From the IMG/VR virus record IMGVR_UViG_3300031420_000496, positions 5,472 through 69,471 of that record: a DNA stretch of 64,000 nt; one strand, written 5' to 3'. A model generated the notes under the pieces. That model did not search any database and had not been told where the DNA came from. It worked only from the letters and a program-made list of their open reading frames with translations. This document shows, one piece after another, positions 1 to 64,000 of the stretch (positions are counted from its first letter, which is position 1; each line of letters begins with the position of its first letter). Made by a program: the position numbers and the translations under genes. This DNA comes from a virus (Duplodnaviria; Heunggongvirae; Uroviricota; Caudoviricetes).

Positions 1-102
1 GACCGCGATGGAGGTAGAACAATCAAGACGGCAAGAGCTGACTCTGAAGACCAGATGCGGGACCTTGATGAAAATCAATGTGAACAAAAAACGTAATCGA
101 CG

Positions 103-178
103 TTAGACCCGGGGATCGAACCCACTCTCCCACGTCTCAGGTGGGCGCATCAACCAGAGATGCTTTGGCCTCCAATTG
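103..178 (-). tRNA. tRNA-like gene (D-arm and anticodon arm with GAG loop visible; T-stem/acceptor imperfect)
   Basis: GGATCGAACCC T-loop complement; could not close acceptor stem cleanly. Confidence 0.4.
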
Positions 179-213
179 GCGGAGGATAATCAATTACAGC
201 CGGTTCACAAACT

Positions 214-291
214 TGGTCAGGGAGGTGGGATTCGAACCCACAGCCTTCGCGCTCCGGACGCGACCGTCTACCAGATTGACAATACACCCTG
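214..291 (-). tRNA. tRNA (anticodon loop UCCGGAG, possibly CGG; C at position 33)
   Basis: encoded CCA (TGG on plus), T-arm GTGGG/CCCAC, acceptor with one mismatch. Confidence 0.6.
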
Positions 292-298
292 AAAACTT

Positions 299-1573
299 TT
301 ACAACCTCCAGACAAACTTGCCCAGATCGTGATTCTTGAATGCTGACTTCACATCGATGAAATAGCTGTCGACGTCATGCAGCTTGTTGTCGAAGTCGCC
401 ACTATCCATCTCGAGGAATTCGTTATGCGCGACAGCAGCAATGATCGCATTCGCAACCGGGAGCTGTTCCCACGTGTACAACCGGATTCCGTATTCGTTG
501 CGGACTTCATCCGCGTCTGCATGTGGATCATGCACGAATACTTCGATGCCGTAGCTCTTCAACTCGTTGATGATGTCGATCACTTTCGAGTTCCGGATGT
601 CAGCACAGTTCTCTTTGAACGTGATGCCCATCACAATAACTTTCGAACCACGGATCGACTCGCCAACTTCAATCATTCGCTTCACTGTCTGCTCTGCGAT
701 GAACTTGCCCATGCTGTCGTTGATGCGTCGACCTGACAAAATCACTTGAGGAGTATATCCCAGCATTTCTGCTTTGTGAGTCAGGTAGTACGGATCGACA
801 CCGATGCAGTGTCCACCGACCAAACCAGGACGGAACGGCAGGAAGTTCCATTTCGTTCCGGCAGCTTCCAACACTTCAGTGGTGTCGATGCCGATACGTT
901 GGAAAATCAACGCCAGTTCATTCATCAGCGCAATGTTCAGATCGCGTTGAGTATTTTCAATTACCTTGCATGCTTCAGCGACTTTGATGCTCGAGCAGCG
1001 GTGTACGCCAGGCTCGACAATGCTTTCGTAAAGCGCTGCAACCTTGTCCAGAGTTTGCGGACAATCTCCGGACACAACCTTGAGGATCGTCGTCAGCGTA
1101 TGCTTGCGATCGCCCGGGTTGATTCGTTCAGGCGAATAGCCTACGAAGAAATCTTCTTTCCATTTTAGACCCGACGCCTTTTCCAGTTCCGGAATGCAAA
1201 TCTCTTCCGTTGCTCCTGGGTAAACAGTCGACTCGTAAATGACTGTCGTGCCACTCTTCATGTGAGCACCGACAGCTTGACTCGCACCAATCAGCGGAGC
1301 GAAGTCCGGTGTATGTGCGGCATCAACAGGGGTTGGAACAGCGATGATGACCACGTCGACTTCATCGAGTCGACTCAGATCGGAAGTGTACTCCGCATGA
1401 ATTGCGGCAGCCATCACTTCATCCGATATTTCGCTCGAGGGATCAGTGCCGTTTTGGCACGATGAAACCTTCTGCTCGGAAATATCAAAACCGATTGTCT
1501 TGCCGAGTTTTCCGAACTCGACAACGAGTGGGAGCCCAACATAACCAAGACCGATAACACCGATCGACGACAT
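299..1573 (-). CDS. nucleotide-sugar dehydrogenase (UDP-glucose/UDP-ManNAc 6-dehydrogenase family)
   Basis: N-terminal Rossmann motif [11 protein letters not shown], catalytic Cys region, 424 aa; family recognised from motifs. Confidence 0.85.
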
Positions 1574-1591
1574 CTTGAACTCCTAAAATTC

Positions 1592-1668
1592 TGGTAGGCC
1601 GTGAGGGATTCGAACCCTCTCCTCCCGATTATGAGTCGAGAGCTCTTACCAAATGAGCTACCGGCCCA
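1592..1668 (-). tRNA. tRNA-Met/Ile2 (anticodon CAU)
   Basis: clean cloverleaf, loop CUCAUAA, encoded CCA. Confidence 0.8.
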
Positions 1669-1969
1669 ATCATCCAACCAAGCCAATCAACCACGCAAGT
1701 ACAAACGCGGCGATAGCGAGGAAGAAAAATACACGTGCAAAGAAGCCAGCAATAAAACAGATCACTGCAAGAACAAGCAATGAGATACCGAATGAATACA
1801 TGCTGAACCTCCGAAGAAAAAATGGCAAGCGTCCACAGGACTTTAATCAGACTCCGCGTCTGCACTCTTTACTGGGACTGGAGATACTATTTATATCTCC
1901 AGCCTCGCTTTACGATCCCGAACTTTCGTCCGGGATACTGCGACTTAGCCGAGCCAAACCCTTAAACGA

Positions 1970-2701
1970 TTACTCGCGGATTTTCTTCTTGGTCACCACC
2001 GGTGCTTCGACCGGAGCCGGAGCTGGTGCCGGTTCAGCGACTGGCGCTGGAGCGGTGTAGACCGGTGCTGGTGCCGGAGCGACGTAGGTCGTTTTCACGA
2101 CGGTTGCCGGACGCGAGCCGAAGGTGTAGACCAGGCTGACGTTCGCGCTGTTGATGCGGTTGTCCGAACGACCGAAGTCGACGTTCTGGCGCTCGAGTTC
2201 ACCGCGCAGAGCGACTTTGTCGCTGAACTTGTACTGCGCGCCGACGGCGAAGTGCGAACCGGTGTCGTGACCACGACCGCTGGTGATCCAGCCTGGTTCA
2301 CGGCCGGATGCGGTCACGCGGGTACGTGCCACACCAGCTTTACCGATCAGGCCGAAGCGCTCGGTGACCGGAACGGTCAGGACTGCGTCCAGGCCCAGGC
2401 TGCGTGCTTGTGCTTCAGCGCTTGCCAGACGGTTCGACGCGGTGTAGTGGCCGAGGTAGTTTGCCGAGACTTCGGTGCCGAAGTAGCGGTTGAACTTGTA
2501 GCCGACGAAGGCTTTGCCGGTCGTGTCTTTGTCGTCGATCGAGGTCGGGCCGTAGCTCTTGACGTAGTCGACTGCATCGCCTTTCAGCTTGCTTTGGCCT
2601 ACGCCCACACCGGCGTAGAATGCGTTGTCCGGCCATTCGGCGGCGGATGCTGCGTTGGCTGCGAAGAGGGCGGCTGCGATAAGGGCGAGTTTGATTTTCA
2701 T
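1970..2701 (-). CDS. OmpA-like 8-strand beta-barrel outer-membrane protein (no C-terminal peptidoglycan-binding domain)
   Basis: signal peptide MKIKLALIAAALFAANAASA, alternating amphipathic strands ending in F/Y, Pro-Ala-rich tail. Confidence 0.65.
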   Translation of the reverse strand: MKIKLALIAAALFAANAASAAEWPDNAFYAGVGVGQSKLKGDAVDYVKSYGPTSIDDKDTTGKAFVGYKFNRYFGTEVSANYLGHYTASNRLASAEAQARSLGLDAVLTVPVTERFGLIGKAGVARTRVTASGREPGWITSGRGHDTGSHFAVGAQYKFSDKVALRGELERQNVDFGRSDNRINSANVSLVYTFGSRPATVVKTTYVAPAPAPVYTAPAPVAEPAPAPAPVEAPVVTKKKIRE

Positions 2702-3237
2702 TTAGGCTTCTTTATGGTTGTTGAAGAAAGGGCAGAACATTTGTTGCTGTTTGGACAGCGAAGAGATTGTACCTTGTTTTTGAAAAACGTACAAACTATT
2801 TTTGAATTCAGTGCGCGAAGATTTTTCCGTAATCGACACGACTTCCTCAGATTTCTGCTGAGACCGCATACTCCGATTTGCTTCTCGTACAAACCAGATC
2901 AAACACCGAAGAGGTTTTCCCGTTATGGAACTAAATCGCACTACCCCCAGGGGCAGGTGGAGTGAACCTCTCAACACCGCCGATTTCTCGCAGATCAGCC
3001 ACTCGCGTCTCTATTACGATCGAGAAGACCGGTCACACTCCTCAGTGACCTAGGGAACCATAAATTCGATGTGAACCAAGAACCGAGGAATTGATTCACA
3101 AGCTAGAGTCCGGAGAGGACATACCTGGCGAACGTTTCCAATTCAGCTCCCCGCTCTGCGTACGCAGTGGAAACGGTGTGCACTCCCTCATACGAGCCGT
3201 GGCCTTCGGATGCTCGTAATCAACGGGTTGCTCTTTC

Positions 3238-3323
3238 TGGTGGGTCGTCTTGGAGTCGAACCAAGTATGCCAGAGGCGGCGGATTTACAGTCCGCTGCAG
3301 TCGCCAGTGCTGCTCACGACCCA
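3238..3323 (-). tRNA. tRNA-Tyr (GUA), class II
   Basis: acceptor GGGUCGU/ACGACCC, loop CUGUAAA, long variable arm, CCA encoded. Confidence 0.8.
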
Positions 3324-3329
3324 GTGTAA

Positions 3330-3419
3330 TGGCGGAGGATAATGGAATCGAACCATCGCCTGGGAACACCAAGCGGGCGACCTTTCGAGAGTCGTTAATG
3401 CCCAGCATACCTATCCTCC
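3330..3419 (-). tRNA. tRNA-Ser (CGA), class II
   Basis: acceptor GGAGGAU/AUCCUCC, loop CUCGAAA, long variable arm. Confidence 0.75.
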
Positions 3420-3496
3420 AAATTCGTTGCCAGCTTCCACGCATTTAACAGTATCGTGAGGGGCTTACCTGACAGGCCACAACATTTGCTACAACT

Positions 3497-3586
3497 TGGC
3501 GGAGAACTACGGACTCGAACCGTACCCGACCGAAGCCAGGCGATCCGCTTAGCAGGCGGTCCTATTCCCTGAATAGTTAATTCTCC
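3497..3586 (-). tRNA. tRNA-Ser (GCU), class II
   Basis: acceptor GGAGAAU/GUUCUCC, loop CUGCUAA, long variable arm, CCA encoded. Confidence 0.7.
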
Positions 3587-3596
3587 ATGTTCTTCA

Positions 3597-3763
3597 TTTG
3601 TCGTGCTGGATTCGAACCAGCGTTTCTCTATGCGGATTTACGGTCACCATGCCGGTTGATCGAGTGTGGGTTGCATGCGACCCGATGGGATCATTAACCG
3701 TGAGCTGAATTGAACAGTCTACCTACCCTGCTAGAGCGTGATGGGCCACTACACTAACAACAA
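3597..3763 (-). tRNA. elongated tRNA-like gene (~167 nt) with large internal insertion
   Basis: acceptor UUGUUGU/ACGACAA pairs, D-arm UAGUGUAGUGG, T-arm GCUGG UUCGAAU CCAGC; about 90 nt extra between D-arm and T-arm. Confidence 0.45.
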
Positions 3764-3766
3764 ATT

Positions 3767-3840
3767 TGGTTGCGGTCGCTGGAATCGAACCAGTCTTTCG
3801 GATTATGAGCCCGATGTGCCACCACTTACACTACCCCGCG
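3767..3840 (-). tRNA. tRNA (anticodon loop CUCAUAA, CAU) with imperfect acceptor stem
   Basis: CCA encoded, T-arm CUGG/CCAG, anticodon stem UCGGG/UCCGA. Confidence 0.55.
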
Positions 3841-3848
3841 ATTGATCT

Positions 3849-4193
3849 TTAAACCTTTTCATTGCTCAACACTTTCGCCATCTTGCGTTGCTGCTTCTGA
3901 TTCGGCGGATTACCCGTTCCCAAATCATCATGCGTCAGCAATGCTATCAGGTCGATGTACGTTGGGTCTCGTCCTGATCGGCGATACAATACGCTGATGT
4001 CGTTCGTCAAGTGAGCATGGATTAACCCAGTCTCGCCCAAGTCGCCACCAGCAAAGTGCTGGTCCTTCTTTCCAAATCTTGCCATAGGATCGTTCGTCTT
4101 GAACTGAATGAATTCAGCAAGTTTATTTGCGATACCTTTGTGCTTCGCCAGCGTCTGATTGAACAGCTGACTACGTCGAAATTCTACTTTCAC
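3849..4193 (-). CDS. RelE/YafQ-family mRNA interferase toxin (GTG start)
   Basis: motif IHAHLTNDISVLYR and C-terminal ALLTHDDL resemble YafQ/RelE; start GTG overlaps upstream stop in GTGA. Confidence 0.6.
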   Translation of the reverse strand: MKVEFRRSQLFNQTLAKHKGIANKLAEFIQFKTNDPMARFGKKDQHFAGGDLGETGLIHAHLTNDISVLYRRSGRDPTYIDLIALLTHDDLGTGNPPNQKQQRKMAKVLSNEKV

Positions 4194-4369
4194 AGAAGAC
4201 CTTCCTGCGCCAACTGCATCAGAAGAGTCGCACCATCAACCGGCGCCGACAAGTCTTCTTCTTTGACTTGCACAGCTTCGAAAAGCACTTCTTTGTCCAG
4301 GCCACTGTCATCTGCTTCGATAGCTTCGCGCAGTGCGACTTCAGCGATCAGAGTAGTTTTGTTAGCCAT
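4194..4369 (-). CDS. putative antitoxin (58-aa acidic protein)
   Basis: small acidic ORF MANKTTLIAEVALREAIEADDSG.. immediately upstream, stop/start overlap GTGA with toxin; below 60-aa ORF cutoff. Confidence 0.45.
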
Positions 4370-4580
4370 GGTGTACCTCGTTGTCTGTCAATGAAAGCAT
4401 TATAACACGTCCTCACATTTTGTGTAGACTATTTATGCTGTCATTTGAACTTGCAAGAAAAGGGATGGTCGCTACGCCATCATCTGTTTAATGCGCCGGT
4501 GCACCGGGAACAGTCCATCCGTCAATCGTGTCCGAATCCCATGCCTGAGACCTTGCTTTCCACGACGCCTCTTCTTAACT

Positions 4581-4654
4581 TGGTGCCCCACGACAGAATC
4601 GAACTGACGTTTGAAGGTTACAAAGCTCCTGTTCTACCATTGAACTAGTGGGGC
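4581..4654 (-). tRNA. tRNA (loop UUUGUAA, UGU; Thr-like)
   Basis: acceptor GCCCCAC/GUGGGGC, CCA encoded. Confidence 0.7.
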
Positions 4655-4660
4655 GAAACT

Positions 4661-4736
4661 TGGTGCCGGTTGCAGGACTCGAACCCGCCACCCCATGATT
4701 ACAAATCAAGTGCTCTACCAGATGAGCTAAACCGGC
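4661..4736 (-). tRNA. tRNA (loop UUUGUAA, UGU)
   Basis: acceptor GCCGGUU/AACCGGC, D-arm GCUCAUCUGGUAGAGC, CCA encoded. Confidence 0.7.
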
Positions 4737-4743
4737 AAAATCT

Positions 4744-5025
4744 TTACGGTGCTTGTTCGTTGTTGCTTGGAGAGTTCTTGCCGATGTGATAACCATCGCA
4801 TCGCCAGCACTTCCATTTACCGAACGCGTTACCCGTTTTCTTTTCCATCGCTGCCGCAGCTTTCACTGCACTAGCTCTGGTATTGTACATTATTTTTGGC
4901 TGGCCGTCAGATCGTTCGTGTGTTCGTGGATGCCAGAAGCAACCGAACCCGCCTTTCCGTACGTTCCGCCACATGCGGCTTAAAGGCAGTTGATCCTTGA
5001 AGCCGAGATAGATGTTGCGTAGCTT
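4744..5025 (-). CDS. small hypothetical protein with C-terminal CxxC..H motif
   Basis: ORF MKLRNIYLGF..KCWRCDGYHIGKN between tRNAs; the longer 171-aa track ORF runs through tRNA genes. Confidence 0.35.
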   Translation of the reverse strand, partial: KLRNIYLGFKDQLPLSRMWRNVRKGGFGCFWHPRTHERSDGQPKIMYNTRASAVKAAAAMEKKTGNAFGKWKCWRCDGYHIGKNSPSNNEQAP

Positions 5026-5048
5026 CATAACAACTCCCAATAAAAACT

Positions 5049-5123
5049 TGGGCCTAAGGGCTGGATTCGAACCAGCGCACAGCTCCCATAACGGAGCCTG
5101 CTCTACCGCTGAGCTACCTCGGG
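5049..5123 (-). tRNA. tRNA with apparent 6-nt anticodon loop (GUUAUG; UAU-like)
   Basis: good acceptor/D/T arms; anticodon stem GCUCC/GGAGC leaves only 6 loop nt. Confidence 0.55.
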
Positions 5124-5133
5124 CATTGAAACT

Positions 5134-5224
5134 TGGTGGGGATAGTGGGATTCGAACCCACAATACGCTTTCGCGGCTCCACGGTCTGAACGTGGCGACT
5201 TTACCAGAATTTGCCCATATCCCC
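5134..5224 (-). tRNA. tRNA-Leu (CAG), class II
   Basis: acceptor GGGGAUA/UAUCCCC, loop UUCAGAC, long variable arm, CCA encoded. Confidence 0.75.
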
Positions 5225-5231
5225 GTATTTT

Positions 5232-5321
5232 TGGCGGAAGTAGTGAGATTCGAACTCACGGACCTTTTTACCAGTCACCACCTTTCCAAGATGGCGCGAT
5301 AGACCACTCTGCCATACTTCC
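5232..5321 (-). tRNA. tRNA-Ser (GGA), class II
   Basis: acceptor GGAAGUA/UACUUCC, loop UUGGAAA, long variable arm. Confidence 0.75.
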
Positions 5322-5432
5322 ATATCAAAGCCTACTGAATGAATTCACTTGACCACGAATGGGCGAGGTCACGCTGCAGGCGTTGAATTCTTGCCGTCTT
5401 TCGACGCAACCACTATTCAGTGGGCTTTGATA

Positions 5433-5518
5433 TGGAGCGGGTAACAGGATTCGAACCTGCGTAAACTATTCGCCTCTTGATTGGAAGTCAAGTGCTCTAC
5501 CATCTGAGCTATACCCGC
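5433..5518 (-). tRNA. tRNA-Gly(UCC)-like with ~15-nt extended variable region
   Basis: acceptor GCGGGUA/UACCCGC, loop CUUCCAA, extra GGCGAAUAGUUUACGC before T-arm. Confidence 0.6.
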
Positions 5519-5581
5519 ATCGGAACCTTTTTGAAAGCGCTCGTGTTCAGGAGCGAGCTTGCAGCACGCTGCAAGCGGGTT

Positions 5582-5718
5582 TGGTGTAGAGGGTAGGATT
5601 CGAACCTACGACATACTGCTTGGATAACTATTCACATTCGGTTGACGTTTGTCAACAAGTTGCGCAAACAGGTGTCTTTCGACGAGGCGGTCGCTCTGCC
5701 AGACTGAGCTACCTCTAC
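5582..5718 (-). tRNA. elongated tRNA-like gene (~137 nt) with internal insertion carrying GUUGAC-AAAC-GUCAAC hairpin
   Basis: perfect acceptor GUAGAGG/CCUCUAC, canonical D-arm GCUCAGUCUGGCAGAGC and T-arm GUAGG UUCGAAU CCUAC; about 56 nt extra. Confidence 0.5.
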
Positions 5719-5726
5719 ATTAAAAC

Positions 5727-5801
5727 TGGAGCAGGTGAAGGGATTCGAACCCTCGACATTTTCGTTGGCAACGAAAGACTCTACCGCTGAGCTACACCTG
5801 C
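5727..5801 (-). tRNA. tRNA-Gly (GCC)
   Basis: acceptor GCAGGUG/CACCUGC, loop UUGCCAA, CCA encoded. Confidence 0.8.
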
Positions 5802-5879
5802 ATAGTTGCCACCCGGCAATACCCGTTAAGAGACGACGCGTCATCTCATGTGGACTTACTCATTCGCAGTGCCCATTGT

Positions 5880-5953
5880 CTGGGTGGCTGGATTTGAACC
5901 AGCGCCCTCCTCGTTCCAAACAAGGCCGTCTACCAGACTGACATTACACCCAG
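5880..5953 (-). tRNA. tRNA-Pro (UGG), CCA not encoded
   Basis: acceptor CUGGGUG/CACCCAG, loop UUUGGAA. Confidence 0.7.
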
Positions 5954-6010
5954 ACAATGGGCACTGCATAATTATATGACAACAAAAGAGTTTGCATCGG
6001 AGATTTTTCC

Positions 6011-6036
6011 GAGATAACCAATGCATGTCGGTTGTC
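6011..6036. repeat. copy of recurrent hairpin motif GATAACCAAT-N10-CGGTTGTC (spacer copy)
   Basis: inverted repeat GATAACC/GGTTGTC; same motif found inside several tRNA-like genes. Confidence 0.5.
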
Positions 6037-6041
6037 AAACT

Positions 6042-6116
6042 TGGAGTCGCGTGAGGGAATCGAACCCCCGAACATCGGATTTGCAATCCGTGACCTTACC
6101 ACTGGGCTAACGCGAC
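6042..6116 (-). tRNA. tRNA-Cys (GCA)
   Basis: acceptor GUCGCGU/ACGCGAC, loop UUGCAAA, CCA encoded. Confidence 0.75.
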
Positions 6117-6306
6117 ATTGTTCGTTTGTTCATGTTGTCTCAATCAGATTCTCCTGAGTACGAGGAGTATATGCGACGGCTACCAACCTATGCATTTCCC
6201 ATTGTACCGCACTAGTCCTCTGTTGAACAGTCAAGGCGTCGGAAGCATAACCGGACTGATGGCAGTTACACGTACTCGCACATGAACAAGTTCTTACACC
6301 ATATTC

Positions 6307-6393
6307 TGGTGCGGATGATGGGACTCGAACCCACACGCCCTTTCGGGCATTAGGCCCTCAACCTAACGCGTCTACCAGTTCCGCCACAACCGC
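6307..6393 (-). tRNA. tRNA-Leu (GAG), class II
   Basis: E. coli Leu-like D-arm UGGCGGAACUGGUAGACGCG, loop UUGAGGG, long variable arm, CCA encoded. Confidence 0.75.
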
Positions 6394-6846
6394 TTTGGTT
6401 CTGAACTTGCCCTTCGAAAAGGTATGTGTCTGCGTATGGCAGTTTGGACATAGCAATCTGAGGTTGGATTGCGCGTTGTTCGTTTTATCACCGTCGATAT
6501 GATCTACCTGCAAAACTAGCTTCTTGCCGTTCCACATGGGCGGCTGTTTGCATTCGGAACACTCGTCGGTCCATAATCCTGCTTTCAACATTTTCTTCTT
6601 GATGGCAGCGCCAGTCATGAAGTGTTCGTTGCTGAAAATCTTTTCAAGTGGAATCTCCCACTTTGGATTTGGCTTCTTCGTACCTTTCAAACCTTGATTC
6701 GGTGCGTACAAGCCAAACTCTTTACAACGTCGCTTGAACGTCATAAAGGATAATCCTATCACATCTGAAGCAGCTTTCGCAGAATTACTTTGCGTTAAAG
6801 CCCATTCAATTTGTTCTTTCGTTACTTCAATTTTATTTCTTGCCAT
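6358..6846 (-). CDS. HNH homing endonuclease
   Basis: VDHIDGDKTNN..LRLLCPNCH motif; RBS GAGGAG before ATG at 6846; 3' end overlaps tRNA-Leu by ~36 nt. Confidence 0.85.
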   Translation of the reverse strand: MARNKIEVTKEQIEWALTQSNSAKAASDVIGLSFMTFKRRCKEFGLYAPNQGLKGTKKPNPKWEIPLEKIFSNEHFMTGAAIKKKMLKAGLWTDECSECKQPPMWNGKKLVLQVDHIDGDKTNNAQSNLRLLCPNCHTQTHTFSKGKFRTKAVVAELVDALG

Positions 6847-6898
6847 TTGATAGACGCTCCTCAAAGAGGGTATTTATACGTCTATCAACGCGAATTCT

Positions 6899-6974
6899 TG
6901 GTGGCGAGGGGTGGATTTGAACCACCGTACCTCCGTCGCAATGACGGCCGCTCTAATCGCTGAGCTACCTCGCC
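6899..6974 (-). tRNA. tRNA (loop AUUGCGA, UGC; Ala-like anticodon but no G3:U70)
   Basis: acceptor GGCGAGG/CCUCGCC, CCA encoded. Confidence 0.7.
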
Positions 6975-6979
6975 TAAGT

Positions 6980-7054
6980 TGGTCGGAGTGGGGTGAATCG
7001 AACACCCGAGTTTCTGGTCCCAAACCAGACGACCTACCACTGGACTACACTCCG
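6980..7054 (-). tRNA. tRNA-Pro(UGG)-like, paralog A
   Basis: loop UUUGGGA; near-identical to 7423-7497 with compensatory stem changes. Confidence 0.7.
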
Positions 7055-7335
7055 ATTCTATCTTTGTAGCCCGGCGAATCTTGGAAGATTCCGTCGAGCC
7101 ACCATTCTGGAAAATTTCCATCAGCATACAGTTCCTTGACAAACAAGGTGCCGAGTGCAATGTCTTCTTTCCAGGATGTCACTGTCATGTTCAAGTAACC
7201 TTTGCCGATGAGGTATCCGTTTTTCGGATTCACTCTCGTGCCATAAGATTCGCTGTTGAACATTTCGAGTAATGCTTCATCGCTGAAGTCTAACCCTGTC
7301 CAATGTCGAGCGAAGTATTTGTATAACTCCGCCAT
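7045..7335 (-). CDS. hypothetical protein (flanked by paralogous tRNAs)
   Basis: ORF MAELYKYFARHWTGLDF..; 3' end overlaps tRNA by ~10 nt. Confidence 0.45.
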   Translation of the reverse strand: MAELYKYFARHWTGLDFSDEALLEMFNSESYGTRVNPKNGYLIGKGYLNMTVTSWKEDIALGTLFVKELYADGNFPEWWLDGIFQDSPGYKDRIGV

Positions 7336-7422
7336 CCGTTTGAATTTCTTACTGACGCCGTTTACAGACGTACGTGGTTGACCCTTGTTGCGTTTAGCGA
7401 TGTCATAGCATCCTCCATAAAT

Positions 7423-7497
7423 TGGTCGGAGTGGCAGGAATCGAACCTGCGAGTTCATGGTCCCAAACCATGCGACCTACCACTGGACTACACTCCG
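7423..7497 (-). tRNA. tRNA-Pro(UGG)-like, paralog B
   Basis: anticodon stem CAUGG/CCAUG and T-stem GCAGG/CCUGC differ from paralog A by compensatory pairs. Confidence 0.7.
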
Positions 7498-7564
7498 ATA
7501 AAACAGAAACTGTCATTCAAAATAGCAACAAAAGTAGCTATCGGGAATTGTGCCCTTGACCACT

Positions 7565-7660
7565 GCACATTAAGGGAATCGAACCCTCTCGGTTTTTCAT
7601 CATAGTAAAAGTAGATAACCAATAAGCAAGCGGTTACTATTTTGGATGACAGCTTCACAA
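7565..7660 (-). other. tRNA-like remnant containing hairpin motif copy (T-arm present, acceptor not closable)
   Basis: GGGAATCGAACCC T-loop complement plus AGATAACCAATAAGCAAGCGGTTAC. Confidence 0.3.
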
Positions 7661-7666
7661 TAAACT

Positions 7667-7787
7667 TGGCTGAGGTCGTCCGGACTCGAACCGGATCTTC
7701 GCCTTTATGAGTGGATAACCAATCACAGGGCGGTTCATTGCTGAACAAAAATGCGCGATCGATGTTTTTCGCGTGCTAACCCTTACA
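7667..7787 (-). tRNA. elongated tRNA-like gene (~120 nt; CAU-type anticodon loop CUCAUAA) with ~45-nt insertion carrying hairpin motif
   Basis: acceptor UGAGGUG/GACCUCA (6/7), D-arm GUGUAAGGGUUAGCAC, T-arm UCCGG UUCGAGU CCGGA; insertion homologous to that in 9123-9262. Confidence 0.5.
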
Positions 7788-7957
7788 CTACACCTCAATT
7801 GTCGAACTCTAGCAGTTCGTAATGGATCACTATCCATCGCTGATGCTTGCTACCACAACCTTCCTCCTTGCACCGCTTTCGCGGTGGGCAGTCATGCGTG
7901 GCTTCATTTCAAGCGTGCCGCATTAAGTACGGCCGAGCATTCTTAAAAACACTTAGT

Positions 7958-8028
7958 AGCGGGTACACGATTCGAACGTGTGATGGCGAAGGCTTATGAG
8001 ACCCTGCTGGTGACCAGGCCCTACCCGC
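7958..8028 (-). tRNA. short tRNA-like gene (loop CUCAUAA, CAU)
   Basis: acceptor GCGGGUA/UACCCGC, T-arm ACACG UUCGAAU CGUGU; atypical D-region. Confidence 0.45.
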
Positions 8029-8093
8029 AACTAAGTATTCTCAAAGCTTGTCGAAGAGCAAGCATTATACACTGTTCTTCGACAAGCTGAATT

Positions 8094-8549
8094 TTATTTT
8101 TGAATCAAACGTCTGCTTAACTGACTATGGCAGTTCGGGCACAAGAACCGCAAGTTCTCAGCACGATCGTCCAGCCAATCTTCATTGATGTGATCGACGT
8201 CAAGCGTCAGTGGATGACCGTGCCATTCAGGCAGTTGTCCGCATTTCTCACACTCATGTTTCCTACCAATTTCCAACAAACTTCTGACAAGCTGTTCTGC
8301 TTTTGCTCGACCGCCGCTTTCTCGCTTCACAAGAATGTCTGCAGCATATTTTCGTTTGTGGCTAATCTTACCAGATGATGAAGACTTACCGAGCATGTGA
8401 CTCATGTCGAGACCGAGGTTTTTAGCACGACGCGTATAGTGGCCGTGCGATCCGCCTGCTTCTTTGATGCCGAGCTTGCGAAGCACTTCGCGGAACGTCG
8501 TGCTCGCTGCTACTGCTTCAGTCAGCATTTCATCGGTTATATTCTTCAT
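8094..8549 (-). CDS. HNH homing endonuclease
   Basis: LTLDVDHINEDWLDDR..LRFLCPNCH motif; start MKNITDEML. Confidence 0.85.
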   Translation of the reverse strand: MKNITDEMLTEAVAASTTFREVLRKLGIKEAGGSHGHYTRRAKNLGLDMSHMLGKSSSSGKISHKRKYAADILVKRESGGRAKAEQLVRSLLEIGRKHECEKCGQLPEWHGHPLTLDVDHINEDWLDDRAENLRFLCPNCHSQLSRRLIQK

Positions 8550-8561
8550 ATCACTTTTGTT

Positions 8562-8644
8562 TGGTGCGCCAGGTGGGACTCGAACCCACAAGGTTACTCG
8601 CTCTAAACGAGTCAGTTGTACCAATTCACATTATCTACTGGCGC
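8562..8644 (-). tRNA. tRNA (loop UUUAGAG, UAG; Leu-like anticodon) with enlarged D-region
   Basis: acceptor GCGCCAG/CUGGCGC, T-arm GUGGG UUCGAGU CCCAC, CCA encoded. Confidence 0.6.
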
Positions 8645-8649
8645 ATTGT

Positions 8650-8728
8650 TGGTACCCACGGCCGGAGTCGAACCGGCAGAATCACGATGTTTTGAGCATC
8701 GCCGCTTTGCCAAATTGCGTACGTGGGC
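8650..8728 (-). tRNA. class I tRNA with anticodon CAA (loop CUCAAAA)
   Basis: clean cloverleaf GCCCACG..CGUGGGU, short variable loop; Leu anticodon on a non-Leu-type body. Confidence 0.65.
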
Positions 8729-8839
8729 ATTGTTAAAAAGAGTGTTCGACTGGGTAACAAAATGTCCAGCTCACCAACACTCGAAAAAGAGAGGAACAAA
8801 AAGCGTCAATCGGTAATGTCCTCTGAGAGGCAACCGTTT

Positions 8840-8990
8840 TCACGGTCTGAGCGGATTCGACACCCTCTAACTGACCGAAGCCAGTATTTCACCTGATAAC
8901 CAATTAACAACGGTTCCATCATTTGAGGTCTCTGCTTCAACACCCAGTGTCTTAGGGTGAAGTCGTGTATAACTACTTTTCCAGCAGTCT
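8840..8990 (-). other. structured tRNA-like element with hairpin motif copy (not a clean tRNA)
   Basis: TGATAACCAATTAACAACGGTTCC motif plus GGATTCGAC T-loop-like segment. Confidence 0.3.
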
Positions 8991-9040
8991 ACCGGTATTT
9001 CGCCACAGCGGATGACTAGTCCGTCAAAGACCTTAAATGA

Positions 9041-9114
9041 TGGAGCGGGTATGGGGAATCGAACCCCAGTCTTAAGCTTGGAAGGCTTCAGCTCTACCAT
9101 TGAGCTATACCCGC
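9041..9114 (-). tRNA. tRNA-Gly (UCC)
   Basis: very similar to E. coli tRNA-Gly2 (..CCUUCCAAGC..), CCA encoded. Confidence 0.8.
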
Positions 9115-9122
9115 AAGAATTC

Positions 9123-9262
9123 TGGTGGAGTTGGGTAGGATTCGAACCTACCTAAGCCAGAGGCGCGCCATTTACAGTGGATAACCAATTAGCGAGCGGT
9201 TGTAGAAACAACAAAGATTTGCAATCGATGTTTACGTGGGTTTTCCAATTCCCTACAACTCC
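9123..9262 (-). tRNA. elongated Tyr-like tRNA (~140 nt; loop CUGUAAA, GUA) with ~60-nt insertion carrying hairpin motif
   Basis: acceptor GGAGUUG/CAACUCC, D-arm GGGAAUUGGAAAACCC, Tyr-like variable arm CGCCUCUGGC, T-arm GUAGG UUCGAAU CCUAC. Confidence 0.5.
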
Positions 9263-9449
9263 ATAGTGGTCAATAGCTATTAGAGGTGACCACGTCTCTA
9301 ATACGGTACTCGGTCAAGCGGAAATCGACGAGCCATCCAGGGATTTTTTAATCCGGCCTAAACTGGCACCCTGCGTTTGATCGCTGTACACGCACGTCCT
9401 TCACAATCGAATTACGATCGTCTTTTGTCCATAACGTATACAGCAAACT

Positions 9450-9524
9450 TGGTGGAGGATAACGGGATCGAACCGTTGACCTGATGCTTGCAAAGCACCC
9501 GCTCTCCCAGCTGAGCTAATCCCC
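9450..9524 (-). tRNA. tRNA-Ala (UGC)
   Basis: close to E. coli tRNA-Ala (GGGG.U.UAGCUCAGCUGGGAGAGC), G3:U70, loop UUUGCAA. Confidence 0.8.
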
Positions 9525-9532
9525 CAAATTCG

Positions 9533-9781
9533 TTACCGCTGTTGAAAACAGCGATAGATAAACGTTACCATTTCACGTTCGAGTTCTGCATCGGACAGAC
9601 TGTCGATGTAGTCGTTCGTGAGATGTGCAAAACGCCCTGGGCGTTTGCCTGTGGCAAAATCTGATTGACGACTTTGCGATCCATGTGTCATGATCGGTCG
9701 CGGAGTATCTTCACTGGTACCGAACTCCGCGTCGAAGCGTAACTTCTTGAACAGCGTTTTTGCGTCCATCACATTCTCCAA
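9533..9781 (-). CDS. hypothetical small protein inside tRNA island
   Basis: 82-aa ORF between two tRNAs; no recognisable domain. Confidence 0.3.
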   Translation of the reverse strand: MENVMDAKTLFKKLRFDAEFGTSEDTPRPIMTHGSQSRQSDFATGKRPGRFAHLTNDYIDSLSDAELEREMVTFIYRCFQQR

Positions 9782-9791
9782 AATATAAACT

Positions 9792-9883
9792 TGGCGGAGG
9801 ATAAAGGAATCGAACCCTCACCGAGGGTTGGCCCCAGTGGGACGGATTTCAAGTCCGCGTCTGCACCTTGCAGCCTATCCTCC
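9792..9883 (-). tRNA. tRNA-Ser (UGA), class II
   Basis: acceptor GGAGGAU/AUCCUCC, loop CUUGAAA, long variable arm. Confidence 0.7.
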
Positions 9884-9980
9884 ATATCTGTCACAGCACT
9901 CCGACGACTAACTCGTATTTTTTCAACGTTCTTCATCGTGCTGTGTCTGGCCACGTATTGCTACGTAGCTTCGCGAATTC

Positions 9981-10054
9981 TGGTACCCACGAGTGGAATC
10001 GGACCACTGTATCTGCAATGTCAATGCAGCGCTCTGCCATTGAGCTACGCGGGC
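9981..10054 (-). tRNA. tRNA-Val (GAC)
   Basis: acceptor GCCCGCG/CGUGGGU, loop UUGACAU, CCA encoded. Confidence 0.8.
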
Positions 10055-10059
10055 AAATC

Positions 10060-10125
10060 TGGTGGAGCGTAGGGGACTCGAACCCCTCCTACCGCAGTGC
10101 AAGTGCAGCGCCTACCCCTGTAAAC
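10060..10125 (-). other. truncated tRNA-like element (T-arm and CCA present, 5' half too short)
   Basis: GGGGUUCGAGUCCCC T-arm and encoded CCA but only ~60 nt. Confidence 0.3.
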
Positions 10126-10241
10126 ACCCCATAATCAAAGCGCACTCAAGTGTGCTGCTTACACTAAACTCATTGAGTTCCCTTTGTCCACGCGATTCGG
10201 GTCGTCCTGATGGACGGGACTACAAGAGTACGCTTTGATTA

Positions 10242-10324
10242 TGGTGCACGCCACTGGAATCGAACCAGTTCAGCCAAAGGCCACTGCTTTACAGGCAGCT
10301 TATCTCTCCAAGGATAGGACGTAC
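10242..10324 (-). tRNA. tRNA-Tyr(GUA)-like
   Basis: acceptor GUACGUC/GGCGUGC with two G-U pairs, loop CUGUAAA, 13-nt variable arm. Confidence 0.6.
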
Positions 10325-10332
10325 AAAATGTG

Positions 10333-10557
10333 TTACCACTTCAAAATTCGACGAGCACAATTCAGAATTGCTTGTGCAAGATCGCTTTGATTTTTTACGC
10401 CAGCACATTGAAGCGCTGCCGCAATTTCAAACTTGGTCATGTCTGCGTGAAGCAGACGTTTTACTTGTTCAGCTTTGCCGTCGAAGTGATCCGAAAACTT
10501 TTCGATCGTAAGATCAATCGCTTGTGCGAATGCTGCTGTTACCCTGACGTCTGCCAT
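10333..10557 (-). CDS. hypothetical protein
   Basis: 74-aa ORF, no domain recognised. Confidence 0.4.
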   Translation of the reverse strand: MADVRVTAAFAQAIDLTIEKFSDHFDGKAEQVKRLLHADMTKFEIAAALQCAGVKNQSDLAQAILNCARRILKW

Positions 10558-10784
10558 AATATTCTCCAGTTGATGAGAGAATTATACATCACAACGAATT
10601 TAAAGCACACTGTTAAAAGCGTCGCAGCTTTATCTGTCCGTCTCACACCGGCCGATTTACTCGGCCATGTTTACCATTCCAGTGTACCAAATCAATATGC
10701 ACTGTGCGAGAAAGGAGTTGAACCTTTCATGCGCTAATGTATAGCTGTTCTTACCACTTGAACTATCGACAGTGCATATTGATT

Positions 10785-10860
10785 TGGTGGTTCCTGCAGG
10801 AGTCGAACCTGCGACCTAATGCTTGTAAGGCATCCGCTCTACCAGCTGAGCTAAGGAACC
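10785..10860 (-). tRNA. tRNA-Val (UAC)
   Basis: acceptor GGUUCCU/AGGAACC, loop CUUACAA, CCA encoded. Confidence 0.8.
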
Positions 10861-11429
10861 AAATCGAACTGTTAGGGTACTAAGTATCCGCATAGACTAA
10901 AGCGTCGTACGGGTAACGTTTTGCTAACAGTTCAGTTTTGCTCACGCTGAAGTGGCGACAAGTAGCTTTATGGCCATTATGTAGGTAACGATTGACATTC
11001 GGTCGCGAACGACAAAACTACTAATCAACCATACTGTGTACGGCCCCTATAACTGTTCGTCTCGCCCTGACGGGCTTACTGCGACGTTCACAGCATTGAG
11101 GTTTCATCCATCGGTGCGTCAGCACATCCAGGAACTCTTGTTGCTTTCAGCGTGAGCTGTTGGCATCTAAATTGTTAAAGACCAGTTTCGTACTGCAGCG
11201 TTTTGTGCAGTTTGGTTTTAATCATTATACCGTGTTTTTCGAAGTCTGTGTGATTTATTTTTCGTTCATCACTCAGTTTGTTTCGTCAAACGAGGAAAGC
11301 ATTATAACATGTTTTCCGAACTTGTACATCTTTTTGCAACCGGCTTTTCGCTGTCGCGATCAGTCAGTCGAGGAAAGCATTCTACCAGGTCAATCTAAAC
11401 TTGTACAACTTTTTTTGAACCATAAAGAA

Positions 11430-11465
11430 AAAGGGACCAAACTCGCGTTGGGTCCCTTTTGGATT
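11430..11465. terminator. bidirectional intrinsic terminator hairpin
   Basis: AAAAAGGGACC-aaactcgcgtt-GGGTCCCTTTTTGG: 7-bp GC stem flanked by A-tract and T-tract. Confidence 0.6.
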
Positions 11466-11658
11466 CTAGTCTATCGACTGAACTTACATCAGGGACCTCA
11501 TACTACCGTACACCGCAGGCGCGCAGACATACCCACTACCCGAAGGGAGTGATGTCAGCAAGGCGAGGGTGGAGAGAGTTTTCACGGAAGATAGTTCCTT
11601 CAGTTTGTTTGTCATAGTAGAGTTATATATGGGAATTTTCAAAACTTCCATATTTTCT

Positions 11659-11892
11659 TCAACGCGAATTTGCTACACGTTGGACTGATGCATGAACCTG
11701 TGCAATCTTCGCATCAGATTTTCTTGCAGCAGTGTCAAGGGCTTTCACGTCCTTGGCAGTAGAAGCGTGCTCACGTGCGACCGATGCTAACCTGGCCGTA
11801 GTTACTTTCTCGCGAGCTGCCATCTCCTTTACTAGCCGGGTCAGGCACTTCACTTCTTTTTCAAGTTCTGCGATACGCTCTTCTGGAGTCAT
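11659..11892 (-). CDS. hypothetical coiled-coil protein
   Basis: 77 aa, heptad-like charge pattern. Confidence 0.5.
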   Translation of the reverse strand: MTPEERIAELEKEVKCLTRLVKEMAAREKVTTARLASVAREHASTAKDVKALDTAARKSDAKIAQVHASVQRVANSR

Positions 11893-11894
11893 GA

Positions 11895-12551
11895 TTAACC
11901 GTTCAGTTCGATCACGTTGGTTTTGCTGAGGTGCTTGAATGGGCCACGGTAGAATCCGCCATCCATGATCGGCATTTCCATTTCAGCGTGGCCGCCAGCA
12001 TTCACCTGGACAATTGCTCCGTAGAACATTTGCCCGTTGCTGAACGTCTTCCAGGCTTTGTCGAACACCTTGTCGTGGTCTTCATTGTCCTGGTCAAAGC
12101 CTTCACCGAATGCATCTTCGAACTTGTTGTCCCATTCGTCGTTGAACTCGTTGTCACCGATCCAGACGTCAAACCCGAGCAGAAGCATATCCTGCTTCGT
12201 GTCATAGCCAACCCATACTGGGGTTGACTCTTCTACATCGCATTCGATTTCGAATGATCGGTCGCTTGGTTCCGGAAGATCAGTTCCAGCCGTGTTGAAC
12301 TCAACTTCGACATTGATCGGTTCGTGTTTCAGGAAACGCTGGGCAACACGGATTGCGTCATCCAGTGCAGGACCGTGTTCACCATCCGATGTGAACAGTT
12401 CGTCGCCACCGAAACGAAGGCGACCTTTCTTTGCGAAGGCCTTGATTGCTTTCTTGTATTGTGACGGGAAGAACTCGACAACGTCTTTGAGTTCAACTGG
12501 GTCATCTCCGAGTGGAGCTGCTTCTTGTACAACGAGGTCTGTGAGTTTCAT
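11895..12551 (-). CDS. hypothetical acidic protein
   Basis: 218-aa ORF, tight spacing. Confidence 0.55.
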   Translation of the reverse strand: MKLTDLVVQEAAPLGDDPVELKDVVEFFPSQYKKAIKAFAKKGRLRFGGDELFTSDGEHGPALDDAIRVAQRFLKHEPINVEVEFNTAGTDLPEPSDRSFEIECDVEESTPVWVGYDTKQDMLLLGFDVWIGDNEFNDEWDNKFEDAFGEGFDQDNEDHDKVFDKAWKTFSNGQMFYGAIVQVNAGGHAEMEMPIMDGGFYRGPFKHLSKTNVIELNG

Positions 12552-12589
12552 TTGAATCCTGGATTATTGAACGACAATGGTTCTATTTA

Positions 12590-12901
12590 TCAAGACAGAA
12601 GATTTGCAACCGCTTGTGGAACCATGTCGAGCAATTCTACCACTCGTTGAGAAGCCATCGGAAAACGATACTTCAGGTCAAACACAACCACTTCCGTTGC
12701 CACGAATATTTCGCTCTTTGTTGGATCGAGCGGCAACGTGCTTCGCTCCAATGCGGATTCGAGCGCTGCCTGAATTTCTTCAGGCAGCTGGACGAAGATT
12801 TCCGGCAACGTCATTTCGGTATTAGCCATGAAGGATTTGCTGTGCCGCTGCGCCCGATACGATCTGAAGACCGCTCGTGTTTTGGTTGTAAGATTGTTCA
12901 A
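12590..12901 (-). CDS. hypothetical protein
   Basis: 103-aa ORF in minus-strand operon. Confidence 0.45.
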   Translation of the reverse strand: MNNLTTKTRAVFRSYRAQRHSKSFMANTEMTLPEIFVQLPEEIQAALESALERSTLPLDPTKSEIFVATEVVVFDLKYRFPMASQRVVELLDMVPQAVANLLS

Positions 12902-13148
12902 CGTCGCGTGGCACTGCGTAGTGGGCCATGATGCCTGCAGTTTGCAGAACGATGTCGCCTTCGTTGATGATGGTCCATGGATAGAACTGACAGACCATTC
13001 CGCCTTCAGGATTTTCTTTGGACTTCGGCACGATCTGCATAACCATCATGAGCGGGTCTTGCACAGTCAGAGTGCCATCAGGATTTTCCGACACGACCTT
13101 TGCCACCAGCTCGTCGCCGGTTGTGAGTTTGATACCTTTGATTTGCAT
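12822..13148 (-). CDS. hypothetical protein
   Basis: 108-aa ORF. Confidence 0.45.
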   Translation of the reverse strand: MQIKGIKLTTGDELVAKVVSENPDGTLTVQDPLMMVMQIVPKSKENPEGGMVCQFYPWTIINEGDIVLQTAGIMAHYAVPRDVEQSYNQNTSGLQIVSGAAAQQILHG

Positions 13149-13163
13149 TATGTGTTTCCTTGA

Positions 13164-13508
13164 TTAGTCGAAAAAGTACCAGTCAAGCGCTTGCGTGACG
13201 TTGAGTTCTTTTCCAGTGGTTGCTTCTTTGACTACGAGAATGTAGCCGAGACCTGTTGGCGTGAAGCTGTATGTCACTCCGCCGCCAATCGCACCGTAGT
13301 ACGGTTCATCATCGCCGAGCGGACCCGGTCCTTGGATGGCCATGATTTCCGGTTTCAGTTCTTCAAGCCATTGGCGAATGACTTGCTCTTCCGCGTCGAG
13401 TACGCGGATGATGCGCGCTGGCTGATCGAAGTTTTCGCCGTACTTGGCGATGAGTTCTTCTTTCAACTTCTTGCGCTTTGTCAGAATGTTATTGAATGCG
13501 TCAGTCAT
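13164..13508 (-). CDS. hypothetical protein
   Basis: 114-aa ORF. Confidence 0.5.
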   Translation of the reverse strand: MTDAFNNILTKRKKLKEELIAKYGENFDQPARIIRVLDAEEQVIRQWLEELKPEIMAIQGPGPLGDDEPYYGAIGGGVTYSFTPTGLGYILVVKEATTGKELNVTQALDWYFFD

Positions 13509-13807
13509 GATACGTCAGGCTTACGGTAAAATGCTTTGACGTTGTCAACGATGAAGCTGCGCCAACCCTGACGGTCGAGCGAGTAGACGTGGAGGAGGTG
13601 ATTTTGTTCGGTGCGAGCTTCGAGTTCTCGTTCCGATTCAGGCAGAAGCCTTTCGTCAAGAGTGCACTCCATGACGGCTGGTGTACCGTCTTTCTTCGTG
13701 AACTCGACAATCCAGCTACCATGCTTGAGCTTGTTGCGGTAATCCTCGCGAAGGCCGGATGGGTTACCTTCCCACTTGTCGATGAGAATCTGGACGATGG
13801 AAGTCAT
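13505..13807 (-). CDS. hypothetical protein
   Basis: 100-aa ORF, ATGA overlap with neighbour. Confidence 0.5.
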   Translation of the reverse strand: MTSIVQILIDKWEGNPSGLREDYRNKLKHGSWIVEFTKKDGTPAVMECTLDERLLPESERELEARTEQNHLLHVYSLDRQGWRSFIVDNVKAFYRKPDVS

Positions 13808-13980
13808 TCGCGCCCCGTCTTTGCCATGATGCCGGCAACAAATTCTTCGATCATGGTGCTGAGAGTGTCTTCGTCGAGTTCCCCAAGCGCGACTGCAACA
13901 GGTGCAGCATCACCAGGAACTTCGATGTAAACGTGTTCAGGTATTTCAAAAGGCTGAATTTTAATTTTCAATGTGGCCAT
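13804..13980 (-). CDS. hypothetical small protein (58 aa, below track cutoff)
   Basis: MATLKIKIQPFEIPEHVYIEVPGD.. ; stop overlaps next start (ATGA). Confidence 0.35.
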   Translation of the reverse strand: MATLKIKIQPFEIPEHVYIEVPGDAAPVAVALGELDEDTLSTMIEEFVAGIMAKTGRE

Positions 13981-13996
13981 TGTTTTCTTTCAAAGT

Positions 13997-14305
13997 TTAG
14001 AGCTTGAGATTTTTGGACAGCTCGTTCAACTGAGCCATTTCCGCTTTAGTTGCCTTGTCGCCAGGGATGAGGCATTTCTGAGCCAGGTCACGTGTCATCA
14101 TGCGCAGTCCAGCTTCGTTTAGCTTGGATGCGATGATAACCTTTTGCTGGCTCGGAGTTGTGTCGATCTGCGTGAAGAAAACATACTGCGCTCCCGTCCC
14201 ACGTTTTGGTGTTGGGTAGAAAGCGTCAGTGAATAGTCCAGCCGCAACCGGCGACAGCTTTGCCTTGTACCACAGTCGTTCGACAACTTCTTTTTCTCGT
14301 TTCAT
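13997..14305 (-). CDS. hypothetical protein
   Basis: ORF from MKREKEVV. Confidence 0.45.
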   Translation of the reverse strand: MKREKEVVERLWYKAKLSPVAAGLFTDAFYPTPKRGTGAQYVFFTQIDTTPSQQKVIIASKLNEAGLRMMTRDLAQKCLIPGDKATKAEMAQLNELSKNLKL

Positions 14306-14449
14306 GATAGGTCCTTTAGTGATGGTTAGATGCCAAAGAACCATTGTACCATGAATCTCGTCAACGTTGACAAAATAACAATGTTACAGTACGGCAACAG
14401 CATCCAGAATTATATTCTATTTACTGTTGCCGAAATGTCATTTTTCGCG

Positions 14450-14749
14450 TTATGCCAGAGCGCGAGCAGCTTCCCACTGTGCTGCCGCTTCTTCCTTCAT
14501 CGCGAACAGATCAGCCAGTGCTACGTTGGCTTCGCGGCGGAGTGCATCGCGCTGTTCGCGCAGAGCTTCAGCCGCACGATAGTTAGCCCAGTATGCGGTG
14601 TGATCGCGGTACGACGTCTTGCCGAACAGGCTCGCAGCGTCCTTGAATTCTTGACGCAGCTTGCGCGATTCTTCCGTCAGGCGATTGTAGTTAGCTTTCC
14701 ATTCAGCGCGGGCAGCCAGGTAGGTTTCTTTGGAGTTGAAGTTCGTCAT
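14450..14749 (-). CDS. hypothetical protein
   Basis: 99-aa Ala/Arg-rich ORF. Confidence 0.45.
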   Translation of the reverse strand: MTNFNSKETYLAARAEWKANYNRLTEESRKLRQEFKDAASLFGKTSYRDHTAYWANYRAAEALREQRDALRREANVALADLFAMKEEAAAQWEAARALA

Positions 14750-14751
14750 GA

Positions 14752-15276
14752 TTAGTTTCCTTTAAGTTTGTTGATGATGTTACGACCGACTTTGTTGAGT
14801 GCCTTGAATTTGATCTTGAAAGACGTGCTTTCAATACCTCCGAACATTTCAGCGTTGGCATGAAGTTCACTGAGTGCCGTGAGCAGAAGTGCTGGTGCGA
14901 GGTCCATGCGATCGTATCCAGCAGCGTCCGCTGGCTTGATCGTGTGCATGTCCATATCTCGCTGGATGAGTTCGGCGATCTGCTCACTTCCGCCGTTGAC
15001 TCGCCAGATCGCTGCGCTGATGCGCGCGTGGTCTGGAAAGTGTTGGCGACCTTCATCGTCAACGGTTACACAATACGGCTTGCCGCAATCGTGGTAGATG
15101 TGGTACTGCTCCATGATTTCTGCCGGTGGGCAGAGTGGCAGCAGGTAATCCAGATCGAACCAGTCCGGCAGTCGCCATTCCATTTTCTGTTCGCCAATGA
15201 GGTCTTTGTATCGGGCCGCAACGGCTTCGCCATGCTGGAGGATCGTTTGACCCTTCGACTGACTACACGACGACAT
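14752..15276 (-). CDS. hypothetical protein, possible HD-domain phosphohydrolase
   Basis: H..HD..H..H..D-like spacing (QHGEAV, YHIYHDCGKP, FPDHARIS); weak. Confidence 0.45.
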   Translation of the reverse strand: MSSCSQSKGQTILQHGEAVAARYKDLIGEQKMEWRLPDWFDLDYLLPLCPPAEIMEQYHIYHDCGKPYCVTVDDEGRQHFPDHARISAAIWRVNGGSEQIAELIQRDMDMHTIKPADAAGYDRMDLAPALLLTALSELHANAEMFGGIESTSFKIKFKALNKVGRNIINKLKGN

Positions 15277-15309
15277 CTTTTCGCGGAGAACCTAGAGGTG
15301 ATGAGCGTT

Positions 15310-15345
15310 CATTTGCATTTCCTTATTTGTCAGCTAATGCTTATA
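15310..15345 (-). promoter_or_regulatory. conserved ~33-bp promoter/leader-like motif (copy 1)
   Basis: TTCCTTATTTGTCAGCTAATGCTTATATTTCT; near-identical copy at 47903-47938, both just upstream of a minus-strand start. Confidence 0.45.
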
Positions 15346-15352
15346 TTTCTTG

Positions 15353-15590
15353 TTAGTCGAACAGCGTATGCAGAGCGTGGTACGTGTCGTCGGTATCGTA
15401 ATCGCCGCAACCCATGTAACGACTCCAATGGACTTTGATCTGCCCGTCTTCCATGGAAATCGATTGGATATGTTTCTCTTCAAACGTACCAGTTCCCCAG
15501 CCAAAGATTGGCGGAGTGATTCTCGACTTGTCGATCGACTCGATCAGTTCTTGATACAGGGAGGCAATCGCCTCGGCTTGGTTGAGGTTC
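15353..15590 (-). CDS. hypothetical protein
   Basis: ORF from MNLNQAEAIASLYQ. Confidence 0.45.
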
Positions 15591-15948
15591 ATTGCTGTTC
15601 TCCTTGGGTAGGCAGACGCCAGAGCTGCAAGCCCTTTGTCAAATGTCGTTGGTCTTCGGTGAGGATGCATGCGATCGCGGTCAGTCCCCATTCCTGGTAC
15701 GGCTCGTGAAATTCGGCTGTAGGAATGCCTGCATCGTTCAGCTTCTGGCGGAGCGATTCAAGTTGCGACTTGTTTTTGATCGTGAGGTGAATGTACGACG
15801 GGTGGTGATCCACTGGTCGGCCATACGTGTAGGCGTGTTCAACGGCAGCGTGGCCGGCTTGAATAGCCTGTTGCGCGAGTGGGAGGTCTCGGCGCGAGAT
15901 GGTGTAGAGGTACGTCTTTTGCGGTTTGGAAATCTAGAGCTTATGCAT
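15589..15948 (-). CDS. PTH2-like peptidyl-tRNA hydrolase with in-frame TAG at codon 5
   Basis: RRDLPLAQQAIQAGHAAVEHAY matches PTH2 core VVRTDLKMGKGKIAAQCSHAA; RBS AGGAT then ATG CAT AAG CTC TAG followed in frame by the domain; no canonical start downstream of the TAG until past the motif. Confidence 0.55.
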
Positions 15949-15983
15949 GATATATCCTAAGTGTGGTGGTCCCATTTTACGGG

Positions 15984-16015
15984 CTCGGCAAGGGACCTCG
16001 GCCGAGTTTTATTTA
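15984..16015 (+). terminator. intrinsic terminator-like hairpin (plus orientation)
   Basis: CTCGGC-aagggacctcg-GCCGAG followed by TTTTATTTAT. Confidence 0.4.
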
Positions 16016-16074
16016 TACGAAAAAATTGCTATAAAAATAAGTCCAGTGTGCTGATACGCCAAATGCTCTAAGGG

Positions 16075-16320
<246 letters not shown>

Positions 16321-16389
16321 TTTTATAACAACTTCATACTGCGTGTTCCATAAATACCTGATTCGATTCTAACACAAACAGGATATTAC

Positions 16390-16653
16390 GTGAGCCTACT
16401 TAAAGAACTAATTCAACTGAACGAGGAAATCAAGGGTCTTGGCGATCCGTCATTCTACAAGGTCAAGAACGTTGAAGAATATACGGACAACGGCAAGAAA
16501 CGTGTCAAGTTCAAAGGTTACAAAAAGCGTAACGGCAAATTCGTTTCAGTCGGATACTTCTCCGCACCAGCCGGTACACCCGAAGACAAACTCTGGAAGG
16601 AAATCGACAAACACTTCCAGAAGCATGACGACGGGGTAGAAGACGACGATTAA
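16390..16653 (+). CDS. hypothetical protein (plus strand, GTG start)
   Basis: RBS AGGAT before GTG; Lys-rich 87 aa with acidic tail; convergent with small minus ORF. Confidence 0.45.
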   Translation: MSLLKELIQLNEEIKGLGDPSFYKVKNVEEYTDNGKKRVKFKGYKKRNGKFVSVGYFSAPAGTPEDKLWKEIDKHFQKHDDGVEDDD

Positions 16654-16815
16654 CGCTTCAGCAAAGCCTTAGCATCCTCGATTGCTCCATACCAGAACTC
16701 GCCGCCATCATCGCAGCAATCGAGGTGATCCACACAGCCCACATTGTGGGCTTCTTTCATTGCGGCAACCAGTCGTTCGACCATTGCCTCCAGTTCTTGT
16801 TCACGCGTCATTTGA
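16645..16815 (-). CDS. hypothetical small Cys-containing protein (56 aa)
   Basis: MTREQELEAMVERLVAAMKEAHNVGCVDHLDCCDDGGEFWYG.. Confidence 0.3.
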
Positions 16816-17176
16816 AAATTCTTGCGATCAGGTTGAAAATCGAAATGCCGAGTCTCACGTTCGCCTTCGATGCTCGTGCTTCAGCGCGAAGTTCTGCTCG
16901 CTCTGCTCTGGCTTCTCGCCGAGCTTGAGCAGGCGTAAGTCCGCTGTTGATCAACTGTTGCACTCGCACTTCATGGTCCACGTCATCCTCCGTTAAGTTC
17001 AGTGACGGCCGGAGCTAATCCCGGCATGTGATACTTTATCAGGAATCCCGCATCTCACTTTCATGAGGCAGCTTCGGACGCCAAGGAAGAGTTGTATGCG
17101 TCCACCCTTATGAACCGCTTCTCCGGTCTGTATCACAACCACAAGTTTCGCGTATTAGCTTACGCATTCGTCACAT

Positions 17177-17295
17177 AACTGGATATTGGATTCGAACCAA
17201 TGACGCTAACCGTAGGGAACATTCACACGAGAATGCTGTATCGGTTTCGGTATCACGTGCCGCTGCACGCCGCTCTCCCACTGAGCTAATCCAGT
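17177..17295 (-). tRNA. elongated tRNA-like gene (~119 nt), CCA not encoded
   Basis: perfect acceptor ACUGGAU/AUCCAGU, universal D-arm AGCUCAGUGGGAGAGC, T-arm AUUGG UUCGAAU CCAAU; about 45 nt extra in anticodon/variable region. Confidence 0.5.
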
Positions 17296-17327
17296 TATGT
17301 GGAACCTCTTGCGAGGTCCAGGCCGCG

Positions 17328-17510
17328 TTAGCCGAGCGTGCGGGTCGTCGGCTTGCCTTCGTCGAGGAAGGTGGCGAACAGCTTGCCCTTGCTGACGTAG
17401 GCCGAAGCAGCGAACTCGGCGCTCAGCTTGCGAGCGGCCGATTCCTTCGTGTTGCCGGTGCTCAGCAGGTGGCGGGCGCGGTCGTTCAGTTCACGGGTAT
17501 TGACGGTCAT
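17328..17510 (-). CDS. hypothetical protein
   Basis: 60-aa ORF. Confidence 0.35.
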   Translation of the reverse strand: MTVNTRELNDRARHLLSTGNTKESAARKLSAEFAASAYVSKGKLFATFLDEGKPTTRTLG

Positions 17511-17539
17511 GTTCAGTTCCTTTAAAGTTGACTACAAAA

Positions 17540-17764
17540 TTAACGACGACGAATGAAGTATCCGCCTTCGTGTTCCGACTGACATCCTACACAACGAGTG
17601 CAGGATGGGTATGCTTCACGTCGCAGTTCAGGAATCGGCTGGTCGCAATCTTCGCATTTTGCTTTGCCCGGCGCCGACAAGATCGATTCGAGAACTGCGC
17701 GACGGTCTTTTACCGTCTGCTCGATCTGTGCTTGAAAATCGTCTTGTGCGCCCCAGCCCTTCAT
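17540..17764 (-). CDS. TraR/DksA-family C4 zinc-finger protein
   Basis: CEDCDQPIPELRREAYPSCTRCVGCQ four-Cys motif typical of phage TraR-like proteins. Confidence 0.75.
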   Translation of the reverse strand: MKGWGAQDDFQAQIEQTVKDRRAVLESILSAPGKAKCEDCDQPIPELRREAYPSCTRCVGCQSEHEGGYFIRRR

Positions 17765-17771
17765 GTACTGC

Positions 17772-17847
17772 TCCTAAATTCTGGTGCCCCGTGCGGGGAT
17801 CGAACCCGCAACCCTCGGTTTTAGAGACCGCCACTCTGCCAGTTGAG
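17772..17847 (-). tRNA. amber suppressor tRNA (anticodon CUA), Trp-like body
   Basis: clean cloverleaf GCCUCGU..ACGGGGC-A-CCA; anticodon arm GCGGU-CUCUAAA-ACCGA matches E. coli tRNA-Trp CCGGU-CUCCAAA-ACCGG except C35->U. Confidence 0.7.
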
Positions 17848-17927
17848 CTAACGAGGCTTAATCTGTACTGCCTGTTTCGTTCAGTGGAATCATTATACCC
17901 GGTTCACACTGTCTTGCACAGCCTTTT

Positions 17928-18218
17928 TCAGGCTTCGTGGAGCGAGATGCTCGACGGGTTGTTCCATTCCCAGAAGCAACCGTTCGCCTTCGCGAATGCT
18001 TCCAGCTTCGGGTCGATGTACGAGTAACCACCGCGGAACTCGCCGTAGTAGTCGATCGCACCGAGACCGTCATCGCTCGTCACCATGAGCACGCCGTTCT
18101 TCACGAAGCAATCGCAGCTGACTTCGACATCGTCGTAAGTCTTGCGTTCTTTGTCCCACTTGAGACTCGGGAACTTGATTTCTTTGCATTCTGCTTCGAG
18201 GACGTTGACGTTTTTCAT
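17928..18218 (-). CDS. hypothetical protein
   Basis: 96-aa ORF. Confidence 0.45.
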   Translation of the reverse strand: MKNVNVLEAECKEIKFPSLKWDKERKTYDDVEVSCDCFVKNGVLMVTSDDGLGAIDYYGEFRGGYSYIDPKLEAFAKANGCFWEWNNPSSISLHEA

Positions 18219-18282
18219 TTTGCGCTCCGTGATTCAGTAGAGATATTCTACCCGAACCATCACAGCTTGCACACAGCCGAAC

Positions 18283-18747
18283 TCAAATAATTGTTGGTGG
18301 CTTCTTGCCTTTGAATTTGCTGCACGCGAGATGCAACCACACAGTGACAAAACTGCCGGTGTTCTTTGGATTCTTGATGGATGCAATATTGGTGCCGGTT
18401 GCCAGCACTTCACCGTCGGACGCGTACACTGTCGACTTCTCGATGTTGAACGTGTCATCATTGCATTTCGCTGCTACTTCATTGACGTAGTAAGCACCGA
18501 GCTTTGTTTTACCGGAAATTGCAAATGGTGTTCCGAAGTCCATCTTCAAACGTGACAGCAGTTCGAATCCATTGTGGCGGACGATCAGCTTTACGGACTT
18601 GGTGTCGATGTCGATTTTGAAGTTTGGTTGGTCAACCACGTTGGACCAGGCGGGAGTAATCAGCGGTGCAGCGGTCTGTGGCGTGGCCACTCCCGGCATT
18701 GCGATTAAGGCCGCGAGAGTGACGCTTGCTACAAGTGATGCTGACAT
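18283..18747 (-). CDS. hypothetical secreted protein
   Basis: N-terminal signal peptide-like segment. Confidence 0.5.
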   Translation of the reverse strand: MSASLVASVTLAALIAMPGVATPQTAAPLITPAWSNVVDQPNFKIDIDTKSVKLIVRHNGFELLSRLKMDFGTPFAISGKTKLGAYYVNEVAAKCNDDTFNIEKSTVYASDGEVLATGTNIASIKNPKNTGSFVTVWLHLACSKFKGKKPPTII

Positions 18748-18764
18748 TTGCCTGTCTCCTGAGG

Positions 18765-18890
18765 GGAATGCAGAACGCCTTCACTGAAGAGCTTTGAAGT
18801 CCTACTTCCTATAAAGTAGGGGCAGGCAATCACTCGCCCGAGCGCGTTGCTGCAGCAACGTCCAAAGTTCTTCAGTGAAGGCGTTCACTG
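18765..18890. repeat. nested palindromes (24-bp inverted repeat arms plus two internal hairpins)
   Basis: GAACGCCTTCACTGAAGAGCTTTG .. CAAAGTTCTTCAGTGAAGGCGTTC, with CCTACTTCCTATAAAGTAGGG and CGTTGCTGCAGCAACG inside. Confidence 0.5.
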
Positions 18891-18895
18891 ATTTG

Positions 18896-19090
18896 TTACG
18901 GTTCTATTTTACCTCGGATGCCGAGAAATTTCACACTCTTTTCTGAATCGTCGCAGTTGTCCCCAGGATCGTATGGGCAGCACGGCTTGTGCCAAATCCA
19001 ATTGTCGATCCGTGGTTCATCACAACCTGGGCAGTAACCTTGAACTTCAGGTTCCTGCGTCTCCTGGGCTTTGTTCTTCGTTCCCATCAT
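18896..19090 (-). CDS. hypothetical Cys-rich small protein
   Basis: CPGCDEP..CCPYDPGDNCDD. Confidence 0.4.
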   Translation of the reverse strand: MMGTKNKAQETQEPEVQGYCPGCDEPRIDNWIWHKPCCPYDPGDNCDDSEKSVKFLGIRGKIEP

Positions 19091-19343
19091 TGCGCTCCTC
19101 AGCTAAGAAACATTTAAACGTGAAGACGGACCCGTCCTCATTCGTGCGTTTCTTTTTTCTCTTCTTGCCATGTACGAGCTTTCCACGTTTCTCAACGATC
19201 CCGTTGACGTAGGCATAGAAGCGAGGGTCGCTCTTCTTGAACTTCTTTGAGGCTTGTTCTTCAGCCTCTTTCCACCAGCGTTCGATATGATCCGCTGATA
19301 GCCCAGTTTCCTTGGCGTAACTTTTGACGACTGCGTTAGGCAT
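19047..19343 (-). CDS. hypothetical protein
   Basis: 98-aa ORF. Confidence 0.4.
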   Translation of the reverse strand: MPNAVVKSYAKETGLSADHIERWWKEAEEQASKKFKKSDPRFYAYVNGIVEKRGKLVHGKKRKKKRTNEDGSVFTFKCFLAEERNDGNEEQSPGDAGT

Positions 19344-19345
19344 GA

Positions 19346-19690
19346 TTATTTCTTCCCGTACAGTTCATCGAGAACAAGGTCAGTATCTTTCCGATCGTTC
19401 CAATCAGGCAGATCGTCGACGTTGGTTCCTTTTGGATAGGTTTTCTCTTCCCCTTCAAAATCTTCGATCGTGAGCGGTGCAGCCAATTCAATCTTGGTAA
19501 TCATGAACTGTTCTGGATGATTCTCGTCAAATGACGAGTTGTCACCATGGCGATCGCTGAATCCAGCTTCGTAGTCGAAAGTCACCTTGAGTTTCATCTC
19601 ACCCATGTTGTATGAGTCGATGGTGACATTCTTAGTATTGTTGGAGCTATCTTTACGCTTCGAGGAGCCGCGGATTTCGTGCAGTTTCAT
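19346..19690 (-). CDS. hypothetical protein
   Basis: 114-aa ORF. Confidence 0.45.
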   Translation of the reverse strand: MKLHEIRGSSKRKDSSNNTKNVTIDSYNMGEMKLKVTFDYEAGFSDRHGDNSSFDENHPEQFMITKIELAAPLTIEDFEGEEKTYPKGTNVDDLPDWNDRKDTDLVLDELYGKK

Positions 19691-19725
19691 AGTTGATCCT
19701 AATTGTTGGATCAGTTATTTATGCC

Positions 19726-20121
19726 TTAACGCGCAACTGTTGTCAAAAGCATAGTTATGATGCAGATCAGCAACAGAACACCGCAGATAACTAGCATGAT
19801 CGGAAAGTCGCTACCGCCCTCGTTGTCGTCTGTTTTCTGCGAAGCGTTCAAGATTCGCTGTTGTGCGTTGCTAGCCTTGATTTCCCGCATTTGTGTAAAC
19901 GCGTCCCTGAGACGTTTGCCTTGCTCGTACGAGAAAACAGTGTTATTGCTACGGCCATTCCAGGTATCGGTAATTCCACTTCCACCAGTTGTGGAAATCC
20001 AATATTCGACGCCGGTCTTGGTGTCGGTCATCGTGTGGACGCCAACACTGAACCGGCCTGGGTTGTTCACCATGGCATAGCACAACTCGTCCACGGCTTC
20101 ATTCATGTAATCGAATTTCAT
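19726..20121 (-). CDS. hypothetical membrane-anchored protein
   Basis: C-terminal hydrophobic helix IMLVICGVLLLICIITMLL. Confidence 0.45.
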   Translation of the reverse strand: MKFDYMNEAVDELCYAMVNNPGRFSVGVHTMTDTKTGVEYWISTTGGSGITDTWNGRSNNTVFSYEQGKRLRDAFTQMREIKASNAQQRILNASQKTDDNEGGSDFPIMLVICGVLLLICIITMLLTTVAR

Positions 20122-20681
20122 TTTTGCAGACCTCGCGAAAGGAAGTGGCGGACGATGTAGCCCTGGAACGAGTCCTGGAATTGACGCGGACCCGCAAACT
20201 TCAGCTTGCGATGGGCTGATTCTTTGTTGCCAAGTTTGTTCAGGCTGTCTTCCAGCAAACCGCGCCAGAACGAATCCGAAATGGAGTACGTGTCTTCCGG
20301 CGCGGTGATGATGATCGTTGCTGGCGTTTTATCCAGATCATCCATGCCGAAGATGTCACGCGCACCCTGGCCAACTGGCTCGCCAGTATAGAGGTGATGA
20401 CCCAGCGGCAACTCGCTCAGATACACATACGCCACCAATTCGAGCGGATCAGCCTTCATGGCTTCTTCGTCACGTTGATGCATTGGACCTGGTTGACGAG
20501 CAACGTAATACTCGTCGTCCGGAATTGCCGTGACGGCAATCGAGTCCATTGTTTGAATGTACGGATCGCCCGGGTTTCGATACTTGACGACCGTGCACGA
20601 CGTCGATTCGCCGGCAGCTTGACGATCCAGTTTGGACAGCAGCGTCATCAGATTGCGACGGCTCAGATAAATTTGTTCCAT
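20118..20681 (-). CDS. hypothetical protein
   Basis: 187-aa ORF. Confidence 0.5.
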   Translation of the reverse strand: MEQIYLSRRNLMTLLSKLDRQAAGESTSCTVVKYRNPGDPYIQTMDSIAVTAIPDDEYYVARQPGPMHQRDEEAMKADPLELVAYVYLSELPLGHHLYTGEPVGQGARDIFGMDDLDKTPATIIITAPEDTYSISDSFWRGLLEDSLNKLGNKESAHRKLKFAGPRQFQDSFQGYIVRHFLSRGLQK

Positions 20682-20689
20682 GATTTTCC

Positions 20690-21920
20690 TTACAGTACTT
20701 CGTGGAGGAGTTGAACATCAGCAGCCGACGGACCGTACGATGCAGCACAGACTTCGATGCCCATGACTTTTTCGATGTACGCCAGCAGCTTCACCGACTT
20801 CAGCTTGAGCATGTCCTTGTTGCGGGTGACGATCGTCACGTGCTCGTCGAGTTGGTCGAGGCAGGTCACAAACAGCTTCGGCTGAAGAACCTCGACACCG
20901 AACAGCTGTGCAACGTGTTGGCCACGCTTCATGTCTTCGCGGATATACCATGCGAGCGCATGCAGATTCAGCGGAGCGTAACGGATCGAGCCTTGCCATT
21001 GGTTGTCGACGTTGGTCTTGTCGACCAGTTCTTTGTCGGTGATGGTTGCGCCTTCGTACAGCAGTTCGCCGGCACCGTGACGCGTCGCGTACGAACGAGT
21101 CATGTACACTGGACGGATCGACGTGCGACCGCATTCAGCTGCAGCGCGGATCGACGATGCGAGACCAGTAACGGAACGCGTGACGTGCGGGAAGTCGCCA
21201 AGGAATTCGTCGAGCATCAGGCCTTGTGCGCCTTCGACGACCACGACATCATCTTGTCCAAGGAACAACTTCGGATTCTGCAGCGACATGATGTCGCCAT
21301 AGTGCATCAGGTCTTCGACTTGCGTTTGGGTTTCGTCGAAGTACTCGAAGAAACGCATTGCGTCTTCGTTGCCTTCGAAGTCAGCTTTGTTCAGGCCGAG
21401 TTCCTGCATACGCTTCGGAACCCATTGACCGCGAATTTTCTGCAGGGCTTGTGCGATACCGAACTCGCTGCCTTTGATGGTTGCCATGTCGAGATGGTAG
21501 CCGGCCAGATCACGCGTGACGGTCTCGTTGATGCCCATGCCGCACGAACCATGACGTGCCGCACCGCGCTTGATTTCGATCAGCGAGTTGATGGCCATGT
21601 CGTAGTACGTGGTGACGCGGCTGTTGGGCGAGATGTAGACGCGTTGGCGAGTGCCGAGTTCTTTCAGCTCACGATTGAGCATGTACGGATTCGCGATGAA
21701 GCCGGAACTCAGATACGTTGGAACACCAGCGAACGCGCCGGAGCCGACGTGGCCGAAGACATGTCGCTTATCGCCATCGACGACAGTGTGACCAGCTTGT
21801 GCGCCACCATTGCCGCGAGCCACCATGGCTGCATTGTAGTGACGCGAGAAGAAGTCGGTTGCAAGGCCTTTGCCTTCGTCGCCATAACCGGCGCCGATAA
21901 CTGCGATAGATTTCGACATG
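20690..21920 (-). CDS. adenylosuccinate synthetase (PurA) family enzyme, divergent substrate loops
   Basis: GDEGKG P-loop, GNGGAQAGHTVV, VEGAQG, YATRHGAG motifs present; TTGRRRR aspartate loop and GTTGRGIGP IMP-phosphate loop replaced. Confidence 0.8.
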
Positions 21921-22102
21921 TTGATTTCCTTATTTTTTCGTGCAGGTTGCGAGTACGATCGAAGCCTGACCACGCAGACTTTCACGGTTTGCTTCCATGG
22001 CGGCGTTGCATGTGGCCTGCGAGTTGTACTCGACCTTCAGGGTTGCCACACCACCTTGGCTCATGCCGACGGTAAACACCATCGTGAGAATGTATGGAAC
22101 GA

Positions 22103-22360
22103 TCACAGCTTGCCCTCCTTCAGGCGGTTGATCAGCATGTCGAGAATGCACCAGTCTTGGAAGTAAACCTTTCCTTCGTCCAGCTGTTCGAGCAGCGATT
22201 CGAGTTCGTCATCGTCTTGCGCATACTCTACGCAGAGCGCGCGAACATCTTCGCGATTCGCGTCGTTCACTTTGATTGGGTAATCGTTGCAGCCGTTGTT
22301 CGACATTTCATCACGGGCAGTGCCAACTACTTCAGCAAAGATATGCCGCAGGAAATCATT
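22103..22360 (-). CDS. hypothetical acidic protein
   Basis: ORF from MNDFLRHIFAEVV. Confidence 0.35.
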   Translation of the reverse strand, partial: NDFLRHIFAEVVGTARDEMSNNGCNDYPIKVNDANREDVRALCVEYAQDDDELESLLEQLDEGKVYFQDWCILDMLINRLKEGKL

Positions 22361-22423
22361 CATTGTGTTGCTCCAAAAGAAGAATGGACCAATTATACTA
22401 CATCGGTCCATTCGTGTACATCT

Positions 22424-22624
22424 TTAAATTGTCTCGGCTTCGTTCCACCGCGGATCGTCGCGTGTGATACGTTCACGCGACTCATGTGGCATTCCACGAT
22501 CCCAAACTATCTCGCGAAACTCGTCAGGCCAAGTATCTTTTGGCTTTCGAGTCGCGAAATATTCGGTGACCGTTGTTTTCGGTGGAGGCAGCTGGGGTCG
22601 TGACCAACCGTCCCAGCCGTCCAT
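22424..22624 (-). CDS. hypothetical protein
   Basis: 66-aa ORF. Confidence 0.3.
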   Translation of the reverse strand: MDGWDGWSRPQLPPPKTTVTEYFATRKPKDTWPDEFREIVWDRGMPHESRERITRDDPRWNEAETI

Positions 22625-22625
22625 T

Positions 22626-23543
22626 TTAGATGCCTTCTTCGCCGAGTGCAGTGCTGAACGCGTAGCGCAGTGCGTCCTTCACTTTCGATTCAGCGATGAC
22701 CGCGTGCATGTCGGCGCCTTGTGCGATTGCCATCGTGGCCAGCACGACTTCGGTCAGCACCGAAGTGTCCTTGACGAAGATCGCGTTCGGGCCCAGCATG
22801 TCGATCCAGCTTTGGCGAGTGCCACGGCTCGAACGGCCGCCGGTCTCGATCACGACGTGGAACACGTTGTATTTCTCTTGCGCAGCCTTCAGGCTTGCTG
22901 CCGGCGGAGTGTCTTCGTAGTCGCCCGGGCCGAAGATGGTGCGCAGGTCGCTCTTGCGAACGGTCTGGAACGGTGCCGGCTCGTCGCCGAAGGTGAACAG
23001 GAAACCTTTGCGGTTTTGCTTTTCGTACGACTCGAGATAGGTGTAGCGACCGGCGAAGTACCACGACAGGTCGTACGACTCGGAGCCGTTACCGCCGCCG
23101 TTGGCGACCAGCCACATCTGACGCAGCTGCTCGACGATCTTCAGGTCCGGCTCGAAGTACGACACCTGCAGGGCGCCGTGACCTTGTGCGAACACGTCGT
23201 CGATCGCGTGGAACATGACGTGCGGATCGCTGACGATACCGGTGGCGTGGATTTCGGTCATCAGCTTCGGCAGCTCGACCTTGGCGATTTGTTCTGCGAC
23301 GGCGCCCATGGAGCCGGTCACGTCCAGGCCGAGGATGATCGGCGTCGGATTCGGATTCTCGTCCGAGATGATCGATTCGCGCAGTTGCAGGCCGACGCGA
23401 TCGCCTTTGCCGACCTTCACGTTACGTGGATCGAGCTTTTCGGCGACCTTGTGCGAGAAGACTTGCTCGCGCGGTTTGTTGACGTAGTCGGTACTCTTCG
23501 CGTACGAGCGGTAGTTGTCTTGATCCCAGCGTGCGTTACCCAT
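22626..23543 (-). CDS. von Willebrand factor A (vWA) domain protein
   Basis: MIDAS motif ILGLDVTGSMG (DxTGSM). Confidence 0.7.
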   Translation of the reverse strand: MGNARWDQDNYRSYAKSTDYVNKPREQVFSHKVAEKLDPRNVKVGKGDRVGLQLRESIISDENPNPTPIILGLDVTGSMGAVAEQIAKVELPKLMTEIHATGIVSDPHVMFHAIDDVFAQGHGALQVSYFEPDLKIVEQLRQMWLVANGGGNGSESYDLSWYFAGRYTYLESYEKQNRKGFLFTFGDEPAPFQTVRKSDLRTIFGPGDYEDTPPAASLKAAQEKYNVFHVVIETGGRSSRGTRQSWIDMLGPNAIFVKDTSVLTEVVLATMAIAQGADMHAVIAESKVKDALRYAFSTALGEEGI

Positions 23544-23546
23544 GAT

Positions 23547-23918
23547 TTAATCCTTCCGATGTTTGTTTGAAAACTTACGAGCGAGACGTTCGTTTACACG
23601 ATACATGCCGCGAACTTTTACCGATCCTTTGAATTCAAAGGTTTGCGGATCGACGTACAGAGGGTCACATCTTACCACGATTACGTCTTCGCCGGTAATG
23701 CCGCCGCCATTTTGGTCTTTCCACTCTTGAAGCAATCGCTTCACTCGTGCGGCATCGCTTGCTTCGACGCTGCCGAGTTTCATCTTACCGTTATGCAGCA
23801 TCACTGCATTGGTGTCGTACTTGTTGTCTTGCTCGGGCACCAAATACAAACACTGGTCGAACACGTCGAGCTTCGACGCACGGTGGATGTAATCGTGTGC
23901 TCCGTTGTAAAACCGCAT
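23547..23918 (-). CDS. HIRAN-domain protein
   Basis: LYLVPEQDNKYDTNAVMLHNGKMKLGSV resembles HIRAN core (LxxEPxNxYDxNAvxV....G). Confidence 0.55.
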   Translation of the reverse strand: MRFYNGAHDYIHRASKLDVFDQCLYLVPEQDNKYDTNAVMLHNGKMKLGSVEASDAARVKRLLQEWKDQNGGGITGEDVIVVRCDPLYVDPQTFEFKGSVKVRGMYRVNERLARKFSNKHRKD

Positions 23919-24013
23919 CCCGACGATTGTGATCGGTGAGAGCGTTGTCCGCTCTGCACTAGTCAGACTGCGAAGTCCCGAGTGGAACTTCGCATCCCAA
24001 TCGCTGTCGTCGG

Positions 24014-24835
24014 TCAGCGATTGAAAGGGCCTTTCGGACCGTTGCCGCTGGTCTTGTTGCTGCCGCCGAACAGGTTGCCACCGCCGCCCATCATCTGCAT
24101 CATCATCATGGTCTGCATCATGTTGCCGCCGCCGTTGTTACCGCCCATGGCGCCCATCAGCATCAGGGGCATCAGTTTTTCCATGTCCGGGCCGCCTTCG
24201 CCGCCGTTCATGGCCGACAGTTGCATCATCATCATCATGTTGCTCTGCATGCCTTGCAGGTCGTTGTGACCGCCCGGCAGCATGGTCAGCAGCGAGCGGA
24301 TGACCATCACGCCGTCCGAGCCCATGCCCAGCATCGTGACCTTCGGTGGTTTCCAGGTGGTACGCTGGCCGTCGGTCTTCATCAGCACGAACTGCACGTT
24401 GTTGCTGTCGATGGCGGTCGCCGGTTGCAGGCCCAGCGGGTCAGGACCAGCTGCAGCTTGTGCGCGAGTAGCGGCGGTTTGACGCTTCGCTTTGGTCGGG
24501 GTCGAGCTGCCGGTCGGCTTCACGCCACGCTTGATTTCGATGATCCAGCCCGGACGATCGCCGGCGCCGAAGTAGATCAGGTCGCCGACGTTGACGGCCG
24601 AGATTGGGGTCGATTGGGCGAACGCCGGAACTTCCATGCCGAACTGGTCGAACAGGTTGATTTCGACTTGTGCGTCGTCGCCTTCGCCGGCGAAGGTCGC
24701 GATGCCTTCTTTCGTTTGCACGCCGACCTTACCGGTCATCATGTCCCACACCACGCCTGGTGCGCGACGGAAGATGCGGTCCATGAACTTTTCGCCGCCC
24801 GGCATGTTTGCACCAAAGTTAGTCATTGCATTCAT
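24014..24835 (-). CDS. hypothetical protein with Met/Gly-rich low-complexity C-terminus
   Basis: MMMMMQLSAMNGGEGG..GAMGGNNGGGNMMQTMMMMQMMGGGGN. Confidence 0.55.
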   Translation of the reverse strand: MNAMTNFGANMPGGEKFMDRIFRRAPGVVWDMMTGKVGVQTKEGIATFAGEGDDAQVEINLFDQFGMEVPAFAQSTPISAVNVGDLIYFGAGDRPGWIIEIKRGVKPTGSSTPTKAKRQTAATRAQAAAGPDPLGLQPATAIDSNNVQFVLMKTDGQRTTWKPPKVTMLGMGSDGVMVIRSLLTMLPGGHNDLQGMQSNMMMMMQLSAMNGGEGGPDMEKLMPLMLMGAMGGNNGGGNMMQTMMMMQMMGGGGNLFGGSNKTSGNGPKGPFNR

Positions 24836-24937
24836 TGTTATTCTCCTTGAGAGTACCCCGATAATTTTTGGATTCGAGGCGTATCCGTTTAAGTGAGTAC
24901 ATTATAGCCTGTAATGACTCCAATGTACAGCGTTAGT

Positions 24938-26161
24938 TTAATCTTTAATCAAACCGAGCATCGTGCTCAGCATGATATGATGGTCTTCAAACCACCATTC
25001 AGGATTTGCCAGAGCAACAGAGATTGGCATGAAGAAAGCATCTTCAGTTTCCACTACACCATCAACACCAATATCTTCGATTGGGAAGTATTGGCCTTTC
25101 ACGATCGGCAACGGCTTCGTATCATCGAGACGGAAGAGGTGGCAAGTCGTGAACGTACGACCACGAAGACTGCGGTTCGGATCGTCGAAGTTCCGCGTAG
25201 CAACCAACGAGCCGCGCAGAATTGCTTCGGTGATCTTCCGCCAGTTCTTTCCGTCAGCCAGCTTTAGACCAGTTTCTTCGATCGCTTCTGCGATTGCGGC
25301 GAGCAGCAGCGTCTGATTACTTTTGACGAAGCCGCCAGGCAGAGCGATCAGACCTTTACCAGGCAGTGCACCGCGACGAACAACAAGCACGTGGCCGGAC
25401 TGGATAATGCAGGCGTCGGCCGTGACGTACGTGCGGTCGTATTGCTTCGCGAGCCACGAGTCGAAGATGTCGACGATCTTCTCGTGATAGCGGTGAGGCA
25501 CGAAGTCAAGGATCGCCTTGAGCAGTGGTGCGTGCGGATTCTTGTACTTGACGTTGAACTCGTACTCTTCACGAAGCGTTTCGAATTCCTTCGTGCCATG
25601 AAATTGGCGAAGGAAGTTCACGGTCGTCAGCGGCACATCAAGCCAGTTGGCTGCACCACCGAAGTTGTCGCTGAACAGACGATGACGAAGTTTCGATGCA
25701 GACAGCCCTTCGCCAGCATCGATTGCTGGTTTGAGGTCGCTGATGTATTGAGGAAATGAATTGAGATACCACGTTGTCGAATCACGATCGGCGCCAGTGA
25801 TGGCGACATCAACTTCGCTGGCTTTCCAGCCAACTTCTTTGATGGTCGCATCGACGGTTTCTTGAACCAACTGCAACCACTTTGGGGTATTGTATTGGTC
25901 AACCACCGGCTTGATGATAGGCCACTTGTCAGTCGTCAGATAGTTCTGAAGAACCCAAGCGTTAATCATGTCGAAACGTTCGCTGAACGTAAACGGATTC
26001 TTAATGTTGCGGGCGATGAATGCACTTCCGACGAGTACCAGGACTTTGTCCGAAGATTCAATTGCCTGTTCCAGTATATGGGCGTGACCATTATGGAACG
26101 GTTGGAAACGGCCAATGAAGACCGTCAGACGCTTACGCGTCTTGATTTCGCTGTGTGCCAT
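24938..26161 (-). CDS. bifunctional NMN adenylyltransferase / Nudix hydrolase (NadM-Nudix)
   Basis: N-terminal FIGRFQPFHNGH cytidylyltransferase motif; C-terminal Nudix box PGGFVKSNQTLLLAAIAEAIEETG. Confidence 0.85.
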   Translation of the reverse strand: MAHSEIKTRKRLTVFIGRFQPFHNGHAHILEQAIESSDKVLVLVGSAFIARNIKNPFTFSERFDMINAWVLQNYLTTDKWPIIKPVVDQYNTPKWLQLVQETVDATIKEVGWKASEVDVAITGADRDSTTWYLNSFPQYISDLKPAIDAGEGLSASKLRHRLFSDNFGGAANWLDVPLTTVNFLRQFHGTKEFETLREEYEFNVKYKNPHAPLLKAILDFVPHRYHEKIVDIFDSWLAKQYDRTYVTADACIIQSGHVLVVRRGALPGKGLIALPGGFVKSNQTLLLAAIAEAIEETGLKLADGKNWRKITEAILRGSLVATRNFDDPNRSLRGRTFTTCHLFRLDDTKPLPIVKGQYFPIEDIGVDGVVETEDAFFMPISVALANPEWWFEDHHIMLSTMLGLIKD

Positions 26162-26249
26162 TTCGAGCTCCTCGAGTGGGCGGTGAACTGTGGAAGCGTC
26201 TATCGCTTCACGAGAGTATTTATAGTACCACGAACATAAGTCCGTGGTT

Positions 26250-26450
26250 TTATTTTTCGACGTTGAACGTCTCGTCTTCCCACTTGGTGTACGCGATACG
26301 GGTGTTATGATTCGCGTAATGCGGGGCGTCCTTCTTCATGAAGTGGTTCAGGTCGGGATGCGCTTCTTCAAACGCAGCACGACGCGTCCACATCTCGGTG
26401 TTGGGACACCCGTAGCCGGTGTACACAAATTGTTCAGGTGGCAATGCCAT
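26250..26450 (-). CDS. hypothetical protein
   Basis: 66-aa ORF. Confidence 0.35.
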   Translation of the reverse strand: MALPPEQFVYTGYGCPNTEMWTRRAAFEEAHPDLNHFMKKDAPHYANHNTRIAYTKWEDETFNVEK

Positions 26451-26634
26451 TTTCGATTTCCATGTAGATTGCTTTGATTTCCGGCTTCACCGCGTCGCTC
26501 TTCAGGACCATGTCCATGATGTCGCACGAGATGCGGTCAGCAGTGACGCCGAAGCCCATCTTTTCCAGGCGAACCTTGATGTCGCCCTGCAATTGAAGGG
26601 CGGCTTGAATTGTTTCGAATTTTGCTGGACTCAT
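26434..26634 (-). CDS. hypothetical protein
   Basis: 66-aa ORF. Confidence 0.35.
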   Translation of the reverse strand: MSPAKFETIQAALQLQGDIKVRLEKMGFGVTADRISCDIMDMVLKSDAVKPEIKAIYMEIENGIAT

Positions 26635-27098
26635 GTGAAATGTACCATTTCAGATTCGGTGTAACCCATTTCCAATAATTGTTTCTTGGATGGTTTGATT
26701 TTGCCGCCGTACTTCAGTGGCGACTTCTGCCGGTAATAACGTTTGCGCTGCCGGCGCGACTCGTCTTCGCCACGCGACTTGTACAGCGTCTTCACGTGCT
26801 CGAAGATCAGCTCTTCGTCATCGTCAGTCGTGTAGCCATCGCCACGCCAGAAACTTTGCTCGAAGCGAACCTTCATGACGATCTTGTCGCCATGTTTCAT
26901 GCGATAGCATTGTGGCGGCAACCAGTCGCAGAACGCAGCGAGTTCGCTGGTCGAACGTTGCAACCAGTCTTGGCCGCCGTAGTCGTTCTTGTCAATGCCA
27001 CTCAGGCAATTGATCGAGACGTACAGACTGCTTGAGCTGTCATCGTCGCCATCTTTCTCGACGGACAACAGCGCGGTTCCGCTTTGATAGATGCCCAT
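26631..27098 (-). CDS. hypothetical protein
   Basis: 155-aa ORF. Confidence 0.45.
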   Translation of the reverse strand: MGIYQSGTALLSVEKDGDDDSSSSLYVSINCLSGIDKNDYGGQDWLQRSTSELAAFCDWLPPQCYRMKHGDKIVMKVRFEQSFWRGDGYTTDDDEELIFEHVKTLYKSRGEDESRRQRKRYYRQKSPLKYGGKIKPSKKQLLEMGYTESEMVHFT

Positions 27099-27100
27099 GA

Positions 27101-27367
27101 TTAGACGAAGTCGGCCAGGTCGCTGACTTGCAGCAACTTCGATTGCTCGACCATGAACCAGGTTTTCGGACGGCCGTCTGGACGAGCGAACGTAGCGATT
27201 TCGTCTTCGCTGAAGCCGACGGCAGCAGCGGTGAAGAAGCCGTTGTTCACGAGGCAGACCGGCATTTCTGTCTCGGTGATTGCCGCGTCGACCACGCTGA
27301 CACGGCGGCCTTCACGTTGCAGGAATGCTTCTTTGGTTTCGTTGTCCGGATTGACGTAGCAGCCCAT
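27101..27367 (-). CDS. hypothetical protein
   Basis: ORF from MGCYVNPDNE. Confidence 0.4.
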   Translation of the reverse strand: MGCYVNPDNETKEAFLQREGRRVSVVDAAITETEMPVCLVNNGFFTAAAVGFSEDEIATFARPDGRPKTWFMVEQSKLLQVSDLADFV

Positions 27368-27368
27368 G

Positions 27369-28018
27369 TTATGCTCCTTCGATGGTTTCGATTTCAGTTG
27401 TGATGGTTGCATTGCCCGTGAGCGCTGCAAATGGATCGGCGCGAACAACAGCCACGCGCTTCACGATCGATCCGTCCGGCATTCTCGTTACCGTAACGGT
27501 GTTGACCGATGGTTTCTTTACTGCTGGCTTCTTGACAGCGGTCGCAGCTTTCTTGACTGCGGCCTTTGCCTTCGATACGCTTTCTTGAATTGTACCATGC
27601 TTGTTGTTGCCACGGTTGGCTTTCGTCGGATTTACATTCGCATCCGTCAAACGGCCGCTGATGATGTGCGACAGCTCGATCAGTTCTTTCTTGACCGAAC
27701 GCAGGTTGCTCGACGACTTCACAGATTGTGCGACGTCGACCAATCGCTTTTCCATACGCGACAGTTGTTTCTTTTCCGGAATGCCATCAGCCTCCGGCCG
27801 CAGAAATTCCGGATTGATGAAGTTGTACAGACGCGGTGCAACCCAGTTGACTGGTCCCAGCTTTGAGTCTTCCGACACGAGGATTTCGAGACCGACCCAT
27901 TGCGCAGCATGATCCGCCGGACGATGGTCTTTCCAGAAGCCAGTGGACATTTCGGGAATGAGGACATCTCGCAGCAGTGCGACTTGCACTGCTGATGATA
28001 CGTAGAGTTTCTTCGACA
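27369..28018 (-). CDS. hypothetical protein with Lys/Ala-rich histone-H1-like tail
   Basis: AKAAVKKAATAVKKPAVKKP. Confidence 0.45.
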
Positions 28019-28070
28019 TGATGTTTCCTATGTGGTGAAAGATTATACCTTGATGCACCGTGTACGCATA

Positions 28071-28886
28071 CTATTTGCGACGCTTTTTCTTCTTGTGCTT
28101 CTGCGGCTTCGGTGAGGGTTCGCCAGTGATTGCGCGACGGATTGTCCACGCATCTTGCATGCGAGCTGAACTCGATCCAGCATTGAGCAAGACGATGGTT
28201 GCAGTTTTACCAGCAGCGACGATTCTCATGACAAAGCATCGACCTGATTCTTCGATGTAACCAGTCTTTGACAGACGAATGTCCCAGCCGTTTGCGCCAA
28301 CTAATCTGTTGGTGTTCTTGAAATTTGTACCGTGGATTTGAACCAATTCGGTCGTGGTGATGCGGGTGATGTCTGGATATGCTGATGCCGCTATTGCGAT
28401 GATGGCAAGATCACGTGCGGTGGATACATTGCTTGGCGAGAGTCCGGATGGTTCTACAATCGATGTTCCGCGAAGTCCCAATGCTGCGATTTTCGCTCGC
28501 ATTGCTTCTTGGAATGCTGGTAGTCCGCTTGGATACGTTCTGCCCAGTGCAGTTGCAGCTCTGTTGTCGGAGTGCATCAGCGCGAGTTCCAACGCCTCTG
28601 CTCGTGTCATCTGCCAACCAACACGAACACGTGACATGCTGTGCTTGATTTCATCGACATCAGACTGTTGAATCGTAATTATTTCCTGCATGTTCTGATG
28701 TGCGTCCAGCACTACCATTGCAGTCATGAGTTTTGTCAGTGACGCGATTGGGCTGACGAGGTCAGGTTGTTTTTCGAACAACACTTGACCACCGTCTTCA
28801 ATAACGAACACTGACTGTGAGTTGAACTTCGCGGCAGAACACGTCGCTGAAATCATCCACAACAGAGTAACAAACAGCTTCTTCAT
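28071..28886 (-). CDS. D-alanyl-D-alanine carboxypeptidase/endopeptidase (S11, PBP5/PBP7-like)
   Basis: signal peptide, SLTKLMT (SxxK), SDN and KTG motifs. Confidence 0.8.
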   Translation of the reverse strand: MKKLFVTLLWMISATCSAAKFNSQSVFVIEDGGQVLFEKQPDLVSPIASLTKLMTAMVVLDAHQNMQEIITIQQSDVDEIKHSMSRVRVGWQMTRAEALELALMHSDNRAATALGRTYPSGLPAFQEAMRAKIAALGLRGTSIVEPSGLSPSNVSTARDLAIIAIAASAYPDITRITTTELVQIHGTNFKNTNRLVGANGWDIRLSKTGYIEESGRCFVMRIVAAGKTATIVLLNAGSSSARMQDAWTIRRAITGEPSPKPQKHKKKKRRK

Positions 28887-28904
28887 GGATGACTTCCTTT
28901 CGTG

Positions 28905-29405
28905 TTACATGGCTTTGCGGAGTTGCTTGACTTCCGTGGTTTCGACGATCAGTTCGAAACCTTTGATGACGAGCGGTTCGCGGTCTTTGTAGTACGACTT
29001 GCGATTGTACACCGACTTCGCGTACTGCATCGTGCGATCCTTCATCAGATCGAACTGCTCGTCGGACGGCATCTCGTCGAAGTAGATCGCGACCGACTCG
29101 TAAGCCGGAAAACCCTTTTGATCTTCAGCCGCGTCGAAGTGCGTGCCCATGCCGTTGTTGAGACGACCGGGCGTCGGGTAGATTTTGCACGGCCTGTCGC
29201 AGCGCCCATCATCGGGCGCGACGCCGATGATGTCTGCGAACAGATCAGCTTGTTCATCGCCGACTTCGTCGAGGAAGTCGCTTGCCAGGTCTTCACCCAC
29301 ACCGCAATCACCGACTTGGCCGGTGATGTACGCGCACAGCTCACGCTCGAAATTGCCAGCGTACGCGTTGGTGTGGATGACGAAGATGATTCGTTCGTCG
29401 GACAT
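28905..29405 (-). CDS. hypothetical acidic protein
   Basis: 166-aa ORF. Confidence 0.45.
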   Translation of the reverse strand: MSDERIIFVIHTNAYAGNFERELCAYITGQVGDCGVGEDLASDFLDEVGDEQADLFADIIGVAPDDGRCDRPCKIYPTPGRLNNGMGTHFDAAEDQKGFPAYESVAIYFDEMPSDEQFDLMKDRTMQYAKSVYNRKSYYKDREPLVIKGFELIVETTEVKQLRKAM

Positions 29406-30514
29406 TATTTACGACCTTTCGCTTCACGTTTGATTGCGGCCAGTGCGGCCGGATGCACAGGCCAGTTCACCCGTTCGATGTCGAGCGGATCGACGTCACG
29501 CCATTTCGGATGACCATCAGCTTGCAGGTTGTCCACGTTTTTCGTGATGCAGCTGACGAGCGTACCGATTTCCTTCTGGTACTGGTTCTTGTACGCGAAC
29601 GTGGCCAGCACGTTGTTGACCTTGTACGTCGGCACAGCGTCGCCTTGGAAGCCGTACGTGTGCGATGCCAGCGACGTCTTCGTGTAGTACCCGTACTTGT
29701 CGAGCGTCGGATTGCTCAGCGGCACCAGCTTGATGCCTTTGGCGGTCGTCAGCACCGTGATCGGTTGACCGGCCACGATGAACTCGACGTCGGCGTCGCC
29801 ACGTTGCACTGCAGCGAGACCGTCTTTCTGCGACAGGTTGCCGGACACAGTGTTCCACTTGATGCCGGTCATCTGCTTGATGAGCTGCACGGTAACCCAC
29901 GTGCCGGAACCTTCCGGACCTTCCACTACGCGCTTGCCGGCCATGTCAGCCAGCGAGTTGATCGGTGCGCCGTTCTTGGCGATGGCGTGGACTTCGACCG
30001 AGAAGAACGGGAAGACTGCGACGACGCGCGACATCATCTTCGGATCGATCTTGCGTTGGTAGTCCAGCGCATCTTCTTGAATGATGCCGAACTGCGAGTT
30101 CTTGTCGGTGTAAATCTTGTTGATGTTGTCGACGGAACCGTTGGTGATGACGTTGCGCAGCGGGTAATCCGGCGTCGAGCAGACCTTGATGATGTCTTCG
30201 ACCATCGGATAGTTGGTGCCGGTCTTCTGGCCGGACGCGATGCCGGCGCCAGGAAGTTTCTGGCCGTTTGCGACTTCGAGCGAGGATTCGGATGGTACCG
30301 CGTTCACGCTTGCGGGTTCACGCGTCGGCAGTTCTTCACGCGGTGCGACGGGATCGCCACGTTGAACTTCCGGTGCTGCCGCGACTTCGGCGTCTTTCGT
30401 TTCGGCCACTTCGGTCTTGTCATGCTTCGGCATGAACTTGTACGCGCCGAAACCGGCGGCGCCGACGATTGCTGCGACGATCAGTGCTTTTGGGAGAGCT
30501 TTGAGCTTTGCCAT
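29405..30514 (-). CDS. membrane-anchored periplasmic solute-binding protein (TAXI/NMT1-like)
   Basis: N-terminal TM anchor; NVITNGSVDNINKI..FGIIQED pattern like TAXI/NitT-TauT SBPs. Confidence 0.6.
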   Translation of the reverse strand: MAKLKALPKALIVAAIVGAAGFGAYKFMPKHDKTEVAETKDAEVAAAPEVQRGDPVAPREELPTREPASVNAVPSESSLEVANGQKLPGAGIASGQKTGTNYPMVEDIIKVCSTPDYPLRNVITNGSVDNINKIYTDKNSQFGIIQEDALDYQRKIDPKMMSRVVAVFPFFSVEVHAIAKNGAPINSLADMAGKRVVEGPEGSGTWVTVQLIKQMTGIKWNTVSGNLSQKDGLAAVQRGDADVEFIVAGQPITVLTTAKGIKLVPLSNPTLDKYGYYTKTSLASHTYGFQGDAVPTYKVNNVLATFAYKNQYQKEIGTLVSCITKNVDNLQADGHPKWRDVDPLDIERVNWPVHPAALAAIKREAKGRK

Positions 30515-30525
30515 GATGTTGGTCC

Positions 30526-30708
30526 TTATCCGTAGAAGTTCGGGTCAATGGTCTTGACCAAATCGTACTCGTGGCCTTCGGTACTTACCGACATGCCGCG
30601 GCACTGGAAGTGATACTGTGCACGCAACGCCAAGTCCAGCTTATTGGCATCGCCTGCTTCGAGCGCGTCATCGATCTGATTTTCGATGTTCTGACTTTTC
30701 GTGTTCAT
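30526..30708 (-). CDS. hypothetical small protein
   Basis: 60-aa ORF. Confidence 0.3.
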   Translation of the reverse strand: MNTKSQNIENQIDDALEAGDANKLDLALRAQYHFQCRGMSVSTEGHEYDLVKTIDPNFYG

Positions 30709-30771
30709 TCAAACTCCGTTTGGTTATGTGAAGCTATTATAGCCTGTGGTACCGGATTTGTACACAGCAGA

Positions 30772-31569
30772 TTACAGAGTATGAAACAAATCGTGCAGCT
30801 CGTTCAGCAGTGGCACGAACATTGGATGCTTCGTCACGTTGGGCTGCCACGCAAGGCCCATGGCTTTCAGATCGTATATCTTGACGATCGTCGCGCCGGG
30901 TTTTCCTTCTTCACGACCCATCACCCAGATCGTGTCGGCGATTTGAATCGCGGATTCTAGATCGTGTGTAGTGAAGATGGTCGTGTTCAGTTCATCAACG
31001 AGATTCACTTCGTTGATCAGATCGCACACCTTGTCTTTTGCGATGATGTCGAGACCGGAGAACGGTTCGTCCATCAACAAGAAGTGACGGTCGGAAATCA
31101 GCATCTGTTGAATGATGGCAACGCGTTGACGTTGACCACCAGACAACTGCACTGGATACTTGTCGCCATGATCTTGCAGGCCGAAACGAGTCAGCATCTC
31201 GACAACCCTCTTCTTGTCTTTGCAGACGAGCGTTAGGTTGCCCATGATGGTGCGGTGTTGCAACAGCGGATATGCTTGCTGCACAACACCAACACTTCCG
31301 GGCTCCGGCGCTTTGCCGATTTTTCCTTCTTCGATTTCGCCAAACTCGATCGTGCCGAGCGTCGGTCGTTGCAGACCGGCGATGCATCGGAACAGCTGCG
31401 TCTTGCCACAGCCGGACGGTCCGAGCAGCGCGACGCACTGGCCTTGATTCAGCCCCGGTCGTACCACGTTGTCGATCACGAGGTTGATGTCGCGCAAGAT
31501 GACTTTGTTACCGTACGACAAGCCAAGACCAGTGATGGTCAGCATGCGTTCTTCGAGTTTGTATTCCAT
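30772..31569 (-). CDS. ABC transporter ATP-binding protein (NitT/TauT-type)
   Basis: Walker A GPSGCGKT, signature LSGGQRQR, Walker B LLMDEP. Confidence 0.9.
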   Translation of the reverse strand: MEYKLEERMLTITGLGLSYGNKVILRDINLVIDNVVRPGLNQGQCVALLGPSGCGKTQLFRCIAGLQRPTLGTIEFGEIEEGKIGKAPEPGSVGVVQQAYPLLQHRTIMGNLTLVCKDKKRVVEMLTRFGLQDHGDKYPVQLSGGQRQRVAIIQQMLISDRHFLLMDEPFSGLDIIAKDKVCDLINEVNLVDELNTTIFTTHDLESAIQIADTIWVMGREEGKPGATIVKIYDLKAMGLAWQPNVTKHPMFVPLLNELHDLFHTL

Positions 31570-31570
31570 T

Positions 31571-32425
31571 TTACTTTCCAGTTACCAGCACGTTGGTGCC
31601 CATGCCCGGAGTCACGATGCAGCGTTCCGACTTGGCACAGGCTTCGGAGTAACGCTTGATGGCTTCGAGTTGGATGAACTGCTCGCTGTTCATGCCCAGC
31701 GCGTTACGGTACGCGTTGTCAGCTGCGGCCTTTGCGGTCTGCTCTTTCGCACGTTGTTCTTCTGCAGCGGTCGCGGCGATCAACGTCTTGTTACGTTGCT
31801 GTTGAGCAGCGGTCTCGTTCATCTGCAGCAAGACGTTGTCGTTCGGCTTCGCACGACCCAGCGTAACGCCGAGAATCGCGATTGGCAACTTGCTTTCCGC
31901 CACGAGCTTTTGCAGCGCATCGGTAACGTAGGTGTCAACACGTGTCGACGTTTCAGCATTGGACATCATGTCCGTCATGGTTTCCTTCTTGACAGCCTCG
32001 CGCACGATCGACATGTATTGGCGTTGCAAGTTGTTGACGAACCAATCCTTCGATCCGAACTTGCTCACCAGCACTTTCGCGTCGGTAATCTTGAACTGGA
32101 TCGTGGATTCGAAGTCCAGCAAGATGTTGTCTGCCGACGACAGGTCGTCGAACTTGACGTTGTATGATTGCGGTGTCATTCGTACCGGCTCGACGTCCGA
32201 CGTTCGGAACAGCAGAATACGACCTTGCTTCAGGGTTTCATCGCGTACACCGCTGGAGCCGAAGAAGTACGGCTTGTCGATGATGACCAGCTCGTGGCCG
32301 GGTTCCACGGTCTCGGTTCGCATGGCCAACAGCCACACGAGGAAGAACGTGGCGATGGCGATGATGACGAGACCTGCAATACCATACAGCAGGACGTTGG
32401 GGCTTTTAGCGGTATTCGAACTCAT
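31571..32425 (-). CDS. SPFH/band-7 (HflK/C-like) membrane protein
   Basis: N-terminal TM, SPFH-like core, Ala/Glu/Gln-rich coiled coil. Confidence 0.65.
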   Translation of the reverse strand: MSSNTAKSPNVLLYGIAGLVIIAIATFFLVWLLAMRTETVEPGHELVIIDKPYFFGSSGVRDETLKQGRILLFRTSDVEPVRMTPQSYNVKFDDLSSADNILLDFESTIQFKITDAKVLVSKFGSKDWFVNNLQRQYMSIVREAVKKETMTDMMSNAETSTRVDTYVTDALQKLVAESKLPIAILGVTLGRAKPNDNVLLQMNETAAQQQRNKTLIAATAAEEQRAKEQTAKAAADNAYRNALGMNSEQFIQLEAIKRYSEACAKSERCIVTPGMGTNVLVTGK

Positions 32426-32428
32426 GTT

Positions 32429-32722
32429 TTATCTTTTCGGAGTAAATTTGAAAAATGCTTCGTAGCTTTCGCAGTAAGCGGGTTTGTCGTATTCGACGTA
32501 CCACCCTGCGTCGCGGTAAATTTTTTCGAAGTTGAGCCATTCCCAGTCGAAGTCCTGTGTGGTCTTCGACATGATGCGATCCTTCACTTCGTTCTGACGA
32601 ATGACGAACGAACTATCGTTGTACTTCTCACTGATGAGTTCGTTGACCGCTTCGATGACAAATTCGGGAATGCCGCTCTTCACGACGTCTTTTGGGCCCA
32701 GTGGGCGAATTGGAAATGACAT
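32429..32722 (-). CDS. hypothetical protein
   Basis: 97-aa ORF. Confidence 0.4.
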   Translation of the reverse strand: MSFPIRPLGPKDVVKSGIPEFVIEAVNELISEKYNDSSFVIRQNEVKDRIMSKTTQDFDWEWLNFEKIYRDAGWYVEYDKPAYCESYEAFFKFTPKR

Positions 32723-32792
32723 TGGTTAGCCTTTAATCTCCTGTGCAGTTAGGTTACGAAGCCATTATACTTCGTAACCTATTTCTTGCACA

Positions 32793-33194
32793 TCACAGTT
32801 TGTCGGAATGTTCGCGAATTACTTTCGCGATCTTTGGGAAGTCGAATTCGTAATGGTCATTCAGATCGATCAGATCGCGAATGTATTCTGTCATCTCGTC
32901 TTGACTGTGGCTCTTCTTGTCGCGGACTTTGAGTCTCACGCCATCACCGATTTTTCCATTATCGGATCGCATGCCGGCCCAGTGCATCACTTGTTCCGGC
33001 AGCTCGCCTTCTTTGCCCATGTATTTCTCTGGGTCAGTTTCGTCCTTTGCAATTTCTGGATGTGCTTGAGCATGCAGATTGCAGAGGACACCAAGACAAC
33101 AGAACTTGTTGCCTTCACGCAGTGCGCCGGTTGTTTGGCCATACTCGCCGCTTTCAAGGGCACGTGCCCACTTCAGTGCAATTTTGCGATCCAT
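32793..33194 (-). CDS. hypothetical protein
   Basis: 133-aa ORF. Confidence 0.45.
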   Translation of the reverse strand: MDRKIALKWARALESGEYGQTTGALREGNKFCCLGVLCNLHAQAHPEIAKDETDPEKYMGKEGELPEQVMHWAGMRSDNGKIGDGVRLKVRDKKSHSQDEMTEYIRDLIDLNDHYEFDFPKIAKVIREHSDKL

Positions 33195-33982
33195 TATCGA
33201 TCACTCCGGTTTAGATTGGTGTAAGGGCAGACGGTGGCGCGCAGCAGATCAAGCAACATATCTTGAATGATACCATACGCGAGAATCGTCAGTTGAATCG
33301 CGAACACGGCCGGCAGGTTGAAGTACTTTGCTTGCACCGCCAGCAGAGCACCGATACCACCATCGCTGCGGACGTACGATTCAACCATCACGATCAGCGT
33401 CCAGCCGATTGCCGCATTTTGGCGGAGCAGGTCCAGCATCACATGCAGTCGACCCAACACACCGATTTCATATGTGATGTGCCATCCGTTCATGCCCAGC
33501 GATCGAGCGTAGTCGATGGACTCCAATGGAATCGCTTTGATTTCGTCCACGGTCGACCGCATCAAGAACACAGTCATGCCGAACGTCAACATGGCCAGTT
33601 TCAGGTGCGAACCATTTCCGCCAACCCACAGTGTGAAGAGGAACGTCAGACCGGCGAAGCCGAGGAATCGGAGCGACGCGATGAACGTTGCTCCAGGTTT
33701 AAAGAAGTCCGCAGTTGTGAGGTAGGCAGCGCCGAAGGAAATTAACGCTGACAGGATGAGCGCTTCCCAGATCACGGCTACGGACTTAAAGAGTTCCAGC
33801 AGAAGACCTTGCTTCAGTGCAAGGTCGTTCCACGCGGAGGCGATTGCCGATGGCGACGGAATACCACTGCTTGCCGGCAACAGAACCCATACAACCGCGA
33901 GAACCACGAGTTGAAAGGCTGCAAGAAACTTGATGCTGAACTTGCGCCCAGCATAAAAAGGTGTAAACAGTGAGTTGAACAT
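33194..33982 (-). CDS. ABC transporter permease (SsuC/TauC-like)
   Basis: 6 predicted TM helices, EAA-like loop IDYARSLGMNGWHITYEIGVLGRL. Confidence 0.8.
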   Translation of the reverse strand: MFNSLFTPFYAGRKFSIKFLAAFQLVVLAVVWVLLPASSGIPSPSAIASAWNDLALKQGLLLELFKSVAVIWEALILSALISFGAAYLTTADFFKPGATFIASLRFLGFAGLTFLFTLWVGGNGSHLKLAMLTFGMTVFLMRSTVDEIKAIPLESIDYARSLGMNGWHITYEIGVLGRLHVMLDLLRQNAAIGWTLIVMVESYVRSDGGIGALLAVQAKYFNLPAVFAIQLTILAYGIIQDMLLDLLRATVCPYTNLNRSDR

Positions 33983-33984
33983 TT

Positions 33985-34203
33985 TTACTTTCGAGTTGCC
34001 CGGTAGATGGCAAATGAGTAGAAGAACGCGAGATGCAGCATGCCCAACGTCGCGAACACGTACGGCCAGAAGATAATCTTGGCGTCGAACGTGAACATCG
34101 CCATTGCGAACGGGAAGAATGCACCGAACACAAAGTAGATGAACGTGAAGAAGCGGTATGGCTCGTGCAGGCTGTCGTACCAGTCGGAAAGTTTATGCAG
34201 CAT
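33985..34203 (-). CDS. small membrane protein
   Basis: ORF from MMLHKLSDWY with two hydrophobic helices. Confidence 0.4.
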   Translation of the reverse strand: MLHKLSDWYDSLHEPYRFFTFIYFVFGAFFPFAMAMFTFDAKIIFWPYVFATLGMLHLAFFYSFAIYRATRK

Positions 34204-34414
34204 CATGTTTCTCCCTCTGCTCGCACAGTTCACGATGCAGAACCGACAAGCTGTTGTAGTGCAAGTCCGGAATGTCGTAACCAGTGTCATTACTGATTTC
34301 GTTCAAGTCGGAGAAGAAATTATTTAGCGATGCAATGATTCTGGTACGAGCTTCTTGGTCCAGCTTGTCTTGCTTGGTCTTACGTTTGGTTTTGGTCATG
34401 GCGACACCACACAT
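34193..34414 (-). CDS. hypothetical protein
   Basis: 73-aa ORF. Confidence 0.35.
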   Translation of the reverse strand: MCGVAMTKTKRKTKQDKLDQEARTRIIASLNNFFSDLNEISNDTGYDIPDLHYNSLSVLHRELCEQREKHDAA

Positions 34415-34638
34415 GTCTGAGGTTTACCATCTTCGGTCACTTGAACGATGATGGTTTTCGAATACGTGAGGTAAGCGACGCCCTTGATGCAGTGTTGGTA
34501 AACATTATAGTTACCCGGTTCTACGCTTACGATCTTCACGTTGGCAGCATTGGTCGGCTGCGGTTCCGGCCTTTCCTTACGCATGCAGGCCGAAAGACTT
34601 GCAGCGATCAAAGCTAATACTATCAGACTTGCTTTCAT
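34396..34638 (-). CDS. lipoprotein
   Basis: lipobox LSAC after signal peptide. Confidence 0.5.
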   Translation of the reverse strand: MKASLIVLALIAASLSACMRKERPEPQPTNAANVKIVSVEPGNYNVYQHCIKGVAYLTYSKTIIVQVTEDGKPQTCVVSP

Positions 34639-34771
34639 TCTTCGTCCTTTTTCTCGGGTTCTGGATATTGTCGAACCGTCACGTCGATGCCGGCTTTTGT
34701 GAGTGCTTCATAGAGCTCTTCAACAGTCAGATTCTCTATGATTTTCTTCGCATGCTCGTAGAACGCTTGGT

Positions 34772-34963
34772 TCATTTGTAGTCAGCCGTCGGAGATTGTA
34801 GCGACCAGAACAGTGCAGTGAACCAGCCGACGATGGTCCAACCGAGTACCATGTTCATCATGACGATGCGATGGCCGTTGTTGTGGAGTCGAAGCAGAGC
34901 GATCATCGACGGAACGTTGTAGATGACGATGCCGAGAACGATGTAGCCGAGAATGATAAGCAT
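34772..34963 (-). CDS. superinfection immunity (Imm-like) membrane protein
   Basis: MIALLRLHNNGHRIVMMNMVLGWTIVGWFTALFWSL resembles the T4 Imm family core. Confidence 0.6.
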   Translation of the reverse strand: MLIILGYIVLGIVIYNVPSMIALLRLHNNGHRIVMMNMVLGWTIVGWFTALFWSLQSPTADYK

Positions 34964-35019
34964 GTTGAGTCCTGAAAGAAAATTAGGGAAACCCGGAGGT
35001 CTCCCTATTGTACATCAGC

Positions 35020-36672
35020 TTACTTCGTGGAGTACAACACAATTTCCACGCGGCGGTTCTGAGCATCCGAACCGATCGGCTGCGTGTCGCCGAAGCCGCG
35101 GGTCGAGATACGCTCGGCCGGGAAGTTGCTCGGCGCATTCGCGCGGAGGAAGTTCGCCACTGCTTCAGCACGCTTCTTCGACAGGGCCAGGTTTGCTTCC
35201 GGATTACCCTTGCTGTCGGTGTGACCGTTGATTTGCACCGACAGGCCCGAGACAGCGATCTGGTCCAGCAGCTCGTTCAGCACAGCGATCGATGCCGGCT
35301 TGAAGGTCGTCTTGCCGGTGTCGAACTCGATGCTGTACGACTTGTTACCGACGACCTCGGACTTCTGGCCACCGTACGTCGGCGTAGCAGCCGATTCGAC
35401 GCTCACGTTCGAGTTCTGCAGCAGGCCCTCGAGATACGAGGTGTTCACAACTTGATCGTACGGAATCAGCTTCGGCAGGTTGTCCGGGAAGTACTTGACC
35501 GCGATGTTGCCGTACACGTTGTACACTTTCTTGTACAGGTTGTCGGCGCCTTTCAGGCCGAACAAGAACGCATTGTCTGCGAGTCCGTTCGTGGTCGAGC
35601 CGCCGAGCGATACGCCGTTTTCAGTCGTGCCCTTGAAGTACTTGGCCCAGTAGTTCGCATCGCCTTCGCCATACACCTTGGCTTCGACCGCGCCGGCTTT
35701 CAGCAGTGCTTGATCGCTGCTGCGAACTGCTTCACCGCCTTCGAATGCTGCCGCCAGGAAAGCCTTCACCTCGTTCGGGTGTGCAGCCATCCACTTCTTA
35801 TTGCCGATCACGACGGCCGGCATCTGCCATGCGTATTCTTTCGTCGACGCCAGCACCTTGATGTTGCCGCGCTTCGTTGCAACTTTGACATCGCCCGGGG
35901 TCCAGGTTGCGGTACCGTTGATCGGATGGCCGCGGTCGCTTGCGCCAGCGATGAACTTCTCGTCGCCGTCGGTGAAGGACGAAACGCCCACGAAGTTCAT
36001 CGCTTCCGGATCGTAGGTCTTCGGATCGGAGTTGACCTTGATGCCGTTGTCGGCCGCATACTTGATGCAGATGTTGATGTCGCCATCGCCGAGCACGCCA
36101 GCAATCAGCGAACCCTGCGGACGTGCATTCTTGTCGATGATGCACTTGTCTTCGCCGCGGCTGTAGCCCAGTGCGCCCACCACTTCGACGGATTGGTCGA
36201 ACGGCTTCAGTGCGTCGTTGGCGCCCTTGACGAATGCCGGATAGCCGTCGCCCATGATGACGACGAAGTGCACGCCGGTCGAGTTGTCTTTGGCGAACGA
36301 TGCCAGATCGGCGATCATCTTGCTGTAGTCGTCTTCGCGACGGATGTTGACCTTCAGGCCACGCTTCGCCATCAGCGAATCGGAGGTCGTGTCGGCGTCG
36401 CCGTTGGCGTAGTGCATGCCGGCCGTCGCGTTCCATGCGAGGGTCTTGACGCGGATGGTTTCGTGCGAGTTCACTGCTGCAGTGGTGATGGTGCCGGTCG
36501 ACGCGGTCTGGTTTGCAGCTGCAGTTGGGAGGTCGATCTTGTCCGGCACGGATGCTTCGATCGTAGCGCGCGACTTGAAGTAGCCTTTATTCATCGCGGT
36601 GTGAACGCCGAAGCCGACACCAGCGAGAACGACTGCGACCAGAATTGCTTTTGGCAAAGGTTTGAGTTTCAT
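35020..36672 (-). CDS. membrane-anchored SBP-like protein fused to C-terminal OmpA/MotB-type peptidoglycan-binding domain
   Basis: N-terminus MKLKPLPKAILVAVVLAGVGFG paralogous to anchor of 29405-30514; C-terminus NGHTDSKGNPEANLALSKKRAEAV..RRVEIVLY is OmpA_C-like. Confidence 0.65.
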   Translation of the reverse strand: MKLKPLPKAILVAVVLAGVGFGVHTAMNKGYFKSRATIEASVPDKIDLPTAAANQTASTGTITTAAVNSHETIRVKTLAWNATAGMHYANGDADTTSDSLMAKRGLKVNIRREDDYSKMIADLASFAKDNSTGVHFVVIMGDGYPAFVKGANDALKPFDQSVEVVGALGYSRGEDKCIIDKNARPQGSLIAGVLGDGDINICIKYAADNGIKVNSDPKTYDPEAMNFVGVSSFTDGDEKFIAGASDRGHPINGTATWTPGDVKVATKRGNIKVLASTKEYAWQMPAVVIGNKKWMAAHPNEVKAFLAAAFEGGEAVRSSDQALLKAGAVEAKVYGEGDANYWAKYFKGTTENGVSLGGSTTNGLADNAFLFGLKGADNLYKKVYNVYGNIAVKYFPDNLPKLIPYDQVVNTSYLEGLLQNSNVSVESAATPTYGGQKSEVVGNKSYSIEFDTGKTTFKPASIAVLNELLDQIAVSGLSVQINGHTDSKGNPEANLALSKKRAEAVANFLRANAPSNFPAERISTRGFGDTQPIGSDAQNRRVEIVLYSTK

Positions 36673-36783
36673 TTAATTTCCTTCAAAGTTAATAAACTAA
36701 GCCCTGTCAGACTTTAGGTTTTCGGTTACTAAAAAGAGCCGATGAGTGCATTATACACCCATCGACGAATTTCGTGTTGATTT

Positions 36784-37542
36784 TTATTGCTTGATTGTAT
36801 TGCGGTTGAAAGCGAACGTTTTTGTTTTACCGCCGACAGTGACTTCAAACCGCATTTCATCATTGGCGGTCACATTGTCATCACAGCAGTTTTTTACCAT
36901 CAGTTGCGCGTCGACATTGGCTTGTGGCAATACAGTGTTTTGTTGCAGCAATGCTTGTGCGCGAACTTCGTCGTTTGCTGCGTACCGTTCAATTTGATTG
37001 ATGCTTACACCAGTTGCTGCGCCAACAGTACCAGCAGCCAGCATACCAGCGGCAGGATTGTACGTATTGATTTGGCCGCCGCCGATCCAACCATTACGAC
37101 CGTAGGCGTTGTACGTTGTTGTTTGGTGCGATGCCGAGTGCGCAGCAGATGCCGCTGCTACACCGCCGACAACGGCCATCAGAATTTGGGCTTTCATTTT
37201 ATTGCTACGGATTTCAGCAGTACGTTCTTCGAACGTGTAGAGGCCAACTTGTGCACCTCGCCAGAATACTTTCACGTTGGCGTTTGAAAAATCGACCGGC
37301 TTGTCAGTCTTATTCATGTAGTAAATGCTGAACGTTGGAATGGCACCTGAATTCAACAGTCGAAACGTTGGATAAATCACGATGTCGCCTTCTGGTTCTG
37401 ATGATGCCAGTGTTCCGACACCTTGCTTGAATACCAGCGTTGTATTTCCATCTGCTGGTTTTGATGCAGTGTATGTGTGAAGATTAGCGCAGCCACTGCA
37501 GACAATTGCAAGGCTAACAGCTGTAATAAGACGAGTTTTCAT
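36784..37542 (-). CDS. lipoprotein with Gly/Ala-rich segment
   Basis: lipobox IVCSGC; AVVGGVAAASAAHSASH. Confidence 0.5.
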   Translation of the reverse strand: MKTRLITAVSLAIVCSGCANLHTYTASKPADGNTTLVFKQGVGTLASSEPEGDIVIYPTFRLLNSGAIPTFSIYYMNKTDKPVDFSNANVKVFWRGAQVGLYTFEERTAEIRSNKMKAQILMAVVGGVAAASAAHSASHQTTTYNAYGRNGWIGGGQINTYNPAAGMLAAGTVGAATGVSINQIERYAANDEVRAQALLQQNTVLPQANVDAQLMVKNCCDDNVTANDEMRFEVTVGGKTKTFAFNRNTIKQ

Positions 37543-37610
37543 TTTATTTCCATTTTCAAGTTAGACAGCATGAGACACCAATGATGAACAGTTCATCATT
37601 GGTACAGAAA

Positions 37611-38642
37611 TTATTGATCTTTTTTGTTCAATAGTTGGCTGTAGTCGAACTGCTGAGCAGCCGGTTGGCCGATGCCGTTGTACAGAGTCGAGTCGTACGT
37701 GCTCTGTTCCAGCATCTGCTGTTTGTGGTTGCCGAGCAGGATCGAGTCAGCTTTGTTTTCCCACTCTTGCAGCTTCTTCAGTGCATCGGCTTCGTACACG
37801 CCGTTTTGCAGGTCCAGGCCTTCGACGAAACCTTTCGAGTTCTCGATGAAGTTCTCGATTTCGCCCATCTTCATGCCGTAGTCGTTGACGACATATTCCA
37901 TCGCTTGGTCGAACAGCTCGCGTTGATCGGTGCCGCCCATCAGAATCTTCTTCGCAGTCGACATGGCCGAGTACGATTCTTGAATCATCTTGCGCTGCAT
38001 CTCTTGCGCCTTCACTTCGTTGTGCAGGTCGTCGATGACGGTGCCAGTCACTTCGTAGTATTTCATCAGCGCTTTGAGGTGGACTTCCATCTGCAACAGC
38101 AGCGGCTTCAGCGATTCCTTGTTCAACTTCTCGAGTCGGCCGGCTTGACGCGATGCGACGGTTGCAGCAGAGCCCAGACCTTTTTCATGCGCGACCTTGA
38201 ACGTGGACATCTGCTTTTCGTACTCGATGTCGTTCTGCTCGACTTGTTTCTTGCAGACCTGTACTTGTCCTCGCAGCTTCGCGATGGATTCTTCCATGAT
38301 GCCGCGTTTGGACTTCAGATCGTCGATGTACGACTTCATGATGCCGATCGGATCGATTTCGACGAAGGCGCCGGTGATCTTTCGCATCACGCTCTTGAAC
38401 CCGTACGCGATCAGCGTTTGGAACTTGCTGTTCGTCAGGATCATGATGAGCCCGAAGAGGATCGCGCCGAGCACCGTGATCGCGATGCCTTGGCCCAGCA
38501 GGTTGATGATCTTGCCGAACAGCCGCGTGAGGAAGTCCAGCGAGAAGTATGCTGCCACCACTCCGAGCCCGATGGCAAACATACCGGTCGTACCTTCCGG
38601 ACGTTCCCAGAAGGATTTTGGTTTGAATTCGTTAGTCGACAT
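37611..38642 (-). CDS. membrane protein with long coiled-coil region
   Basis: two N-terminal TM helices then heptad-rich region. Confidence 0.5.
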   Translation of the reverse strand: MSTNEFKPKSFWERPEGTTGMFAIGLGVVAAYFSLDFLTRLFGKIINLLGQGIAITVLGAILFGLIMILTNSKFQTLIAYGFKSVMRKITGAFVEIDPIGIMKSYIDDLKSKRGIMEESIAKLRGQVQVCKKQVEQNDIEYEKQMSTFKVAHEKGLGSAATVASRQAGRLEKLNKESLKPLLLQMEVHLKALMKYYEVTGTVIDDLHNEVKAQEMQRKMIQESYSAMSTAKKILMGGTDQRELFDQAMEYVVNDYGMKMGEIENFIENSKGFVEGLDLQNGVYEADALKKLQEWENKADSILLGNHKQQMLEQSTYDSTLYNGIGQPAAQQFDYSQLLNKKDQ

Positions 38643-38654
38643 GGCTTTTCCTTT

Positions 38655-39350
38655 TTAGCCGAGGGTGGAGAGAATGGTTGCTTTGTGGCCGTTCAGTTCG
38701 TTGCGGACGTGTGCTGCGGCAGCTTTGAATTCTACCTCAGCTTGACGCAGTTCTGCTTCTTTCGACGCGGCTTGCGCATTGAAATTGTGCAGTGCGGTCG
38801 TCTGCTCGATCGTCTGTTGCTGCAGCGTCGCGATGCGTTGCTGCAGACTTTGGATTTCGTTGTTGGCGGCGTTCACTGCAGCTTCAGCTTGACCAGCTTG
38901 TGCTTTCAGTCCGCCGACTTCCGACTTGATCTTGCCTTCCAGTGCTTGGCCGAAAGACATCTCTGCAGCGTCGACGTCGGCCAAGTGAATCGTCACTGCG
39001 TCAGCGAATTCCTTAGCTGCACGACCTGCGCCGGCAGTTTTCTGTGCCGCCTTCAGTCGCATCGTCGGATCGGGAATCACGTCGGCGAGTTGATCTGCCG
39101 CGTTCATCAGAGCCGTGAGCGCAGTGTTGCGGCCCATCGTTTGCTTGCGAATTGCCGCCACCATTTCTTGGTTGACGGCGGTCGGCGCCGAGAACGACAT
39201 GCCACTGCCGACGGTCGTTGCCGGTCGTGGAGTTTGCGCCGGGGCTTGCTGCTGTTGCGGCGCCCCTTGCGGGGCTTCTGCTGCAGGTTGCGAACCGTCG
39301 CTTTCGAACAGCGAGTTCTTCAGTCCGCTGAGGAGATTACCGAATGCCAT
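38655..39350 (-). CDS. hypothetical coiled-coil protein (Gln/Ala-rich N-terminus)
   Basis: 231-aa ORF. Confidence 0.5.
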   Translation of the reverse strand: MAFGNLLSGLKNSLFESDGSQPAAEAPQGAPQQQQAPAQTPRPATTVGSGMSFSAPTAVNQEMVAAIRKQTMGRNTALTALMNAADQLADVIPDPTMRLKAAQKTAGAGRAAKEFADAVTIHLADVDAAEMSFGQALEGKIKSEVGGLKAQAGQAEAAVNAANNEIQSLQQRIATLQQQTIEQTTALHNFNAQAASKEAELRQAEVEFKAAAAHVRNELNGHKATILSTLG

Positions 39351-39365
39351 GATGTTGTCCTTTGA

Positions 39366-39944
39366 TTAACGGCCGAAGTCCGGCGCTGCTTGTTTCTTGG
39401 TGCGGAACGCTTCGCTCGCGCCTTCGCTCGAGATGATGACGTACTTGTTCAGGTCGATCTTCGGATAACCGGCGACACCGAGCCAGAAGCCTTGCCACGG
39501 CGAACCGAGCGCGGTCTCGTACGAACGCTTGATGTCGAGCATCTGCGTCTGCGAAACCTGGAATTCTTTCTGCGTCGATTCGACGACTTGCTGCACCTTG
39601 CGATACAGCTGCGGGTCCTGCACCGGGTTTTGCTCGGTGATCGATTGGAACACGGCCTTCGAGCCGTCGGCACCGTAGCGGCCGGTCACTGCTGCCTTGA
39701 ACAGATCAATCTGATCTTGCGTGGCCATCTTGGTCACGCCGGCGACGCCTTTCAGTTGCTGATAGCCGGACGACAGGACGTTCTCGTTGTCGCTATACTT
39801 CGCCTTCAGCTGCTGCTCGGTGCGGTTACCGTACGATGCCGCGCTGAAGTAGCTTGCACCGACTCCGAGCAGTACCGCGCCGAAGACACCAGCGACGACC
39901 AGACCAGTTACCAGACCCGAACCTTGTTGACGTTTCAGTTTCAT
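39366..39944 (-). CDS. membrane-anchored protein (possibly LemA-like)
   Basis: N-terminal TM, ~190 aa; weak LemA resemblance. Confidence 0.4.
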   Translation of the reverse strand: MKLKRQQGSGLVTGLVVAGVFGAVLLGVGASYFSAASYGNRTEQQLKAKYSDNENVLSSGYQQLKGVAGVTKMATQDQIDLFKAAVTGRYGADGSKAVFQSITEQNPVQDPQLYRKVQQVVESTQKEFQVSQTQMLDIKRSYETALGSPWQGFWLGVAGYPKIDLNKYVIISSEGASEAFRTKKQAAPDFGR

Positions 39945-40009
39945 TTTGTTTGTTTCCGAAAGAGTTTTGATGTAGAGATTATACGGCGGATTCTAATTCT
40001 TGTACAGGC

Positions 40010-41095
40010 TTATTTTCGCTTTTGGATGAAGACGTACGTACCGACTGCGCCAACGATCAGCAGAGCAATCAGCGTTGTGACGAGCCAATCAGGCGGATCG
40101 ATTTCGCCGCTCAGATACTCGAATTCTTTCATCTGACGACGAACGAAGTTCTGTTCTATCTGCGATGCGCACATGGTCACCAGCGAACGGTCGATCGTGC
40201 CTTTGTCCATCACTGCATCGCGCAGTTGTACTTTGAACGTTTCGTTCTTGGTCCAGCTCAACACACGCACGAAGTCGATCTTCGGATATTGCGTGCTGCC
40301 AACGATCAGCACGACGTCGTTCTTGTTTGCACCTTCCCATGCATCGCGCAGTGCATACTCGTAGTTCGGATCATCCGTCTTCGCCACGACGACGATCAGA
40401 TTCACTTGCTTCTTCGGACCGAGGTCGCGCAGAATATTCGAGATGTCAGCATTCCATGCTGCCGTGTCTGCAATGCTCCAACCAGGCGTGAGGAAACGAT
40501 CGACCTTGTACAGATCGTAAATCTTGTCCGGATATGCCGGAATCAGACCTGCGAACTTCTTCTTCAAATCAGCCGCTGCCGGTGTGAAGAGAGAATTCGG
40601 AACTGCCTGCACGTAGTTCGTATATTGATGCGTCTTCGCTGCTGGATCACCAGTTTGCACGACGGTGTATCGCGACGGGTCGGGTTCATGATAGACGCTT
40701 CGCGATGTGCGGTCGAGCTTGTCGATTTGATAGTCGCCAATAGTCGTGTTGACGTTCCACTCGACGGTGTAATGGGTTCGATAACACGTGTCGCAAACAC
40801 GACTGGTGGTTTTATTCTTGCCGCTTCCACTCGACACCGTCCGGCATCTGCATTCGTACGATTCTTCGTACGTGCCGTGCTCACGATCTTTCGAAACGAC
40901 TTTGCCGTTGAGCACTTCCGTGTCCCACACTTTCGAGCCGGTCGAGATGAAGAAGCACGACAACACCAGCGTAAGACCAACCGCCGCGTAGATGCCGGAG
41001 AACATCGGCGCTTCTTCTTTGTTGCGTGCAGCGATGTACAACACCAGCGCAAGCACAATCGGAATTACAAGAAGCCAGATCAGTGTTTGGTTCAT
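40010..41095 (-). CDS. membrane protein with Cys cluster
   Basis: N- and C-terminal TM helices; ECRCRT..RVCDTCYRTH. Confidence 0.5.
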   Translation of the reverse strand: MNQTLIWLLVIPIVLALVLYIAARNKEEAPMFSGIYAAVGLTLVLSCFFISTGSKVWDTEVLNGKVVSKDREHGTYEESYECRCRTVSSGSGKNKTTSRVCDTCYRTHYTVEWNVNTTIGDYQIDKLDRTSRSVYHEPDPSRYTVVQTGDPAAKTHQYTNYVQAVPNSLFTPAAADLKKKFAGLIPAYPDKIYDLYKVDRFLTPGWSIADTAAWNADISNILRDLGPKKQVNLIVVVAKTDDPNYEYALRDAWEGANKNDVVLIVGSTQYPKIDFVRVLSWTKNETFKVQLRDAVMDKGTIDRSLVTMCASQIEQNFVRRQMKEFEYLSGEIDPPDWLVTTLIALLIVGAVGTYVFIQKRK

Positions 41096-41097
41096 GA

Positions 41098-41466
41098 TTA
41101 GTCGTAGTAAGAGATGGTCGATGCTTTGGCGGCCTTCGGGCAGGTGAAGGAGAAATACTTCGAGTACGCCGGATCAGCATACTTGGCGAGGTTGATGCGC
41201 ACGCCACCTTGTTTCCAGTGGTAGCTCGTGCCATCGTCGGCCAGCTCCCACACATCGGGGTTTGCAGCCAGCCATGCGACGAGCAGACGGCGGTCGGCCG
41301 CCGGAATGTCGCCGGTCTTGTACGAACGATTGGAGAACGGATTGCTGTCCGATTGGAAAGCGTGTTTGGTGACGTTGAAGTGCTTGGACAGCCAGCTGAA
41401 CACCGAAGCAGGGTTGCTGGTTTTCGGAGTGACGGGGATGGTTGCTGCTTTCGATGCTTTGCTCAT
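41098..41466 (-). CDS. hypothetical protein
   Basis: 122-aa ORF. Confidence 0.45.
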   Translation of the reverse strand: MSKASKAATIPVTPKTSNPASVFSWLSKHFNVTKHAFQSDSNPFSNRSYKTGDIPAADRRLLVAWLAANPDVWELADDGTSYHWKQGGVRINLAKYADPAYSKYFSFTCPKAAKASTISYYD

Positions 41467-41530
41467 GATGCGTCCTGTTGGTCAGTTGATGTAGAGATTA
41501 TACCGAATGACCAACAGGATGTAAAGTACT

Positions 41531-41965
41531 TTATGCGCCTTTACCTTTCGGAAGTGCGCCGATACTGAGGAAGTGGAATTGCGTGACAACACCATTAGGA
41601 TCAACCATCGCTTGACCGGCAGTGCGGAAGTCGGCACCGGTCAAGTCGTATATTGACTGCAGCACTTTGCCATGCGGCAACGCCGGCAGAATCAGAATCC
41701 TCGCAATCACTTGGTCGCCGTCGATACGCATGTCCAGCACTTTATGGGAAACGTGATTCAACGGAATGAAGCCTTGATTCAGATCATCCATGAAGCAACC
41801 CAACACTGGGTATTGAACTTTAGCCAATGCGTTGACCATGACGTCAGTTGGATACGTACGTCCATTTTTGTTGGGCGTATCCAATCGCATCACGACAGCT
41901 TCAAACGAATGTGCCCGCTCACGTAGCCCGGTCAGTAGGTCAGGGCTGATTTGTGTTTCGATCAT
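41531..41965 (-). CDS. hypothetical protein
   Basis: 144-aa ORF. Confidence 0.45.
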   Translation of the reverse strand: MIETQISPDLLTGLRERAHSFEAVVMRLDTPNKNGRTYPTDVMVNALAKVQYPVLGCFMDDLNQGFIPLNHVSHKVLDMRIDGDQVIARILILPALPHGKVLQSIYDLTGADFRTAGQAMVDPNGVVTQFHFLSIGALPKGKGA

Positions 41966-42131
41966 TTTCCTATTGCATCTTCGATGATGAGAGTTTCACC
42001 TGCGGGAGTATGCTTGTACTTGTTCCACCAAGCAACAGCGCAAACTCCACACAGGCAAAGCTTTATTGGACCGGCAGAAGTCAGATATTGAAAGCTGACT
42101 TCTGCGCGGTCGTCACACCCGTTCTCGCATT

Positions 42132-43562
42132 TCATTTTTCTTGTTCGAGGTACAGGTTGCTGATGGCCTTGAACTGGTGCGAACCGTCCATTGCTTTGAA
42201 CACCAGGCCTTCACGCACGTTGTTGTTCATGCTTGGGCCAATGGCGAACTGCAGCAGTTCGTCCATGTTCTTGATGCCCAGTTCTTCGAGCGTGACGCCA
42301 AAGTGCAGGGTCGGAACATGCTCGATCACGACGTTGATGTTCTCGACGCGGGCAATGCTGTTCATCTTTGCCACCAGCGACTTGCGCTCGCGCGGAGTCA
42401 TGAACTCGCCTTTGTCGATGTCGAAGATGTTGTAGACGAAGAAGCGATTGGTCTTGAAACCTTCGCGGTTGCCTTGGATACCAGGACCCATCAGCTCGCC
42501 TTGAAGTGCGATGTCTTGACCGACGCTTCGCAGCACTTGCAGAATACCGCTGTTCGCCATCTGCACGAAGGCGTTGTCGTCGTTGCCTTCCATCTTCAGA
42601 TCGAGGTTACGCGAGCACACGCCTTCCAGCGGTTCGCCGCCGGCACCGTAACGATACACGGTCATCGAACTGCCGTCCATTTTCAGCGTGACTTCGTAAC
42701 GAGTGTCGCGGCTTGCTTGCGGCGGACGGACGAACTGCAGTACATCGCCGGTCATGCGCATACGACCAGCAGCGATTGCGGCGTCCTTGTCTTCTTGCGA
42801 CATTGCAGCGACGGCTTCTGCCGGAACCGGCGAGAAGGTTTCATCGTAGCCGAAGATTTGCGAGCCCATGTTCTGGCAACGTTCTTGGTCCGACTTGCGG
42901 AGGAACGTTGGGAAGTTACCCTTCGCCATGCCAGCCAGTTGTGCGTTGACAGGCTTGTCCCACTTCATGATGCCGAGCAGGCCAGTGAAGTTGATGTCGC
43001 GAATTTTTTCGACTTCGCTTTTCCCGATTCCCAGGCCGATCAGATGATCGATGATTTCCGGGAACGCATCGAGCGGAAGTGCGAGGCCTTGCGACAGCTG
43101 CTTGCGCAGGCGAATCGTTTTCAGTCGTGCACCTGGAATGTCGTTCCAGTTGATGGCGTTCTTTTCGAGGAACTTGAAACGTTCGTCCGACATTGGCAGG
43201 TACGAGTCGACCTCGAAGAAGACGCACAGGTCGCCAACTTTGAACTCGCCGGCTTTTACGACGACTGGCCAGCCTTCGACCATTGCTTTCTTGATCAGGT
43301 CGGCGCCAGGAATATCTTCGATCGAAGTGATTTGACGAACAGTCACCAGCTTGCGGCCGTCTGCCACAGCTTCGTCGACGAGTTGTTGGCGACGCAGCAC
43401 TTCAGCTTGTTCGGCTGCAGTTGCATCAGCTTCAAGATATGCCTGCATTTCTTCTTCGTTGGTAACGACAATGCCGTCTTTCAGAGCTTCAGCTTTCCAG
43501 CCGCCTTGTGCGATTTCTTGTGTTGGTTGTCCCATGGTATTTCCTTTAAAGTGGTTCGCCAA
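42132..43562 (-). CDS. ATP-dependent RNA-ligase-like nucleotidyltransferase with ~290-aa N-terminal extension
   Basis: ligase motif I KMDGS (VTLKMDGSSMTVY) and downstream GELMGPGIQGN. Confidence 0.55.
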   Translation of the reverse strand: MANHFKGNTMGQPTQEIAQGGWKAEALKDGIVVTNEEEMQAYLEADATAAEQAEVLRRQQLVDEAVADGRKLVTVRQITSIEDIPGADLIKKAMVEGWPVVVKAGEFKVGDLCVFFEVDSYLPMSDERFKFLEKNAINWNDIPGARLKTIRLRKQLSQGLALPLDAFPEIIDHLIGLGIGKSEVEKIRDINFTGLLGIMKWDKPVNAQLAGMAKGNFPTFLRKSDQERCQNMGSQIFGYDETFSPVPAEAVAAMSQEDKDAAIAAGRMRMTGDVLQFVRPPQASRDTRYEVTLKMDGSSMTVYRYGAGGEPLEGVCSRNLDLKMEGNDDNAFVQMANSGILQVLRSVGQDIALQGELMGPGIQGNREGFKTNRFFVYNIFDIDKGEFMTPRERKSLVAKMNSIARVENINVVIEHVPTLHFGVTLEELGIKNMDELLQFAIGPSMNNNVREGLVFKAMDGSHQFKAISNLYLEQEK

Positions 43563-44082
43563 TCATTTCGAATGGCAATGCAATTCGTGCTTGTTCTTCC
43601 GGATGTCCTTCGTGCGCTTTGATTGCTTTGCGCGCAGACTTCTTTCCTTCTTCGAGTCGATGCTCGCTGATCAACTCGGGATGATCCTTTCGGAATTGCA
43701 AGTCTTCTGGCGTCAGCGTGTTGCCGCGTCCGCCGTTACAAACTTCGCATGCAGGCCGCAGATTTTCGTTAACATCAACACCGCCCAAAGATTTTGGAAT
43801 GATGTGGTCACGATTCATCAGCACCAACTCGCCGTATCGCATGCCGTACAAATTGAGCACTGGATTTCCCATGTGCTTCGGCCCACGATCAGCAATCCAT
43901 CGGTCGGCAGCGCATCCGCACTTCCAACACGTGATTGGTTTGCCTTTGTATGTTTGAAAAAGATTCCAGCCCGAGCATTGAGATACTTGTCGGCCGCCAA
44001 CAAGACGGTCGTACTTTGTTTTCTCGAGGACTTCGAAACCTTCTTCTATCGTTAGTTCTTTATAGAAGATTAGCATGGAAAG
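43546..44082 (-). CDS. HNH endonuclease
   Basis: DHIIPKSLGG..NLRPACEVCN. Confidence 0.75.
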   Translation of the reverse strand, partial: LSMLIFYKELTIEEGFEVLEKTKYDRLVGGRQVSQCSGWNLFQTYKGKPITCWKCGCAADRWIADRGPKHMGNPVLNLYGMRYGELVLMNRDHIIPKSLGGVDVNENLRPACEVCNGGRGNTLTPEDLQFRKDHPELISEHRLEEGKKSARKAIKAHEGHPEEQARIALPFEMIGEPL

Positions 44083-44120
44083 CATTCTATCACGCGCAAT
44101 GTTGCTTGCACGCCAACATT

Positions 44121-44558
44121 TCAGTTGATGCCGTGATTTGTCAGTTCGCGCGACAGCTTGAGGAAAAGGAGAATGTTGAAACACCTGGCGTACGCTTCAC
44201 ACATCATCACTGGAGTTTCGACTTTCACTCCTTTGATTTCGAAGCCGGCAACCCAGCCGAGCTTCGATGATGGTGATGTTCCAGGCGCGTTGACGACGAC
44301 CGACAATCCGAGTTTGTTTTCAATTGTCGAAACGCCATTGAGGTCTGAGAGATAGTTCAGCTGTGGCATCGCCCACAATGGAACGCATGACAGAAAGTAA
44401 TCGTTGAGTCGATTGTTGCGAGCGAAGCGTTCCCAGTTTTCATTGATAAGGTCAGTGCAACGTACGGCAAGAGCCTCGATGGAAGGCGGAGCTTCCCGAG
44501 GCTTCTTTGGATTGAACATGTCAATCACATTATTCACTGACTTTCTCCGGGGTTGCAT
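44121..44558 (-). CDS. hypothetical protein
   Basis: 145-aa ORF. Confidence 0.4.
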   Translation of the reverse strand: MQPRRKSVNNVIDMFNPKKPREAPPSIEALAVRCTDLINENWERFARNNRLNDYFLSCVPLWAMPQLNYLSDLNGVSTIENKLGLSVVVNAPGTSPSSKLGWVAGFEIKGVKVETPVMMCEAYARCFNILLFLKLSRELTNHGIN

Positions 44559-45393
44559 GCCACATCGGTTTCACTGGCTCAACGTACTGCATGTTTTCGA
44601 TCGTGATGAACTTCGGCCCGAACAGATTGAAGATGGTGCCGTACTCTTGACGATAGCCCGATGGATTGCAGACGACGCGGCAACCATGCAGAATGCGGTC
44701 GATCGTATCGTGAGTGTGGCCGTGAATCCAAACTGCTGGTGCGTGTTCACCGCCCATCAAATCATCGCTGTGCGAAGCGAAGCCACCGTTGATTGCGCCA
44801 CCGAAACGTGGATGGCAAAGTTGGTACGATGGCATGTGATGGGTCGCGACAACGGTCTTGCCGTCGAACGGAGTTTCCAGCAATGCTTTGATCTTGCTCT
44901 TCTGCGAACGATACATCGTTTTCATATCGGCGACAGTGAATTTCTTGTCGCCAACACGTGCAAGACGGAAGTCGTTCAAGTAGCGGCCGATGTCTGCGTG
45001 TTCAGCAAGCGTCGATCCACCATCGCCCCACAGAGTACCGAAGATGAAGCGGACGCCTTCAAATTCCTCGACAGCAACATCGTTGCCACAGAATTTGATA
45101 TTGGGTGCTTCTTTGAGTGCTTCAGTAACAGCACGTTCCCACGAAGCAAACTCGTGGCCGTAGTATTCGTGGTTGCCTGGAATGTAGATGACTCGCATGA
45201 ACCGGTCTTTGAGCCAGCCCAGGAAAGGAATGAGTTGTGCGGGTTTCGAGCTGATGTCACCAGCAAGAACAAGTACGCTTTCCGAGTCGCGTGGATCGGG
45301 CGGTACAAAGCTGTTAGCTAAGAATTCCTCTCGTTGACCGAGTAGTTGTTCCAAGTGTAGGTCCGAAAGGACTCTGATATATTTTGGTTTCAT
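44530..45393 (-). CDS. calcineurin-like metallophosphoesterase
   Basis: LSDLHLE, GDIS, GNHE, GHTHD motifs. Confidence 0.8.
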   Translation of the reverse strand: MKPKYIRVLSDLHLEQLLGQREEFLANSFVPPDPRDSESVLVLAGDISSKPAQLIPFLGWLKDRFMRVIYIPGNHEYYGHEFASWERAVTEALKEAPNIKFCGNDVAVEEFEGVRFIFGTLWGDGGSTLAEHADIGRYLNDFRLARVGDKKFTVADMKTMYRSQKSKIKALLETPFDGKTVVATHHMPSYQLCHPRFGGAINGGFASHSDDLMGGEHAPAVWIHGHTHDTIDRILHGCRVVCNPSGYRQEYGTIFNLFGPKFITIENMQYVEPVKPMWHATPEKVSE

Positions 45394-45602
45394 TATGCTT
45401 GGTGTTCTATAACGTTCCTATGTAAAGTGAACCAATCATCGACACAATGCTTGAGTTGCTTTATGGAACCGGGTTCTTCAATATGGTCCATCACCTCCAC
45501 AACGCGTGCGGCAGCAGCTTTCTCTTTTCGCATCGCGTCTCGCCTGGCGGCGTAAACGGAGAAGTCATACAGTTTCACGGTCCCCTCCTTGTTGGTTGAC
45601 AA
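45393..45602 (-). CDS. hypothetical protein
   Basis: 69-aa ORF. Confidence 0.35.
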   Translation of the reverse strand: MSTNKEGTVKLYDFSVYAARRDAMRKEKAAAARVVEVMDHIEEPGSIKQLKHCVDDWFTLHRNVIEHQA

Positions 45603-45608
45603 GGATAT

Positions 45609-45857
45609 TTATGGTGCCGGATCGTCAGTCTCAGGATTTTCTGGAGGTGTTGGTTCTGGTTCAACGAACTCGCGGATGAGGTGATCGCCTTCAATGACTT
45701 CACCACTGCCGGCTCGCATCAGCTGAACGCGTTGCATGATGATCTGTTCAGCTTGTTGGCGGATATGCTCTGGTTCGTTATTGAAGACCGCCATCGCTCG
45801 CATAATCTGGTATGCTGCTTTCTGCGTCATTTCGTTGTACTGCTTTGCGGTTTTCAT
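45609..45857 (-). CDS. hypothetical protein
   Basis: 82-aa ORF. Confidence 0.4.
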   Translation of the reverse strand: MKTAKQYNEMTQKAAYQIMRAMAVFNNEPEHIRQQAEQIIMQRVQLMRAGSGEVIEGDHLIREFVEPEPTPPENPETDDPAP

Positions 45858-46143
45858 GTTGTTTCTGCTCTTTGTGTTGACGTTTCAATGCAGCACGTTG
45901 CTGCCTCTTCAACTTCTTTGCTTTCTTGGCTTTTGCTAGAACGTAGGCGTTGAATCCGCGGCGAACCAGGTAGCTGCGGATAATGTGGAGGATCAGCAGT
46001 ACTGACGAGAAGAAAATGTTCTGTGAGAACTGCTGGTCAGGGAAGATGAACAGTTGTGCCGCGACGGTGAGAAAGAAGCCGATCACATTACTTACGAGGG
46101 ATTCTACTAGAGACGCGATTCTTGTTTGGCTGTGGTGTTTCAT
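45778..46143 (-). CDS. small membrane protein with basic tail
   Basis: two hydrophobic helices then KAKKAKKLKRQQR. Confidence 0.4.
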   Translation of the reverse strand: MKHHSQTRIASLVESLVSNVIGFFLTVAAQLFIFPDQQFSQNIFFSSVLLILHIIRSYLVRRGFNAYVLAKAKKAKKLKRQQRAALKRQHKEQKQHENRKAVQRNDAESSIPDYASDGGLQ

Positions 46144-46363
46144 CTGGCTTCTCGTAAAATATGTCCATCTTGTAGATTGTAGTGCCGTATGAATATTTAC
46201 CGTAGAAGCGTTTATCCGCTGTAGCCCACACCTTGTATTGGTCATCAACCTCGGACAACTCAAATGAGTATCCAGCATCACGGTGTTTCTTCTGGTTCAT
46301 CTTTTTGATGATGGCCAACGCATGCGGCAAGCTGATGAGCCAAGACAGGTGTGGCTTCTTCAT
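46088..46363 (-). CDS. hypothetical protein
   Basis: 91-aa ORF overlapping previous by ~55 nt; exact start unclear. Confidence 0.35.
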   Translation of the reverse strand: MKKPHLSWLISLPHALAIIKKMNQKKHRDAGYSFELSEVDDQYKVWATADKRFYGKYSYGTTIYKMDIFYEKPDETPQPNKNRVSSRIPRK

Positions 46364-47713
46364 TTAGATTTCCACCAGCTTGTCGTCGCGGATACGTTCG
46401 AACGTGCAGAAGCGCAGCGATGCGACGGCCTTGCTCTTCGAGCGCGTGACGTCTTGATACTTGATGACGACAGTTGCCTTCAGCCATTTTTCCGGATTGG
46501 CTTTCATGTCGGCACGATCGTCGTCGCTGAAGCCGGAACCGACGTTGAACTCGACGCGTTCGCCGGATTCGAGGAATGCCACGCAGTTGACACCGCCGAC
46601 GGTATCGGCCAGACGGGTCTTCGGACGACCAGCGTAGAAGCCTACGATGCGGGCGTCGACGTCGTAGAAGCGTTTCACTTTGCACCATGCAAACGAACGG
46701 TCCCAGGTGTAGACGGCCTGCAGTTCTTTCAGGATCAGACCTTCTTGCTTCAGGTCATCGATGACGTGATTGCAGCGAGCGGTCATCTCGGCGTAGTTGT
46801 TGACGATCGCGCTGTCGGTCAGAATGACTTTCGGTTCGACTTGAACAGCTTCGCCCAGTGCGTCTTGATCGAGGTTCAGCTTGGCGCGGACTTGCGGCAG
46901 CAGTTCTTCGAGTGCCAGACGATTGGCTTCCATCGTGATGTCGGTCTTCTGCGCGATCCAGTGCGTCAGTGGCATCATGAAGAAGCAGTGCAGCTTCAGG
47001 TTGGCTTTCGCTTTGTCGTTGCCGGTCTTCTTGGCGTTGATGGTTTCGGTGAAGTCCGATGCGAACGATTCGCCGTCCATCACGAAGTCGTAGCCTACGA
47101 TGTTGCGGATCAGCAGCAGTTCAGCGTCGAACAGGCCGGCAAGGTGATCCATCTCTTTGCCGGAGCGTGCACGATATTCGACCGGACGGCCGAGGCGGAC
47201 GAGCGCGATGGTACGTTGGCCGTCGTACTTGACGTCGGCGAGACACGGGAACGTGACGTTCTTTTCGAAGTCGTCAGTGTCTTCGCACTTGTCGGCGAGC
47301 ATGACTTCGAACGTTGGGATGGTCTCGTCGTCTTTCCATACCTTGTTGAAGGTATCGGCAGAGAAGCCGGCGCGCGGGTCTTTGTCGATCACGCGTTCGA
47401 TGTATGCTGCGGTTTCTTCGGTGAAGTTCGACAGTGCTTGGGAAACTGCACCACGTGCTGCGTCGCCAGTCAGATTGCGGTCGGCCAGGTCGTCGAGCAA
47501 TTGGAACAGCGGGGAAATATCGGCGGGGTCTTGCTGCGCGTAGCTTGCAGGACGATCGAACTTCTTGACGCCGAAGACTTTATACGGGTCCATGGCATAG
47601 CGCATCAGCGCGCGGCCTGTCGGATCGAGTTTCGCCAGCGCAGCTTGGATTGCTTTCTTGGTGCCAGCACCATTCGCGGCTTCGGCTTCTTTGAGGACTT
47701 CTACAAAATTCAT
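46364..47713 (-). CDS. ATP-dependent DNA ligase
   Basis: motif I KYDGQR (ADVKYDGQRTIA), 449 aa. Confidence 0.85.
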   Translation of the reverse strand: MNFVEVLKEAEAANGAGTKKAIQAALAKLDPTGRALMRYAMDPYKVFGVKKFDRPASYAQQDPADISPLFQLLDDLADRNLTGDAARGAVSQALSNFTEETAAYIERVIDKDPRAGFSADTFNKVWKDDETIPTFEVMLADKCEDTDDFEKNVTFPCLADVKYDGQRTIALVRLGRPVEYRARSGKEMDHLAGLFDAELLLIRNIVGYDFVMDGESFASDFTETINAKKTGNDKAKANLKLHCFFMMPLTHWIAQKTDITMEANRLALEELLPQVRAKLNLDQDALGEAVQVEPKVILTDSAIVNNYAEMTARCNHVIDDLKQEGLILKELQAVYTWDRSFAWCKVKRFYDVDARIVGFYAGRPKTRLADTVGGVNCVAFLESGERVEFNVGSGFSDDDRADMKANPEKWLKATVVIKYQDVTRSKSKAVASLRFCTFERIRDDKLVEI

Positions 47714-47748
47714 GGGTTCTCCGGTTTGGTTAGGGGTCTATTGTATCA

Positions 47749-47898
47749 CGAATCATCTTGAGCCGAATAAACACTGAACTAAAAGATTCGATGTTGGGTA
47801 TCTTTTCAGATGCTCGCATGAACGGTTGTGCGTGCGTATGGGTGTTGATGCAATGATTACAATCAGTATCAAAACAACGAGTGCGGCGATCCATCTCA
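47749..47898 (-). CDS. small membrane protein (49 aa)
   Basis: MRWIAALVVLILIVIIAS..; RBS AAGGAA inside the conserved motif. Confidence 0.3.
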
Positions 47899-47902
47899 TG
47901 GC

Positions 47903-47938
47903 AATTCCTTATTTGTCAGCTAATGCCTATATTTCTGC
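47903..47938 (-). promoter_or_regulatory. conserved ~33-bp promoter/leader-like motif (copy 2)
   Basis: TTCCTTATTTGTCAGCTAATGCCTATATTTCT. Confidence 0.45.
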
Positions 47939-48035
47939 TTCGTGTTGAAGATGACGCCTTGATCGACGTAAATATCCCAGCAGTCTACCACAAAAGGAAA
48001 CGCAATGAAAAAGAAAATTACAGTCGGAGAACGTC

Positions 48036-48485
48036 TTGAGTAAAAAGAAAATTCCCACACTGGTTGTCGAGTATGCATGCGACTCAGGCAACTTTTGCTA
48101 CTTGTCGGTTTTGGAGTATAGGAAAGAGAACTATCTCGTGATCGTGGATAACATCACGGAAGATTCGGTCGGCGCGTATGTGCTTGACTTTGCGCAACAG
48201 GAAGGGATTGACTTACAGCAATTGATTACTGTTGTTACAGCTTGGTTCTATCGTGGATCGTACACGTATCCGCTGTCGTTCGAATTCTCGCGACTCGGTA
48301 TGGCAATGCACACGAACCGCATCTACAAAAACTTCGAACTGGCTCACGTGACAAGGCTAATCGGAAATGACTTTAAGTACAACCTTGCAGCTGCACCTAA
48401 AGTCAAACGTCGTCGCGTCAGCATGATTCCGGCGGGTGTGGAGGTTACGCTCCGTCGAAAGCCCGCCGTCACTTTATCTGAATGA
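48036..48485 (+). CDS. hypothetical protein (plus strand)
   Basis: 149-aa ORF on opposite strand after a 320-bp intergenic gap. Confidence 0.5.
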   Translation: MSKKKIPTLVVEYACDSGNFCYLSVLEYRKENYLVIVDNITEDSVGAYVLDFAQQEGIDLQQLITVVTAWFYRGSYTYPLSFEFSRLGMAMHTNRIYKNFELAHVTRLIGNDFKYNLAAAPKVKRRRVSMIPAGVEVTLRRKPAVTLSE

Positions 48486-48732
48486 TCGCCCGCGTGATCG
48501 CTTGATGGGCTCGGCCGATTGCGCGATCCGTTGCAGACGTCCACTTCGTGGAGTTGTGATCGATCGCAGCATTCAGCTCTCGCTCAGCAACCTGCAGCTC
48601 GCAGATCGCGTTTTGTGATCCGTTGCTGACCGGCAACTTTTTTGCCATTGCCAAGGCCAGCCGGGCTTTTTCGTTACCCTCTTCAGCAAGCTGCTCGAGG
48701 GTAACGCGGTAGATGTCTTCGACACTCGTCAT
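48469..48732 (-). CDS. hypothetical protein
   Basis: 87-aa ORF. Confidence 0.45.
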   Translation of the reverse strand: MTSVEDIYRVTLEQLAEEGNEKARLALAMAKKLPVSNGSQNAICELQVAERELNAAIDHNSTKWTSATDRAIGRAHQAITRAIIQIK

Positions 48733-48744
48733 CTGGTTTTCCGA

Positions 48745-49368
48745 TTAGGCCGCAGCGACTTCTTCAGTTGCGGCCGGTGCGACTTCAGCCGGGGTTTCGA
48801 CGACCGGTTCAGCAGCCGGGGTTTCGGTCGGTGCTTCAGCCGGAACAGCCGGGGTCGGAGGAGTCGGTTCGCCAGCAGCAGCTTGCTTAGCGCGCGGGCG
48901 CTTCGGCAGGACGGTGCCAGCTTCGCGCATGCGGACAGCGTACCAGCGCAGGCAGCCGACGGTGGTCTTGGCAGCCGGGAACTGTTCCTTGACCGTAGCC
49001 ACGATTTCTTCGTAGCTCAGACCTTCGCCGTTTTCGGCGACCTTGACCAGCAGGGCTTCAGCGACCGAGCGGATCGAGATTTTCGGTTCCTTCGGAGCTT
49101 TCGGCTCTTTCGGGGTCTTGGCTTTCTTCGGAGCTTTTTCAGCGGCCGGTGCTTCGACGACCGGAGCGACGCGCTTGGTGCCGTCGGCTTCGAAGAAGCT
49201 GTTCAGGTCGACCTTCTGGGCATCGGCCAGCTTGGTGATGCGCTCGACGGCTTTCGAACGCTGCGAGAAGGTCTTCAGCGTAGCGCTGCCGCCGAGTTCG
49301 TTCACCATCGAGACGAGCACGTTCAGTTTCAGGGTGTTCAGGTTCAGGGCGTTGGTTGCGTTGGTCAT
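48745..49368 (-). CDS. hypothetical protein with KEPKAPKEPK repeats and Pro/Ala/Glu-rich tail
   Basis: low-complexity basic repeats. Confidence 0.5.
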   Translation of the reverse strand: MTNATNALNLNTLKLNVLVSMVNELGGSATLKTFSQRSKAVERITKLADAQKVDLNSFFEADGTKRVAPVVEAPAAEKAPKKAKTPKEPKAPKEPKISIRSVAEALLVKVAENGEGLSYEEIVATVKEQFPAAKTTVGCLRWYAVRMREAGTVLPKRPRAKQAAAGEPTPPTPAVPAEAPTETPAAEPVVETPAEVAPAATEEVAAA

Positions 49369-49465
49369 TTCGTTTCTCCTTTAGTTTAGCGGCGTTTGCC
49401 GGTCAGTGAAATCATTATACCCCTAACCACTAAACCTGTACACTGCTAATGGAACTTTTTTCGAA

Positions 49466-50506
49466 TTATTTTACTTCGATGTTGTACAGCTCAAACAGCA
49501 CGTCTTGCAGCCATGCTTCGGCTTCTGCTTGAAGTTCCGGCGTCTTCTTGCGCATCGTCGATGACTTGATCTTGTCTTGCACTTCGTCGTCGAGTGCCAT
49601 CAGCAAACGTTTCACTTGCTCGAGGTCTTCTTTACCTTGCTTGACGCGCAGCAAGAATTCCGCGTTCGGACGTGGGAACGTGATGCGGCCGGTGTCGAGC
49701 AGTTCGATTGCTTGCTGATACACGCGCACAGCATGCGACAGCGACTTGAAGTCGACGTCAGTTTCAGCAGCGGCATTCGTACGATCGCCGAACTTGTCGA
49801 TCACCTTCACGACCTGGTTACGCAGATGCTCGAGCGTCGTCGATGCCAGGTAATTGCGGCCGTTCAGCTTGAGGCTGTCTTGCGGCGTCTTGCCATTGGT
49901 CATCACTTCCGTTTCGAGATTCGCATTGCGAGCGATCCAGTCCAGAACGGTTTCAGCCGCGTTCAGCTGATCGGACAGACGCGACTCGGCGCCGACGATG
50001 CCGATTGCTTTGTCGACGGTTTCCAGGACGTAACGTGCCGAGTTCAGACGTTCACCACGACGAACGTAGTCGAACGTTTGCTTCATCGCGAAGCCAACCA
50101 TCGAATAGACTTCGGCGTTTGCGAACTTCTCGATCATGTCGCGAACCATCTCTCGCGAATAGTTCAGCGGACCGCTCGTCTGGTCGGCGAAAGCGAAAGC
50201 CATCTCGAGTGCGTACGTCTGGCCGTTGACGAAGTCGCGAACGAACGTCTGCAGCGGGAAGTACTCGGTCTCGACACCGTTGTCCGGCATCGTGAAGCCA
50301 TCGCCGATGCGATTGCCTTCCGCGTCGAAACGCTCTTTGAAGATCGTCAGCTTCTTGCCGAGCAGCATGTCGGAAAGCGACGGAAGGTAAACAACCTTTT
50401 CGTCGGTGTCGGATGTGGGTGTATTCGTGCCGTACAGCTTCGAGCCGTACGTCACCATGAACATATCTTTTTTCATTGGTTCTCTCTTTTGTGTTCTTCC
50501 AGCCAT
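49466..50506 (-). CDS. Pol-beta-superfamily nucleotidyltransferase (MNT/CD-NTase-like)
   Basis: GSKLYGTNTPTSDTDE = GS-x9-DxD signature. Confidence 0.6.
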   Translation of the reverse strand: MAGRTQKREPMKKDMFMVTYGSKLYGTNTPTSDTDEKVVYLPSLSDMLLGKKLTIFKERFDAEGNRIGDGFTMPDNGVETEYFPLQTFVRDFVNGQTYALEMAFAFADQTSGPLNYSREMVRDMIEKFANAEVYSMVGFAMKQTFDYVRRGERLNSARYVLETVDKAIGIVGAESRLSDQLNAAETVLDWIARNANLETEVMTNGKTPQDSLKLNGRNYLASTTLEHLRNQVVKVIDKFGDRTNAAAETDVDFKSLSHAVRVYQQAIELLDTGRITFPRPNAEFLLRVKQGKEDLEQVKRLLMALDDEVQDKIKSSTMRKKTPELQAEAEAWLQDVLFELYNIEVK

Positions 50507-50764
50507 TCGTCGAAGTTCATTGGCTCACCTTCTCCGCCGGCTTCGAGATAGCACATGTACAGATGGTCCAGATAATCTGGGTCCATCAGATCGTCTTCTT
50601 CGGTCATAACTGCAGCCACGGATTATCCGGATCGCTGTTACCGCCTTTGCCGGAACAGCTGCTGTAGCTCGCGCTGTCGCCGAGCAAATACAGTCCGAAG
50701 AAAAGTGTCAGCAGGGCCATGAAGGCCCCGATGATCCAAAGCAGTGTTTCTGCTTCAGCGTCGC

Positions 50765-51271
50765 TCATGCCAGTTCCACCTCTTCAACTTCGTAGTCATA
50801 ATCGGTTTGGCTCAGATAACGGCCAATGCATTCAACAGTATCCGCTTCTTCTTGCGTCAAGCCAGCTTTCACCAGCATCTGACGTGTCACGGCAACAGCG
50901 CGCTGTTCCCACTCGTTGTACACAACAGAAAATTCTTCTGCGTGTTGACGTGCTATTGCACGCACGCGTTCTTCTTCAGCTTGGAACGTTGCGAGAATTT
51001 CTGGATCGGCATTCTTTTTGCTGCCCCACTTCGGTTTCCATTTTGGGAGACTTACACCCAGCACTGGTGCTTGCGGGCTTGGATTCTCTTTTTCCCACGC
51101 AATGTATTCAGCACGAACTTTGTGCTGCACTTCGTTCTTGCGTTCTTGCGTCGTCTGCAGATTGAACCGCAGAGTTTCTGCGTCGATGTAATTCGTGAAC
51201 GCTTTGACATTGCGAACGTGCGCGCTGTCGTAGTCGATTTCTGATTCCACTACAAGAAAGATTACCGCCAT
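50765..51271 (-). CDS. hypothetical protein
   Basis: 168-aa ORF. Confidence 0.5.
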   Translation of the reverse strand: MAVIFLVVESEIDYDSAHVRNVKAFTNYIDAETLRFNLQTTQERKNEVQHKVRAEYIAWEKENPSPQAPVLGVSLPKWKPKWGSKKNADPEILATFQAEEERVRAIARQHAEEFSVVYNEWEQRAVAVTRQMLVKAGLTQEEADTVECIGRYLSQTDYDYEVEEVELA

Positions 51272-51546
51272 GATTATTCCTCTCCGTCTTCGTCGTTCTG
51301 CATCAGGCGAGCGAAGTTACGTTCCATCTGATCCAGCGGTGCGTTAATAAGATTTCCAAAACCGTCGTCGATGAAAACGATGTTCGGCATATGCAGGTGA
51401 TCGGTAATCATTTTGTTCTCCGTAAGTCGATGAGAAGATTATATCCCAGCGATTTACGAATGCACACAACTTTATAAACGACAGACATATTGTACCATTG
51501 CTAATATTTTGTAACAGTAAATAAACAAGTTGAACGGACTGGACTT

Positions 51547-52143
51547 ATGAAGAAATATCACATACTATACAAGACGACATGCTTAACAACCGGCAAGTTC
51601 TATTATGGTCGACATTCAACCAACAATAAGAATGACAAGTATTTGGGAAGCGGTAAGATTATTTTGTTGTCCATAAAGAAATATGGTTCAAGCAATCATG
51701 CACGAGAAATACTGGAAGAATGTGAAAGCCTCGAAGAGTTGGTCAAACGCGAAGAAGAATTCATCACGCCAGAAATGTTAGCTGATCCAAACTGTATGAA
51801 CTTGAAACCAGGTGGTGAAGGCGGAAAAGGTTTAGTATGGACTGAAGAGGCAAAGACTAAACTTTCTAATACAGTCACTGGCAGAAAGAAAACACCAGAG
51901 CACGCCGAGAAACTTCGACAATCGAATATAGGTAAAAATCTTGGAAAGAAACCAAGCGCTGAAACATTGGCATTATATTCATCTCAGCGCAAAGGTGTTC
52001 CGAAATCTGCCGAGCATAATCGTAAAAACTCTGAAGCGTTGAAAGCTGCTTGGGTACGCCGTAAGGCTAAAGCCGCCCTTGCTCAATCAGATGAAGCTGA
52101 AGAAGAACAACATACGAATACGCCAGTGCGTGTGATTTCTTGA
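51547..52143 (+). mobile_element. GIY-YIG homing endonuclease gene (plus strand)
   Basis: KYHILYKTTC..GKFYYGRHST GIY-YIG core, basic C-terminal DNA-binding region; 3' end overlaps minus-strand pol fragment. Confidence 0.8.
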
Positions 52144-52642
52144 ACGCATAGCCAGTCTCGTCTTTTGCGAACAGAATTTTGCGGGCGGACTCTCGGTCCT
52201 TCTTGTAAAGCGGAATGAACATTCGCTTTGCTGGGCGGATCAATGCCATGACATCGGCAAGTTCCATAATCGACTTCGGCTTCAGTGCACTGAGCAGATC
52301 GCCATGCTTGCCGAGCTGAAAGATTTTCTCTTGAGCGGACGGCACTTGGAGCAACGACCAATCAGGTTCTTTCTTCAGCAGCTCTTCAATCTCAGCACGC
52401 GAGTTGAAGTGTTTGTAAACAGACAGATTCAGGAAGTCGACTTTCAAGTATCCGAAATCCTCGGCTTGATCGTACGGAATCGCCGCCAACCCAGTGACCG
52501 GATCAGTTGCGATCTTTTGCGGATAGACACCGCACGGGTGTGGCGACAGCTTGCCGTCTTTCAGAATCATGGCACGTGGCCAGGTCGGAAATACTTTTGC
52601 TGGGTCAAACCTCGTTTTGTCCGTGTCGATGTCGACGTCCAT
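52067..52642 (-). CDS. DnaE-like (C-family polymerase) palm fragment
   Basis: MDVDIDTD ~ PDFDVDF, KVDFLNL ~ KMDFLGL (D555), GYAFKKSHALAYSYVVLLQLHLIE ~ [24 protein letters not shown]. Confidence 0.6.
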   Translation of the reverse strand: MDVDIDTDKTRFDPAKVFPTWPRAMILKDGKLSPHPCGVYPQKIATDPVTGLAAIPYDQAEDFGYLKVDFLNLSVYKHFNSRAEIEELLKKEPDWSLLQVPSAQEKIFQLGKHGDLLSALKPKSIMELADVMALIRPAKRMFIPLYKKDRESARKILFAKDETGYAFKKSHALAYSYVVLLQLHLIEQGRL

Positions 52643-52878
52643 TACTTATCTTCGTCCTTCTTCTTTTTCTTTGCCTGCTCGACCTTGACCAACATGACAA
52701 TCTGCGGAACAGCTTCTTGCCATCGCGCTGTCAAGGTCGGGTCATCACTTTCGCAAAAGCGAACATCGAACCAACCACGCTTCACGGCGTAGTCGTTCAG
52801 AATAACAGTGTTGAAAACCTTGGAATAGAATCGCTTGGCATCATCGCCCATCGACTCAAATAGTTTGCGGCCAGTCAT
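52642..52878 (-). CDS. hypothetical protein
   Basis: ORF from MTGRKLFESMGDD; stop overlaps next start (TAATG). Confidence 0.35.
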   Translation of the reverse strand: MTGRKLFESMGDDAKRFYSKVFNTVILNDYAVKRGWFDVRFCESDDPTLTARWQEAVPQIVMLVKVEQAKKKKKDEDK

Positions 52879-53633
52879 AGGTCGAGTTCCTTGCATGCCT
52901 TCGAGAACTCTGTGAACAACGCAATGTTCTCTGGGCTCTGCTGAATGCGCATAATCATTGCGCCAACCTGCACGCCACCTTCCAATCGGTTTGCTTCCAT
53001 TTCTTCCCGGCTCTTCATGTACGTACGGAACGCAGTAGAAGAAACCAGAAACCACGGAGACAGTTTTCGTTTTTGCACTAGATCAAGAATCTTCGTAACA
53101 CCGATCTGCTCGAAGACTTGATTTGGCTCGCACTCGTATTCCTTCGCATACTCCATTACAAGATCGAGCGAATTGACGAACTGCGTGGTAGGGCTTACGA
53201 TCTTATCATAACCCTGGAGGTACATTGCATAAACATTATCACGGCACCACAGCACTGGTTGAACGTTGCCGTTCTCAACCATGGCTTTGACGAAGCCATC
53301 TGGGTTAGGCATGTTGACGCGCTTCACGTGGTTTGCAAACTTGATGAAGGCGTTGTAAAGGATTGATGATGCGAACGTTTCCATTGGCGGAACAGACCGC
53401 TTGTTCAGACGCATCCACGCACTGTAGTATGCGTACGCTGCTTGACCTACTGGGCCACGCAGCTCGTCGATGCGTTCACGTTCACGGCAACGATGCTTCA
53501 TGAACGTGCGTTCGCTTGCGAAATCGTGAGAACAAAACTCACAAGTCCACTTCACCTTTCGTAATGGTGTTTCTTCTTGGACAGCGTTATTTCTTCTTGA
53601 CGCTGCTTGGTTTCTTAGGGCTTCCCGATCCAT
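52875..53633 (-). CDS. C2H2 zinc-finger protein
   Basis: KVKWTCEFCSHDFASERTFMKHRC. Confidence 0.5.
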   Translation of the reverse strand: MDREALRNQAASRRNNAVQEETPLRKVKWTCEFCSHDFASERTFMKHRCRERERIDELRGPVGQAAYAYYSAWMRLNKRSVPPMETFASSILYNAFIKFANHVKRVNMPNPDGFVKAMVENGNVQPVLWCRDNVYAMYLQGYDKIVSPTTQFVNSLDLVMEYAKEYECEPNQVFEQIGVTKILDLVQKRKLSPWFLVSSTAFRTYMKSREEMEANRLEGGVQVGAMIMRIQQSPENIALFTEFSKACKELDL

Positions 53634-54081
53634 CGCCGACCTCTTTTTTTAGCTTAGCTAGCTCTTCTTTATCCCACCCACATTCCTCTGCCATGGCGAG
53701 AATATCTTCTGCATCGATAGCGTCAGCATAACCAACTGCTTCGCGTGTCGAGATGTCGTAGTATTGTTTGATCGCTTCCAGCCGTAACTTCGTCACAGCC
53801 TTCATACCCGGCGCTTTGATCCACGAGTAACGTTTGGACTTGCCAGTCGCTGCCGCAGCCAAAAGCGAGAACAACAGACCTTTCTCCGAACCCAGCGAGA
53901 AGAGGTATGGGTTGACGAAGGTATTTATCCGGATGAGCTGTGCTTGGTCATTTGTGCCAGTCATCCACCGTGCGATGACGAATGGTGCAGCAGCTTTCTT
54001 GTCTTCGTCAGACAGGTTCGCGTACCATTGCAGGTCACGTTTCGACAGGTCAGACAAACCCTGGAACAAATCAAAACTCAT
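53587..54081 (-). CDS. hypothetical protein
   Basis: 164-aa ORF with Lys-rich tail. Confidence 0.45.
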   Translation of the reverse strand: MSFDLFQGLSDLSKRDLQWYANLSDEDKKAAAPFVIARWMTGTNDQAQLIRINTFVNPYLFSLGSEKGLLFSLLAAAATGKSKRYSWIKAPGMKAVTKLRLEAIKQYYDISTREAVGYADAIDAEDILAMAEECGWDKEELAKLKKEVGDGSGSPKKPSSVKKK

Positions 54082-54305
54082 ACGATACGAACCTTGTAGG
54101 TGGTAGGTGTTACTTCGAATTTAGATATTTTAACCTTGTATCCGGAGAACATCAGGTAATTTCCGTAAACGGGACCGGCCGCTTCGTCGACGACCCCTTC
54201 GGCATCTACGAACTGCATGAGCGCGTCATACACTTTTGTTGGGAGTCTGATGGCATGAATTGTTCCATCAGGAAATGATGCTGTGTACATAGTTTCTCTC
54301 TTCAA
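54078..54305 (-). CDS. hypothetical protein
   Basis: 75-aa ORF. Confidence 0.4.
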   Translation of the reverse strand: MKRETMYTASFPDGTIHAIRLPTKVYDALMQFVDAEGVVDEAAGPVYGNYLMFSGYKVKISKFEVTPTTYKVRIV

Positions 54306-54416
54306 TTTTTTGGCAGTGTGGACAATGGCGTCTTGTCACCAGCGGCGAGTTGAACCGTTTGCTGAAGGGTGCGCACCAAGGTGTCCACTCGTGGAAACCG
54401 AGACGGCACCGCCAGT

Positions 54417-55328
54417 TCATACCAACGCGGCTATCTCGATGAAGAGCGCTGCGACTTGCAGTTCCGGGTCAGCGACGAATCCATGCTGGTATTGATATTG
54501 CGCGATGAGCACAACAGCTTCGTCTTGACGCTTCAGCTTCTTCATGCGGTGGAGGTTGTCGTACAAGAACCGGTACACGTCGACGAGTTCTTCGCGAGTG
54601 GCCGATGCGCAGACGACGTCGCGTGCTGCTTTGATTTCACCAGCTTCGATCAGCGGCAACAGTTCGAGCTTCCAGTCTTTCGCGGAGTCAGCACCTTTGA
54701 TGACGAGCTTACCGGTCTTGCTGGACTGTTCCATCAGCTGGATGACTTTGCGGAAGTCGGGATAACCAGCTGCAACAACTTTCTCGAGGTCATCGAGAGT
54801 GAATGCGATGTTCTCGGCTTCCAGAATCTCGGCAGCCTTGATGAGGACTTCGTCTTTCGATGGAGCTTTGAATTCAAACTCCTGGAATCGCGAGCGCAGC
54901 GGAGTCATGATGGTGTTGACGTAGTTGCATGTCGCAATGAAGCGGCACGAACTCGACGAGACTTCCATCAGGTCACGCAACAGCTTCTGCGCATCATGTC
55001 CGACACCGTCCAACTCTTCGAGACGAACAATCTTGAACTTGCCGACCGGCATCGTCATGGCGAAGGCTTTCACCTTGTCACGCATGGCTTCGATCTTCTC
55101 GTCCGAACAGTTGATCTTCAGAATGTCACTGCGATCGACGTTCAGGTCTTTGACCAGTGCGAGCGACAGTGAAGACTTGCCGGTACCAGGTCCACCGTAA
55201 AGCAGCAGGTTCGGAATCTCGCCTTCGGTCACATACTGCTGGAAGGTCTTGTAGTCGTGTTCATCAGTCGCGATGACCTGTGACACGGATTGCGGACGGT
55301 ATTTCTCAACCCAAACTTTTTTCAACAT
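54417..55328 (-). CDS. sliding-clamp loader AAA+ subunit (T4 gp44/RFC-small-like)
   Basis: WVEKYRP, Walker A LLLYGGPGTGKSS. Confidence 0.85.
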   Translation of the reverse strand: MLKKVWVEKYRPQSVSQVIATDEHDYKTFQQYVTEGEIPNLLLYGGPGTGKSSLSLALVKDLNVDRSDILKINCSDEKIEAMRDKVKAFAMTMPVGKFKIVRLEELDGVGHDAQKLLRDLMEVSSSSCRFIATCNYVNTIMTPLRSRFQEFEFKAPSKDEVLIKAAEILEAENIAFTLDDLEKVVAAGYPDFRKVIQLMEQSSKTGKLVIKGADSAKDWKLELLPLIEAGEIKAARDVVCASATREELVDVYRFLYDNLHRMKKLKRQDEAVVLIAQYQYQHGFVADPELQVAALFIEIAALV

Positions 55329-55564
55329 TAGTCGTTCTCTTCGTTAAGCCATTTACGTTGTTGGATTCTACGCGCAAGCACTTCTTCGCGTTCTCGTTGT
55401 TCCGCGGTCTTTCGTTTCGGCGGAACGCCTTGGTAATAGTCTTTCATTACGCGTGCGGCTTGTTCGACTTCTCGATCACCACAGCGCGATGCAGCGTCCA
55501 ACCAATCAAATAACATACTCATACTTTTCTCCGGTTGCAACAGTGCAAAGACATAACATGCCAT
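55328..55564 (-). CDS. hypothetical protein
   Basis: 78-aa ORF. Confidence 0.4.
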   Translation of the reverse strand: MACYVFALLQPEKSMSMLFDWLDAASRCGDREVEQAARVMKDYYQGVPPKRKTAEQREREEVLARRIQQRKWLNEEND

Positions 55565-55588
55565 AATACACTGTTTTCATAGACGGTT

Positions 55589-56872
55589 TTACTTTCTTGC
55601 TGAAGGACGGAAACCTGGATTGCGATGTGCGTCGACGATCGTTGCTGGATCAGGTTGTACAATGCCCAATGTTGAGCGTGTAATCTCTTCGCGGTGGATT
55701 GGTACTTGCGCGACTTTCATCGGGATGAACTGCGAGCGATCGGGTTCAACAACGATTTCAGGAAGTTCCACGTTGACCGGTTTCAAGATGCCAGTCTGCT
55801 CGTAGGTTTCTTTCGGCTCTTCGTACTTCTCGTACTTGGTCTCTGGAATCGGGTCGCCAACATAACCTTCTTCACGAGCCTGCTCGGCTTTCTCCAACCA
55901 GACTTTGTCTTCTGCTTCGCTCGTTGCAGCGAGGGTGTTTGCACCTTCCCATGCGAAGCCGTTGAAGATGTACATCTGATGATGTTCCGGATGGAAGAAC
56001 ACGTCGTTCTTCTTCGGATTTGCTGGGAACTCTGAACCGACTTTATCGGCTTCTTCGTCGATCAGATGTTCGCTGTGAGTTCCCTTCATTGGCTTGAACT
56101 CTTGAAAACCTTCAGGTTGCGGTTCATCAAACACCTCGACCTTTGCCGGCTCTTGTTCGACAACTGGCACTTGCTTCTCTGCCAACTTCTCTTCTTTGCG
56201 ACGAGCCCACAGATAGTTGCCAGCGATGATGAGGAAGATGGCGAGCGGGTCAAACACGAAGATAATCATCGCGATGACGTACGACACTGCCTTTTCCATT
56301 GGAACATCGAGACCTTTCGAGATAGCAACGATCGGACCCGCTTTCGCTTCCGTGCCGATCTGTTTGATCTGCGCTTCTGGCAATTGCTTGTCGATGTCTG
56401 CGATCTTCTTGTCCAGCGCTTTCTGTTCTGCCTGGAAACTGCGGATCAGTCGAAGTCGTTGATTGACCGTCGTCTTTGTTGGGAGCGCGGCAATCTGATC
56501 GTCGATCTGTTTCTTGCGAAGTTCATATTTCGCTTGCTGTTCTTTCATGACGGCAACTTTCACGTCGCCTTCCTTCGCGCCCATAATGGACTTCTGGAAT
56601 TCACCCGTCAAATACCCTGCGGCACCTGACGAGGTGATAATCATGGTGACTATTGCCGCAGCGAAAGCGTACGGCTTCATCAGTCTCGGTAAAGTTTTCC
56701 AGTGCGTGTACAGAAGCGAAACCGTTACAATCTTACCAACGTCAAGAGCTATTGCAAGGGCGATTATGATTGGGTTTGCTCCGAACAGCGCAGAAATACC
56801 GATGACGGAAACAAGAGAACCAAGGCCCTCGATGAAAAGTGCCGCTGCGAAAGTAAGGATTATAAAGAACAT
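55589..56872 (-). CDS. polytopic membrane protein with central coiled coil
   Basis: multiple TM helices at both ends. Confidence 0.5.
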   Translation of the reverse strand: MFFIILTFAAALFIEGLGSLVSVIGISALFGANPIIIALAIALDVGKIVTVSLLYTHWKTLPRLMKPYAFAAAIVTMIITSSGAAGYLTGEFQKSIMGAKEGDVKVAVMKEQQAKYELRKKQIDDQIAALPTKTTVNQRLRLIRSFQAEQKALDKKIADIDKQLPEAQIKQIGTEAKAGPIVAISKGLDVPMEKAVSYVIAMIIFVFDPLAIFLIIAGNYLWARRKEEKLAEKQVPVVEQEPAKVEVFDEPQPEGFQEFKPMKGTHSEHLIDEEADKVGSEFPANPKKNDVFFHPEHHQMYIFNGFAWEGANTLAATSEAEDKVWLEKAEQAREEGYVGDPIPETKYEKYEEPKETYEQTGILKPVNVELPEIVVEPDRSQFIPMKVAQVPIHREEITRSTLGIVQPDPATIVDAHRNPGFRPSARK

Positions 56873-56873
56873 T

Positions 56874-57353
56874 TTATTGGGCGCTTATAGCGAAACGGAA
56901 AGTTGCGTAGGAGTGTTTTGAAAAATCTTCTTTGGTCAGGGTATACGGTGAAGTGTACCAGACTGCGTCGTGCAGGTTGACGACGTCACCAGGCTTCTTG
57001 GCTTTCAGCCATTCAGCATGTGGTACGTCCAACGCGATCGGATGCAGGTATCCGGTCAGTCCCTTGAATGCGTCGAAGCAATGCGGGTCTTCGAAGTAAA
57101 TCTTCACCAACTTCGATTTGTCGAGTACGGCGCTTGGACGTTCAACATGTGGCACAGTGTAGTCCAGCTTGACAATCGGATCGTTGTCCAGATATTCTGG
57201 AACGATCTTACCTTCCCAGACTTTGACTCCGCTGTGTGGTAATGCTTCGCCGAGTTTCAGACTTGGATTGACTTCGAGAATTTTGCTGAGAATGCCGGCG
57301 AGCAATTCTTCTTTCGGCATGTCCAGCAGCGGGTGTGGATAGTATTCGGTCAT
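56874..57353 (-). CDS. hypothetical protein
   Basis: 159-aa ORF. Confidence 0.45.
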   Translation of the reverse strand: MTEYYPHPLLDMPKEELLAGILSKILEVNPSLKLGEALPHSGVKVWEGKIVPEYLDNDPIVKLDYTVPHVERPSAVLDKSKLVKIYFEDPHCFDAFKGLTGYLHPIALDVPHAEWLKAKKPGDVVNLHDAVWYTSPYTLTKEDFSKHSYATFRFAISAQ

Positions 57354-57685
57354 TTGATGAACTCCGTACCTTCGGTGAGTTTGATGTCGTCAGTGACGAA
57401 GATGATTTTGTCCTCGTCAGTTTTCCACATCTTTTGACCGTCGACTTCAGTTCCGTACGTCCACATCAGGCCCTCGATGAGAATGTATTCGCCGACCTTG
57501 ATAGATGCTTCAGGGCCTACAGCAAGCACCTCGCCCCAACGAGGTTGCTTTTGCTGCATATCGGTTTGCGCAATGATAATGCCACTGCCGAGGATTCGGT
57601 CAGTGAATTTACCTTTGCCGCCTCCGGTTTCGTCGAGAAACCGGAACATGATGTTACCATTGAGGGGATGTACGATTGTTGGCAT
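57350..57685 (-). CDS. GroES-like co-chaperonin
   Basis: PLNGNIMFRF..GEVLAVGP..KVGEYILIE parallels GroES. Confidence 0.65.
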   Translation of the reverse strand: MPTIVHPLNGNIMFRFLDETGGGKGKFTDRILGSGIIIAQTDMQQKQPRWGEVLAVGPEASIKVGEYILIEGLMWTYGTEVDGQKMWKTDEDKIIFVTDDIKLTEGTEFIK

Positions 57686-57719
57686 GCTATGTCCTATGAG
57701 TATTTCCTGCTGGATGGTG

Positions 57720-57944
57720 TTACTTGCGCTGCTTTGCTTTGCCCGATTGTTCTGCAGCCTCGGCGGAAACTGCCAGGAAATCGATGTCAGGTGCGACGGA
57801 AGACTTCACTCCGTCCTTTGCATCGATGGCCTGTTTCCGTTGCTCAACTGCTTTTGGCACTGGTGCCGAAGCGAGTTGTTGTTTGATGGCGAGCATTTCG
57901 AAGTCGATAAGTTCGCCGCGGGCGCTTCTGATGAGTTGTCCCAT
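57720..57944 (-). CDS. hypothetical protein
   Basis: 74-aa ORF. Confidence 0.35.
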   Translation of the reverse strand: MGQLIRSARGELIDFEMLAIKQQLASAPVPKAVEQRKQAIDAKDGVKSSVAPDIDFLAVSAEAAEQSGKAKQRK

Positions 57945-58015
57945 TGTATGTAGTCTCCGGATAATGGCGCTTGGTTGCGCACACTATATTTATAGTTCTT
58001 TTTCTATAGACCGGA

Positions 58016-58243
58016 TTATGGGATGAGTTGTCGCTTCTTCGCCAGCAAAGCAGCCTTTGCGGCTTCTCGTTCTGGGCAAGTCGCCCGATGATAGTTGTCG
58101 TAGCGGCGAAGCAGGTCGAGCTGATTCTCGATCAACACCAACGTTTCATGTCTGTGTCTACGATCGTTCAACCAGCTCACATCAAGCGCATCTTGGCGTG
58201 CATCGGAGATTGTGAAATAATTCGGTGGAAGTTGTGGAATCAT
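58016..58243 (-). CDS. hypothetical protein
   Basis: 75-aa ORF. Confidence 0.4.
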   Translation of the reverse strand: MIPQLPPNYFTISDARQDALDVSWLNDRRHRHETLVLIENQLDLLRRYDNYHRATCPEREAAKAALLAKKRQLIP

Positions 58244-58245
58244 AA

Positions 58246-58806
58246 TCAGTCGTGGAAGAATTCATCGGCCGGCACGTCCAAGACAACACAATCGACAACG
58301 TGCAAACCAATGAGATAGAGAAGATACGAAGCGCAAGACGAACCACGCCCGACTCCCCACAGAACATTGTTCTCACGCAACTGGTCAATGATGTAGATGA
58401 CGGTCTGCATAAATTGTACCATGCCACGAGCTTCAACTTCTTGAAGTTCGTCAACGATACGATCCAGGGCTTTCTCAACCATCTCTGGTGTATACGATGC
58501 CGGGCAGTTCTTCTCGAACTGTTTGGCCATGTACTCTTGCAGATCGAGATTCTGATACTCTTCAGGTAGCTGCCAACCCATGTCGAGGTTGATCGGCTCT
58601 TGTTGAACAGGCAACAGCTGTTCGCGTTCAGACACTTGCGTGTTGAACTCGGCGATGTCTGGTGTTTCAGAGGTGACGCGCAACTTGTTGGGTGGAATTC
58701 CCAAAAGCAAAAACCGGGCCAACTGGTCCGGTTCTATCTCAGACACTCCGTCGAAACGGAGGTTGCGGTCGCTCAGCTCAGACTTGAGGGACTTCAATGA
58801 GTTCAT
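58246..58806 (-). CDS. DnaE-like polymerase fragment (region just N-terminal of catalytic aspartates)
   Basis: MVQFMQTVIYIIDQLRENNVLWGVGRGSSCASYLLYLIGL ~ [41 protein letters not shown]. Confidence 0.6.
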   Translation of the reverse strand: MNSLKSLKSELSDRNLRFDGVSEIEPDQLARFLLLGIPPNKLRVTSETPDIAEFNTQVSEREQLLPVQQEPINLDMGWQLPEEYQNLDLQEYMAKQFEKNCPASYTPEMVEKALDRIVDELQEVEARGMVQFMQTVIYIIDQLRENNVLWGVGRGSSCASYLLYLIGLHVVDCVVLDVPADEFFHD

Positions 58807-59116
58807 CGGCGAGGTCCACTGGTTGGACGGGTTGTGTTACTTGACGACGCGCGTTTTCCAGCTGCGTCTCGGCGCTGGTCTTGCGCTTGACCTTCAGTGC
58901 GTGGCACGCGAACTTGGCAAGCACGTAGGTCGGCACGTCGGTGTACGGATATTCCGGATAGAACATCACGTTGCCCCAGCGTCCCGTTTCGAGGAACGAC
59001 TTGAGGGATTCGCAGTGCGCTTTCTTCGACGGATCGAACGACACGCGGTGGTTCGAAACTTGGCGCAGGATCGAGGACCGGGCCAAGTGGTCATTGGGTT
59101 CGACGAAATCAGGCAT
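58778..59116 (-). CDS. possible DnaE-like PHP-region fragment (weak)
   Basis: NHRVSFDPSKKAHCE ~ NDVRFIDSSDFDAHE; overlaps next fragment by 29 nt in another frame. Confidence 0.3.
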   Translation of the reverse strand: MPDFVEPNDHLARSSILRQVSNHRVSFDPSKKAHCESLKSFLETGRWGNVMFYPEYPYTDVPTYVLAKFACHALKVKRKTSAETQLENARRQVTQPVQPVDLADELIEVPQV

Positions 59117-59263
59117 GATGTTTCCTTGTGTGGTTGAGTTCAGCCATTATACAATGGTCATTTCGAAATGCACATCAGCTTTCGTCATTTGGTGGTTCCT
59201 CATTCTGCCACTTTGGGCAGTCGTTAAGTTCGTGCTTATCGCTGCCGCACATCGGGCATTTCT

Positions 59264-59797
59264 TTATTGGTCTACTGCGTAGCACAGTGGATTGCGGCAC
59301 GCGGTCGACTTTGGATCGCACATGCAAGCATTCTTCACTGGTGGTTTCACGAGCTGATGACATGGTACACCACGCTTCTCCAAACGTTCAACGCCTTCAG
59401 GCAGGCGATAGTGATTGCGGTAAACAACGCGGGCAATCTTCGCTTGGACGATCAGCTTCGCGCATTCAGGGCAGGGTGAGTAAGTGGTGTACAGAGTTGC
59501 GCCTTCGGAACCGCCACCAGCTGCTGCGAGTTTCAGAATCGCATTGGCTTCAGCGTGAAGGACTTCTTGCTTAGTGACAACATTGCCTGCGTCATCGTAG
59601 ATTTCGCATACGTCATCATCACCAGTTGCACCGGCAGGCATGCCGTTATAACCGTCCGAGATGATGCGCCCGTTCTTGACGATGAGCGCACCAACTTGAA
59701 GGCGATTGGCTTTGGAACGTTTCGACCAGACTTCCGCCATCTGCATGTAGGCTTCGTCTATCTCGATACGGTTTTGGTTTATGGTCAGTTTTTTCAT
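59264..59797 (-). CDS. dCMP (deoxycytidylate) deaminase
   Basis: HAEANAI..SPCPECAKLI zinc-binding motifs. Confidence 0.85.
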   Translation of the reverse strand: MKKLTINQNRIEIDEAYMQMAEVWSKRSKANRLQVGALIVKNGRIISDGYNGMPAGATGDDDVCEIYDDAGNVVTKQEVLHAEANAILKLAAAGGGSEGATLYTTYSPCPECAKLIVQAKIARVVYRNHYRLPEGVERLEKRGVPCHQLVKPPVKNACMCDPKSTACRNPLCYAVDQ

Positions 59798-59841
59798 ACG
59801 TCTATTCTACCTTGACGTATGATGCACGACAGAAATATTTC

Positions 59842-60234
59842 TTAATCATACATGCGGACGTTGTTGGCGCGCCAGAATTCACGGCTGCCGCTCAGCAAAC
59901 CAGTGCCGGCGTCCATGCGCTTGACGTATGATTCGTCCGCATTTTTGCGGGCGTAGTCGATCAGCGCGCTGCCGATGCCTTTGCGACGCAGTGACTTGCG
60001 AACGAAAACCTGGATGTCGCCGTATCGTGTGATTACGGTGACGCCGACGGGAACACCGTCAAGTTCATAGACCGCGGCGAACTTGACGCCATCTTCGTGG
60101 TCAGCTCCCCTGTGTAGCTGTTCGTTCAGCATCCACCCCGACACAAACAGACGGTGCCGGATCGCCAACTTGCACGCTTGCTGGTTCGTCATTTTCCGGA
60201 TCATCGCTTGCAGCCTCCGCCGTTGCAATCGCAA
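59842..60234 (-). CDS. GNAT N-acetyltransferase
   Basis: motif A VRKSLRRKGIGSALIDYA. Confidence 0.6.
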   Translation of the reverse strand: MRLQRRRLQAMIRKMTNQQACKLAIRHRLFVSGWMLNEQLHRGADHEDGVKFAAVYELDGVPVGVTVITRYGDIQVFVRKSLRRKGIGSALIDYARKNADESYVKRMDAGTGLLSGSREFWRANNVRMYD

Positions 60235-60562
60235 GGACGGCGTCCTTGATTACAATTTCCTCCGCAGCTGGGGAGGCTGTTGAGGAATTCTCGGATTCGG
60301 GCAAGGAGGGTTCGCATGGTGTCGGTTCCAGTGGCCAGGTTTTGTGAACGTCTTCAAAAAGTTTGTCGATGGTTTTGACGCATGGATGGTCGCCATAATC
60401 CGGCCACGCATACTTTGCGTCGAAGATTTTTGCTTCGCCGTAAGCGAGTTCAATCTCGCCACGGCCAGGCAGCATTATATTGTAACCTGAGATGCTGCAG
60501 TTTGTATACCCCTCTGCAGTCAACCGGTCAACGATGTCTTGGAGTGTCACTTGATTCTCCAC
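60101..60562 (-). CDS. hypothetical protein
   Basis: 153-aa ORF. Confidence 0.4.
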   Translation of the reverse strand: MENQVTLQDIVDRLTAEGYTNCSISGYNIMLPGRGEIELAYGEAKIFDAKYAWPDYGDHPCVKTIDKLFEDVHKTWPLEPTPCEPSLPESENSSTASPAAEEIVIKDAVLAIATAEAASDDPENDEPASVQVGDPAPSVCVGVDAERTATQGS

Positions 60563-60778
60563 ATCTTCGGCACGTAGTACACGTACATCGACAGGTCTTC
60601 GATGAAGAAGAGATTGCCAATACGGACCAGCGTGCCGACATCGCCTTGCGAGTTGGTGGTTTCCAGCACGACGCGTTCAGGCGGAAGTTCGTGTGCGGTG
60701 TATTTCCAGTCGGATGCCATGATTCTATCCTTGATTTGATAAACCATTATACACACATTTGTGCAGTGTGCAAAGTAT

Positions 60779-61447
60779 TTAGAACGAGTAATTCGCGTGA
60801 GGGATGCGGCACTTGACTTGCCACGATTTGTTGGAGTCAGCTTTGTGGCACGGCAGCAAGATTGCTTTCGGGTCTTTCAGCACAAGGCCTTCGTCTTCTT
60901 TGCCGAGCTTGTCGAACAGAGCCGTGAAGCCAGCACCAAAACATTTCGCCAGCGTGATGCGGTCGTCGATGCGATACTGGTCGGATTCGGAAACACCGCC
61001 GAACTTTTTCATCATCGCTATCATACGCGAACCGAACGTGGTGCCGGCAAGCGACACGCCATTCGAGACGAGTTGATCGAAGATGAACAGTTCGTGTTTC
61101 GGGCCGCCAGTAACTTTGCTGTGCAGCAGTTCGGCGACGAAGACATTCCAGCCTTCAGAGCCGGAGAAGAATTTGATGTGGTCTTCCTGCGGCGTCCACA
61201 TGCGATGGTCGCCGTTGTCGATTTCAGGATGACGGGTCTTGAAGATGACTTGATCGCCTTTTGCGAAGATCACGGTGCACGTACCGTTCTTTTTCTTCTG
61301 TGCGACGTAACCGCGCTTCTGATAGAAGCCAAGGTTTTCCTTGGCAATCTTCAGTTCGGGCCGAGGTGGAAACAGATATTGAAAGTTGACGTAGTCCATG
61401 TTCGTTCCGCAGTAGGTCAGTGAAGCCATTATACCCAATGACTCCAC
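60779..61447 (-). CDS. ligase/capping-enzyme-family nucleotidyltransferase (KxNG motif)
   Basis: YVAQKKKNGTCTVIF resembles covalent NTase motif I. Confidence 0.45.
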   Translation of the reverse strand: MESLGIMASLTYCGTNMDYVNFQYLFPPRPELKIAKENLGFYQKRGYVAQKKKNGTCTVIFAKGDQVIFKTRHPEIDNGDHRMWTPQEDHIKFFSGSEGWNVFVAELLHSKVTGGPKHELFIFDQLVSNGVSLAGTTFGSRMIAMMKKFGGVSESDQYRIDDRITLAKCFGAGFTALFDKLGKEDEGLVLKDPKAILLPCHKADSNKSWQVKCRIPHANYSF

Positions 61448-62012
61448 TGTTGCACACTACTTTAGCAGTTCAACGAACCATCACGCGGCTTTTCGCACGT
61501 GACGTAAATCACCGGCGGGCTTTGCTCTTGATACGACTTTTTGACTTCGATCACTTTGTGGTACTCGAAGTCAAGGCCCTGCACGTGTTCACCGAGTGCA
61601 GGTGGATGATCGGTCTGCAGATGCAGCGTGTCTTCAACCAAACCCGACGGGGTTCTGCGATACGTGCGTATGATTACCGTCGGCCACCCATTTACCGGTT
61701 CGTGGCTTCGAAATTTTCCCGGACTTGGTGTCTCCGCTTTGTATCCCATCTGCTGTTTCCTTTATGTGATGCATGTAGGTAACGCCGACGATGAACTCGT
61801 GATCGAGCACGTACAACGGCATTGGTGTGTTGTTCGGACGCTGGAACTCGTGGGCGCCGACATGCGTGATTCGATACGCTTTGCCAACAACCGGCAATCC
61901 GCCGTACGTGAAAAGCGGCACGTGCGCTGCGCGGTCTGCCCATGCATGGTACGTGTCGAATGTGTTGCCGTCGCTGCTGAGCATGACGGCATCGCCAACT
62001 TTGAATGTCATA

Positions 62013-62285
62013 TCAGTGAAGTGTTTGCATTTGTTGCAGCACAGCATCAGTTGCCGCCCATCCGTATTGGCGGTTGTTCTTCTGCCACTGGCTGTTGTGG
62101 ATTTGTTCGAGCAGCGCTGTACGGCATCGTTCAGCCGACGCCAGAGTTTGGAAAGCACTGGCGCCCAGGAGAAAACGACGACCGGTCTTGGCAATAGCCC
62201 ACACGGACTTCTTGCAGACCTTGATTTCGTAATCGCGGACGGCCACCGGATTCCACGGCCGTTTGATGTTGACGATGTAGAGCTT
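62013..62285 (-). CDS. hypothetical protein
   Basis: ORF from MKLYIVNIKRPW. Confidence 0.4.
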   Translation of the reverse strand, partial: KLYIVNIKRPWNPVAVRDYEIKVCKKSVWAIAKTGRRFLLGASAFQTLASAERCRTALLEQIHNSQWQKNNRQYGWAATDAVLQQMQTLH

Positions 62286-62287
62286 CA

Positions 62288-62524
62288 TCAGTCTTTCCGG
62301 TTCTGCATCATGATGACCATCTGCTTGACCATCTCGTCGTCGATGTAAACTTCCTTGCCGTTCCAGGCTTTCGCCAGGAAACCGACGCCGACGTCCGTGA
62401 CGGTGATGCCACCATCTTGCAGCGTTTTGTCGTCGAGCTTGACGATGCTCAGTTCGGGATTGTTCTTGTTTTCGTACACAGTGGTCATTTGAATCTCCGT
62501 AGTCGATGGAAAGATTATACCCAC
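62288..62524 (-). CDS. hypothetical protein
   Basis: 78-aa ORF. Confidence 0.4.
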   Translation of the reverse strand: MGIIFPSTTEIQMTTVYENKNNPELSIVKLDDKTLQDGGITVTDVGVGFLAKAWNGKEVYIDDEMVKQMVIMMQNRKD

Positions 62525-62542
62525 CTTCTACGGAAATGTACA

Positions 62543-63094
62543 TCACTTGTACTCGTCTAGTGCAGCTTTTGCGCATGCTTCGCCGTAGGCGCGCATTTGC
62601 TCTGCTGTGTAATTACCATCGACTTCTGGTTCCGGCAATGATGGCAGGAACTTGTTCGATGGTGTTGGCAAGAACCGCGTGTAGTCGAGACCGTGATAAC
62701 GGAAATGTTCTGCCGTCATCAGCTTGTAAGCCGTCTCTGCAAACTCTTGCGAATCTGCGCCAACGTCAAACGGCACTTCCCATTTCGCTGCCAGGTCTTC
62801 CAGGTCGGCGAACGTAATGGTGTGCGTGCGACCCCAGCCACTGCGTTCGTCTTTGTAGACTTTGCCGTCTTCGTAGCTGACGCGAATGATTGGGTCGAAG
62901 TCTTCGTTGACGATGTAGTAATACTCGCCAGTGAGCTTCGTCATGATTTTAGCTGTCGCCCAGAACGTGCCTTGTTCGTCGATGACGCAGGGCACGTCAT
63001 CTTCTGGCTTCGCGAGAATCATCATTGTGCGAAGCTGGTTATGGTAGTGGTCAAAGACCGGCACCATAAACTCGCCGGTTGTCGGATGCTTCAT
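62543..63094 (-). CDS. hypothetical protein
   Basis: 183-aa ORF. Confidence 0.5.
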   Translation of the reverse strand: MKHPTTGEFMVPVFDHYHNQLRTMMILAKPEDDVPCVIDEQGTFWATAKIMTKLTGEYYYIVNEDFDPIIRVSYEDGKVYKDERSGWGRTHTITFADLEDLAAKWEVPFDVGADSQEFAETAYKLMTAEHFRYHGLDYTRFLPTPSNKFLPSLPEPEVDGNYTAEQMRAYGEACAKAALDEYK

Positions 63095-63291
63095 TTGTAT
63101 TCCACGCCGAAGTCGAGGAACTTGCCGGCTTCCGGATTGCGTTGCTGGAATTCACGACCGGCTTCGAACGATGCCGACATGAGCAGCGCGTACGCCGGCT
63201 CGTCGATGAAACGATCGATCTGATGTTGCGGAATGTCGGACCGGTTCTCTTTGAACCAGCGTTTAATTGCCACGAAGTTTGGAGCGCTCAT
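63091..63291 (-). CDS. hypothetical protein
   Basis: 66-aa ORF. Confidence 0.35.
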   Translation of the reverse strand: MSAPNFVAIKRWFKENRSDIPQHQIDRFIDEPAYALLMSASFEAGREFQQRNPEAGKFLDFGVEYK

Positions 63292-63604
63292 AGTGTCTGA
63301 TGGTTATCCGGTTGAAGAAACGACGCCACAGAATCGATCGTACGATTGACACGATCGTAAACAGAATCGTGATGCCGATGTTTTGGCTGGTCGATGTTTG
63401 CAGATGAAACAGTGGCGTGATTACAAATTGCTGGAAGAGTCCAGAAATAATGAAGCCAGAGCCGATGTTGGCGATGACTTCGATCCATGAATGTTTGAGT
63501 GATTGCATTAGCTGAAAATGGCAACGATGATGAGGATCAGGAAACTCAGTGCAATGCAGCCAAGTGCTTCTTTGCGAGTCATCTCGCGGCCACCTCTGCG
63601 CATA

Positions 63605-63877
63605 TTACCAGTCCTTGATTTCGAGGATAATCTCGCCTTCTTCTTCCGGCCAGTGGCGAGCGACATCGAGGTCATCGTAGTCGAGTTCCACTTCCAGACC
63701 CCAGACGTGGTCCTCTTCTTCTTTGGTTGATGGCCGCACGACCACGCCATAGCGGATCAGTGCTTCGAGTTGGGCGACAGCGACTTCGTCTTCTTCGTCA
63801 ACGGTGACGTAGATGTCATGGCTGTCGTACAGCGACTTCGGACGCGGGCCCGGATGTTCGATGGTGTATTGCGTCAT
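63605..63877 (-). CDS. hypothetical protein
   Basis: 90-aa acidic ORF. Confidence 0.4.
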   Translation of the reverse strand: MTQYTIEHPGPRPKSLYDSHDIYVTVDEEDEVAVAQLEALIRYGVVVRPSTKEEEDHVWGLEVELDYDDLDVARHWPEEEGEIILEIKDW

Positions 63878-64000
63878 GCGTAGATTCCCTTCTCTGCTTC
63901 GAGAGTGTTGCGAATCAGGTTGAGAAGAATTTCGTTCTCGGCGTACGTGGCGCGAGCAGCTTTCAGCTTGCTCTTGACCAGCTCGATGTGCTCGGCGATC

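What the first reader, a model, noticed from the sequence alone, without database searches (positions are those of the whole stretch)
17772..17847. Phage-encoded amber-suppressor tRNA (anticodon CUA) built on a tRNA-Trp body
This is a canonical cloverleaf with an anticodon loop CUCUAAA, so positions 34-36 are CUA and it would decode UAG. The anticodon arm (GCGGU-CUCUAAA-ACCGA) and D-arm are near copies of E. coli tRNA-Trp(CCA) with C35->U, like su7-type suppressors. Suppressor tRNAs in phages are linked to stop-codon recoding or regulated readthrough. It sits outside the main tRNA island, next to a TraR/DksA-like regulator gene.
Basis: seen in the sequence. Interest (0 to 1): 0.8.

Follow-up and report, generated by a model that had tools for sequence, protein, structure and literature searches.

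The report
Conserved amber-suppressor tRNA in jumbo phage
A giant bacterial virus carries a well-formed transfer RNA that should read the UAG stop codon as an amino acid; related viruses keep the same gene, but the virus does not appear to have rewritten its genetic code, so this is a real but already-known kind of feature whose purpose is still unknown.

Summary
The tRNA is real. The window comes from a 375-kb metagenomic jumbo phage distantly related to Ralstonia phage RsoM2USA and Xanthomonas phage XacN1, both already reported to carry CUA tRNAs of unknown purpose.

Four relatives, whose neighbouring protein is only 59-80% identical, keep a CUA tRNA just upstream of the same TraR/DksA gene. 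Their stems show compensatory changes, and in the closest relative a matching promoter is kept. The gene is therefore under selection.

It is not a tRNA-Trp derivative. Only the anticodon arm resembles E. coli tRNA-Trp. The acceptor stem and discriminator (G1-C72, A73) do not, and its nearest relatives are other phage CUA tRNAs.

I found no stop-codon recoding. In 83.6 kb of this genome no in-frame TAG joins coding segments. TAG is rare but still used as a true stop, in 2 of about 108 genes. Capsid regions of related phages that carry CUA tRNAs are intact in the standard code.

Best reading: a functional amber suppressor of a virus-enriched family, with its target unknown. It is a new member of a known kind.

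The parts
17782..17857 (-). tRNA gene with anticodon CUA (amber-suppressor type), discriminator A73, CCA encoded
   Evidence: ARAGORN. Rfam tRNA 60.3 bits. Cloverleaf read directly from the sequence. Stems covary in 9 homologues.
17881..17920 (-). Sigma-70-like promoter motif: TGTGCA (17920..17915), a 17-nt spacer, TATAAT (17897..17892), then the conserved GATTCCACTGA. It ends 24 nt upstream of the tRNA 5' end.
   Evidence: The motif GGTATAATGRNTYCACTGA occurs 3 times in the window against 0.01 expected. The three copies also share the TGTRCA element. The motif is conserved upstream of the tRNA in relative L011. The generic promoter scan did not list it, because its -35 matches only 3/6.
17540..17764 (-). 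TraR/DksA-family C4 zinc-finger gene (74 aa). It starts 17 nt after the tRNA's CCA, behind an AGGAG ribosome-binding site, and is the conserved partner of the tRNA in relatives.
   Evidence: Pfam zf-dskA_traR E 1.6e-10. NCBIfam TIGR02419, 57.2 bits, just under its cut-off of 59.7. Synteny in L011-L015.
17328..17510 (-). 60-aa gene of unknown function, next in the same apparent transcription unit
   Evidence: ORF with good codon score. Called in the source contig. No family match.
28071..28886 (-). Secreted Peptidase_S11 (DD-carboxypeptidase-like) gene, one of only two genes in the window ending in TAG. It is a possible substrate of the suppressor. The next gene lies in the same frame 17 codons downstream.
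   Evidence: Pfam Peptidase_S11 E 1e-47, covering the whole profile before the TAG. The downstream gene has its own TATAAT, ribosome-binding site and ATG. Its homologue in L015 stands alone behind a different upstream gene.
52067..52642 (-). DNA-polymerase fragment gene (191 aa), the other TAG-terminated gene. An antisense homing-endonuclease gene (51547..52143, plus strand) abuts it.
   Evidence: phrog_11778, E 1.7e-57, with the whole protein matched. The 63-codon readthrough extension has a negative coding score and no family match. Homing endonuclease phrog_314.

Best explanation
This is a functional, separately transcribed amber-suppressor tRNA. It belongs to a family of CUA tRNAs found mostly in viruses, and is fixed in one lineage of RsoM2USA/XacN1-like jumbo phages immediately upstream of a TraR/DksA gene.

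Shown:
- The gene folds as a canonical elongator tRNA.
- The CUCUAAA loop is invariant while the stems change by compensatory substitutions.
- It has its own conserved promoter-like element.
- The phage reads its genes in the standard code in all the sequence I could reach.

Inferred:
- The transcript is processed by host RNase P and 3' trimming.
- A37 is probably modified through the A36-A37-A38 MiaA signature shared by tRNAs that read U-starting codons.
- It is charged by a host synthetase. By E. coli rules a CUA anticodon with U35 attracts LysRS or GlnRS. A73, a strong G1-C72 pair and the absence of C31-G39 favour lysine over glutamine.
- It then competes with release factor 1 at UAG.

Because about 98% of this phage's genes end in TAA or TGA, the phage is largely insulated. 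The effect would fall on UAG-terminated host or competitor messages, on the two TAG-ending phage genes, and on amber mutations in the phage itself. Which of these gives the selective benefit is not known.
For: tRNA calls.

Conservation at the same position in four relatives whose TraR/DksA protein is 59-80% identical; one relative carries two copies.

Among the 9 homologues all 21 stem positions are paired in most sequences except position 27-43. There are multiple two-sided changes, for example acceptor pair 6 as GC/CG/AT and T-stem pair 2 as CG/TA. The anticodon loop is invariant.

Outside the anticodon, its nearest relatives are other phage CUA tRNAs, including Xanthomonas phage XacN1 Sup1 and Sinorhizobium phage Phosso, not any canonical tRNA.

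The promoter motif is present 3 times against 0.01 expected and is conserved in L011.

It gives only 51 stretches in 185,579 species genomes, nearly all of them MAG contigs.

Standard code:
- No TAG joins two coding segments.
- Database gene calls on three pieces of the contig (overlapping at their edges) give 0 TAG stops in 100 calls.
- My calls give 2 credible TAG stops among about 108 genes in 83.6 kb.
- Capsid regions of two IMG/VR clade members that carry CUA tRNAs have coding density 0.84-0.92, an intact major capsid gene and no TAG junctions.
- The RsoM2USA structural region has 41 intact CDS.

Published precedent: XacN1 has two CUA tRNAs and 18 TAG stops, and in-silico readthrough found nothing (PMC5852040). 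RsoM2USA has one CUA tRNA (PMC8504454).

Lys/Gln competition for CUA tRNAs, with C31-G39 favouring Gln: PMC1483225.
Against: Nothing here shows expression, charging or readthrough.

Only 83.6 kb of 375 kb of this genome could be read. All of it is early or metabolic genes, whereas recoded phages place in-frame stops mainly in late genes.

TAG rarity is only moderately significant. P(X<=4) is 0.10 at a 7% background and 0.011 at 10% when two doubtful calls are counted. It is also not shared by all relatives: TAG stops are 3/18 in L015 and 5/15 in L026. So insulation of the phage is not a general rule of the clade.

No benefit of suppressing host stop codons has been demonstrated for any phage.
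Confidence: 0.65

Rival explanations
1. The phage uses TAG as a sense codon (genetic code 15 type) in late genes lying in the roughly 290 kb I could not read. The tRNA would then be the decoder for that recoding, as in crAss-like and Lak phages.
For: The CUA tRNA is conserved. TAG is nearly absent as a stop in the early region. Recoded phages are known to confine in-frame stops to late genes and to carry CUA tRNAs (PMC13037316; PMC9523058, listed). This phage's own capsid gene was not among the 120 best homologues of the RsoM2USA capsid protein, so its integrity is untested.
Against: TAG is still used as a genuine stop twice in the window. The Peptidase_S11 domain is complete before its TAG. 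Two IMG/VR clade members with CUA tRNAs have intact capsid genes and dense standard-code coding around them. All 120 listed capsid homologues are full length under standard-code calls. RsoM2USA structural genes are intact and were confirmed by virion proteomics (PMC8504454). XacN1 uses 18 TAG stops.
Confidence: 0.07
2. The tRNA drives programmed readthrough of one or a few specific phage genes to make C-terminally extended isoforms. An example would be a fusion of the secreted S11 peptidase (28071..28886) with the in-frame 216-aa protein downstream.
For: The peptidase TAG is followed by 17 sense codons and then the next gene in the same frame. Readthrough would therefore give a 505-residue fusion.
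Against: The downstream gene has its own TATAAT, ribosome-binding site and ATG. Its homologue in L015 stands alone after a different gene. The peptidase gene has atypical codon usage and is absent from the syntenic block of L015, which suggests recent insertion. Readthrough tails of 12 TAG-ending genes in this phage and its relatives run from 1 to 63 codons and show no coding signal. XacN1's authors found no homology beyond any of its 18 TAG stops.
Confidence: 0.1
3. The gene is a decaying or non-decoding tRNA: a mutated copy of an ordinary tRNA, a decoy for tRNA-cleaving host defences, or an RNA processing signal for the downstream TraR/DksA message.
For: It sits 17 nt before the TraR/DksA gene in all relatives but L014, where a homing-endonuclease-like gene intervenes, so a role as a processing punctuation mark is possible. 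The phage also carries RNA ligase, phosphoesterase and nucleotidyltransferase genes of the kind used in tRNA repair.
Against: A decaying copy would not keep CUCUAAA invariant while all four stems covary across 9 sequences and more than 100 viral loci. A processing signal or decoy would not need the CUA anticodon. In L014 a homing-endonuclease-like gene separates the tRNA from the TraR/DksA gene, and the tRNA is still intact.
Confidence: 0.05
4. C34 is modified (for example to lysidine, or an agmatidine-like base) so that the tRNA reads a codon other than UAG.
For: [quoted passage not shown]
Against: With U35-A36, a lysidine at position 34 would read UAA. UAA is the commonest stop in this phage (65 of 111 called genes), so this would be very harmful. 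No lysidine synthase gene was seen in the window. Established knowledge: TilS recognises the tRNA-Ile2 acceptor stem and the CAU anticodon.
Confidence: 0.02

Closest known systems
CUA 'suppressor' tRNAs of jumbo phages XacN1 (two copies) and RsoM2USA (one copy)
   Same: Same broad phage group: the window's 427-aa protein is 40% identical to RsoM2USA and 36% to XacN1. All three have large tRNA complements, a standard genetic code and few TAG stops, and the target of the suppressor is unknown. XacN1 Sup1 is 73% identical to the window tRNA outside the anticodon and has the same CUCUAAA loop and A73. As here, the XacN1 suppressor genes lie apart from the main tRNA run.
   Different: In XacN1 they lie in the terminal repeat and not beside a TraR/DksA gene. 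The window phage shows no nucleotide-level similarity to any phage in the reference collection over 15000..21000, and the proteins compared are only 35-40% identical to those of cultured phages. The tRNA-TraR/DksA pairing, sometimes joined by a tmRNA, is specific to the window's own sub-lineage.
Stop-codon-recoded phages (code 15, TAG read as Gln) with their CUA tRNAs: crAss-like and Lak phages, and some gut jumbo phages
   Same: A phage-encoded tRNA with anticodon CUA. TAG is avoided as a stop in early genes.
   Different: Recoded phages have many in-frame TAGs that break hallmark genes under the standard code (PMC13037316). Here there are none in 83.6 kb, TAG still ends two genes, and clade members have intact capsid regions.
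E. coli su7 (supU), tRNA-Trp with a C35U change, which inserts glutamine
   Same: The anticodon arm is 14/17 identical and has the same CUCUAAA loop followed by A39. From established knowledge (Yarus' extended-anticodon work), this arm is near optimal for decoding UAG.
   Different: The acceptor stem, discriminator (A73 against G73), T arm and variable region are unrelated. Overall identity is 0.60, no better than to many other tRNAs. The likeness is better explained by convergence on an efficient UAG-reading arm than by descent.
tRNA-Pyl (pylT), the label ARAGORN gives to any CUA tRNA
   Same: Anticodon CUA.
   Different: From established knowledge, pylT has a 6-bp anticodon stem, a 3-nt variable loop, a very small D loop and no TPsiC sequence. 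This gene has a 5-bp anticodon stem, a 5-nt variable loop, an 8-nt D loop with GG, and TTCGATC.

Membership tests
Canonical elongator tRNA | Cloverleaf with 7/4/5/5-bp stems, U8, U33, a 7-nt anticodon loop and a T loop TTCGA | tested here: met
   Sequence parsing. Rfam RF00005, 60.3 bits against a gathering score of 29. ARAGORN.
Canonical elongator tRNA | Stems maintained by compensatory substitutions in homologues | tested here: met
   Across 9 homologues, the acceptor, D and T stems are paired in 8-9 of 9 sequences at every position, with two-sided changes. Only positions 27-43 and 31-39 are often mismatched.
Amber suppressor tRNA | Anticodon C34-U35-A36 complementary to UAG | tested here: met
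   ARAGORN anticodon cta. It is invariant in all 9 homologues.
Amber suppressor tRNA | Aminoacylated, and inserts an amino acid at UAG in vivo | not testable with these tools
   Needs a reporter assay, an acid gel or mass spectrometry.
su7-type suppressor derived from tRNA-Trp | tRNA-Trp body: discriminator G73, A1-U72, and Trp-like acceptor and T arms | tested here: not met
   The window tRNA has A73 and G1-C72, and its acceptor and T arms are unrelated to Trp. Identity is 0.60-0.61 to E. coli and XacN1 tRNA-Trp, against 0.63-0.89 to the other phage CUA tRNAs compared (0.70-0.89 for six of eight).
su7-type suppressor derived from tRNA-Trp | Anticodon arm of tRNA-Trp with C35U | tested here: met
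   GCGGUCUCUAAAACCGA against CCGGUCUCCAAAACCGG, 14/17 identical.
tRNA-Pyl | Atypical pylT architecture: 6-bp anticodon stem, 3-nt variable loop, tiny D loop | tested here: not met
   Standard architecture.
Stop-codon-recoded phage (TAG as a sense codon) | In-frame TAG codons inside otherwise intact genes, with coding density restored when TAG is read as sense | tested here: not met
   No TAG joins two coding segments in the window or in the 83.6-kb merged region. The one same-frame case, at 28071, is two separate genes. About 290 kb of the genome was not available.
Stop-codon-recoded phage (TAG as a sense codon) | TAG not used as a terminator | tested here: not met
   Two credible TAG-terminated genes, 28071..28886 and 52067..52642.
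Stop-codon-recoded phage (TAG as a sense codon) | Accessory factors such as a phage release factor 2 or an aminoacyl-tRNA synthetase | tested here: inconclusive
   None were found among about 55 window proteins scanned or in the precomputed Pfam hits on the flanks. The rest of the genome was not seen.
XacN1/RsoM2USA-type jumbo-phage CUA tRNA | Carried by a jumbo phage of that lineage that uses the standard code | tested here: met
   The source contig is 375,421 bp. The best cultured-phage matches of a phage-specific protein are RsoM2USA, Xoo-sp13 and XacN1. Clade capsid regions are intact in the standard code.
XacN1/RsoM2USA-type jumbo-phage CUA tRNA | tRNA sequence homologous to the published ones | tested here: met
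   73% identity to XacN1 Sup1 outside the anticodon, higher than to any canonical tRNA compared. The RsoM2USA tRNA itself was not retrieved.

The most novel reading that the evidence does not exclude
The CUA tRNA could be one arm of a conserved phage module that rewires host translation termination. In this lineage it is kept next to a TraR/DksA regulator. In relatives it also sits near a phage tmRNA, and within 1.5 kb there is a conserved structured RNA whose 5' domain copies the L11-binding GTPase centre of 23S rRNA. If that RNA titrates L11 or the factors that dock there, RF1 action at UAG would weaken and the suppressor would become efficient. The effect would be selective corruption of UAG-terminated host or rival-phage proteins, while the TAG-poor phage genome stays safe and the tmRNA clears ribosomes that run off message ends.
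Probability: 0.06. Interest if true: 0.8.

Novelty: new member of a known kind. Interest (0 to 1): 0.4.

Why it matters
CUA tRNAs in phages that otherwise use the standard code are an unsolved small puzzle. They were reported for XacN1 and RsoM2USA, and in-silico readthrough in XacN1 found no target.

This locus adds three things:
- The gene is not a sporadic mutant. It belongs to a virus-enriched tRNA family with an invariant anticodon loop and covarying stems.
- It is held at a fixed position with its own promoter in one jumbo-phage lineage.
- The phage keeps TAG rare without abandoning it as a stop.

That makes a testable case for a selected function of amber suppression during infection that is not genetic-code change. 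It is not a new kind of element, and nothing here shows what the function is.

Tried and rejected
1. Reading the whole 375-kb genome.
- Only 10 kb beyond each window end could be fetched.
- A JGI metagenome scan with the phage's promoter motif found only two short contigs.
- The exact tRNA and the PurA-like protein found no close relative in IMG/VR.
- A search with the RsoM2USA capsid protein did not return this phage's own capsid gene among the best 120 of 3,494 hits.

2. Naive longest-ORF gene calling on 118 viral loci was too noisy, because of shadow ORFs, to say whether CUA-carrying phages in general avoid TAG. I dropped that survey.

3. My first gene calls gave 1 TAG stop in 76 genes. A more permissive pass showed I had missed the S11 peptidase gene, so the figure was corrected to 2 in about 108.

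4. blastn of the tRNA against E. coli genomes found nothing. I fetched E. coli tRNAs by coordinates instead.

5. Assigning the amino acid by similarity failed. After the other CUA tRNAs, the best matches are a mix of Cys, Arg, Val, Thr and Lys at 0.68-0.70. Acceptor-stem classes among 118 viral CUA tRNAs fit neither the E. coli Gln rules nor the Trp rules.

6. Rejected: tRNA-Pyl (ARAGORN's label), lysidine-modified decoding, and a decaying tRNA copy. Reasons are given under the rival explanations.

7. tblastn with the TraR/DksA protein against cultured phages returned mostly T4-like phages at 53% identity and gave no useful synteny.

Full report
**Observation**

ARAGORN finds 28 tRNA genes in the window, all on the minus strand. 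Twenty-seven lie at 214..10860. One is isolated at 17782..17857 with anticodon CTA. Rfam's tRNA model scores it 60.3 bits (E 1.5e-10, full length).

The gene has standard 7/4/5/5-bp stems, with a G27.A43 mismatch at the top of the anticodon stem. It has a 5-nt variable loop, discriminator A73 and an encoded CCA. It is identical in an independent assembly from another sequencing run. Seventeen nucleotides downstream, behind an AGGAG, starts a 74-aa gene that matches Pfam zf-dskA_traR (E 1.6e-10) and scores just under the cut-off of NCBIfam's TraR model.

**Where the window comes from**

An exact-protein look-up places the window at positions 282,944-346,943 of a 375,421-bp metagenomic contig (ena:ERZ27247433:k141_1209711). 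The same protein sits on contigs of more than 200 kb in three further blocks of the collection.

No phage in the reference collection matches 15000..21000 at the nucleotide level. A phage-specific 427-aa protein finds its best cultured relatives in Ralstonia phage RsoM2USA (40%), Xanthomonas phages Xoo-sp13 and XacN1 (36-37%) and Stenotrophomonas jumbo phages. The capsid protein family of that group is very large in metagenomes: 3,494 proteins, many on contigs of 340-371 kb.

Nearly all credible genes in the window are on the minus strand. Their functions are early or metabolic:
- a PurA-like enzyme, an NMN adenylyltransferase/Nudix protein, RNA and DNA ligases;
- a clamp loader, dCMP deaminase and DNA polymerase fragments;
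- an ABC ATPase, a Band 7 protein, and OmpA-like and porin-like proteins.

**Is the tRNA under selection?**

Homologues of the TraR/DksA protein (59-80% identical) sit on short metagenomic contigs. Every contig examined has a CUA tRNA directly upstream of that gene:
- L011 and L012;
- L013;
- L014, where a GIY-YIG homing-endonuclease-like gene has been inserted between the two;
- L015, which has a second CUA tRNA just downstream.

I parsed nine CUA tRNAs into cloverleaf positions: the window, these relatives, XacN1 Sup1 and Sup2, and Sinorhizobium phage Phosso. The loop CUCUAAA is invariant. The acceptor, D and T stems stay paired in 8-9 of 9 sequences at every position through two-sided changes. 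This rules out a decaying copy.

A promoter-like element lies 24 nt upstream of the tRNA: TGTGCA, 17 nt, TATAAT, then GATTCCACTGA. It recurs at only two other places in the window (3 matches against 0.01 expected) and is conserved upstream of the tRNA in L011. The generic promoter scan missed it because its -35 hexamer is weak.

**Is it a tRNA-Trp derivative?**

Aligned with E. coli tRNAs fetched from MG1655, the anticodon arm is 14/17 identical to tRNA-Trp. The D arm is no closer to Trp than to Lys (12/16 each). The acceptor stem, T arm and discriminator are unrelated to Trp: G1-C72 and A73 here, against A1-U72 and G73.

I then compared it with 74 tRNAs from the window, XacN1, Phosso, E. coli and the relatives, leaving out the anticodon. 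Six of the eight other CUA tRNAs (0.70-0.89) rank at or above every canonical tRNA; the other two score 0.63-0.64. A mixed group follows (Cys, Arg, Val, Thr, Lys at 0.68-0.70). E. coli Trp scores 0.60.

The phage CUA tRNAs therefore look like a lineage of their own. The Trp-like arm is best read as convergence on the arm that decodes UAG well. This rests on established knowledge: the extended-anticodon work on su7, and the A36-A37-A38 signature for MiaA modification.

ARAGORN's label 'tRNA-Pyl' only reflects the anticodon. The architecture is not that of pylT.

**Which amino acid?**

This cannot be tested here. In E. coli, CUA tRNAs tend to be charged by LysRS or GlnRS, and a C31-G39 pair shifts the balance toward Gln (PMC1483225). 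The window tRNA has U31-A39, A73 and a strong 1-72 pair, which leans toward Lys.

Among 118 distinct viral CUA tRNAs of this architecture, most have G1-C72 with A73 or G73. Few fit the E. coli Gln or Trp acceptor rules.

**Is the genetic code changed?**

A codon-usage gene caller trained on the window gave 76 genes with stops TAA 49, TGA 26 and TAG 1. No case was found where a TAG separates two segments that both look coding.

I then merged the window with the 10-kb extensions into 83,579 nt and lowered the threshold. This gave 111 genes: TAA 65, TGA 42, TAG 4. Two of the four TAG calls are doubtful: one ORF overlies two tRNA genes, and the other is a 42-codon plus-strand ORF. The database's own gene calls on three pieces of the contig (which overlap at their edges) give 0 TAG stops in 100 calls.

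The two credible TAG-ending genes are as follows.
- A secreted Peptidase_S11 protein at 28071..28886. The Pfam profile is fully covered before the TAG, E 1e-47.
- A 191-aa DNA-polymerase fragment at 52067..52642. It matches phrog_11778 over the whole protein and is followed by an antisense homing-endonuclease gene.

The gene after the peptidase happens to lie in the same frame. However, it has its own TATAAT, ribosome-binding site and ATG, and its homologue in L015 stands alone behind a different gene.

Both TAG genes sit in what look like recently inserted or rearranged stretches. The peptidase has a low codon score (9.3 for 271 codons) and is missing from the syntenic block in L015. That reading is an inference.

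TAG is much rarer as a stop than its off-frame abundance on the coding strand would suggest (off-frame counts TAA 212, TAG 86). The depletion is still only moderately significant. With all four calls counted, P(X<=4) is 0.10 at a 7% background and 0.011 at 10%.

**Late genes**

I could not reach this phage's structural genes. Two IMG/VR contigs of the same capsid clade do carry CUA tRNAs: 358,444 bp (L026/L151) and 360,227 bp (L076/L211). Both have an unbroken major capsid gene. The 21 kb around it has coding density 0.92 and 0.84 under the standard code, TAG stops in 1/22 and 0/18 genes, and no TAG junctions.

The 50-kb structural region of RsoM2USA has 41 intact annotated CDS (TAA 23, TGA 16, TAG 2), including a 7.6-kb ORF. 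Its virion proteins were confirmed by mass spectrometry (PMC8504454). XacN1 uses TAG as a stop 18 times, and its authors found nothing recognisable beyond those stops (PMC5852040).

Readthrough tails of twelve TAG-ending genes in this phage and its relatives run from 1 to 63 codons with no coding signal. Relatives are not uniformly TAG-poor: 3/18 in L015 and 5/15 next to the tRNAs in L026.

**How widespread is it?**

ARAGORN confirms 130 CUA tRNAs in 115 of those loci, many on contigs of 100-600 kb. The same pattern hits only 51 stretches in one genome from each of 185,579 bacterial and archaeal species. Almost all of those are MAG contigs. The type is essentially viral.

**Verdict**

It is a new member of a known kind, the CUA tRNAs of standard-code jumbo phages. 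It is not a tRNA-Trp derivative, and I found no evidence of recoding or programmed readthrough.

The most likely mechanism is ordinary amber suppression in competition with RF1, from a tRNA with its own promoter, in a phage whose own genes mostly avoid TAG. The selective benefit is unknown.

**Seen in passing**

Relatives L011 and L015 carry a betaproteobacterial two-piece tmRNA just upstream of the tRNA module (127-129 bits). The window has none.

About 1.5 kb downstream of the tRNA, at roughly 16031..16325 on the minus strand, lies a strongly conserved structured RNA.
- Its 5' domain matches helices 43-44 of 23S rRNA, the L11-binding GTPase centre.
- It is about 88% identical to L011 over 400 nt. 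It shares blocks of about 94% identity with XacN1, where it fills an ORF-free gap.
- It has 25 compensated pairs in a three-sequence fold.
- Its core occurs in 100 IMG/VR stretches, usually beside tRNA genes but rarely beside a CUA tRNA.
- I found no paper describing it.

It deserves its own analysis.

Noticed in passing
window 16031..16325, minus strand, plus a terminator-like hairpin at about 15984..16006: A conserved structured intergenic RNA. Its 5' domain copies 23S rRNA helices 43-44, the L11-binding GTPase-associated centre: 37 nt are identical to E. coli 23S 1052-1088, and Rfam's LSU model matches at 23.9 bits. It is about 88% identical over 400 nt to relative L011 and shares blocks of about 94% identity with Xanthomonas phage XacN1, where it fills an ORF-free gap. 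A 3-sequence consensus fold has 25 compensated pairs. The core motif is in 100 IMG/VR stretches, and 66 of the 80 fetched loci also carry tRNA genes. It is also present, unannotated, in cultured jumbo phages (Pectobacterium phage CBB, Yersinia phage fHe-Yen9-04, Serratia phage BF, Ralstonia phage RSP15, Erwinia phage Kaldavass). No paper was found..
   Followed up: partly
L011 44..453 and L015 9028..9362 (relatives; not in the window): Phage-encoded betaproteobacterial two-piece (permuted) tmRNA, Rfam RF01850 at 127-129 bits, lying just upstream of the tRNA-CUA/TraR-DksA pair in two relatives. ARAGORN also calls it in IMG/VR relative L037. The window phage has no tmRNA in the 64 kb. This hints at a betaproteobacterial host.
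   Followed up: partly
window 214..10860, and L008 beyond the left edge of the window: An island of 27 tRNA genes interspersed with HNH endonuclease genes. No Lys, Glu, Asp, Asn, His, Phe, Ile, Arg or Trp tRNA appears in the 83.6 kb seen. ARAGORN gives a 'tRNA-???' with a 2-nt anticodon at 5049..5123. Rfam finds tRNA-like hits that ARAGORN does not call at 5585..5718 (134 nt, possibly with an intron) and at 3771..3839.
   Followed up: no
window 20690..21985, minus strand: A divergent adenylosuccinate-synthetase-like gene (Pfam Adenylsucc_synt, E 1e-38). It is 35-37% identical to genes that some phage records annotate as PurZ-type '2-aminooxy adenylosuccinate synthetase'. It scores far below the NCBIfam cut-offs for both PurA and PurZ, so whether it makes a modified purine is open.
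   Followed up: partly
window 52067..52642 and 58246..58806 (minus strand); 51547..52143 (plus strand): A DNA polymerase III alpha-like enzyme is encoded as separate small ORFs about 6 kb apart. They match different parts of phrog_405. A homing-endonuclease gene on the opposite strand overlaps the 3' end of one piece.
   Followed up: partly
window 1970..2701, 35020..36672 and 28071..28886; L008 12893..13477: The phage encodes outer-membrane and envelope proteins: an OMP beta-barrel/OmpA_membrane protein, a 550-aa protein with an OmpA C-terminal domain, a Porin_4 protein, a YkuD L,D-transpeptidase and a secreted S11 DD-peptidase. This suggests remodelling of a Gram-negative envelope.
   Followed up: no
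window 17881..17920, 49403..49442 and 61417..61456, minus strand: A shared promoter-like motif, TGTRCA-N17-GGGTATAATGRYTYCACTGA, present 3 times in 64 kb against 0.01 expected. Probably a class of strong phage promoters.
   Followed up: partly
window 42132..43562, 44530..45393 and 49466..50506, minus strand: An RNA ligase (DRB0094 type with an N-terminal OB fold), a metallophosphoesterase and a nucleotidyltransferase. Together they could form an RNA or tRNA repair set.
   Followed up: no
L026 4429..9169 (IMG/VR contig of 358,444 bp, a relative): Five of 15 genes next to that phage's two CUA tRNAs end in TAG, mostly followed by another stop within 2-17 codons. The same phage's capsid region has TAG stops in only 1 of 22 genes. 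This is the opposite of the TAG avoidance seen in the window.
   Followed up: partly

What the first reader, a model, noticed from the sequence alone, without database searches (positions are those of the whole stretch)
35020..36672. Paralogous SBP-like domain fused to an OmpA/MotB-type peptidoglycan-binding domain, sharing the membrane anchor of the ABC-system SBP
The N-terminus (MKLKPLPKAILVAVVLAGVGFG) is nearly the same as that of the 29405-30514 SBP (MAKLKALPKALIVAAIVGAAGFG). The C-terminal 90 aa is a clear OmpA_C/MotB-like PG-binding domain (NGHTDSKGNPEANLALSKKRAEAV…RRVEIVLY). An inner-membrane-anchored, PG-tethered ligand-binding protein is an unusual architecture. It may be a periplasmic sensor, scaffold or exclusion factor.
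Basis: partly seen in the sequence, partly recalled or inferred. Interest (0 to 1): 0.6.

Follow-up and report, generated by a model that had tools for sequence, protein, structure and literature searches.

The report
Cell-wall-tethered ABC binding protein in phage
A huge phage carries a complete bacterial nutrient-uptake (ABC) transporter whose ligand-catching subunit is anchored in the inner membrane at one end and has a cell-wall-binding domain at the other; this design is widespread in bacteria, but I found no study of it.

Summary
ORF 35020-36672 (-) encodes a 550-aa protein with four parts: an N-terminal transmembrane anchor, a disordered linker, a two-lobed TauA/SsuA-type substrate-binding fold, and a C-terminal OmpA-like peptidoglycan-binding domain. 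Its N-terminus resembles that of the neighbouring TAXI binding protein far beyond chance.

The interpretation needs correcting on three points.
- The two binding proteins are not detectable paralogs (hhalign probability 0.15%). They share only the anchor.
- The architecture is not a phage oddity. About 350-490 clusters (50% identity) and at least 561 bacterial genome loci encode the same three-part protein. It is almost always followed directly by homologs of this window's permease and ABC ATPase.
- The target is therefore most likely the ancestral, cognate binding subunit of that TauT/NitT-like importer. The TAXI protein is a phage-specific addition. In this phage subclade its cleavable signal peptide was replaced by a copy-like anchor plus linker.

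The ligand is unknown. Sensor, scaffold and exclusion roles are not favoured. No curated family, solved structure or paper was found for this family. I rate it a new variant of a known kind, of moderate interest.

The parts
35020..36672 (-). Whole gene: 550-aa TM-anchored SBP-like/OmpA fusion protein
   Evidence: ORF. More than 120 full-length homologs. Domain map from the AF2 model.
36586..36672 (-). Residues 1-29: positively charged N-terminus (MKLKPLPK) plus a hydrophobic helix. Probably an uncleaved signal-anchor.
   Evidence: Helix 5-28 in the model. K4 and Y31 are invariant, and the position that would be -1 of a cleavage site is not consistently small. The LKP[LI]P[KR] motif is also present in bacterial homologs. 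Absence of cleavage is inferred, not shown.
36490..36585 (-). Residues 30-61: disordered tether between the membrane anchor and the binding domain
   Evidence: pLDDT 28-41. Length and sequence vary among homologs.
35398..36489 (-). Residues 62-425: two-lobed class II periplasmic-binding-protein fold (TauA/SsuA/NrtA class)
   Evidence: pLDDT 80-97. Foldseek: TauA 6ssy E 1.4e-12, TM 0.76-0.78. Weak Pfam NMT1 hits in 14 of 30 homologs. Invariant residues lie at strand ends and helix N-termini.
35341..35397 (-). Residues 426-444: second flexible linker
   Evidence: pLDDT below 50 for residues 427-442.
35029..35340 (-). Residues 445-548: OmpA-like peptidoglycan-binding domain with the canonical D486/R501 pair
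   Evidence: Pfam PF00691 E 4.6e-17. PDB profile hits to TssL, YiaD, YfiB, AbOmpA, MotB and Pal. Invariant GHTD...LS..RA motif.
33194..33982 (-). ABC permease, TauC/NtrB/SaoP-like, with an EAA-loop-like DYARSLG-x9-I motif. Inferred partner of the target.
   Evidence: NCBIfam weak full-length hits. A homolog lies directly downstream of the fusion gene in 67 of 79 bacterial loci. The motif was read from the sequence.
30772..31569 (-). ABC ATPase with intact Walker A, signature, Walker B and H-loop. Short TauB/SsuB/NrtD-like form.
   Evidence: Pfam ABC_tran E 4.1e-26. NCBIfam. Contiguous with the permease in 64 of 79 bacterial loci.
29405..30514 (-). TAXI-family (NMT1_3) binding protein, a phage-specific addition. 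Residues 1-88 (30251-30514) are a grafted anchor plus Pro/Ala linker resembling the target's N-terminus.
   Evidence: TIGR02122 94.4 bits against 84.35. Absent from the bacterial loci. Sister phages L004 and L005 have a 19-aa cleavable signal peptide at this position.
37611..38642 (-). 343-aa protein with two TM helices and a long helical hairpin (PspA/Vipp1/ESCRT-III-like, tentative). Conserved upstream of the fusion gene in the phages and in Proteobacteria.
   Evidence: Synteny. AF2 hairpin pLDDT about 90. Foldseek: Vipp1 7o3w E 7.7e-4, PspA 4whe TM 0.81.
38655..39350 (-). 231-aa coiled-coil protein, conserved further upstream in the phages and some Burkholderiales
   Evidence: tblastn 24-53% identity in L001-L027. 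Only coiled-coil-type weak hits.
34984..35007 (-). Terminator-like hairpin immediately after the target's stop codon
   Evidence: 10-bp stem followed by a T-run. The number of such sites in the region is not above chance; only the position is suggestive.
36738..36766 (-). Terminator-like hairpin between the upstream lipoprotein gene and the target
   Evidence: 13-bp stem. Same caveat as the hairpin at 34984-35007.

Best explanation
The gene encodes the substrate-binding subunit of a TauT/NitT-type ABC importer. The permease (33194-33982) and the ATPase (30772-31569) lie in the same minus-strand gene block.

The protein inserts N-in through an uncleaved signal-anchor. A disordered tether of about 35-40 residues lets the TauA/SsuA-like binding domain reach into the periplasm. 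A second short linker ends in an OmpA-like domain that holds the meso-DAP stem peptide of peptidoglycan non-covalently. The binding domain is therefore held between inner membrane and sacculus, next to its transporter. It captures a small, still unknown ligand in the inter-lobe cleft and delivers it to the permease, and ATP hydrolysis drives import.

The whole module is a bacterial invention taken up by huge phages. It consists of the fusion, permease and ATPase, plus two upstream genes that are shared only with Proteobacteria. This phage lineage added a TAXI binding protein. In the window's subclade, that protein's signal peptide was replaced by the same kind of anchor and tether, presumably to place it at the same transporter or site.

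Shown: domain composition, fold class, synteny, family distribution and the anchor replacement.

Inferred: absence of signal-peptide cleavage, actual PG binding, direction of transport, docking to this permease, and any property of the ligand.
For: - Domains: OmpA domain, TauA/SsuA-class fold, TM helix and linkers.
- Synteny: of 79 loci from bacterial genome assemblies, 76 have the OmpA domain fused, 74 carry a permease homolog (36-50% identity) and 73 an ATPase homolog (42-53%). In 67 the permease lies within 500 nt downstream, and in 64 all three genes are contiguous. No other SBP-like gene is present in those operons.
- Same triplet in phages: related huge-phage contigs L001-L006 and an unrelated 462-kb phage, LR756500.1.
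- Matching subunits: the permease homologs hit TauC, NtrB and SaoP over their full length. The ATPase is the short TauB/SsuB/NtrCD-like type. These are the partners expected for a TauA/SsuA-type SBP.
- Conserved cleft: the invariant residues are W80 N81, R112 D114 Y116, IMGDG 139-143, GYSRGEDKC 169-177, DGD 196-198, ATWTPGD 255-261, STxxYxWQM 276-284 and LGGS 356-359. All sit at beta-strand C-termini or helix N-termini, where class II binding proteins hold ligands.
- Periplasmic location: invariant C177 and C202 are consistent with a periplasmic disulfide.
- Fixed architecture: nearly all full-length representatives are 575-640 aa, with the binding domain starting at residue 65-100.
Against: - No ligand, transport or PG-binding experiment exists for any family member, and no paper was found.
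- Sequence-level membership in NMT1/SsuA is not reached.
- In this phage, four small genes (one of them Imm_superinfect) and terminator-like hairpins separate the target from the permease. An SPFH gene separates the permease from the ATPase. Co-expression is therefore not guaranteed.
- Why an importer's binding protein should be pinned to peptidoglycan is unexplained.
- The conserved PspA/Vipp1-like neighbour in Proteobacteria and the phages hints at an envelope-maintenance role rather than nutrition.
- The fold is also used by enzymes (Thi5, DszB).
Confidence: 0.62

Rival explanations
1. Envelope-coupling or envelope-maintenance device. The fusion protein is mainly a physical bridge between inner membrane and peptidoglycan, or a monitor of that gap. 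Its SBP-like domain binds a cell-wall-derived ligand or the permease itself. The ABC ATPase powers or regulates this coupling together with the PspA/Vipp1-like membrane protein, rather than importing a nutrient. The phage would use it to keep the host envelope and proton-motive force intact during a long infection.
For: - The protein is tethered at both ends.
- A PspA/Vipp1-like protein with two TM helices and a coiled-coil protein are conserved immediately upstream in the phages and in 28 proteobacterial loci.
- The phage block also contains an SPFH/HflK-like protein, a secreted S11 DD-carboxypeptidase and lipoproteins.
- No catabolic or biosynthetic genes are linked in the bacterial loci examined.
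Against: - The permease is of the type I importer kind (TauC/NtrB-like, with an EAA-like loop), not a MacB/FtsX-type mechanotransmitter.
- The PspA-like gene is missing from most non-proteobacterial loci, which still keep the three-gene core.
- The cleft-lining residues are conserved in the pattern typical of small-molecule binding.
- The PspA-like assignment rests on a model with mean pLDDT 65 and a helical hairpin.
Confidence: 0.17
2. Periplasmic sensor. The SBP-like domain senses a ligand and signals, through its TM anchor or a partner kinase, rather than feeding a transporter. This was one of the first reader's suggestions.
For: - SBP folds are often used as sensor domains.
- In Albitalea terrae a KdpD-like histidine kinase ORF overlaps or follows the operon.
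- The N-terminal anchor and juxtamembrane residues (K4, Y31) are unusually conserved.
Against: - The cytoplasmic part is only about 4-8 residues, so there is no output domain.
- A kinase neighbour was seen in one locus only. Other loci have unrelated housekeeping neighbours such as ParB, DapB, LepB and RtcB.
- Linkage to the permease and ATPase is near universal.
Confidence: 0.07
3. Superinfection-exclusion or anti-phage factor. A PG-tethered periplasmic protein would block DNA entry or wall penetration by competing phages. This was another of the first reader's suggestions.
For: - The protein is periplasmic and associated with the wall.
- It lies next to an Imm_superinfect gene.
- The OmpA domain weakly resembles ZorB of the Zorya defence system.
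Against: - The same protein sits in chromosomal ABC operons of many bacterial phyla, next to housekeeping genes.
- The ZorB hits cover only the generic OmpA domain, and no defence model matches the rest of the module.
- The Imm gene is an insertion specific to this phage. It is absent from the L001 and L005 arrangement.
Confidence: 0.04

Closest known systems
TauA / SsuA (substrate-binding proteins of the taurine and alkanesulfonate ABC importers, TauT/NitT group; PDB 6ssy, 2x26, 3ksx)
   Same: - Best structural matches.
- Paired with a TauC-like permease and a short TauB/SsuB-like ATPase.
- Gene order of SBP, permease, ATPase in one operon.
   Different: - No significant sequence-profile match, and Pfam NMT1 is below threshold.
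- Identity in the structural alignments is about 15%.
- TauA and SsuA are soluble, with cleaved signal peptides and no PG-binding domain (established knowledge).
- The ligand here is unknown.
NrtA / CmpA of cyanobacteria (membrane-tethered nitrate and bicarbonate binding proteins; PDB 2g29, 2i4b)
   Same: - Same fold class.
- SBPs kept at the cytoplasmic membrane of a diderm rather than diffusing freely (established knowledge: they are lipoproteins).
   Different: - The tether there is a lipid anchor, not a TM helix.
- They have no OmpA domain.
- Foldseek alignments are poorer (rmsd 11-13).
MotB / PomB / TssL / YiaD type proteins (N-terminal inner-membrane anchor plus C-terminal OmpA-like PG-binding domain)
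   Same: - Same overall topology: a TM helix, a periplasmic linker and an OmpA-like domain with the D/R DAP-binding pair.
   Different: - A 360-residue binding-protein fold is inserted between anchor and OmpA domain.
- The TM helix has no acidic residue of the MotB type (sequence).
- The partner is an ABC permease/ATPase pair, not MotA, ExbB or TssM.
RefSeq label 'phosphate ABC transporter substrate-binding/OmpA family protein'
   Same: This is the name NCBI gives the Emticicia agri homolog (WP_130023331.1). The SBP-plus-OmpA architecture has therefore been noticed by automated annotation.
   Different: - No member scanned hits a PstS-type Pfam model.
- The fold matches are TauA, SsuA and NrtA, not PstS. 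'Phosphate' is therefore unsupported.
- Other homologs are simply called 'OmpA family protein' or 'Outer membrane protein'.
Phage-encoded PstS of cyanophages (auxiliary metabolic SBP)
   Same: A phage-carried substrate-binding protein, presumed to boost uptake in the infected cell (established knowledge).
   Different: - Cyanophages carry only the SBP, which plugs into the host PstCAB.
- Here the phage carries the SBP, permease and ATPase, plus a second SBP of another family.

Membership tests
OmpA family (Pfam PF00691, OmpA_C-like PG-binding domain) | Profile match above the gathering threshold | tested here: met
   62.6 bits against a cut-off of 27.2, residues 450-540. All 30 homologs scanned also match.
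OmpA family (Pfam PF00691, OmpA_C-like PG-binding domain) | Conserved Asp and Arg that contact meso-DAP (D271/R286 in A. baumannii OmpA, recalled from the literature) | tested here: met
   D486 and R501, 15 residues apart within GHTD...LSKKRA, are invariant in 30 homologs. Actual PG binding was not tested.
NMT1/SsuA/TauA-type substrate-binding proteins (Pfam PF09084 / TIGR01728) | Profile match above the curated threshold | tested here: not met
   NMT1 scores 14.9 bits against 20.5 for the window protein. 14 of 30 homologs hit weakly, best E 1.2e-6. The mid-domain profile finds no PDB sequence and only 486 proteins among 1.84 billion representatives.
NMT1/SsuA/TauA-type substrate-binding proteins (Pfam PF09084 / TIGR01728) | Two-lobed class II PBP fold closest to TauA/SsuA | tested here: met
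   Foldseek: 6ssy E 1.4e-12, TM 0.76-0.78, followed by SsuA, NrtA, CmpA, ThiY and Thi5. The model has pLDDT 80-97 over this region.
SBP-dependent type I ABC importer (TauT/NitT group) | SBP gene linked to a cognate permease and ATPase | tested here: met
   67 of 79 bacterial loci have the permease within 500 nt downstream, and 64 of 79 have all three genes contiguous. The same holds in the phage loci. The permease hits TauC, NtrB and SaoP.
SBP-dependent type I ABC importer (TauT/NitT group) | Ligand binding and ligand-dependent transport | not testable with these tools
   Needs biochemistry.
TAXI-TRAP binding proteins (TIGR02122 / PF16868), i.e. a paralog of the neighbour encoded at 29405-30514 | Detectable homology of the binding domain to the TAXI family | tested here: not met
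   There is no Pfam or NCBIfam TAXI hit for the target. BLASTP similarity is confined to residues 2-29. hhalign of the two family alignments gives probability 0.15%.
MotB/PomB stator-type proteins | Conserved acidic residue in the TM helix and a MotA-like partner | tested here: not met
   The TM segment AILVAVVLAGVGFGV has no Asp or Glu. The neighbours are an ABC permease and ATPase, and no MotA or ExbB family hit was found among the neighbours scanned.
Known anti-phage defence systems (PADLOC-DB) | Match of the module's proteins to a defence-system model set | tested here: not met
   There are only generic OmpA-domain hits to ZorB and generic ABC ATPase hits. The permease, TAXI protein, 343-aa protein and SPFH protein match nothing.

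The most novel reading that the evidence does not exclude
The conserved module consists of a PspA/Vipp1-like membrane protein, the TM-anchored SBP-OmpA protein, the permease and the ATPase. It may be a previously unrecognised envelope machine. In it, an ABC motor and a binding-protein-like domain would couple the inner membrane to the sacculus, or take up a wall-derived ligand directly at the peptidoglycan. Huge phages would deploy it to stabilise or re-provision the host envelope. The conserved N-terminal LKPLPK anchor would act as a specific docking element, which the phage also grafted onto a second binding protein.
Probability: 0.15. Interest if true: 0.8.

Novelty: new variant of a known kind. 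Interest (0 to 1): 0.55.

Why it matters
Binding proteins of ABC importers in diderm bacteria are textbook free-diffusing periplasmic proteins. This family is fixed at both ends, with a membrane anchor and a peptidoglycan-binding domain. It occurs across Proteobacteria, Acidobacteriota, Myxococcota, Bacteroidota and Armatimonadota. In databases it is labelled only 'OmpA family protein'.

If the explanation holds, it defines a new mode of organising an importer and raises a clear, testable question: what ligand needs to be caught at the wall?

For phage biology it is a rare case of a virus carrying a complete importer rather than just a binding protein. The signal-peptide-to-anchor replacement on the second binding protein is a tidy natural experiment on why tethering matters.

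Tried and rejected
- Megablast of 34000-38000 against GenBank phages: no match.
- tblastn of the target against phages: one full-length relative (LR756500.1, 31% identity); the rest were OmpA-domain-only hits.
- Profile of the whole family against PDB sequences: only OmpA-domain hits. Profile of the middle domain alone: nothing significant.
- phmmer of the permease and the 343-aa protein against PDB: nothing useful.
- AlphaFold-DB Foldseek library: not available. BFVD viral structures: no full-length match.
- PADLOC: no defence system.
- NCBIfam: no specific model for the fusion protein, the 343-aa protein or the 231-aa protein.
- Five literature searches found no study of an SBP-OmpA fusion or of this phage module.
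- Neighbouring genes in bacterial loci were checked for substrate clues. Only unrelated housekeeping genes were found.
- Rejected: the plus-strand 569-aa ORF 35008-36717 is a shadow ORF.
- Rejected: the 'phosphate' label in the RefSeq name has no PstS-type support.
- Rejected: the MotB-type stator reading, because the TM helix has no acidic residue and there is no MotA partner.
- Ligand guesses from the invariant acidic, basic and aromatic residues (a zwitterionic or amine-bearing small molecule, possibly wall-derived) are speculation. I do not rely on them.
Full report
**What is at the coordinates**

ORF 35020-36672 on the minus strand (ATG start, 550 aa) is a real gene. The database of 5.8 billion proteins holds an identical protein on contigs of about 375 kb, and more than 120 full-length homologs at 50-84% identity. 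Many of these lie on contigs of 300-380 kb. The longer plus-strand ORF 35008-36717 is an antisense shadow.

The window looks like part of a huge phage:
- 28 tRNA genes;
- a PhiW-14/Vi1-type virion protein at 39366-39944;
- a gp44-like clamp loader.

**Checking the observation**

The C-terminal OmpA domain is clear. Pfam PF00691 matches residues 450-540 at 62.6 bits, against a cut-off of 27.2. The GHTD...LSxxRA motif is invariant in 30 homologs, including D486 and R501. These correspond to the Asp/Arg pair known to contact meso-DAP in OmpA-like domains (established knowledge, recalled).

The region before it has no Pfam hit above threshold. An AlphaFold2 model built on 30 homologs gives the following layout:
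- a TM helix, residues 5-28;
- a disordered stretch, residues 30-58;
- a confident two-lobed alpha/beta domain, residues about 60-420, pLDDT 80-97;
- a short linker;
- the OmpA domain.

Foldseek against the PDB puts E. coli TauA first (6ssy, E 1.4e-12, TM 0.76-0.78 on the target). SsuA, NrtA/CmpA, ThiY and Thi5 follow. The middle domain therefore has an SBP fold.

The N-terminal resemblance to the protein encoded at 29405-30514 is also real. It is 14/28 identical. The local score is 74, against 28 for the next best of 350 window ORFs. None of 20,000 shuffles that keep the n-, h- and c-region compositions reached that score.

**The two binding proteins are not paralogs**

The neighbour is a TAXI-family protein (TIGR02122 94.4 bits against 84.35; Pfam NMT1_3). 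Outside the first 29 residues BLASTP finds nothing between the two. A profile-profile comparison of the two families gives a probability of 0.15%. They share only the generic fold class and the anchor.

**The decisive evidence is comparative**

I scanned one genome per bacterial species with the two most conserved motifs of the middle domain, GYSRGEDK and ATWTPGDV. This gave at least 561 confirmed loci at 40-53% identity over the full domain. They include:
- isolates of Massilia, Undibacterium, Collimonas, Albitalea, Scleromatobacter, Serratia microhaemolytica and Emticicia agri;
- the complete Minicystis rosea chromosome;
- many MAGs of Acidobacteriota, Armatimonadota, Myxococcota and Bacteroidota.

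tblastn of the window's proteins against the 79 loci from bacterial genome assemblies among those kept (L007-L085; L006 is also MAG-labelled but carries the phage-type TAXI gene) gave these counts:

| Feature | Loci (of 79) |
|---|---|
| OmpA domain fused directly after the middle domain | 76 |
| Permease homolog present (36-50% identity) | 74 |
| ATPase homolog present (42-53% identity) | 73 |
| Permease within 500 nt downstream of the fusion gene | 67 |
| All three genes contiguous | 64 |
| TAXI gene nearby | 0 |

Further points:
- Pfam confirms the C-terminal OmpA domain in the Albitalea (631 aa) and Minicystis (595 aa) proteins.
- An exhaustive HMMER search of 1.84 billion representatives finds 486 clusters at E<=1e-3 and 353 at E<=1e-10. 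Nearly all full-length members are 575-640 aa, with the binding domain starting at residue 65-100. The three-part architecture is therefore fixed, with no unfused close relatives.
- The profile does not reach canonical SsuA/TauA sequences, so this is a separate sequence family.
- The bacterial permeases hit TauC, NtrB and SaoP over their full length at weak E-values.
- The phage permease carries an EAA-loop-like DYARSLG-x9-I motif, and the ATPase has all catalytic motifs (sequence).
- The only SBP-like protein in these operons is the fusion. The simplest reading is that it is the cognate binding subunit.

**In the phages**

Related huge-phage contigs keep this gene order: a 217-231-aa coiled-coil protein, a 339-343-aa protein, the fusion, the permease, the ATPase and a TAXI SBP. 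In L004 the permease is split into 116 aa and 132 aa.

A distant 462-kb phage (LR756500.1) has just the fusion, permease and ATPase, contiguous.

The two upstream genes are also found upstream of the operon in 28 loci, mostly Burkholderiales and Gammaproteobacteria (38-42% identity for the 343-aa protein). The fusion protein's nearest cellular relatives are in the same groups (about 52% identity). The module was therefore probably acquired from that part of the bacterial tree (inference).

The 343-aa protein models as two TM helices plus a long helical hairpin. Its best PDB matches are Vipp1 and PspA (7o3w E 7.7e-4; the 4whe hairpin at TM 0.81, rmsd 1.4). I treat this as tentative.

**The anchor**

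Bacterial homologs in Proteobacteria begin M(A)LKP[LI]P[KR]xxLI...G.YG. The Serratia protein, for example, begins MKLKPLPKFILIAS. More distant phyla also have an N-terminal TM segment followed by a linker. The anchor is therefore ancestral to the fusion family.

Within the family, K4 and Y31 are invariant, and the residue that would be at -1 of a cleavage site is not consistently small (A, L or T). I therefore infer an uncleaved signal-anchor. This is not shown.

The TAXI protein tells the complementary story:
- In L004 and L005 it has an ordinary 19-residue signal peptide ending AHA, directly before the mature GIASG.
- In the window and in L001 that peptide is replaced by 88 residues: M(A/P)KLK(A/V)LPKALIVAA..GFGAYKFMPK plus a Pro/Ala-rich linker.
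- At the DNA level, the 34 nt encoding LKxLPKAxxVA are about 76% identical between the two genes.

The phage thus converted a soluble SBP into a tethered one using the same kind of anchor as the fusion protein. This argues that the anchor does something specific, such as co-localisation or docking (inference).

**Mechanism proposed, and its limits**

The protein inserts N-in, consistent with the positive-inside rule. The binding domain hangs on a tether of about 35-40 residues, and the OmpA domain holds the sacculus. Ligand capture in the cleft and delivery to the TauC-like permease drive ATP-dependent import.

Two observations support real ligand binding and a periplasmic location:
- The invariant residues cluster at strand ends and helix N-termini, which is where class II binding proteins hold ligands.
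- C177 and C202 are invariant, consistent with a periplasmic disulfide.

What the ligand is, and why the SBP must be pinned to the wall, remain open. No neighbouring enzyme genes give a clue.

The association with a PspA-like protein keeps an envelope-maintenance reading alive, and I give it 0.17. In this phage the module is also associated with an SPFH protein, an S11 DD-carboxypeptidase and lipoproteins.

Sensor and exclusion-factor readings are weak:
- The cytoplasmic part is only a few residues long.
- The gene sits in chromosomal operons next to housekeeping genes.
- PADLOC finds only generic domain hits.
- The superinfection-immunity domain belongs to the separate 63-aa gene at 34772-34963.

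**Novelty**

I found no curated Pfam or NCBIfam family, no solved structure and no paper. RefSeq calls members 'OmpA family protein' or, once, 'phosphate ABC transporter substrate-binding/OmpA family protein'. The 'phosphate' part has no support here. BFVD has no viral protein with this architecture.

The thing is a known kind, an SBP-dependent ABC importer, in a new variant. The binding subunit is bitopic and cell-wall-tethered, the family is widespread in bacteria, and huge phages have captured it.

Noticed in passing
window 214-10860 (-) and 17782-17857 (-): A cluster of 27 tRNA genes, plus a separate tRNA with a CTA anticodon (amber-suppressor-like, called 'Pyl' by ARAGORN). One further call in the cluster has an odd 2-base anticodon.
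   Followed up: no
window 34772-34963 (-): A 63-aa membrane protein with a superinfection-immunity domain (PF14373, E 2.2e-14). It is inserted directly downstream of the target, between it and the permease, and is absent from the related loci L001 and L005.
   Followed up: partly
window 37611-38642 (-) and 38655-39350 (-): A 343-aa protein with two TM helices and a PspA/Vipp1/ESCRT-III-like helical hairpin, plus a 231-aa coiled-coil protein. Both are conserved upstream of the ABC module in the phages and in Burkholderiales and Gammaproteobacteria. Databases annotate them only as hypothetical.
   Followed up: partly
window 31571-32425 (-): An SPFH/Band 7 (HflK-like) membrane protein is inserted between the permease and the ATPase in this phage. 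It was not found in the bacterial loci or in the other phage loci.
   Followed up: partly
window 28071-28886 (-): A phage-encoded S11 D-alanyl-D-alanine carboxypeptidase (PBP5/6-like) with a signal peptide (PF00768, E 9.8e-48). This is a peptidoglycan-trimming enzyme close to the wall-tethered binding protein.
   Followed up: no
window 1970-2701 (-): A 243-aa protein with a signal peptide and an OmpA-like outer-membrane beta-barrel domain (PF13505 and PF01389). It has no C-terminal PG-binding domain, so this is a phage-encoded outer-membrane protein.
   Followed up: no
L004 4002-4773: In the most distant related phage contig the permease gene is split into two ORFs of 116 aa and 132 aa. This could be a frameshift, a pseudogene or an assembly error.
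   Followed up: no
window 35008-36717 (+) and 37635-39365 (+): Long antisense shadow ORFs (569 aa and 576 aa) lie opposite real minus-strand genes. A longest-ORF gene caller would pick the wrong strand here.
   Followed up: yes
L029, L032, L035 (CPR/Patescibacteria MAG contigs): The fusion, permease and ATPase triplet also appears on contigs binned to Candidatus Lloydbacteria, Paceibacterota and Ryanbacteria. That is unexpected for a peptidoglycan/outer-membrane-context protein. These could be mis-binned phage or other bacterial contigs.
   Followed up: no
window 299-1573 (-) and 24938-26161 (-): Phage-encoded UDP-glucose/GDP-mannose dehydrogenase, and a fusion of an NMN-adenylyltransferase-like (CTP_transf_like) domain with a NUDIX domain. 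These are further metabolic genes in the window.
   Followed up: no

Follow-up and report, generated by a model that had tools for sequence, protein, structure and literature searches.

DnaE-type polymerases can be produced from two separated genes, as in cyanobacteria, where the products of dnaE-n and dnaE-c, split within the fingers region, are joined by trans-splicing through a split intein into a full-length covalent protein. Split family B polymerases are also known, namely the archaeal two-gene PolB and the gp43 of T4-related phages, which is encoded by two genes with an insertion carrying a homing endonuclease between them; the gp43 split is lineage-specific and was caused by the insertion. 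A "minimal, split Pol III alpha" has already been described by Iyer, Anantharaman, Krishnan, Burroughs and Aravind (Iyer et al. 2021, Viruses 13:63, PMC7824862, sections 3.4.1 and 3.5) for jumbo phages of group 2.2, which have a family B polymerase as well. In that description, the N-terminal NTP-binding half and the C-terminal Mg2+- and template-binding half are standalone proteins. One such gene product, gp316 of phage Atu_ph07, had been given a Pol III alpha annotation in 2018.

We analyzed a 64-kb window of DNA from an uncultivated jumbo phage of ~375 kb, whose nearest isolates are Ralstonia phage RsoM2USA and then Xanthomonas phage XacN1 and Stenotrophomonas phages, with Atu_ph07 and the RaK2/121Q/PA5oct group as farther relatives. 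Two minus-strand ORFs, 58246..58806 (half A, 186 aa) and 52067..52642 (half B, 191 aa), are, with a probability of roughly 0.85, the conserved halves of a phage-specific minimal split Pol III alpha of the group 2.2 jumbo-phage type, A serving as the N-terminal and B as the C-terminal half of the core. The original prediction, made from the letters alone, had noticed a split core polymerase here, and this observation stood, but a PHP-like piece and a truncation of B that it also proposed did not.

Half A had been assigned to the DnaE segment preceding the catalytic site. In agreement with this, a Pfam search matched PF07733 (DNA_pol3_alpha) to residues 92-183 of A with E=1e-9 and 38.8 bits, the cut-off being 23.9 bits, and W150-GVGRGSSCA was aligned with the nine-residue E. 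coli stretch starting at position 359. Furthermore, A gave a full-length match to phrog_11127, a PHROG family of 171 positions (E=1e-35). Approximately the first 75 residues form a family-specific N-terminal domain, which is followed by the palm helices, and the protein ends just past the GS nucleotide-binding motif G153-R-G-S-S157, whose GRGSS was invariant in the family alignment. The GS motif is known from structural work on Pol III to touch the triphosphate of the incoming dNTP. Note that the A-family profile alone found no match among PDB sequences, so that the support for A comes from Pfam, from a query in which A and B were concatenated, and from fold matches.

Half B was expected to start at the catalytic aspartate motif and to carry the D555 equivalent and a GYxFNKSH-type motif, and all of these residues could be mapped to E. 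coli. Specifically, D2, D4 and D6 correspond to D401, D403 and D405, K67 and D69 to K553 and D555, and G164-Y-A-F-K-K-S-H171 to 752-GYGFNKSH. The D2-x-D4-x-D6 motif is the first element of the palm beta-sheet of B, which also includes K67 and D69, and these five residues were invariant among 60 sequences. B, too, gave a full-length PHROG match, to phrog_11778 (E=2e-57), and its family profile matched Taq alpha with E=1.9e-5 (58-158 to 608-721, and 162-177 to 809-824). The match of B to the Pol III fingers family PF17657 was weak (E=6e-4) and stayed below the Pfam cut-off. The fingers, beta-binding and OB regions had all been reported as missing; the last two are indeed absent, but the statement on fingers was only partly right because B contains a reduced fingers region (FQL, ALIRP and GYxFKKSH); it has almost no thumb.

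The AlphaFold models of both halves were compact and confident (pLDDT 91.5 for A and 92.9 for B), and their best PDB matches in the structure search were exclusively C-family polymerases. For B, all 12 of the top 12 Foldseek matches were Pol III alpha or PolC, with probabilities up to 1.00 and a best E of 5e-4.

A lies upstream of B on the same strand with 5603 nt between them, and the two had been described as colinear and abutting in sequence space. When they were joined in silico, the alignment with Taq Pol III alpha ran across the junction, pairing residues 110-324 of the concatenation with Taq 380-596 (E=1.4e-8), E. coli Pol III alpha likewise aligned across it, and the PF07733 match grew from 92-183 to 92-194, its score rising to 43.3 bits. 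Rare single-chain relatives from metagenomes provide new side evidence, of the Rosetta-stone kind, for a pairing of A with B. Among them, P0342 (375 aa) joins A and B colinearly, the PF07733 match being continuous from one to the other, P0382 (336 aa) is another fusion, and P0384 (398 aa) is permuted, with B preceding A; the catalytic residues are kept in all three. These fused relatives occur in replication contexts, next to an AAA_25 helicase-like gene or a gene for a PF03090 Replicase.

Such neighbors bear on the possibility that A and B are functional without being a templated polymerase, acting instead as another Pol-beta-superfamily nucleotidyltransferase (in untemplated tailing, nucleotide-signal synthesis or a priming-like role) or as a non-catalytic replisome component. 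The missing thumb, clamp-binding and proofreading modules, the family-specific N-terminal domain of A and the separate family B replicase of relatives would all fit this reading. However, fingers motifs specific to the C family (FQL..., RP(G) and GYxFKKSH) are kept and invariant, every significant structural neighbor is a replicative C-family polymerase, and the A and B genes flank clamp-loader genes in the window phage, in RsoM2USA and in close metagenomic relatives, so that we consider a non-polymerase role unlikely. Neither half contains a PHP, beta-binding, OB or tau-binding region, and a role as a processive replicase is uncertain because the thumb is nearly absent and no clamp-binding or proofreading domain is recognizable. 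Our literature search found no biochemical or genetic report of polymerase activity or of A-B association.

Both halves are widely conserved. Homologues of A formed 356 clusters of near-constant length and those of B 719 clusters, and the homologue search for the polymerase halves gave 687 representatives at E<=1e-3. Among phage records, 96 had B and 92 had A, and about 92-96 jumbo phage genomes had both. The distance between them varied from ~4 kb in RsoM2USA through ~14-15 kb in Xanthomonas and Stenotrophomonas phages to 182-224 kb in Atu_ph07 and Phosso, and the split point was constant even where the halves were ~224 kb apart. B has not been shortened by its neighbor: it covers the whole family profile, its C-terminal residues (...HLIEQGRL) are those of relatives that have no endonuclease, and nearly all of its listed homologues are 189-192 aa. 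The halves are under purifying selection, with pN of 0.10-0.23 against a saturated pS of 0.72-0.85, values similar to those of the clamp loader.

It had also been suggested that the pieces might be a decaying relic, that is, non-functional remains of a once complete dnaE. They are short and lack the PHP, thumb, beta-binding and OB regions, and the complete family B polymerase of relatives could make a DnaE redundant. Yet a relic is hardly credible given hundreds of homologues with constant length and the same termini, invariant catalytic residues, non-synonymous change far below the saturated synonymous change, confident folds, and retention of the pair in phages of Alpha-, Beta- and Gammaproteobacteria. 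A search for a family B polymerase, as proposed in the original prediction, detected none within the window; in relatives it was found as ORF451 of RsoM2USA, and on a single contig of 349,660 bp that carries PolB, A and B together.

The 5.6-kb block between the halves contains genes of the replication module in the same order as in close relatives. A clamp loader, GroES and a membrane protein had been read in it. The clamp loader is a gp44/RFC-like AAA+ large subunit at 54417..55328 (minus strand; phrog_168, E=1e-77; PF00004, E=3e-14; Gp44_lid below its cut-off at E=5.6e-5), and its gene occupies an identical position in RsoM2USA and metagenomic relatives. A GroES/gp31-like gene is likewise present, and the 427-aa ORF taken for a membrane protein matched no Pfam family. 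The block also has a candidate clamp-loader small subunit of 164 aa at 53587..54081 (minus strand; phrog_225, "clamp loader of DNA polymerase", E=1.9e-5; phrog_11758, E=5e-16), with a 164-aa ORF at the matching place in the metagenomic relatives L002 and L005. The next gene, 52875..53633 on the minus strand, encodes a 252-aa protein with a C-x2-C...H-x4-C zinc-finger-like motif (phrog_11058, E=7e-39), whose PAC2 homologue is annotated as "C2H2-type domain-containing protein". A tblastn search detected this core gene of the jumbo-phage group in 93 phage records, from the phages that also carry A and B. Its TGA stop overlaps the ATG of a 78-aa ORF at 52642..52878 (minus strand; ATGA), and the TAA stop of this ORF in turn overlaps the ATG of B (TAATG), so that, as read directly from the sequence, it is translationally coupled to B. 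The 78-aa ORF had no match among isolate phages, and 71-75-aa ORFs lie at the same position in L002, L005 and L012.

On the other side of B is the only mobile element of the locus, a free-standing Seg-like GIY-YIG homing endonuclease gene at 51547..52143 on the plus strand (phrog_314, E=3e-39, residues 1-170). It had been predicted to overlap and truncate B; the overlap is real, involving the last 77 nt of its ORF and the 3' end of B, but only the overlap. Its GC content is 40.6% compared with 51.8% in the window, it is absent downstream of B in L002, L005 and L012, and nucleotide similarity to relatives breaks off at 52074-52077 and returns at 50464-50489. The closest homologue in an isolate phage is that of RsoM2USA, at a different locus. 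The gene is a homing endonuclease in a variable island, a neighbor outside the polymerase that inserted independently just downstream of B.

Phage polymerase genes can be split by the insertion of a free-standing endonuclease, as in T4-related gp43, and here an endonuclease gene adjoins B; the original prediction raised a dnaE interrupted by mobile DNA. According to such a reading, a homing-endonuclease cassette, an intron or a split intein separated the halves, which are reunited either as RNA or as protein, like the DnaE of cyanobacteria. However, the GIY-YIG element lies outside the A-B interval, downstream of B, and is missing from close relatives with the same split. The interval itself is occupied by clamp-loader and other genes that are conserved, as is their order, Rfam found no intron or other RNA family in the block (only tRNAs elsewhere in the window), and no Hint or intein family was matched in Pfam. 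In addition, there is no room for intein halves because A ends and B begins inside DnaE-homologous residues, and in other phages as much as ~224 kb separates the halves. Interruption by mobile DNA is thus very improbable.

The supposed PHP-like piece, a 112-aa ORF at 58778..59116 (minus strand), does share 29 nt with the start of A; however, it is unlike PHP and does not belong to the polymerase. It had no Pfam or PHROG match, no phage tblastn match at E<=0.01 and no match to E. coli DnaE at E<=10. Only L005 has a related ORF (46% identity); its place is taken by other genes in L002 and by a dCMP deaminase gene in RsoM2USA.

The remaining suggestion, a multi-subunit minimal C-family polymerase, is supported and matches the group 2.2 description (PMC7824862). 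In such an enzyme, the Pol-beta-like nucleotidyltransferase palm would draw its N-terminal part, with the GS motif, from A, and B would contribute the beta-sheet with three catalytic carboxylates (D2, D4 and D69) and the lysine preceding the third Asp, together with pared-down fingers (FQL/RP/GYxFKKSH). The chain is broken at the short linker that would lead from the last palm helix, in A, to the first catalytic strand, in B, and the two polypeptides probably assemble non-covalently into one active site. The pair may provide a second DNA polymerase in addition to the T4-type family B enzyme of relatives and, in this lineage, is probably co-expressed with the clamp loader encoded between its halves.

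Compared with DnaE/PolC (E. coli and Taq Pol III alpha; PDB 2hnh, 2hpi, 3e0d and 5fku), A and B share the Pol-beta-like palm, the GS motif, three catalytic Asp, the fingers motifs and the predicted fold. On the other hand, they total ~377 aa over two chains, the bacterial enzyme being a single chain of 1160 aa, the Asp strands are separated by 60 residues in B against 148, the thumb being nearly gone, the PHP, beta-clamp-binding, OB and tau-binding regions are lacking, and A has an extra N-terminal domain. Like the intein-split cyanobacterial DnaE, the pair is a dnaE-type polymerase from two separated genes, but it has no intein, breaks at the catalytic strand and yields a minimal core. With split family B polymerases, it shares a catalytic core in two polypeptides that need non-covalent assembly, and homing endonucleases nearby; it differs in fold family (C versus B) and in a split that is ancient, group-wide and independent of the endonuclease. 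The endonuclease gene resembles T4 Seg-type free-standing GIY-YIG genes in its phrog_314 match, its matches to T4-like phage genes that carry segE or Seg-like annotations, its low GC and its sporadic presence, but unlike them is convergent with B, whose 3' end it overlaps. From the group 2.2 system there is no essential difference: both have separate genes devoid of other Pol III domains, in jumbo phages with a T4-like replisome, a family B polymerase and an RFC-like clamp loader, and direct homologues of A and B occur in the group 2.2 phages Atu_ph07, XacN1, RaK2/121Q-like phages and PA5oct. The halves are distantly located in that description, whereas here and in RsoM2USA they are close (5.6 kb in the window) and bracket clamp-loader genes, and the window genome further differs by the endonuclease just after B. 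The arrangement is real and unusual, yet it has been known for this group since 2021.

The two open reading frames (ORFs) that the original prediction took for separated parts of a DnaE-like polymerase are called A (58246-58806, minus strand; 186 aa) and B (52067-52642, minus strand; 191 aa). Residues 92-183 of A matched positions 2-93 of the PF07733 profile with 38.8 bits (cut-off, 23.9; E = 1e-9), and B gave a weak match to PF17657 (Pol III fingers) with 19.6 bits, under the cut-off of 22 (E = 6e-4). Each protein aligned end-to-end with a PHROG "DNA polymerase" family, A with phrog_11127 (171 positions; E = 1e-35) and B with phrog_11778 (197 positions; E = 2e-57), and the long DnaE family phrog_405 was matched at successive positions, 333-425 by A and 577-678 by B. 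HMMs built from metagenomic homologues aligned residues 111-181 of A to residues 321-391 of E. coli alpha, and the family HMM aligned residues 95-138 and 162-184 of B to residues 598-642 and 752-774, respectively. The catalytic Asp residues of E. coli, D401, D403 and D555, have D2, D4 and D69 as their counterparts in B; D6 matches D405, and K67 matches K553. In A, R154-G-S156 corresponds to R362-G-S364, with G153-R-G-S-S157 aligned with 361-GRGSG of E. coli. This GS nucleotide-binding motif was invariant in 62 sequences, and D2, D4, D6, K67 and D69 of B were invariant in 60 sequences. Counterparts of the fingers motifs FQLES, RPGP and GYGFNKSH are likewise present in B and invariant, although the PF17657 match falls below the cut-off. 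The GS motif in A and the DxDxD, K-D and KSH motifs in B, all of which are invariant, had been read accurately from the raw sequence.

The A-family profile gave no match to PDB sequences at E ≤ 0.01, so that a fold search was required. The AlphaFold2 models of A and B had pLDDT values of 91.5 and 92.9, respectively, and the top twelve Foldseek matches of each were all Pol III alpha or PolC; profiles and modelled folds alike indicate that A and B are DnaE-like. Furthermore, when A and B were concatenated in silico, the alignment to Taq Pol III alpha continued past the junction (E = 1.4e-8), as did the PF07733 match. At the junction, the end of A (EFFHD) and the start of B (MDV, a three-position gap, DIDTD) lie opposite "...ERFLNPERVSMPDIDTDF" of Taq, with the B strand aligned with Taq DIDTDF. 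The last residues of A (EFFHD) and the first of B (MDVDID) are both within DnaE-homologous sequence, about 3 residues short as compared with Taq. In these alignments, no catalytic element of the C-family palm is missing from A and B taken together, which also supply minimal fingers; the chain is broken in the linker that precedes the first catalytic strand.

The first catalytic strand of B is separated from the strand of the third Asp by 60 residues, as against 148 in E. coli, and the AlphaFold2 model has only a beta-sheet there, so that the thumb is essentially absent. The interval from RPG to GYxFKKSH is reduced from ~110 residues in E. coli to ~23 in B, where the fingers are pared to the conserved motifs, and B terminates directly after the KSH helix. 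Nothing similar to the beta-binding, OB and tau-binding regions was detected in B or elsewhere in the window, and no further DnaE-like ORF is present there. A search elsewhere for the missing PHP and C-terminal domains had been suggested; within the window, a comparison of E. coli DnaE with all six-frame ORFs gave no credible PHP match, the sole weak one (4578-4862) overlapping tRNA genes. The HMM check proposed with PF07733 and PF02811 held in its first part, PF07733 matching A, and failed in its second, since PF02811 (PHP) matched neither A nor the 112-aa ORF (58778-59116, minus strand) directly upstream of it. The description of this ORF as PHP-like was rejected: it is without any Pfam, PHROG or DnaE match and has a detectable relative in one metagenomic phage only; its position is taken by a different gene in the metagenomic relative L002 and by a dCMP deaminase gene in Ralstonia phage RsoM2USA, the nearest isolate. 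That the 112-aa ORF and A are joined by a frameshift was likewise rejected, because the upstream neighbour of A varies among relatives.

Residues ~1-75 of A form an extra conserved N-terminal domain, modelled as three short strands and two helices, in which R17, D19 and G20 are invariant within a conserved L-R-F-D-G motif. No counterpart of this domain was found in solved Pol III structures or Pfam. A metagenomic A homologue of 278 aa (P0163) carries a ~95-aa N-terminal extension (PF26948) unrelated to the 112-aa ORF of the window, and may be a fusion of an A homologue with an upstream small gene.

The minus-strand genes of the A-B region are tightly packed. A dCMP deaminase gene (59264-59797) lies upstream of the 112-aa ORF, and A is followed by two small ORFs, a GroES/gp31-like gene (57350-57685), a 159-aa ORF, a 427-aa ORF (55589-56872; without a Pfam family, and earlier called a membrane protein), a 78-aa ORF (55328-55564), the clamp-loader large subunit (54417-55328), a 75-aa ORF, a clamp-loader small-subunit-like gene (53587-54081), a gene for a 252-aa zinc-finger-like protein (52875-53633; C-x2-C...H-x4-C motif; phrog_11058), a second 78-aa ORF (52642-52878) coupled to B by a start/stop overlap, and B, the last gene of the run. 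Several such overlaps (ATGA, TAATG) occur in the region, an arrangement compatible with co-translation. The second 78-aa ORF was considered as a conserved third subunit and rejected, as no homologue was found among isolate phages. The phrog_11058 protein was found in 93 phage records, its jumbo-phage set being identical to that of the split polymerase, and its homologue in phage Phosso sits 1.3 kb upstream of B. A consensus scan of 50.4-60.4 kb gave terminator-like sites at chance level and promoter-like sites at about twice the shuffle mean, none of them at plausible minus-strand intergenic positions; the scan is therefore uninformative on operon structure. In the neighbouring region, 49466-50506 (minus strand) encodes an RlaP-like Pol-beta-family nucleotidyltransferase (PF10127), and colinearity with relatives assigns ATP-dependent DNA ligase, metallophosphatase, HNH and RNA-ligase genes to 42-48 kb, after it. 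Together they could represent an RNA/DNA repair cluster beside the replication module.

One explanation offered for the separation of A and B was that mobile insertions had split a polymerase gene. The 5.6 kb between them consists of conserved replication-module genes, and the suggested comparison of synteny revealed the same gene order in RsoM2USA and metagenomic relatives; the block is not a mobile insertion. Megablast against isolate phages gave no match for the window, and a protein identical to A is present on ~375-kb contigs in several assemblies. Rejoining of A and B through an intron or intein was also rejected: the Rfam scan of the window detected no intron, no intein/Hint match was found in Pfam, and the A and B ends have neither room nor signal for inteins. 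In this respect A and B differ from intein-split DnaE, whose fragments carry split-intein halves at their ends.

The 3' side of B does contain a mobile element. On the plus strand, the gene at 51547-52143 runs towards B, and the two share the final 77 nt of B. It matched the homing-endonuclease family phrog_314 (E = 3e-39) and, below the cut-off, Pfam SegE_GIY-YIG (E = 0.023), and its tblastn matches include genes annotated as segE or Seg-like in T4-like phages. Its GC content is 40.6%, versus 51.8% for the window, and it is missing from the same site in relatives, a sporadic, mobile distribution. The gene shares both the GIY-YIG domain and sporadic presence with Seg-type GIY-YIG homing endonucleases, and its cleavage activity is putative. 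It belongs to a 1.6-kb variable island (~50490-52073), together with 168-aa and 54-aa ORFs; similarity to relatives, which have other small genes here, stops just beyond the B stop codon. By analogy with free-standing homing endonucleases, the target is probably the conserved B region of endonuclease-free genomes. The original prediction held that this gene truncates B. This was rejected: B covers the full family profile and has the same end in endonuclease-free relatives; the conserved part of the endonuclease stops at ~52057, just short of the B stop codon, and the overlap involves only its unconserved tail, antisense to B.

The C-terminal residues of B are identical in relatives with and without the endonuclease, while their stop codons differ. 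Amber read-through of B, which ends in TAG in a window that also encodes a CUA-anticodon tRNA, was rejected because the stops of relatives vary and the extension is unconserved. The tRNA gene in question (17782-17857), of the amber-suppressor type and labelled tRNA-Pyl, is part of a large minus-strand array (214-17857) with 28 genes by ARAGORN and 23 by Rfam. The array includes an odd tRNA call at 5049-5123 and a 134-nt Rfam match at 5585-5718 that has no ARAGORN call and may carry an insert. TAG stops are rare (5 of the 91 minus-strand ORFs in the window, 3 of them in the tRNA region), and no sign of TAG recoding was found in the window. A 271-aa ORF that also ends in TAG (28071-28886, minus strand) has a signal-peptide-like N-terminus and an S-x-x-K motif and, by visual inspection, looks like a D-Ala-D-Ala carboxypeptidase or endopeptidase. 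A 233-codon "extension" past its TAG was rejected as read-through, since it is a separate gene that follows in frame.

A decaying relic had been named as another possibility. B has 719 homologous clusters and A has 356, and among the matches listed nearly all are 189-192 aa and 181-188 aa long, respectively. An exhaustive profile search retrieved 687 representatives at E ≤ 1e-3, and in most full-length matches the profile begins no further than ~12 residues from the protein start. Comparison of this phage with three relatives gave a pS of 0.72-0.85 (saturated) and a non-synonymous value of 0.10-0.23, as in the clamp loader. Hundreds of homologues of near-constant length, with invariant catalytic residues and pS far above pN, contradict decay. 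In isolate phages, tblastn detected B in 96 records at ≥80% coverage and A in 92 records, at full length in 8 and as the palm part in the remainder; tblastn and PHROG place orthologues of both in Atu_ph07, XacN1, RaK2/121Q-like and PA5oct phages. The distance between A and B is ~4 kb in RsoM2USA, ~14-15 kb in Xoo-sp13, XacN1 and CM1/RAS14, ~30 kb in Vibrio phage 2.275.O (with B upstream of A), 182 kb in Atu_ph07 and 224 kb in Phosso. This variable spacing of a split shared across isolate phages indicates that the split is old and its position fixed. Taken together, sequence and model data favour a conserved two-subunit enzyme over a relic or an interrupted gene.

Fused relatives bear on the association of the two halves. 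Among the best 150 of the 687 representatives, three were long. P0342 (contig L007, 1066-2193; 375 aa) joins A and B colinearly in one chain, with PF07733 running through the junction (profile 12-121), and retains the N-terminal domain of A; P0382 (L009, 3171-4181; 336 aa) is likewise a colinear A-B fusion but lacks that domain; and P0384 (L008, 871-2067; 398 aa) is permuted, with B first and then the palm part of A. The GS motif and catalytic carboxylates are retained in all three. A PF03090 Replicase gene lies directly 5' of P0382 with a 4-nt overlap, and an AAA_25 helicase-like gene lies 3' of P0384. These two are on short contigs, each fused or permuted form is represented by a single contig, and no close relatives of them were found in IMG/VR. 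Their best use is as supporting evidence, of the Rosetta-stone kind, that the halves act together in replication. That single-chain and circularly permuted forms sit beside a primase-type Replicase gene and a helicase-like gene on small contigs would fit the tentative proposal of a self-sufficient core given below, and would make this core a possible replicative polymerase in small mobile replicons.

C-family polymerases are bacterial replicases, normally single chains of more than 1000 residues. In the two-subunit enzyme favoured here, A and B would assemble non-covalently into one active site and perform templated DNA synthesis. A clamp loader of T4/RFC type is encoded in the window. A family B polymerase was not found in the 64-kb window, and the source contig is absent among the PolB matches listed; a relative's 349,660-bp contig carries a family B polymerase together with A and B, and ORF451 of RsoM2USA is a family B polymerase. 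A+B would be a second polymerase of a T4-type replisome, possibly in partnership with the clamp loader from the intervening block and with the DnaQ-like exonuclease that relatives encode separately. We tentatively propose, with a probability of roughly three in ten, that A+B (~375 residues), lacking both thumb and PHP, is a C-family polymerase sufficient by itself and smaller than any other of that type, working as an obligate heterodimer in the jumbo-phage T4/archaeo-eukaryotic-type replisome. Such a self-sufficient core might be brought in by the phage clamp and clamp loader and be dedicated to second-strand synthesis or repair; if real, it would represent the ancestral catalytic module of Pol III in living form. 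A two-piece core of ~377 residues that is conserved would set the minimum for a catalytic unit of the C family, and would show that a Pol-beta-like palm can be built from two polypeptides divided immediately ahead of the first catalytic strand.

The reading as a multi-subunit minimal C-family polymerase, one of those put forward at the outset, agrees with the conserved length, selection, predicted folds and published description. In the earlier Atu_ph07 paper, the A homologue already carries the annotation Pol III alpha, and the authors point to a DnaQ-like epsilon gene that is conserved. In Iyer et al. 2021 (PMC7824862), two standalone proteins encoded by separate genes, an NTP-binding half and a Mg2+/template-binding half, were described in group 2.2 jumbo phages and proposed to reconstitute an enzyme; the placement of a bacterial-type polymerase module inside a T4/archaeo-eukaryotic-type replisome was likewise argued there on computational grounds. 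No experimental follow-up, including any assay of template-directed DNA synthesis, was found in the literature, and the passages of the 2021 description consulted make no mention of fused or permuted forms. The finding is real and biologically interesting, with its core correctly read; it rediscovers, in a new uncultivated member, a feature already published. The window adds such a member, with halves bracketing clamp-loader genes, as well as evidence of purifying selection, confident fold models, and rare fused or permuted relatives that support physical association of A and B. Like the split minimal enzyme described for group 2.2 jumbo phages (PMC7824862), A and B are two standalone proteins encoded by separate genes, and they correspond to its NTP-binding and Mg2+/template-binding halves.
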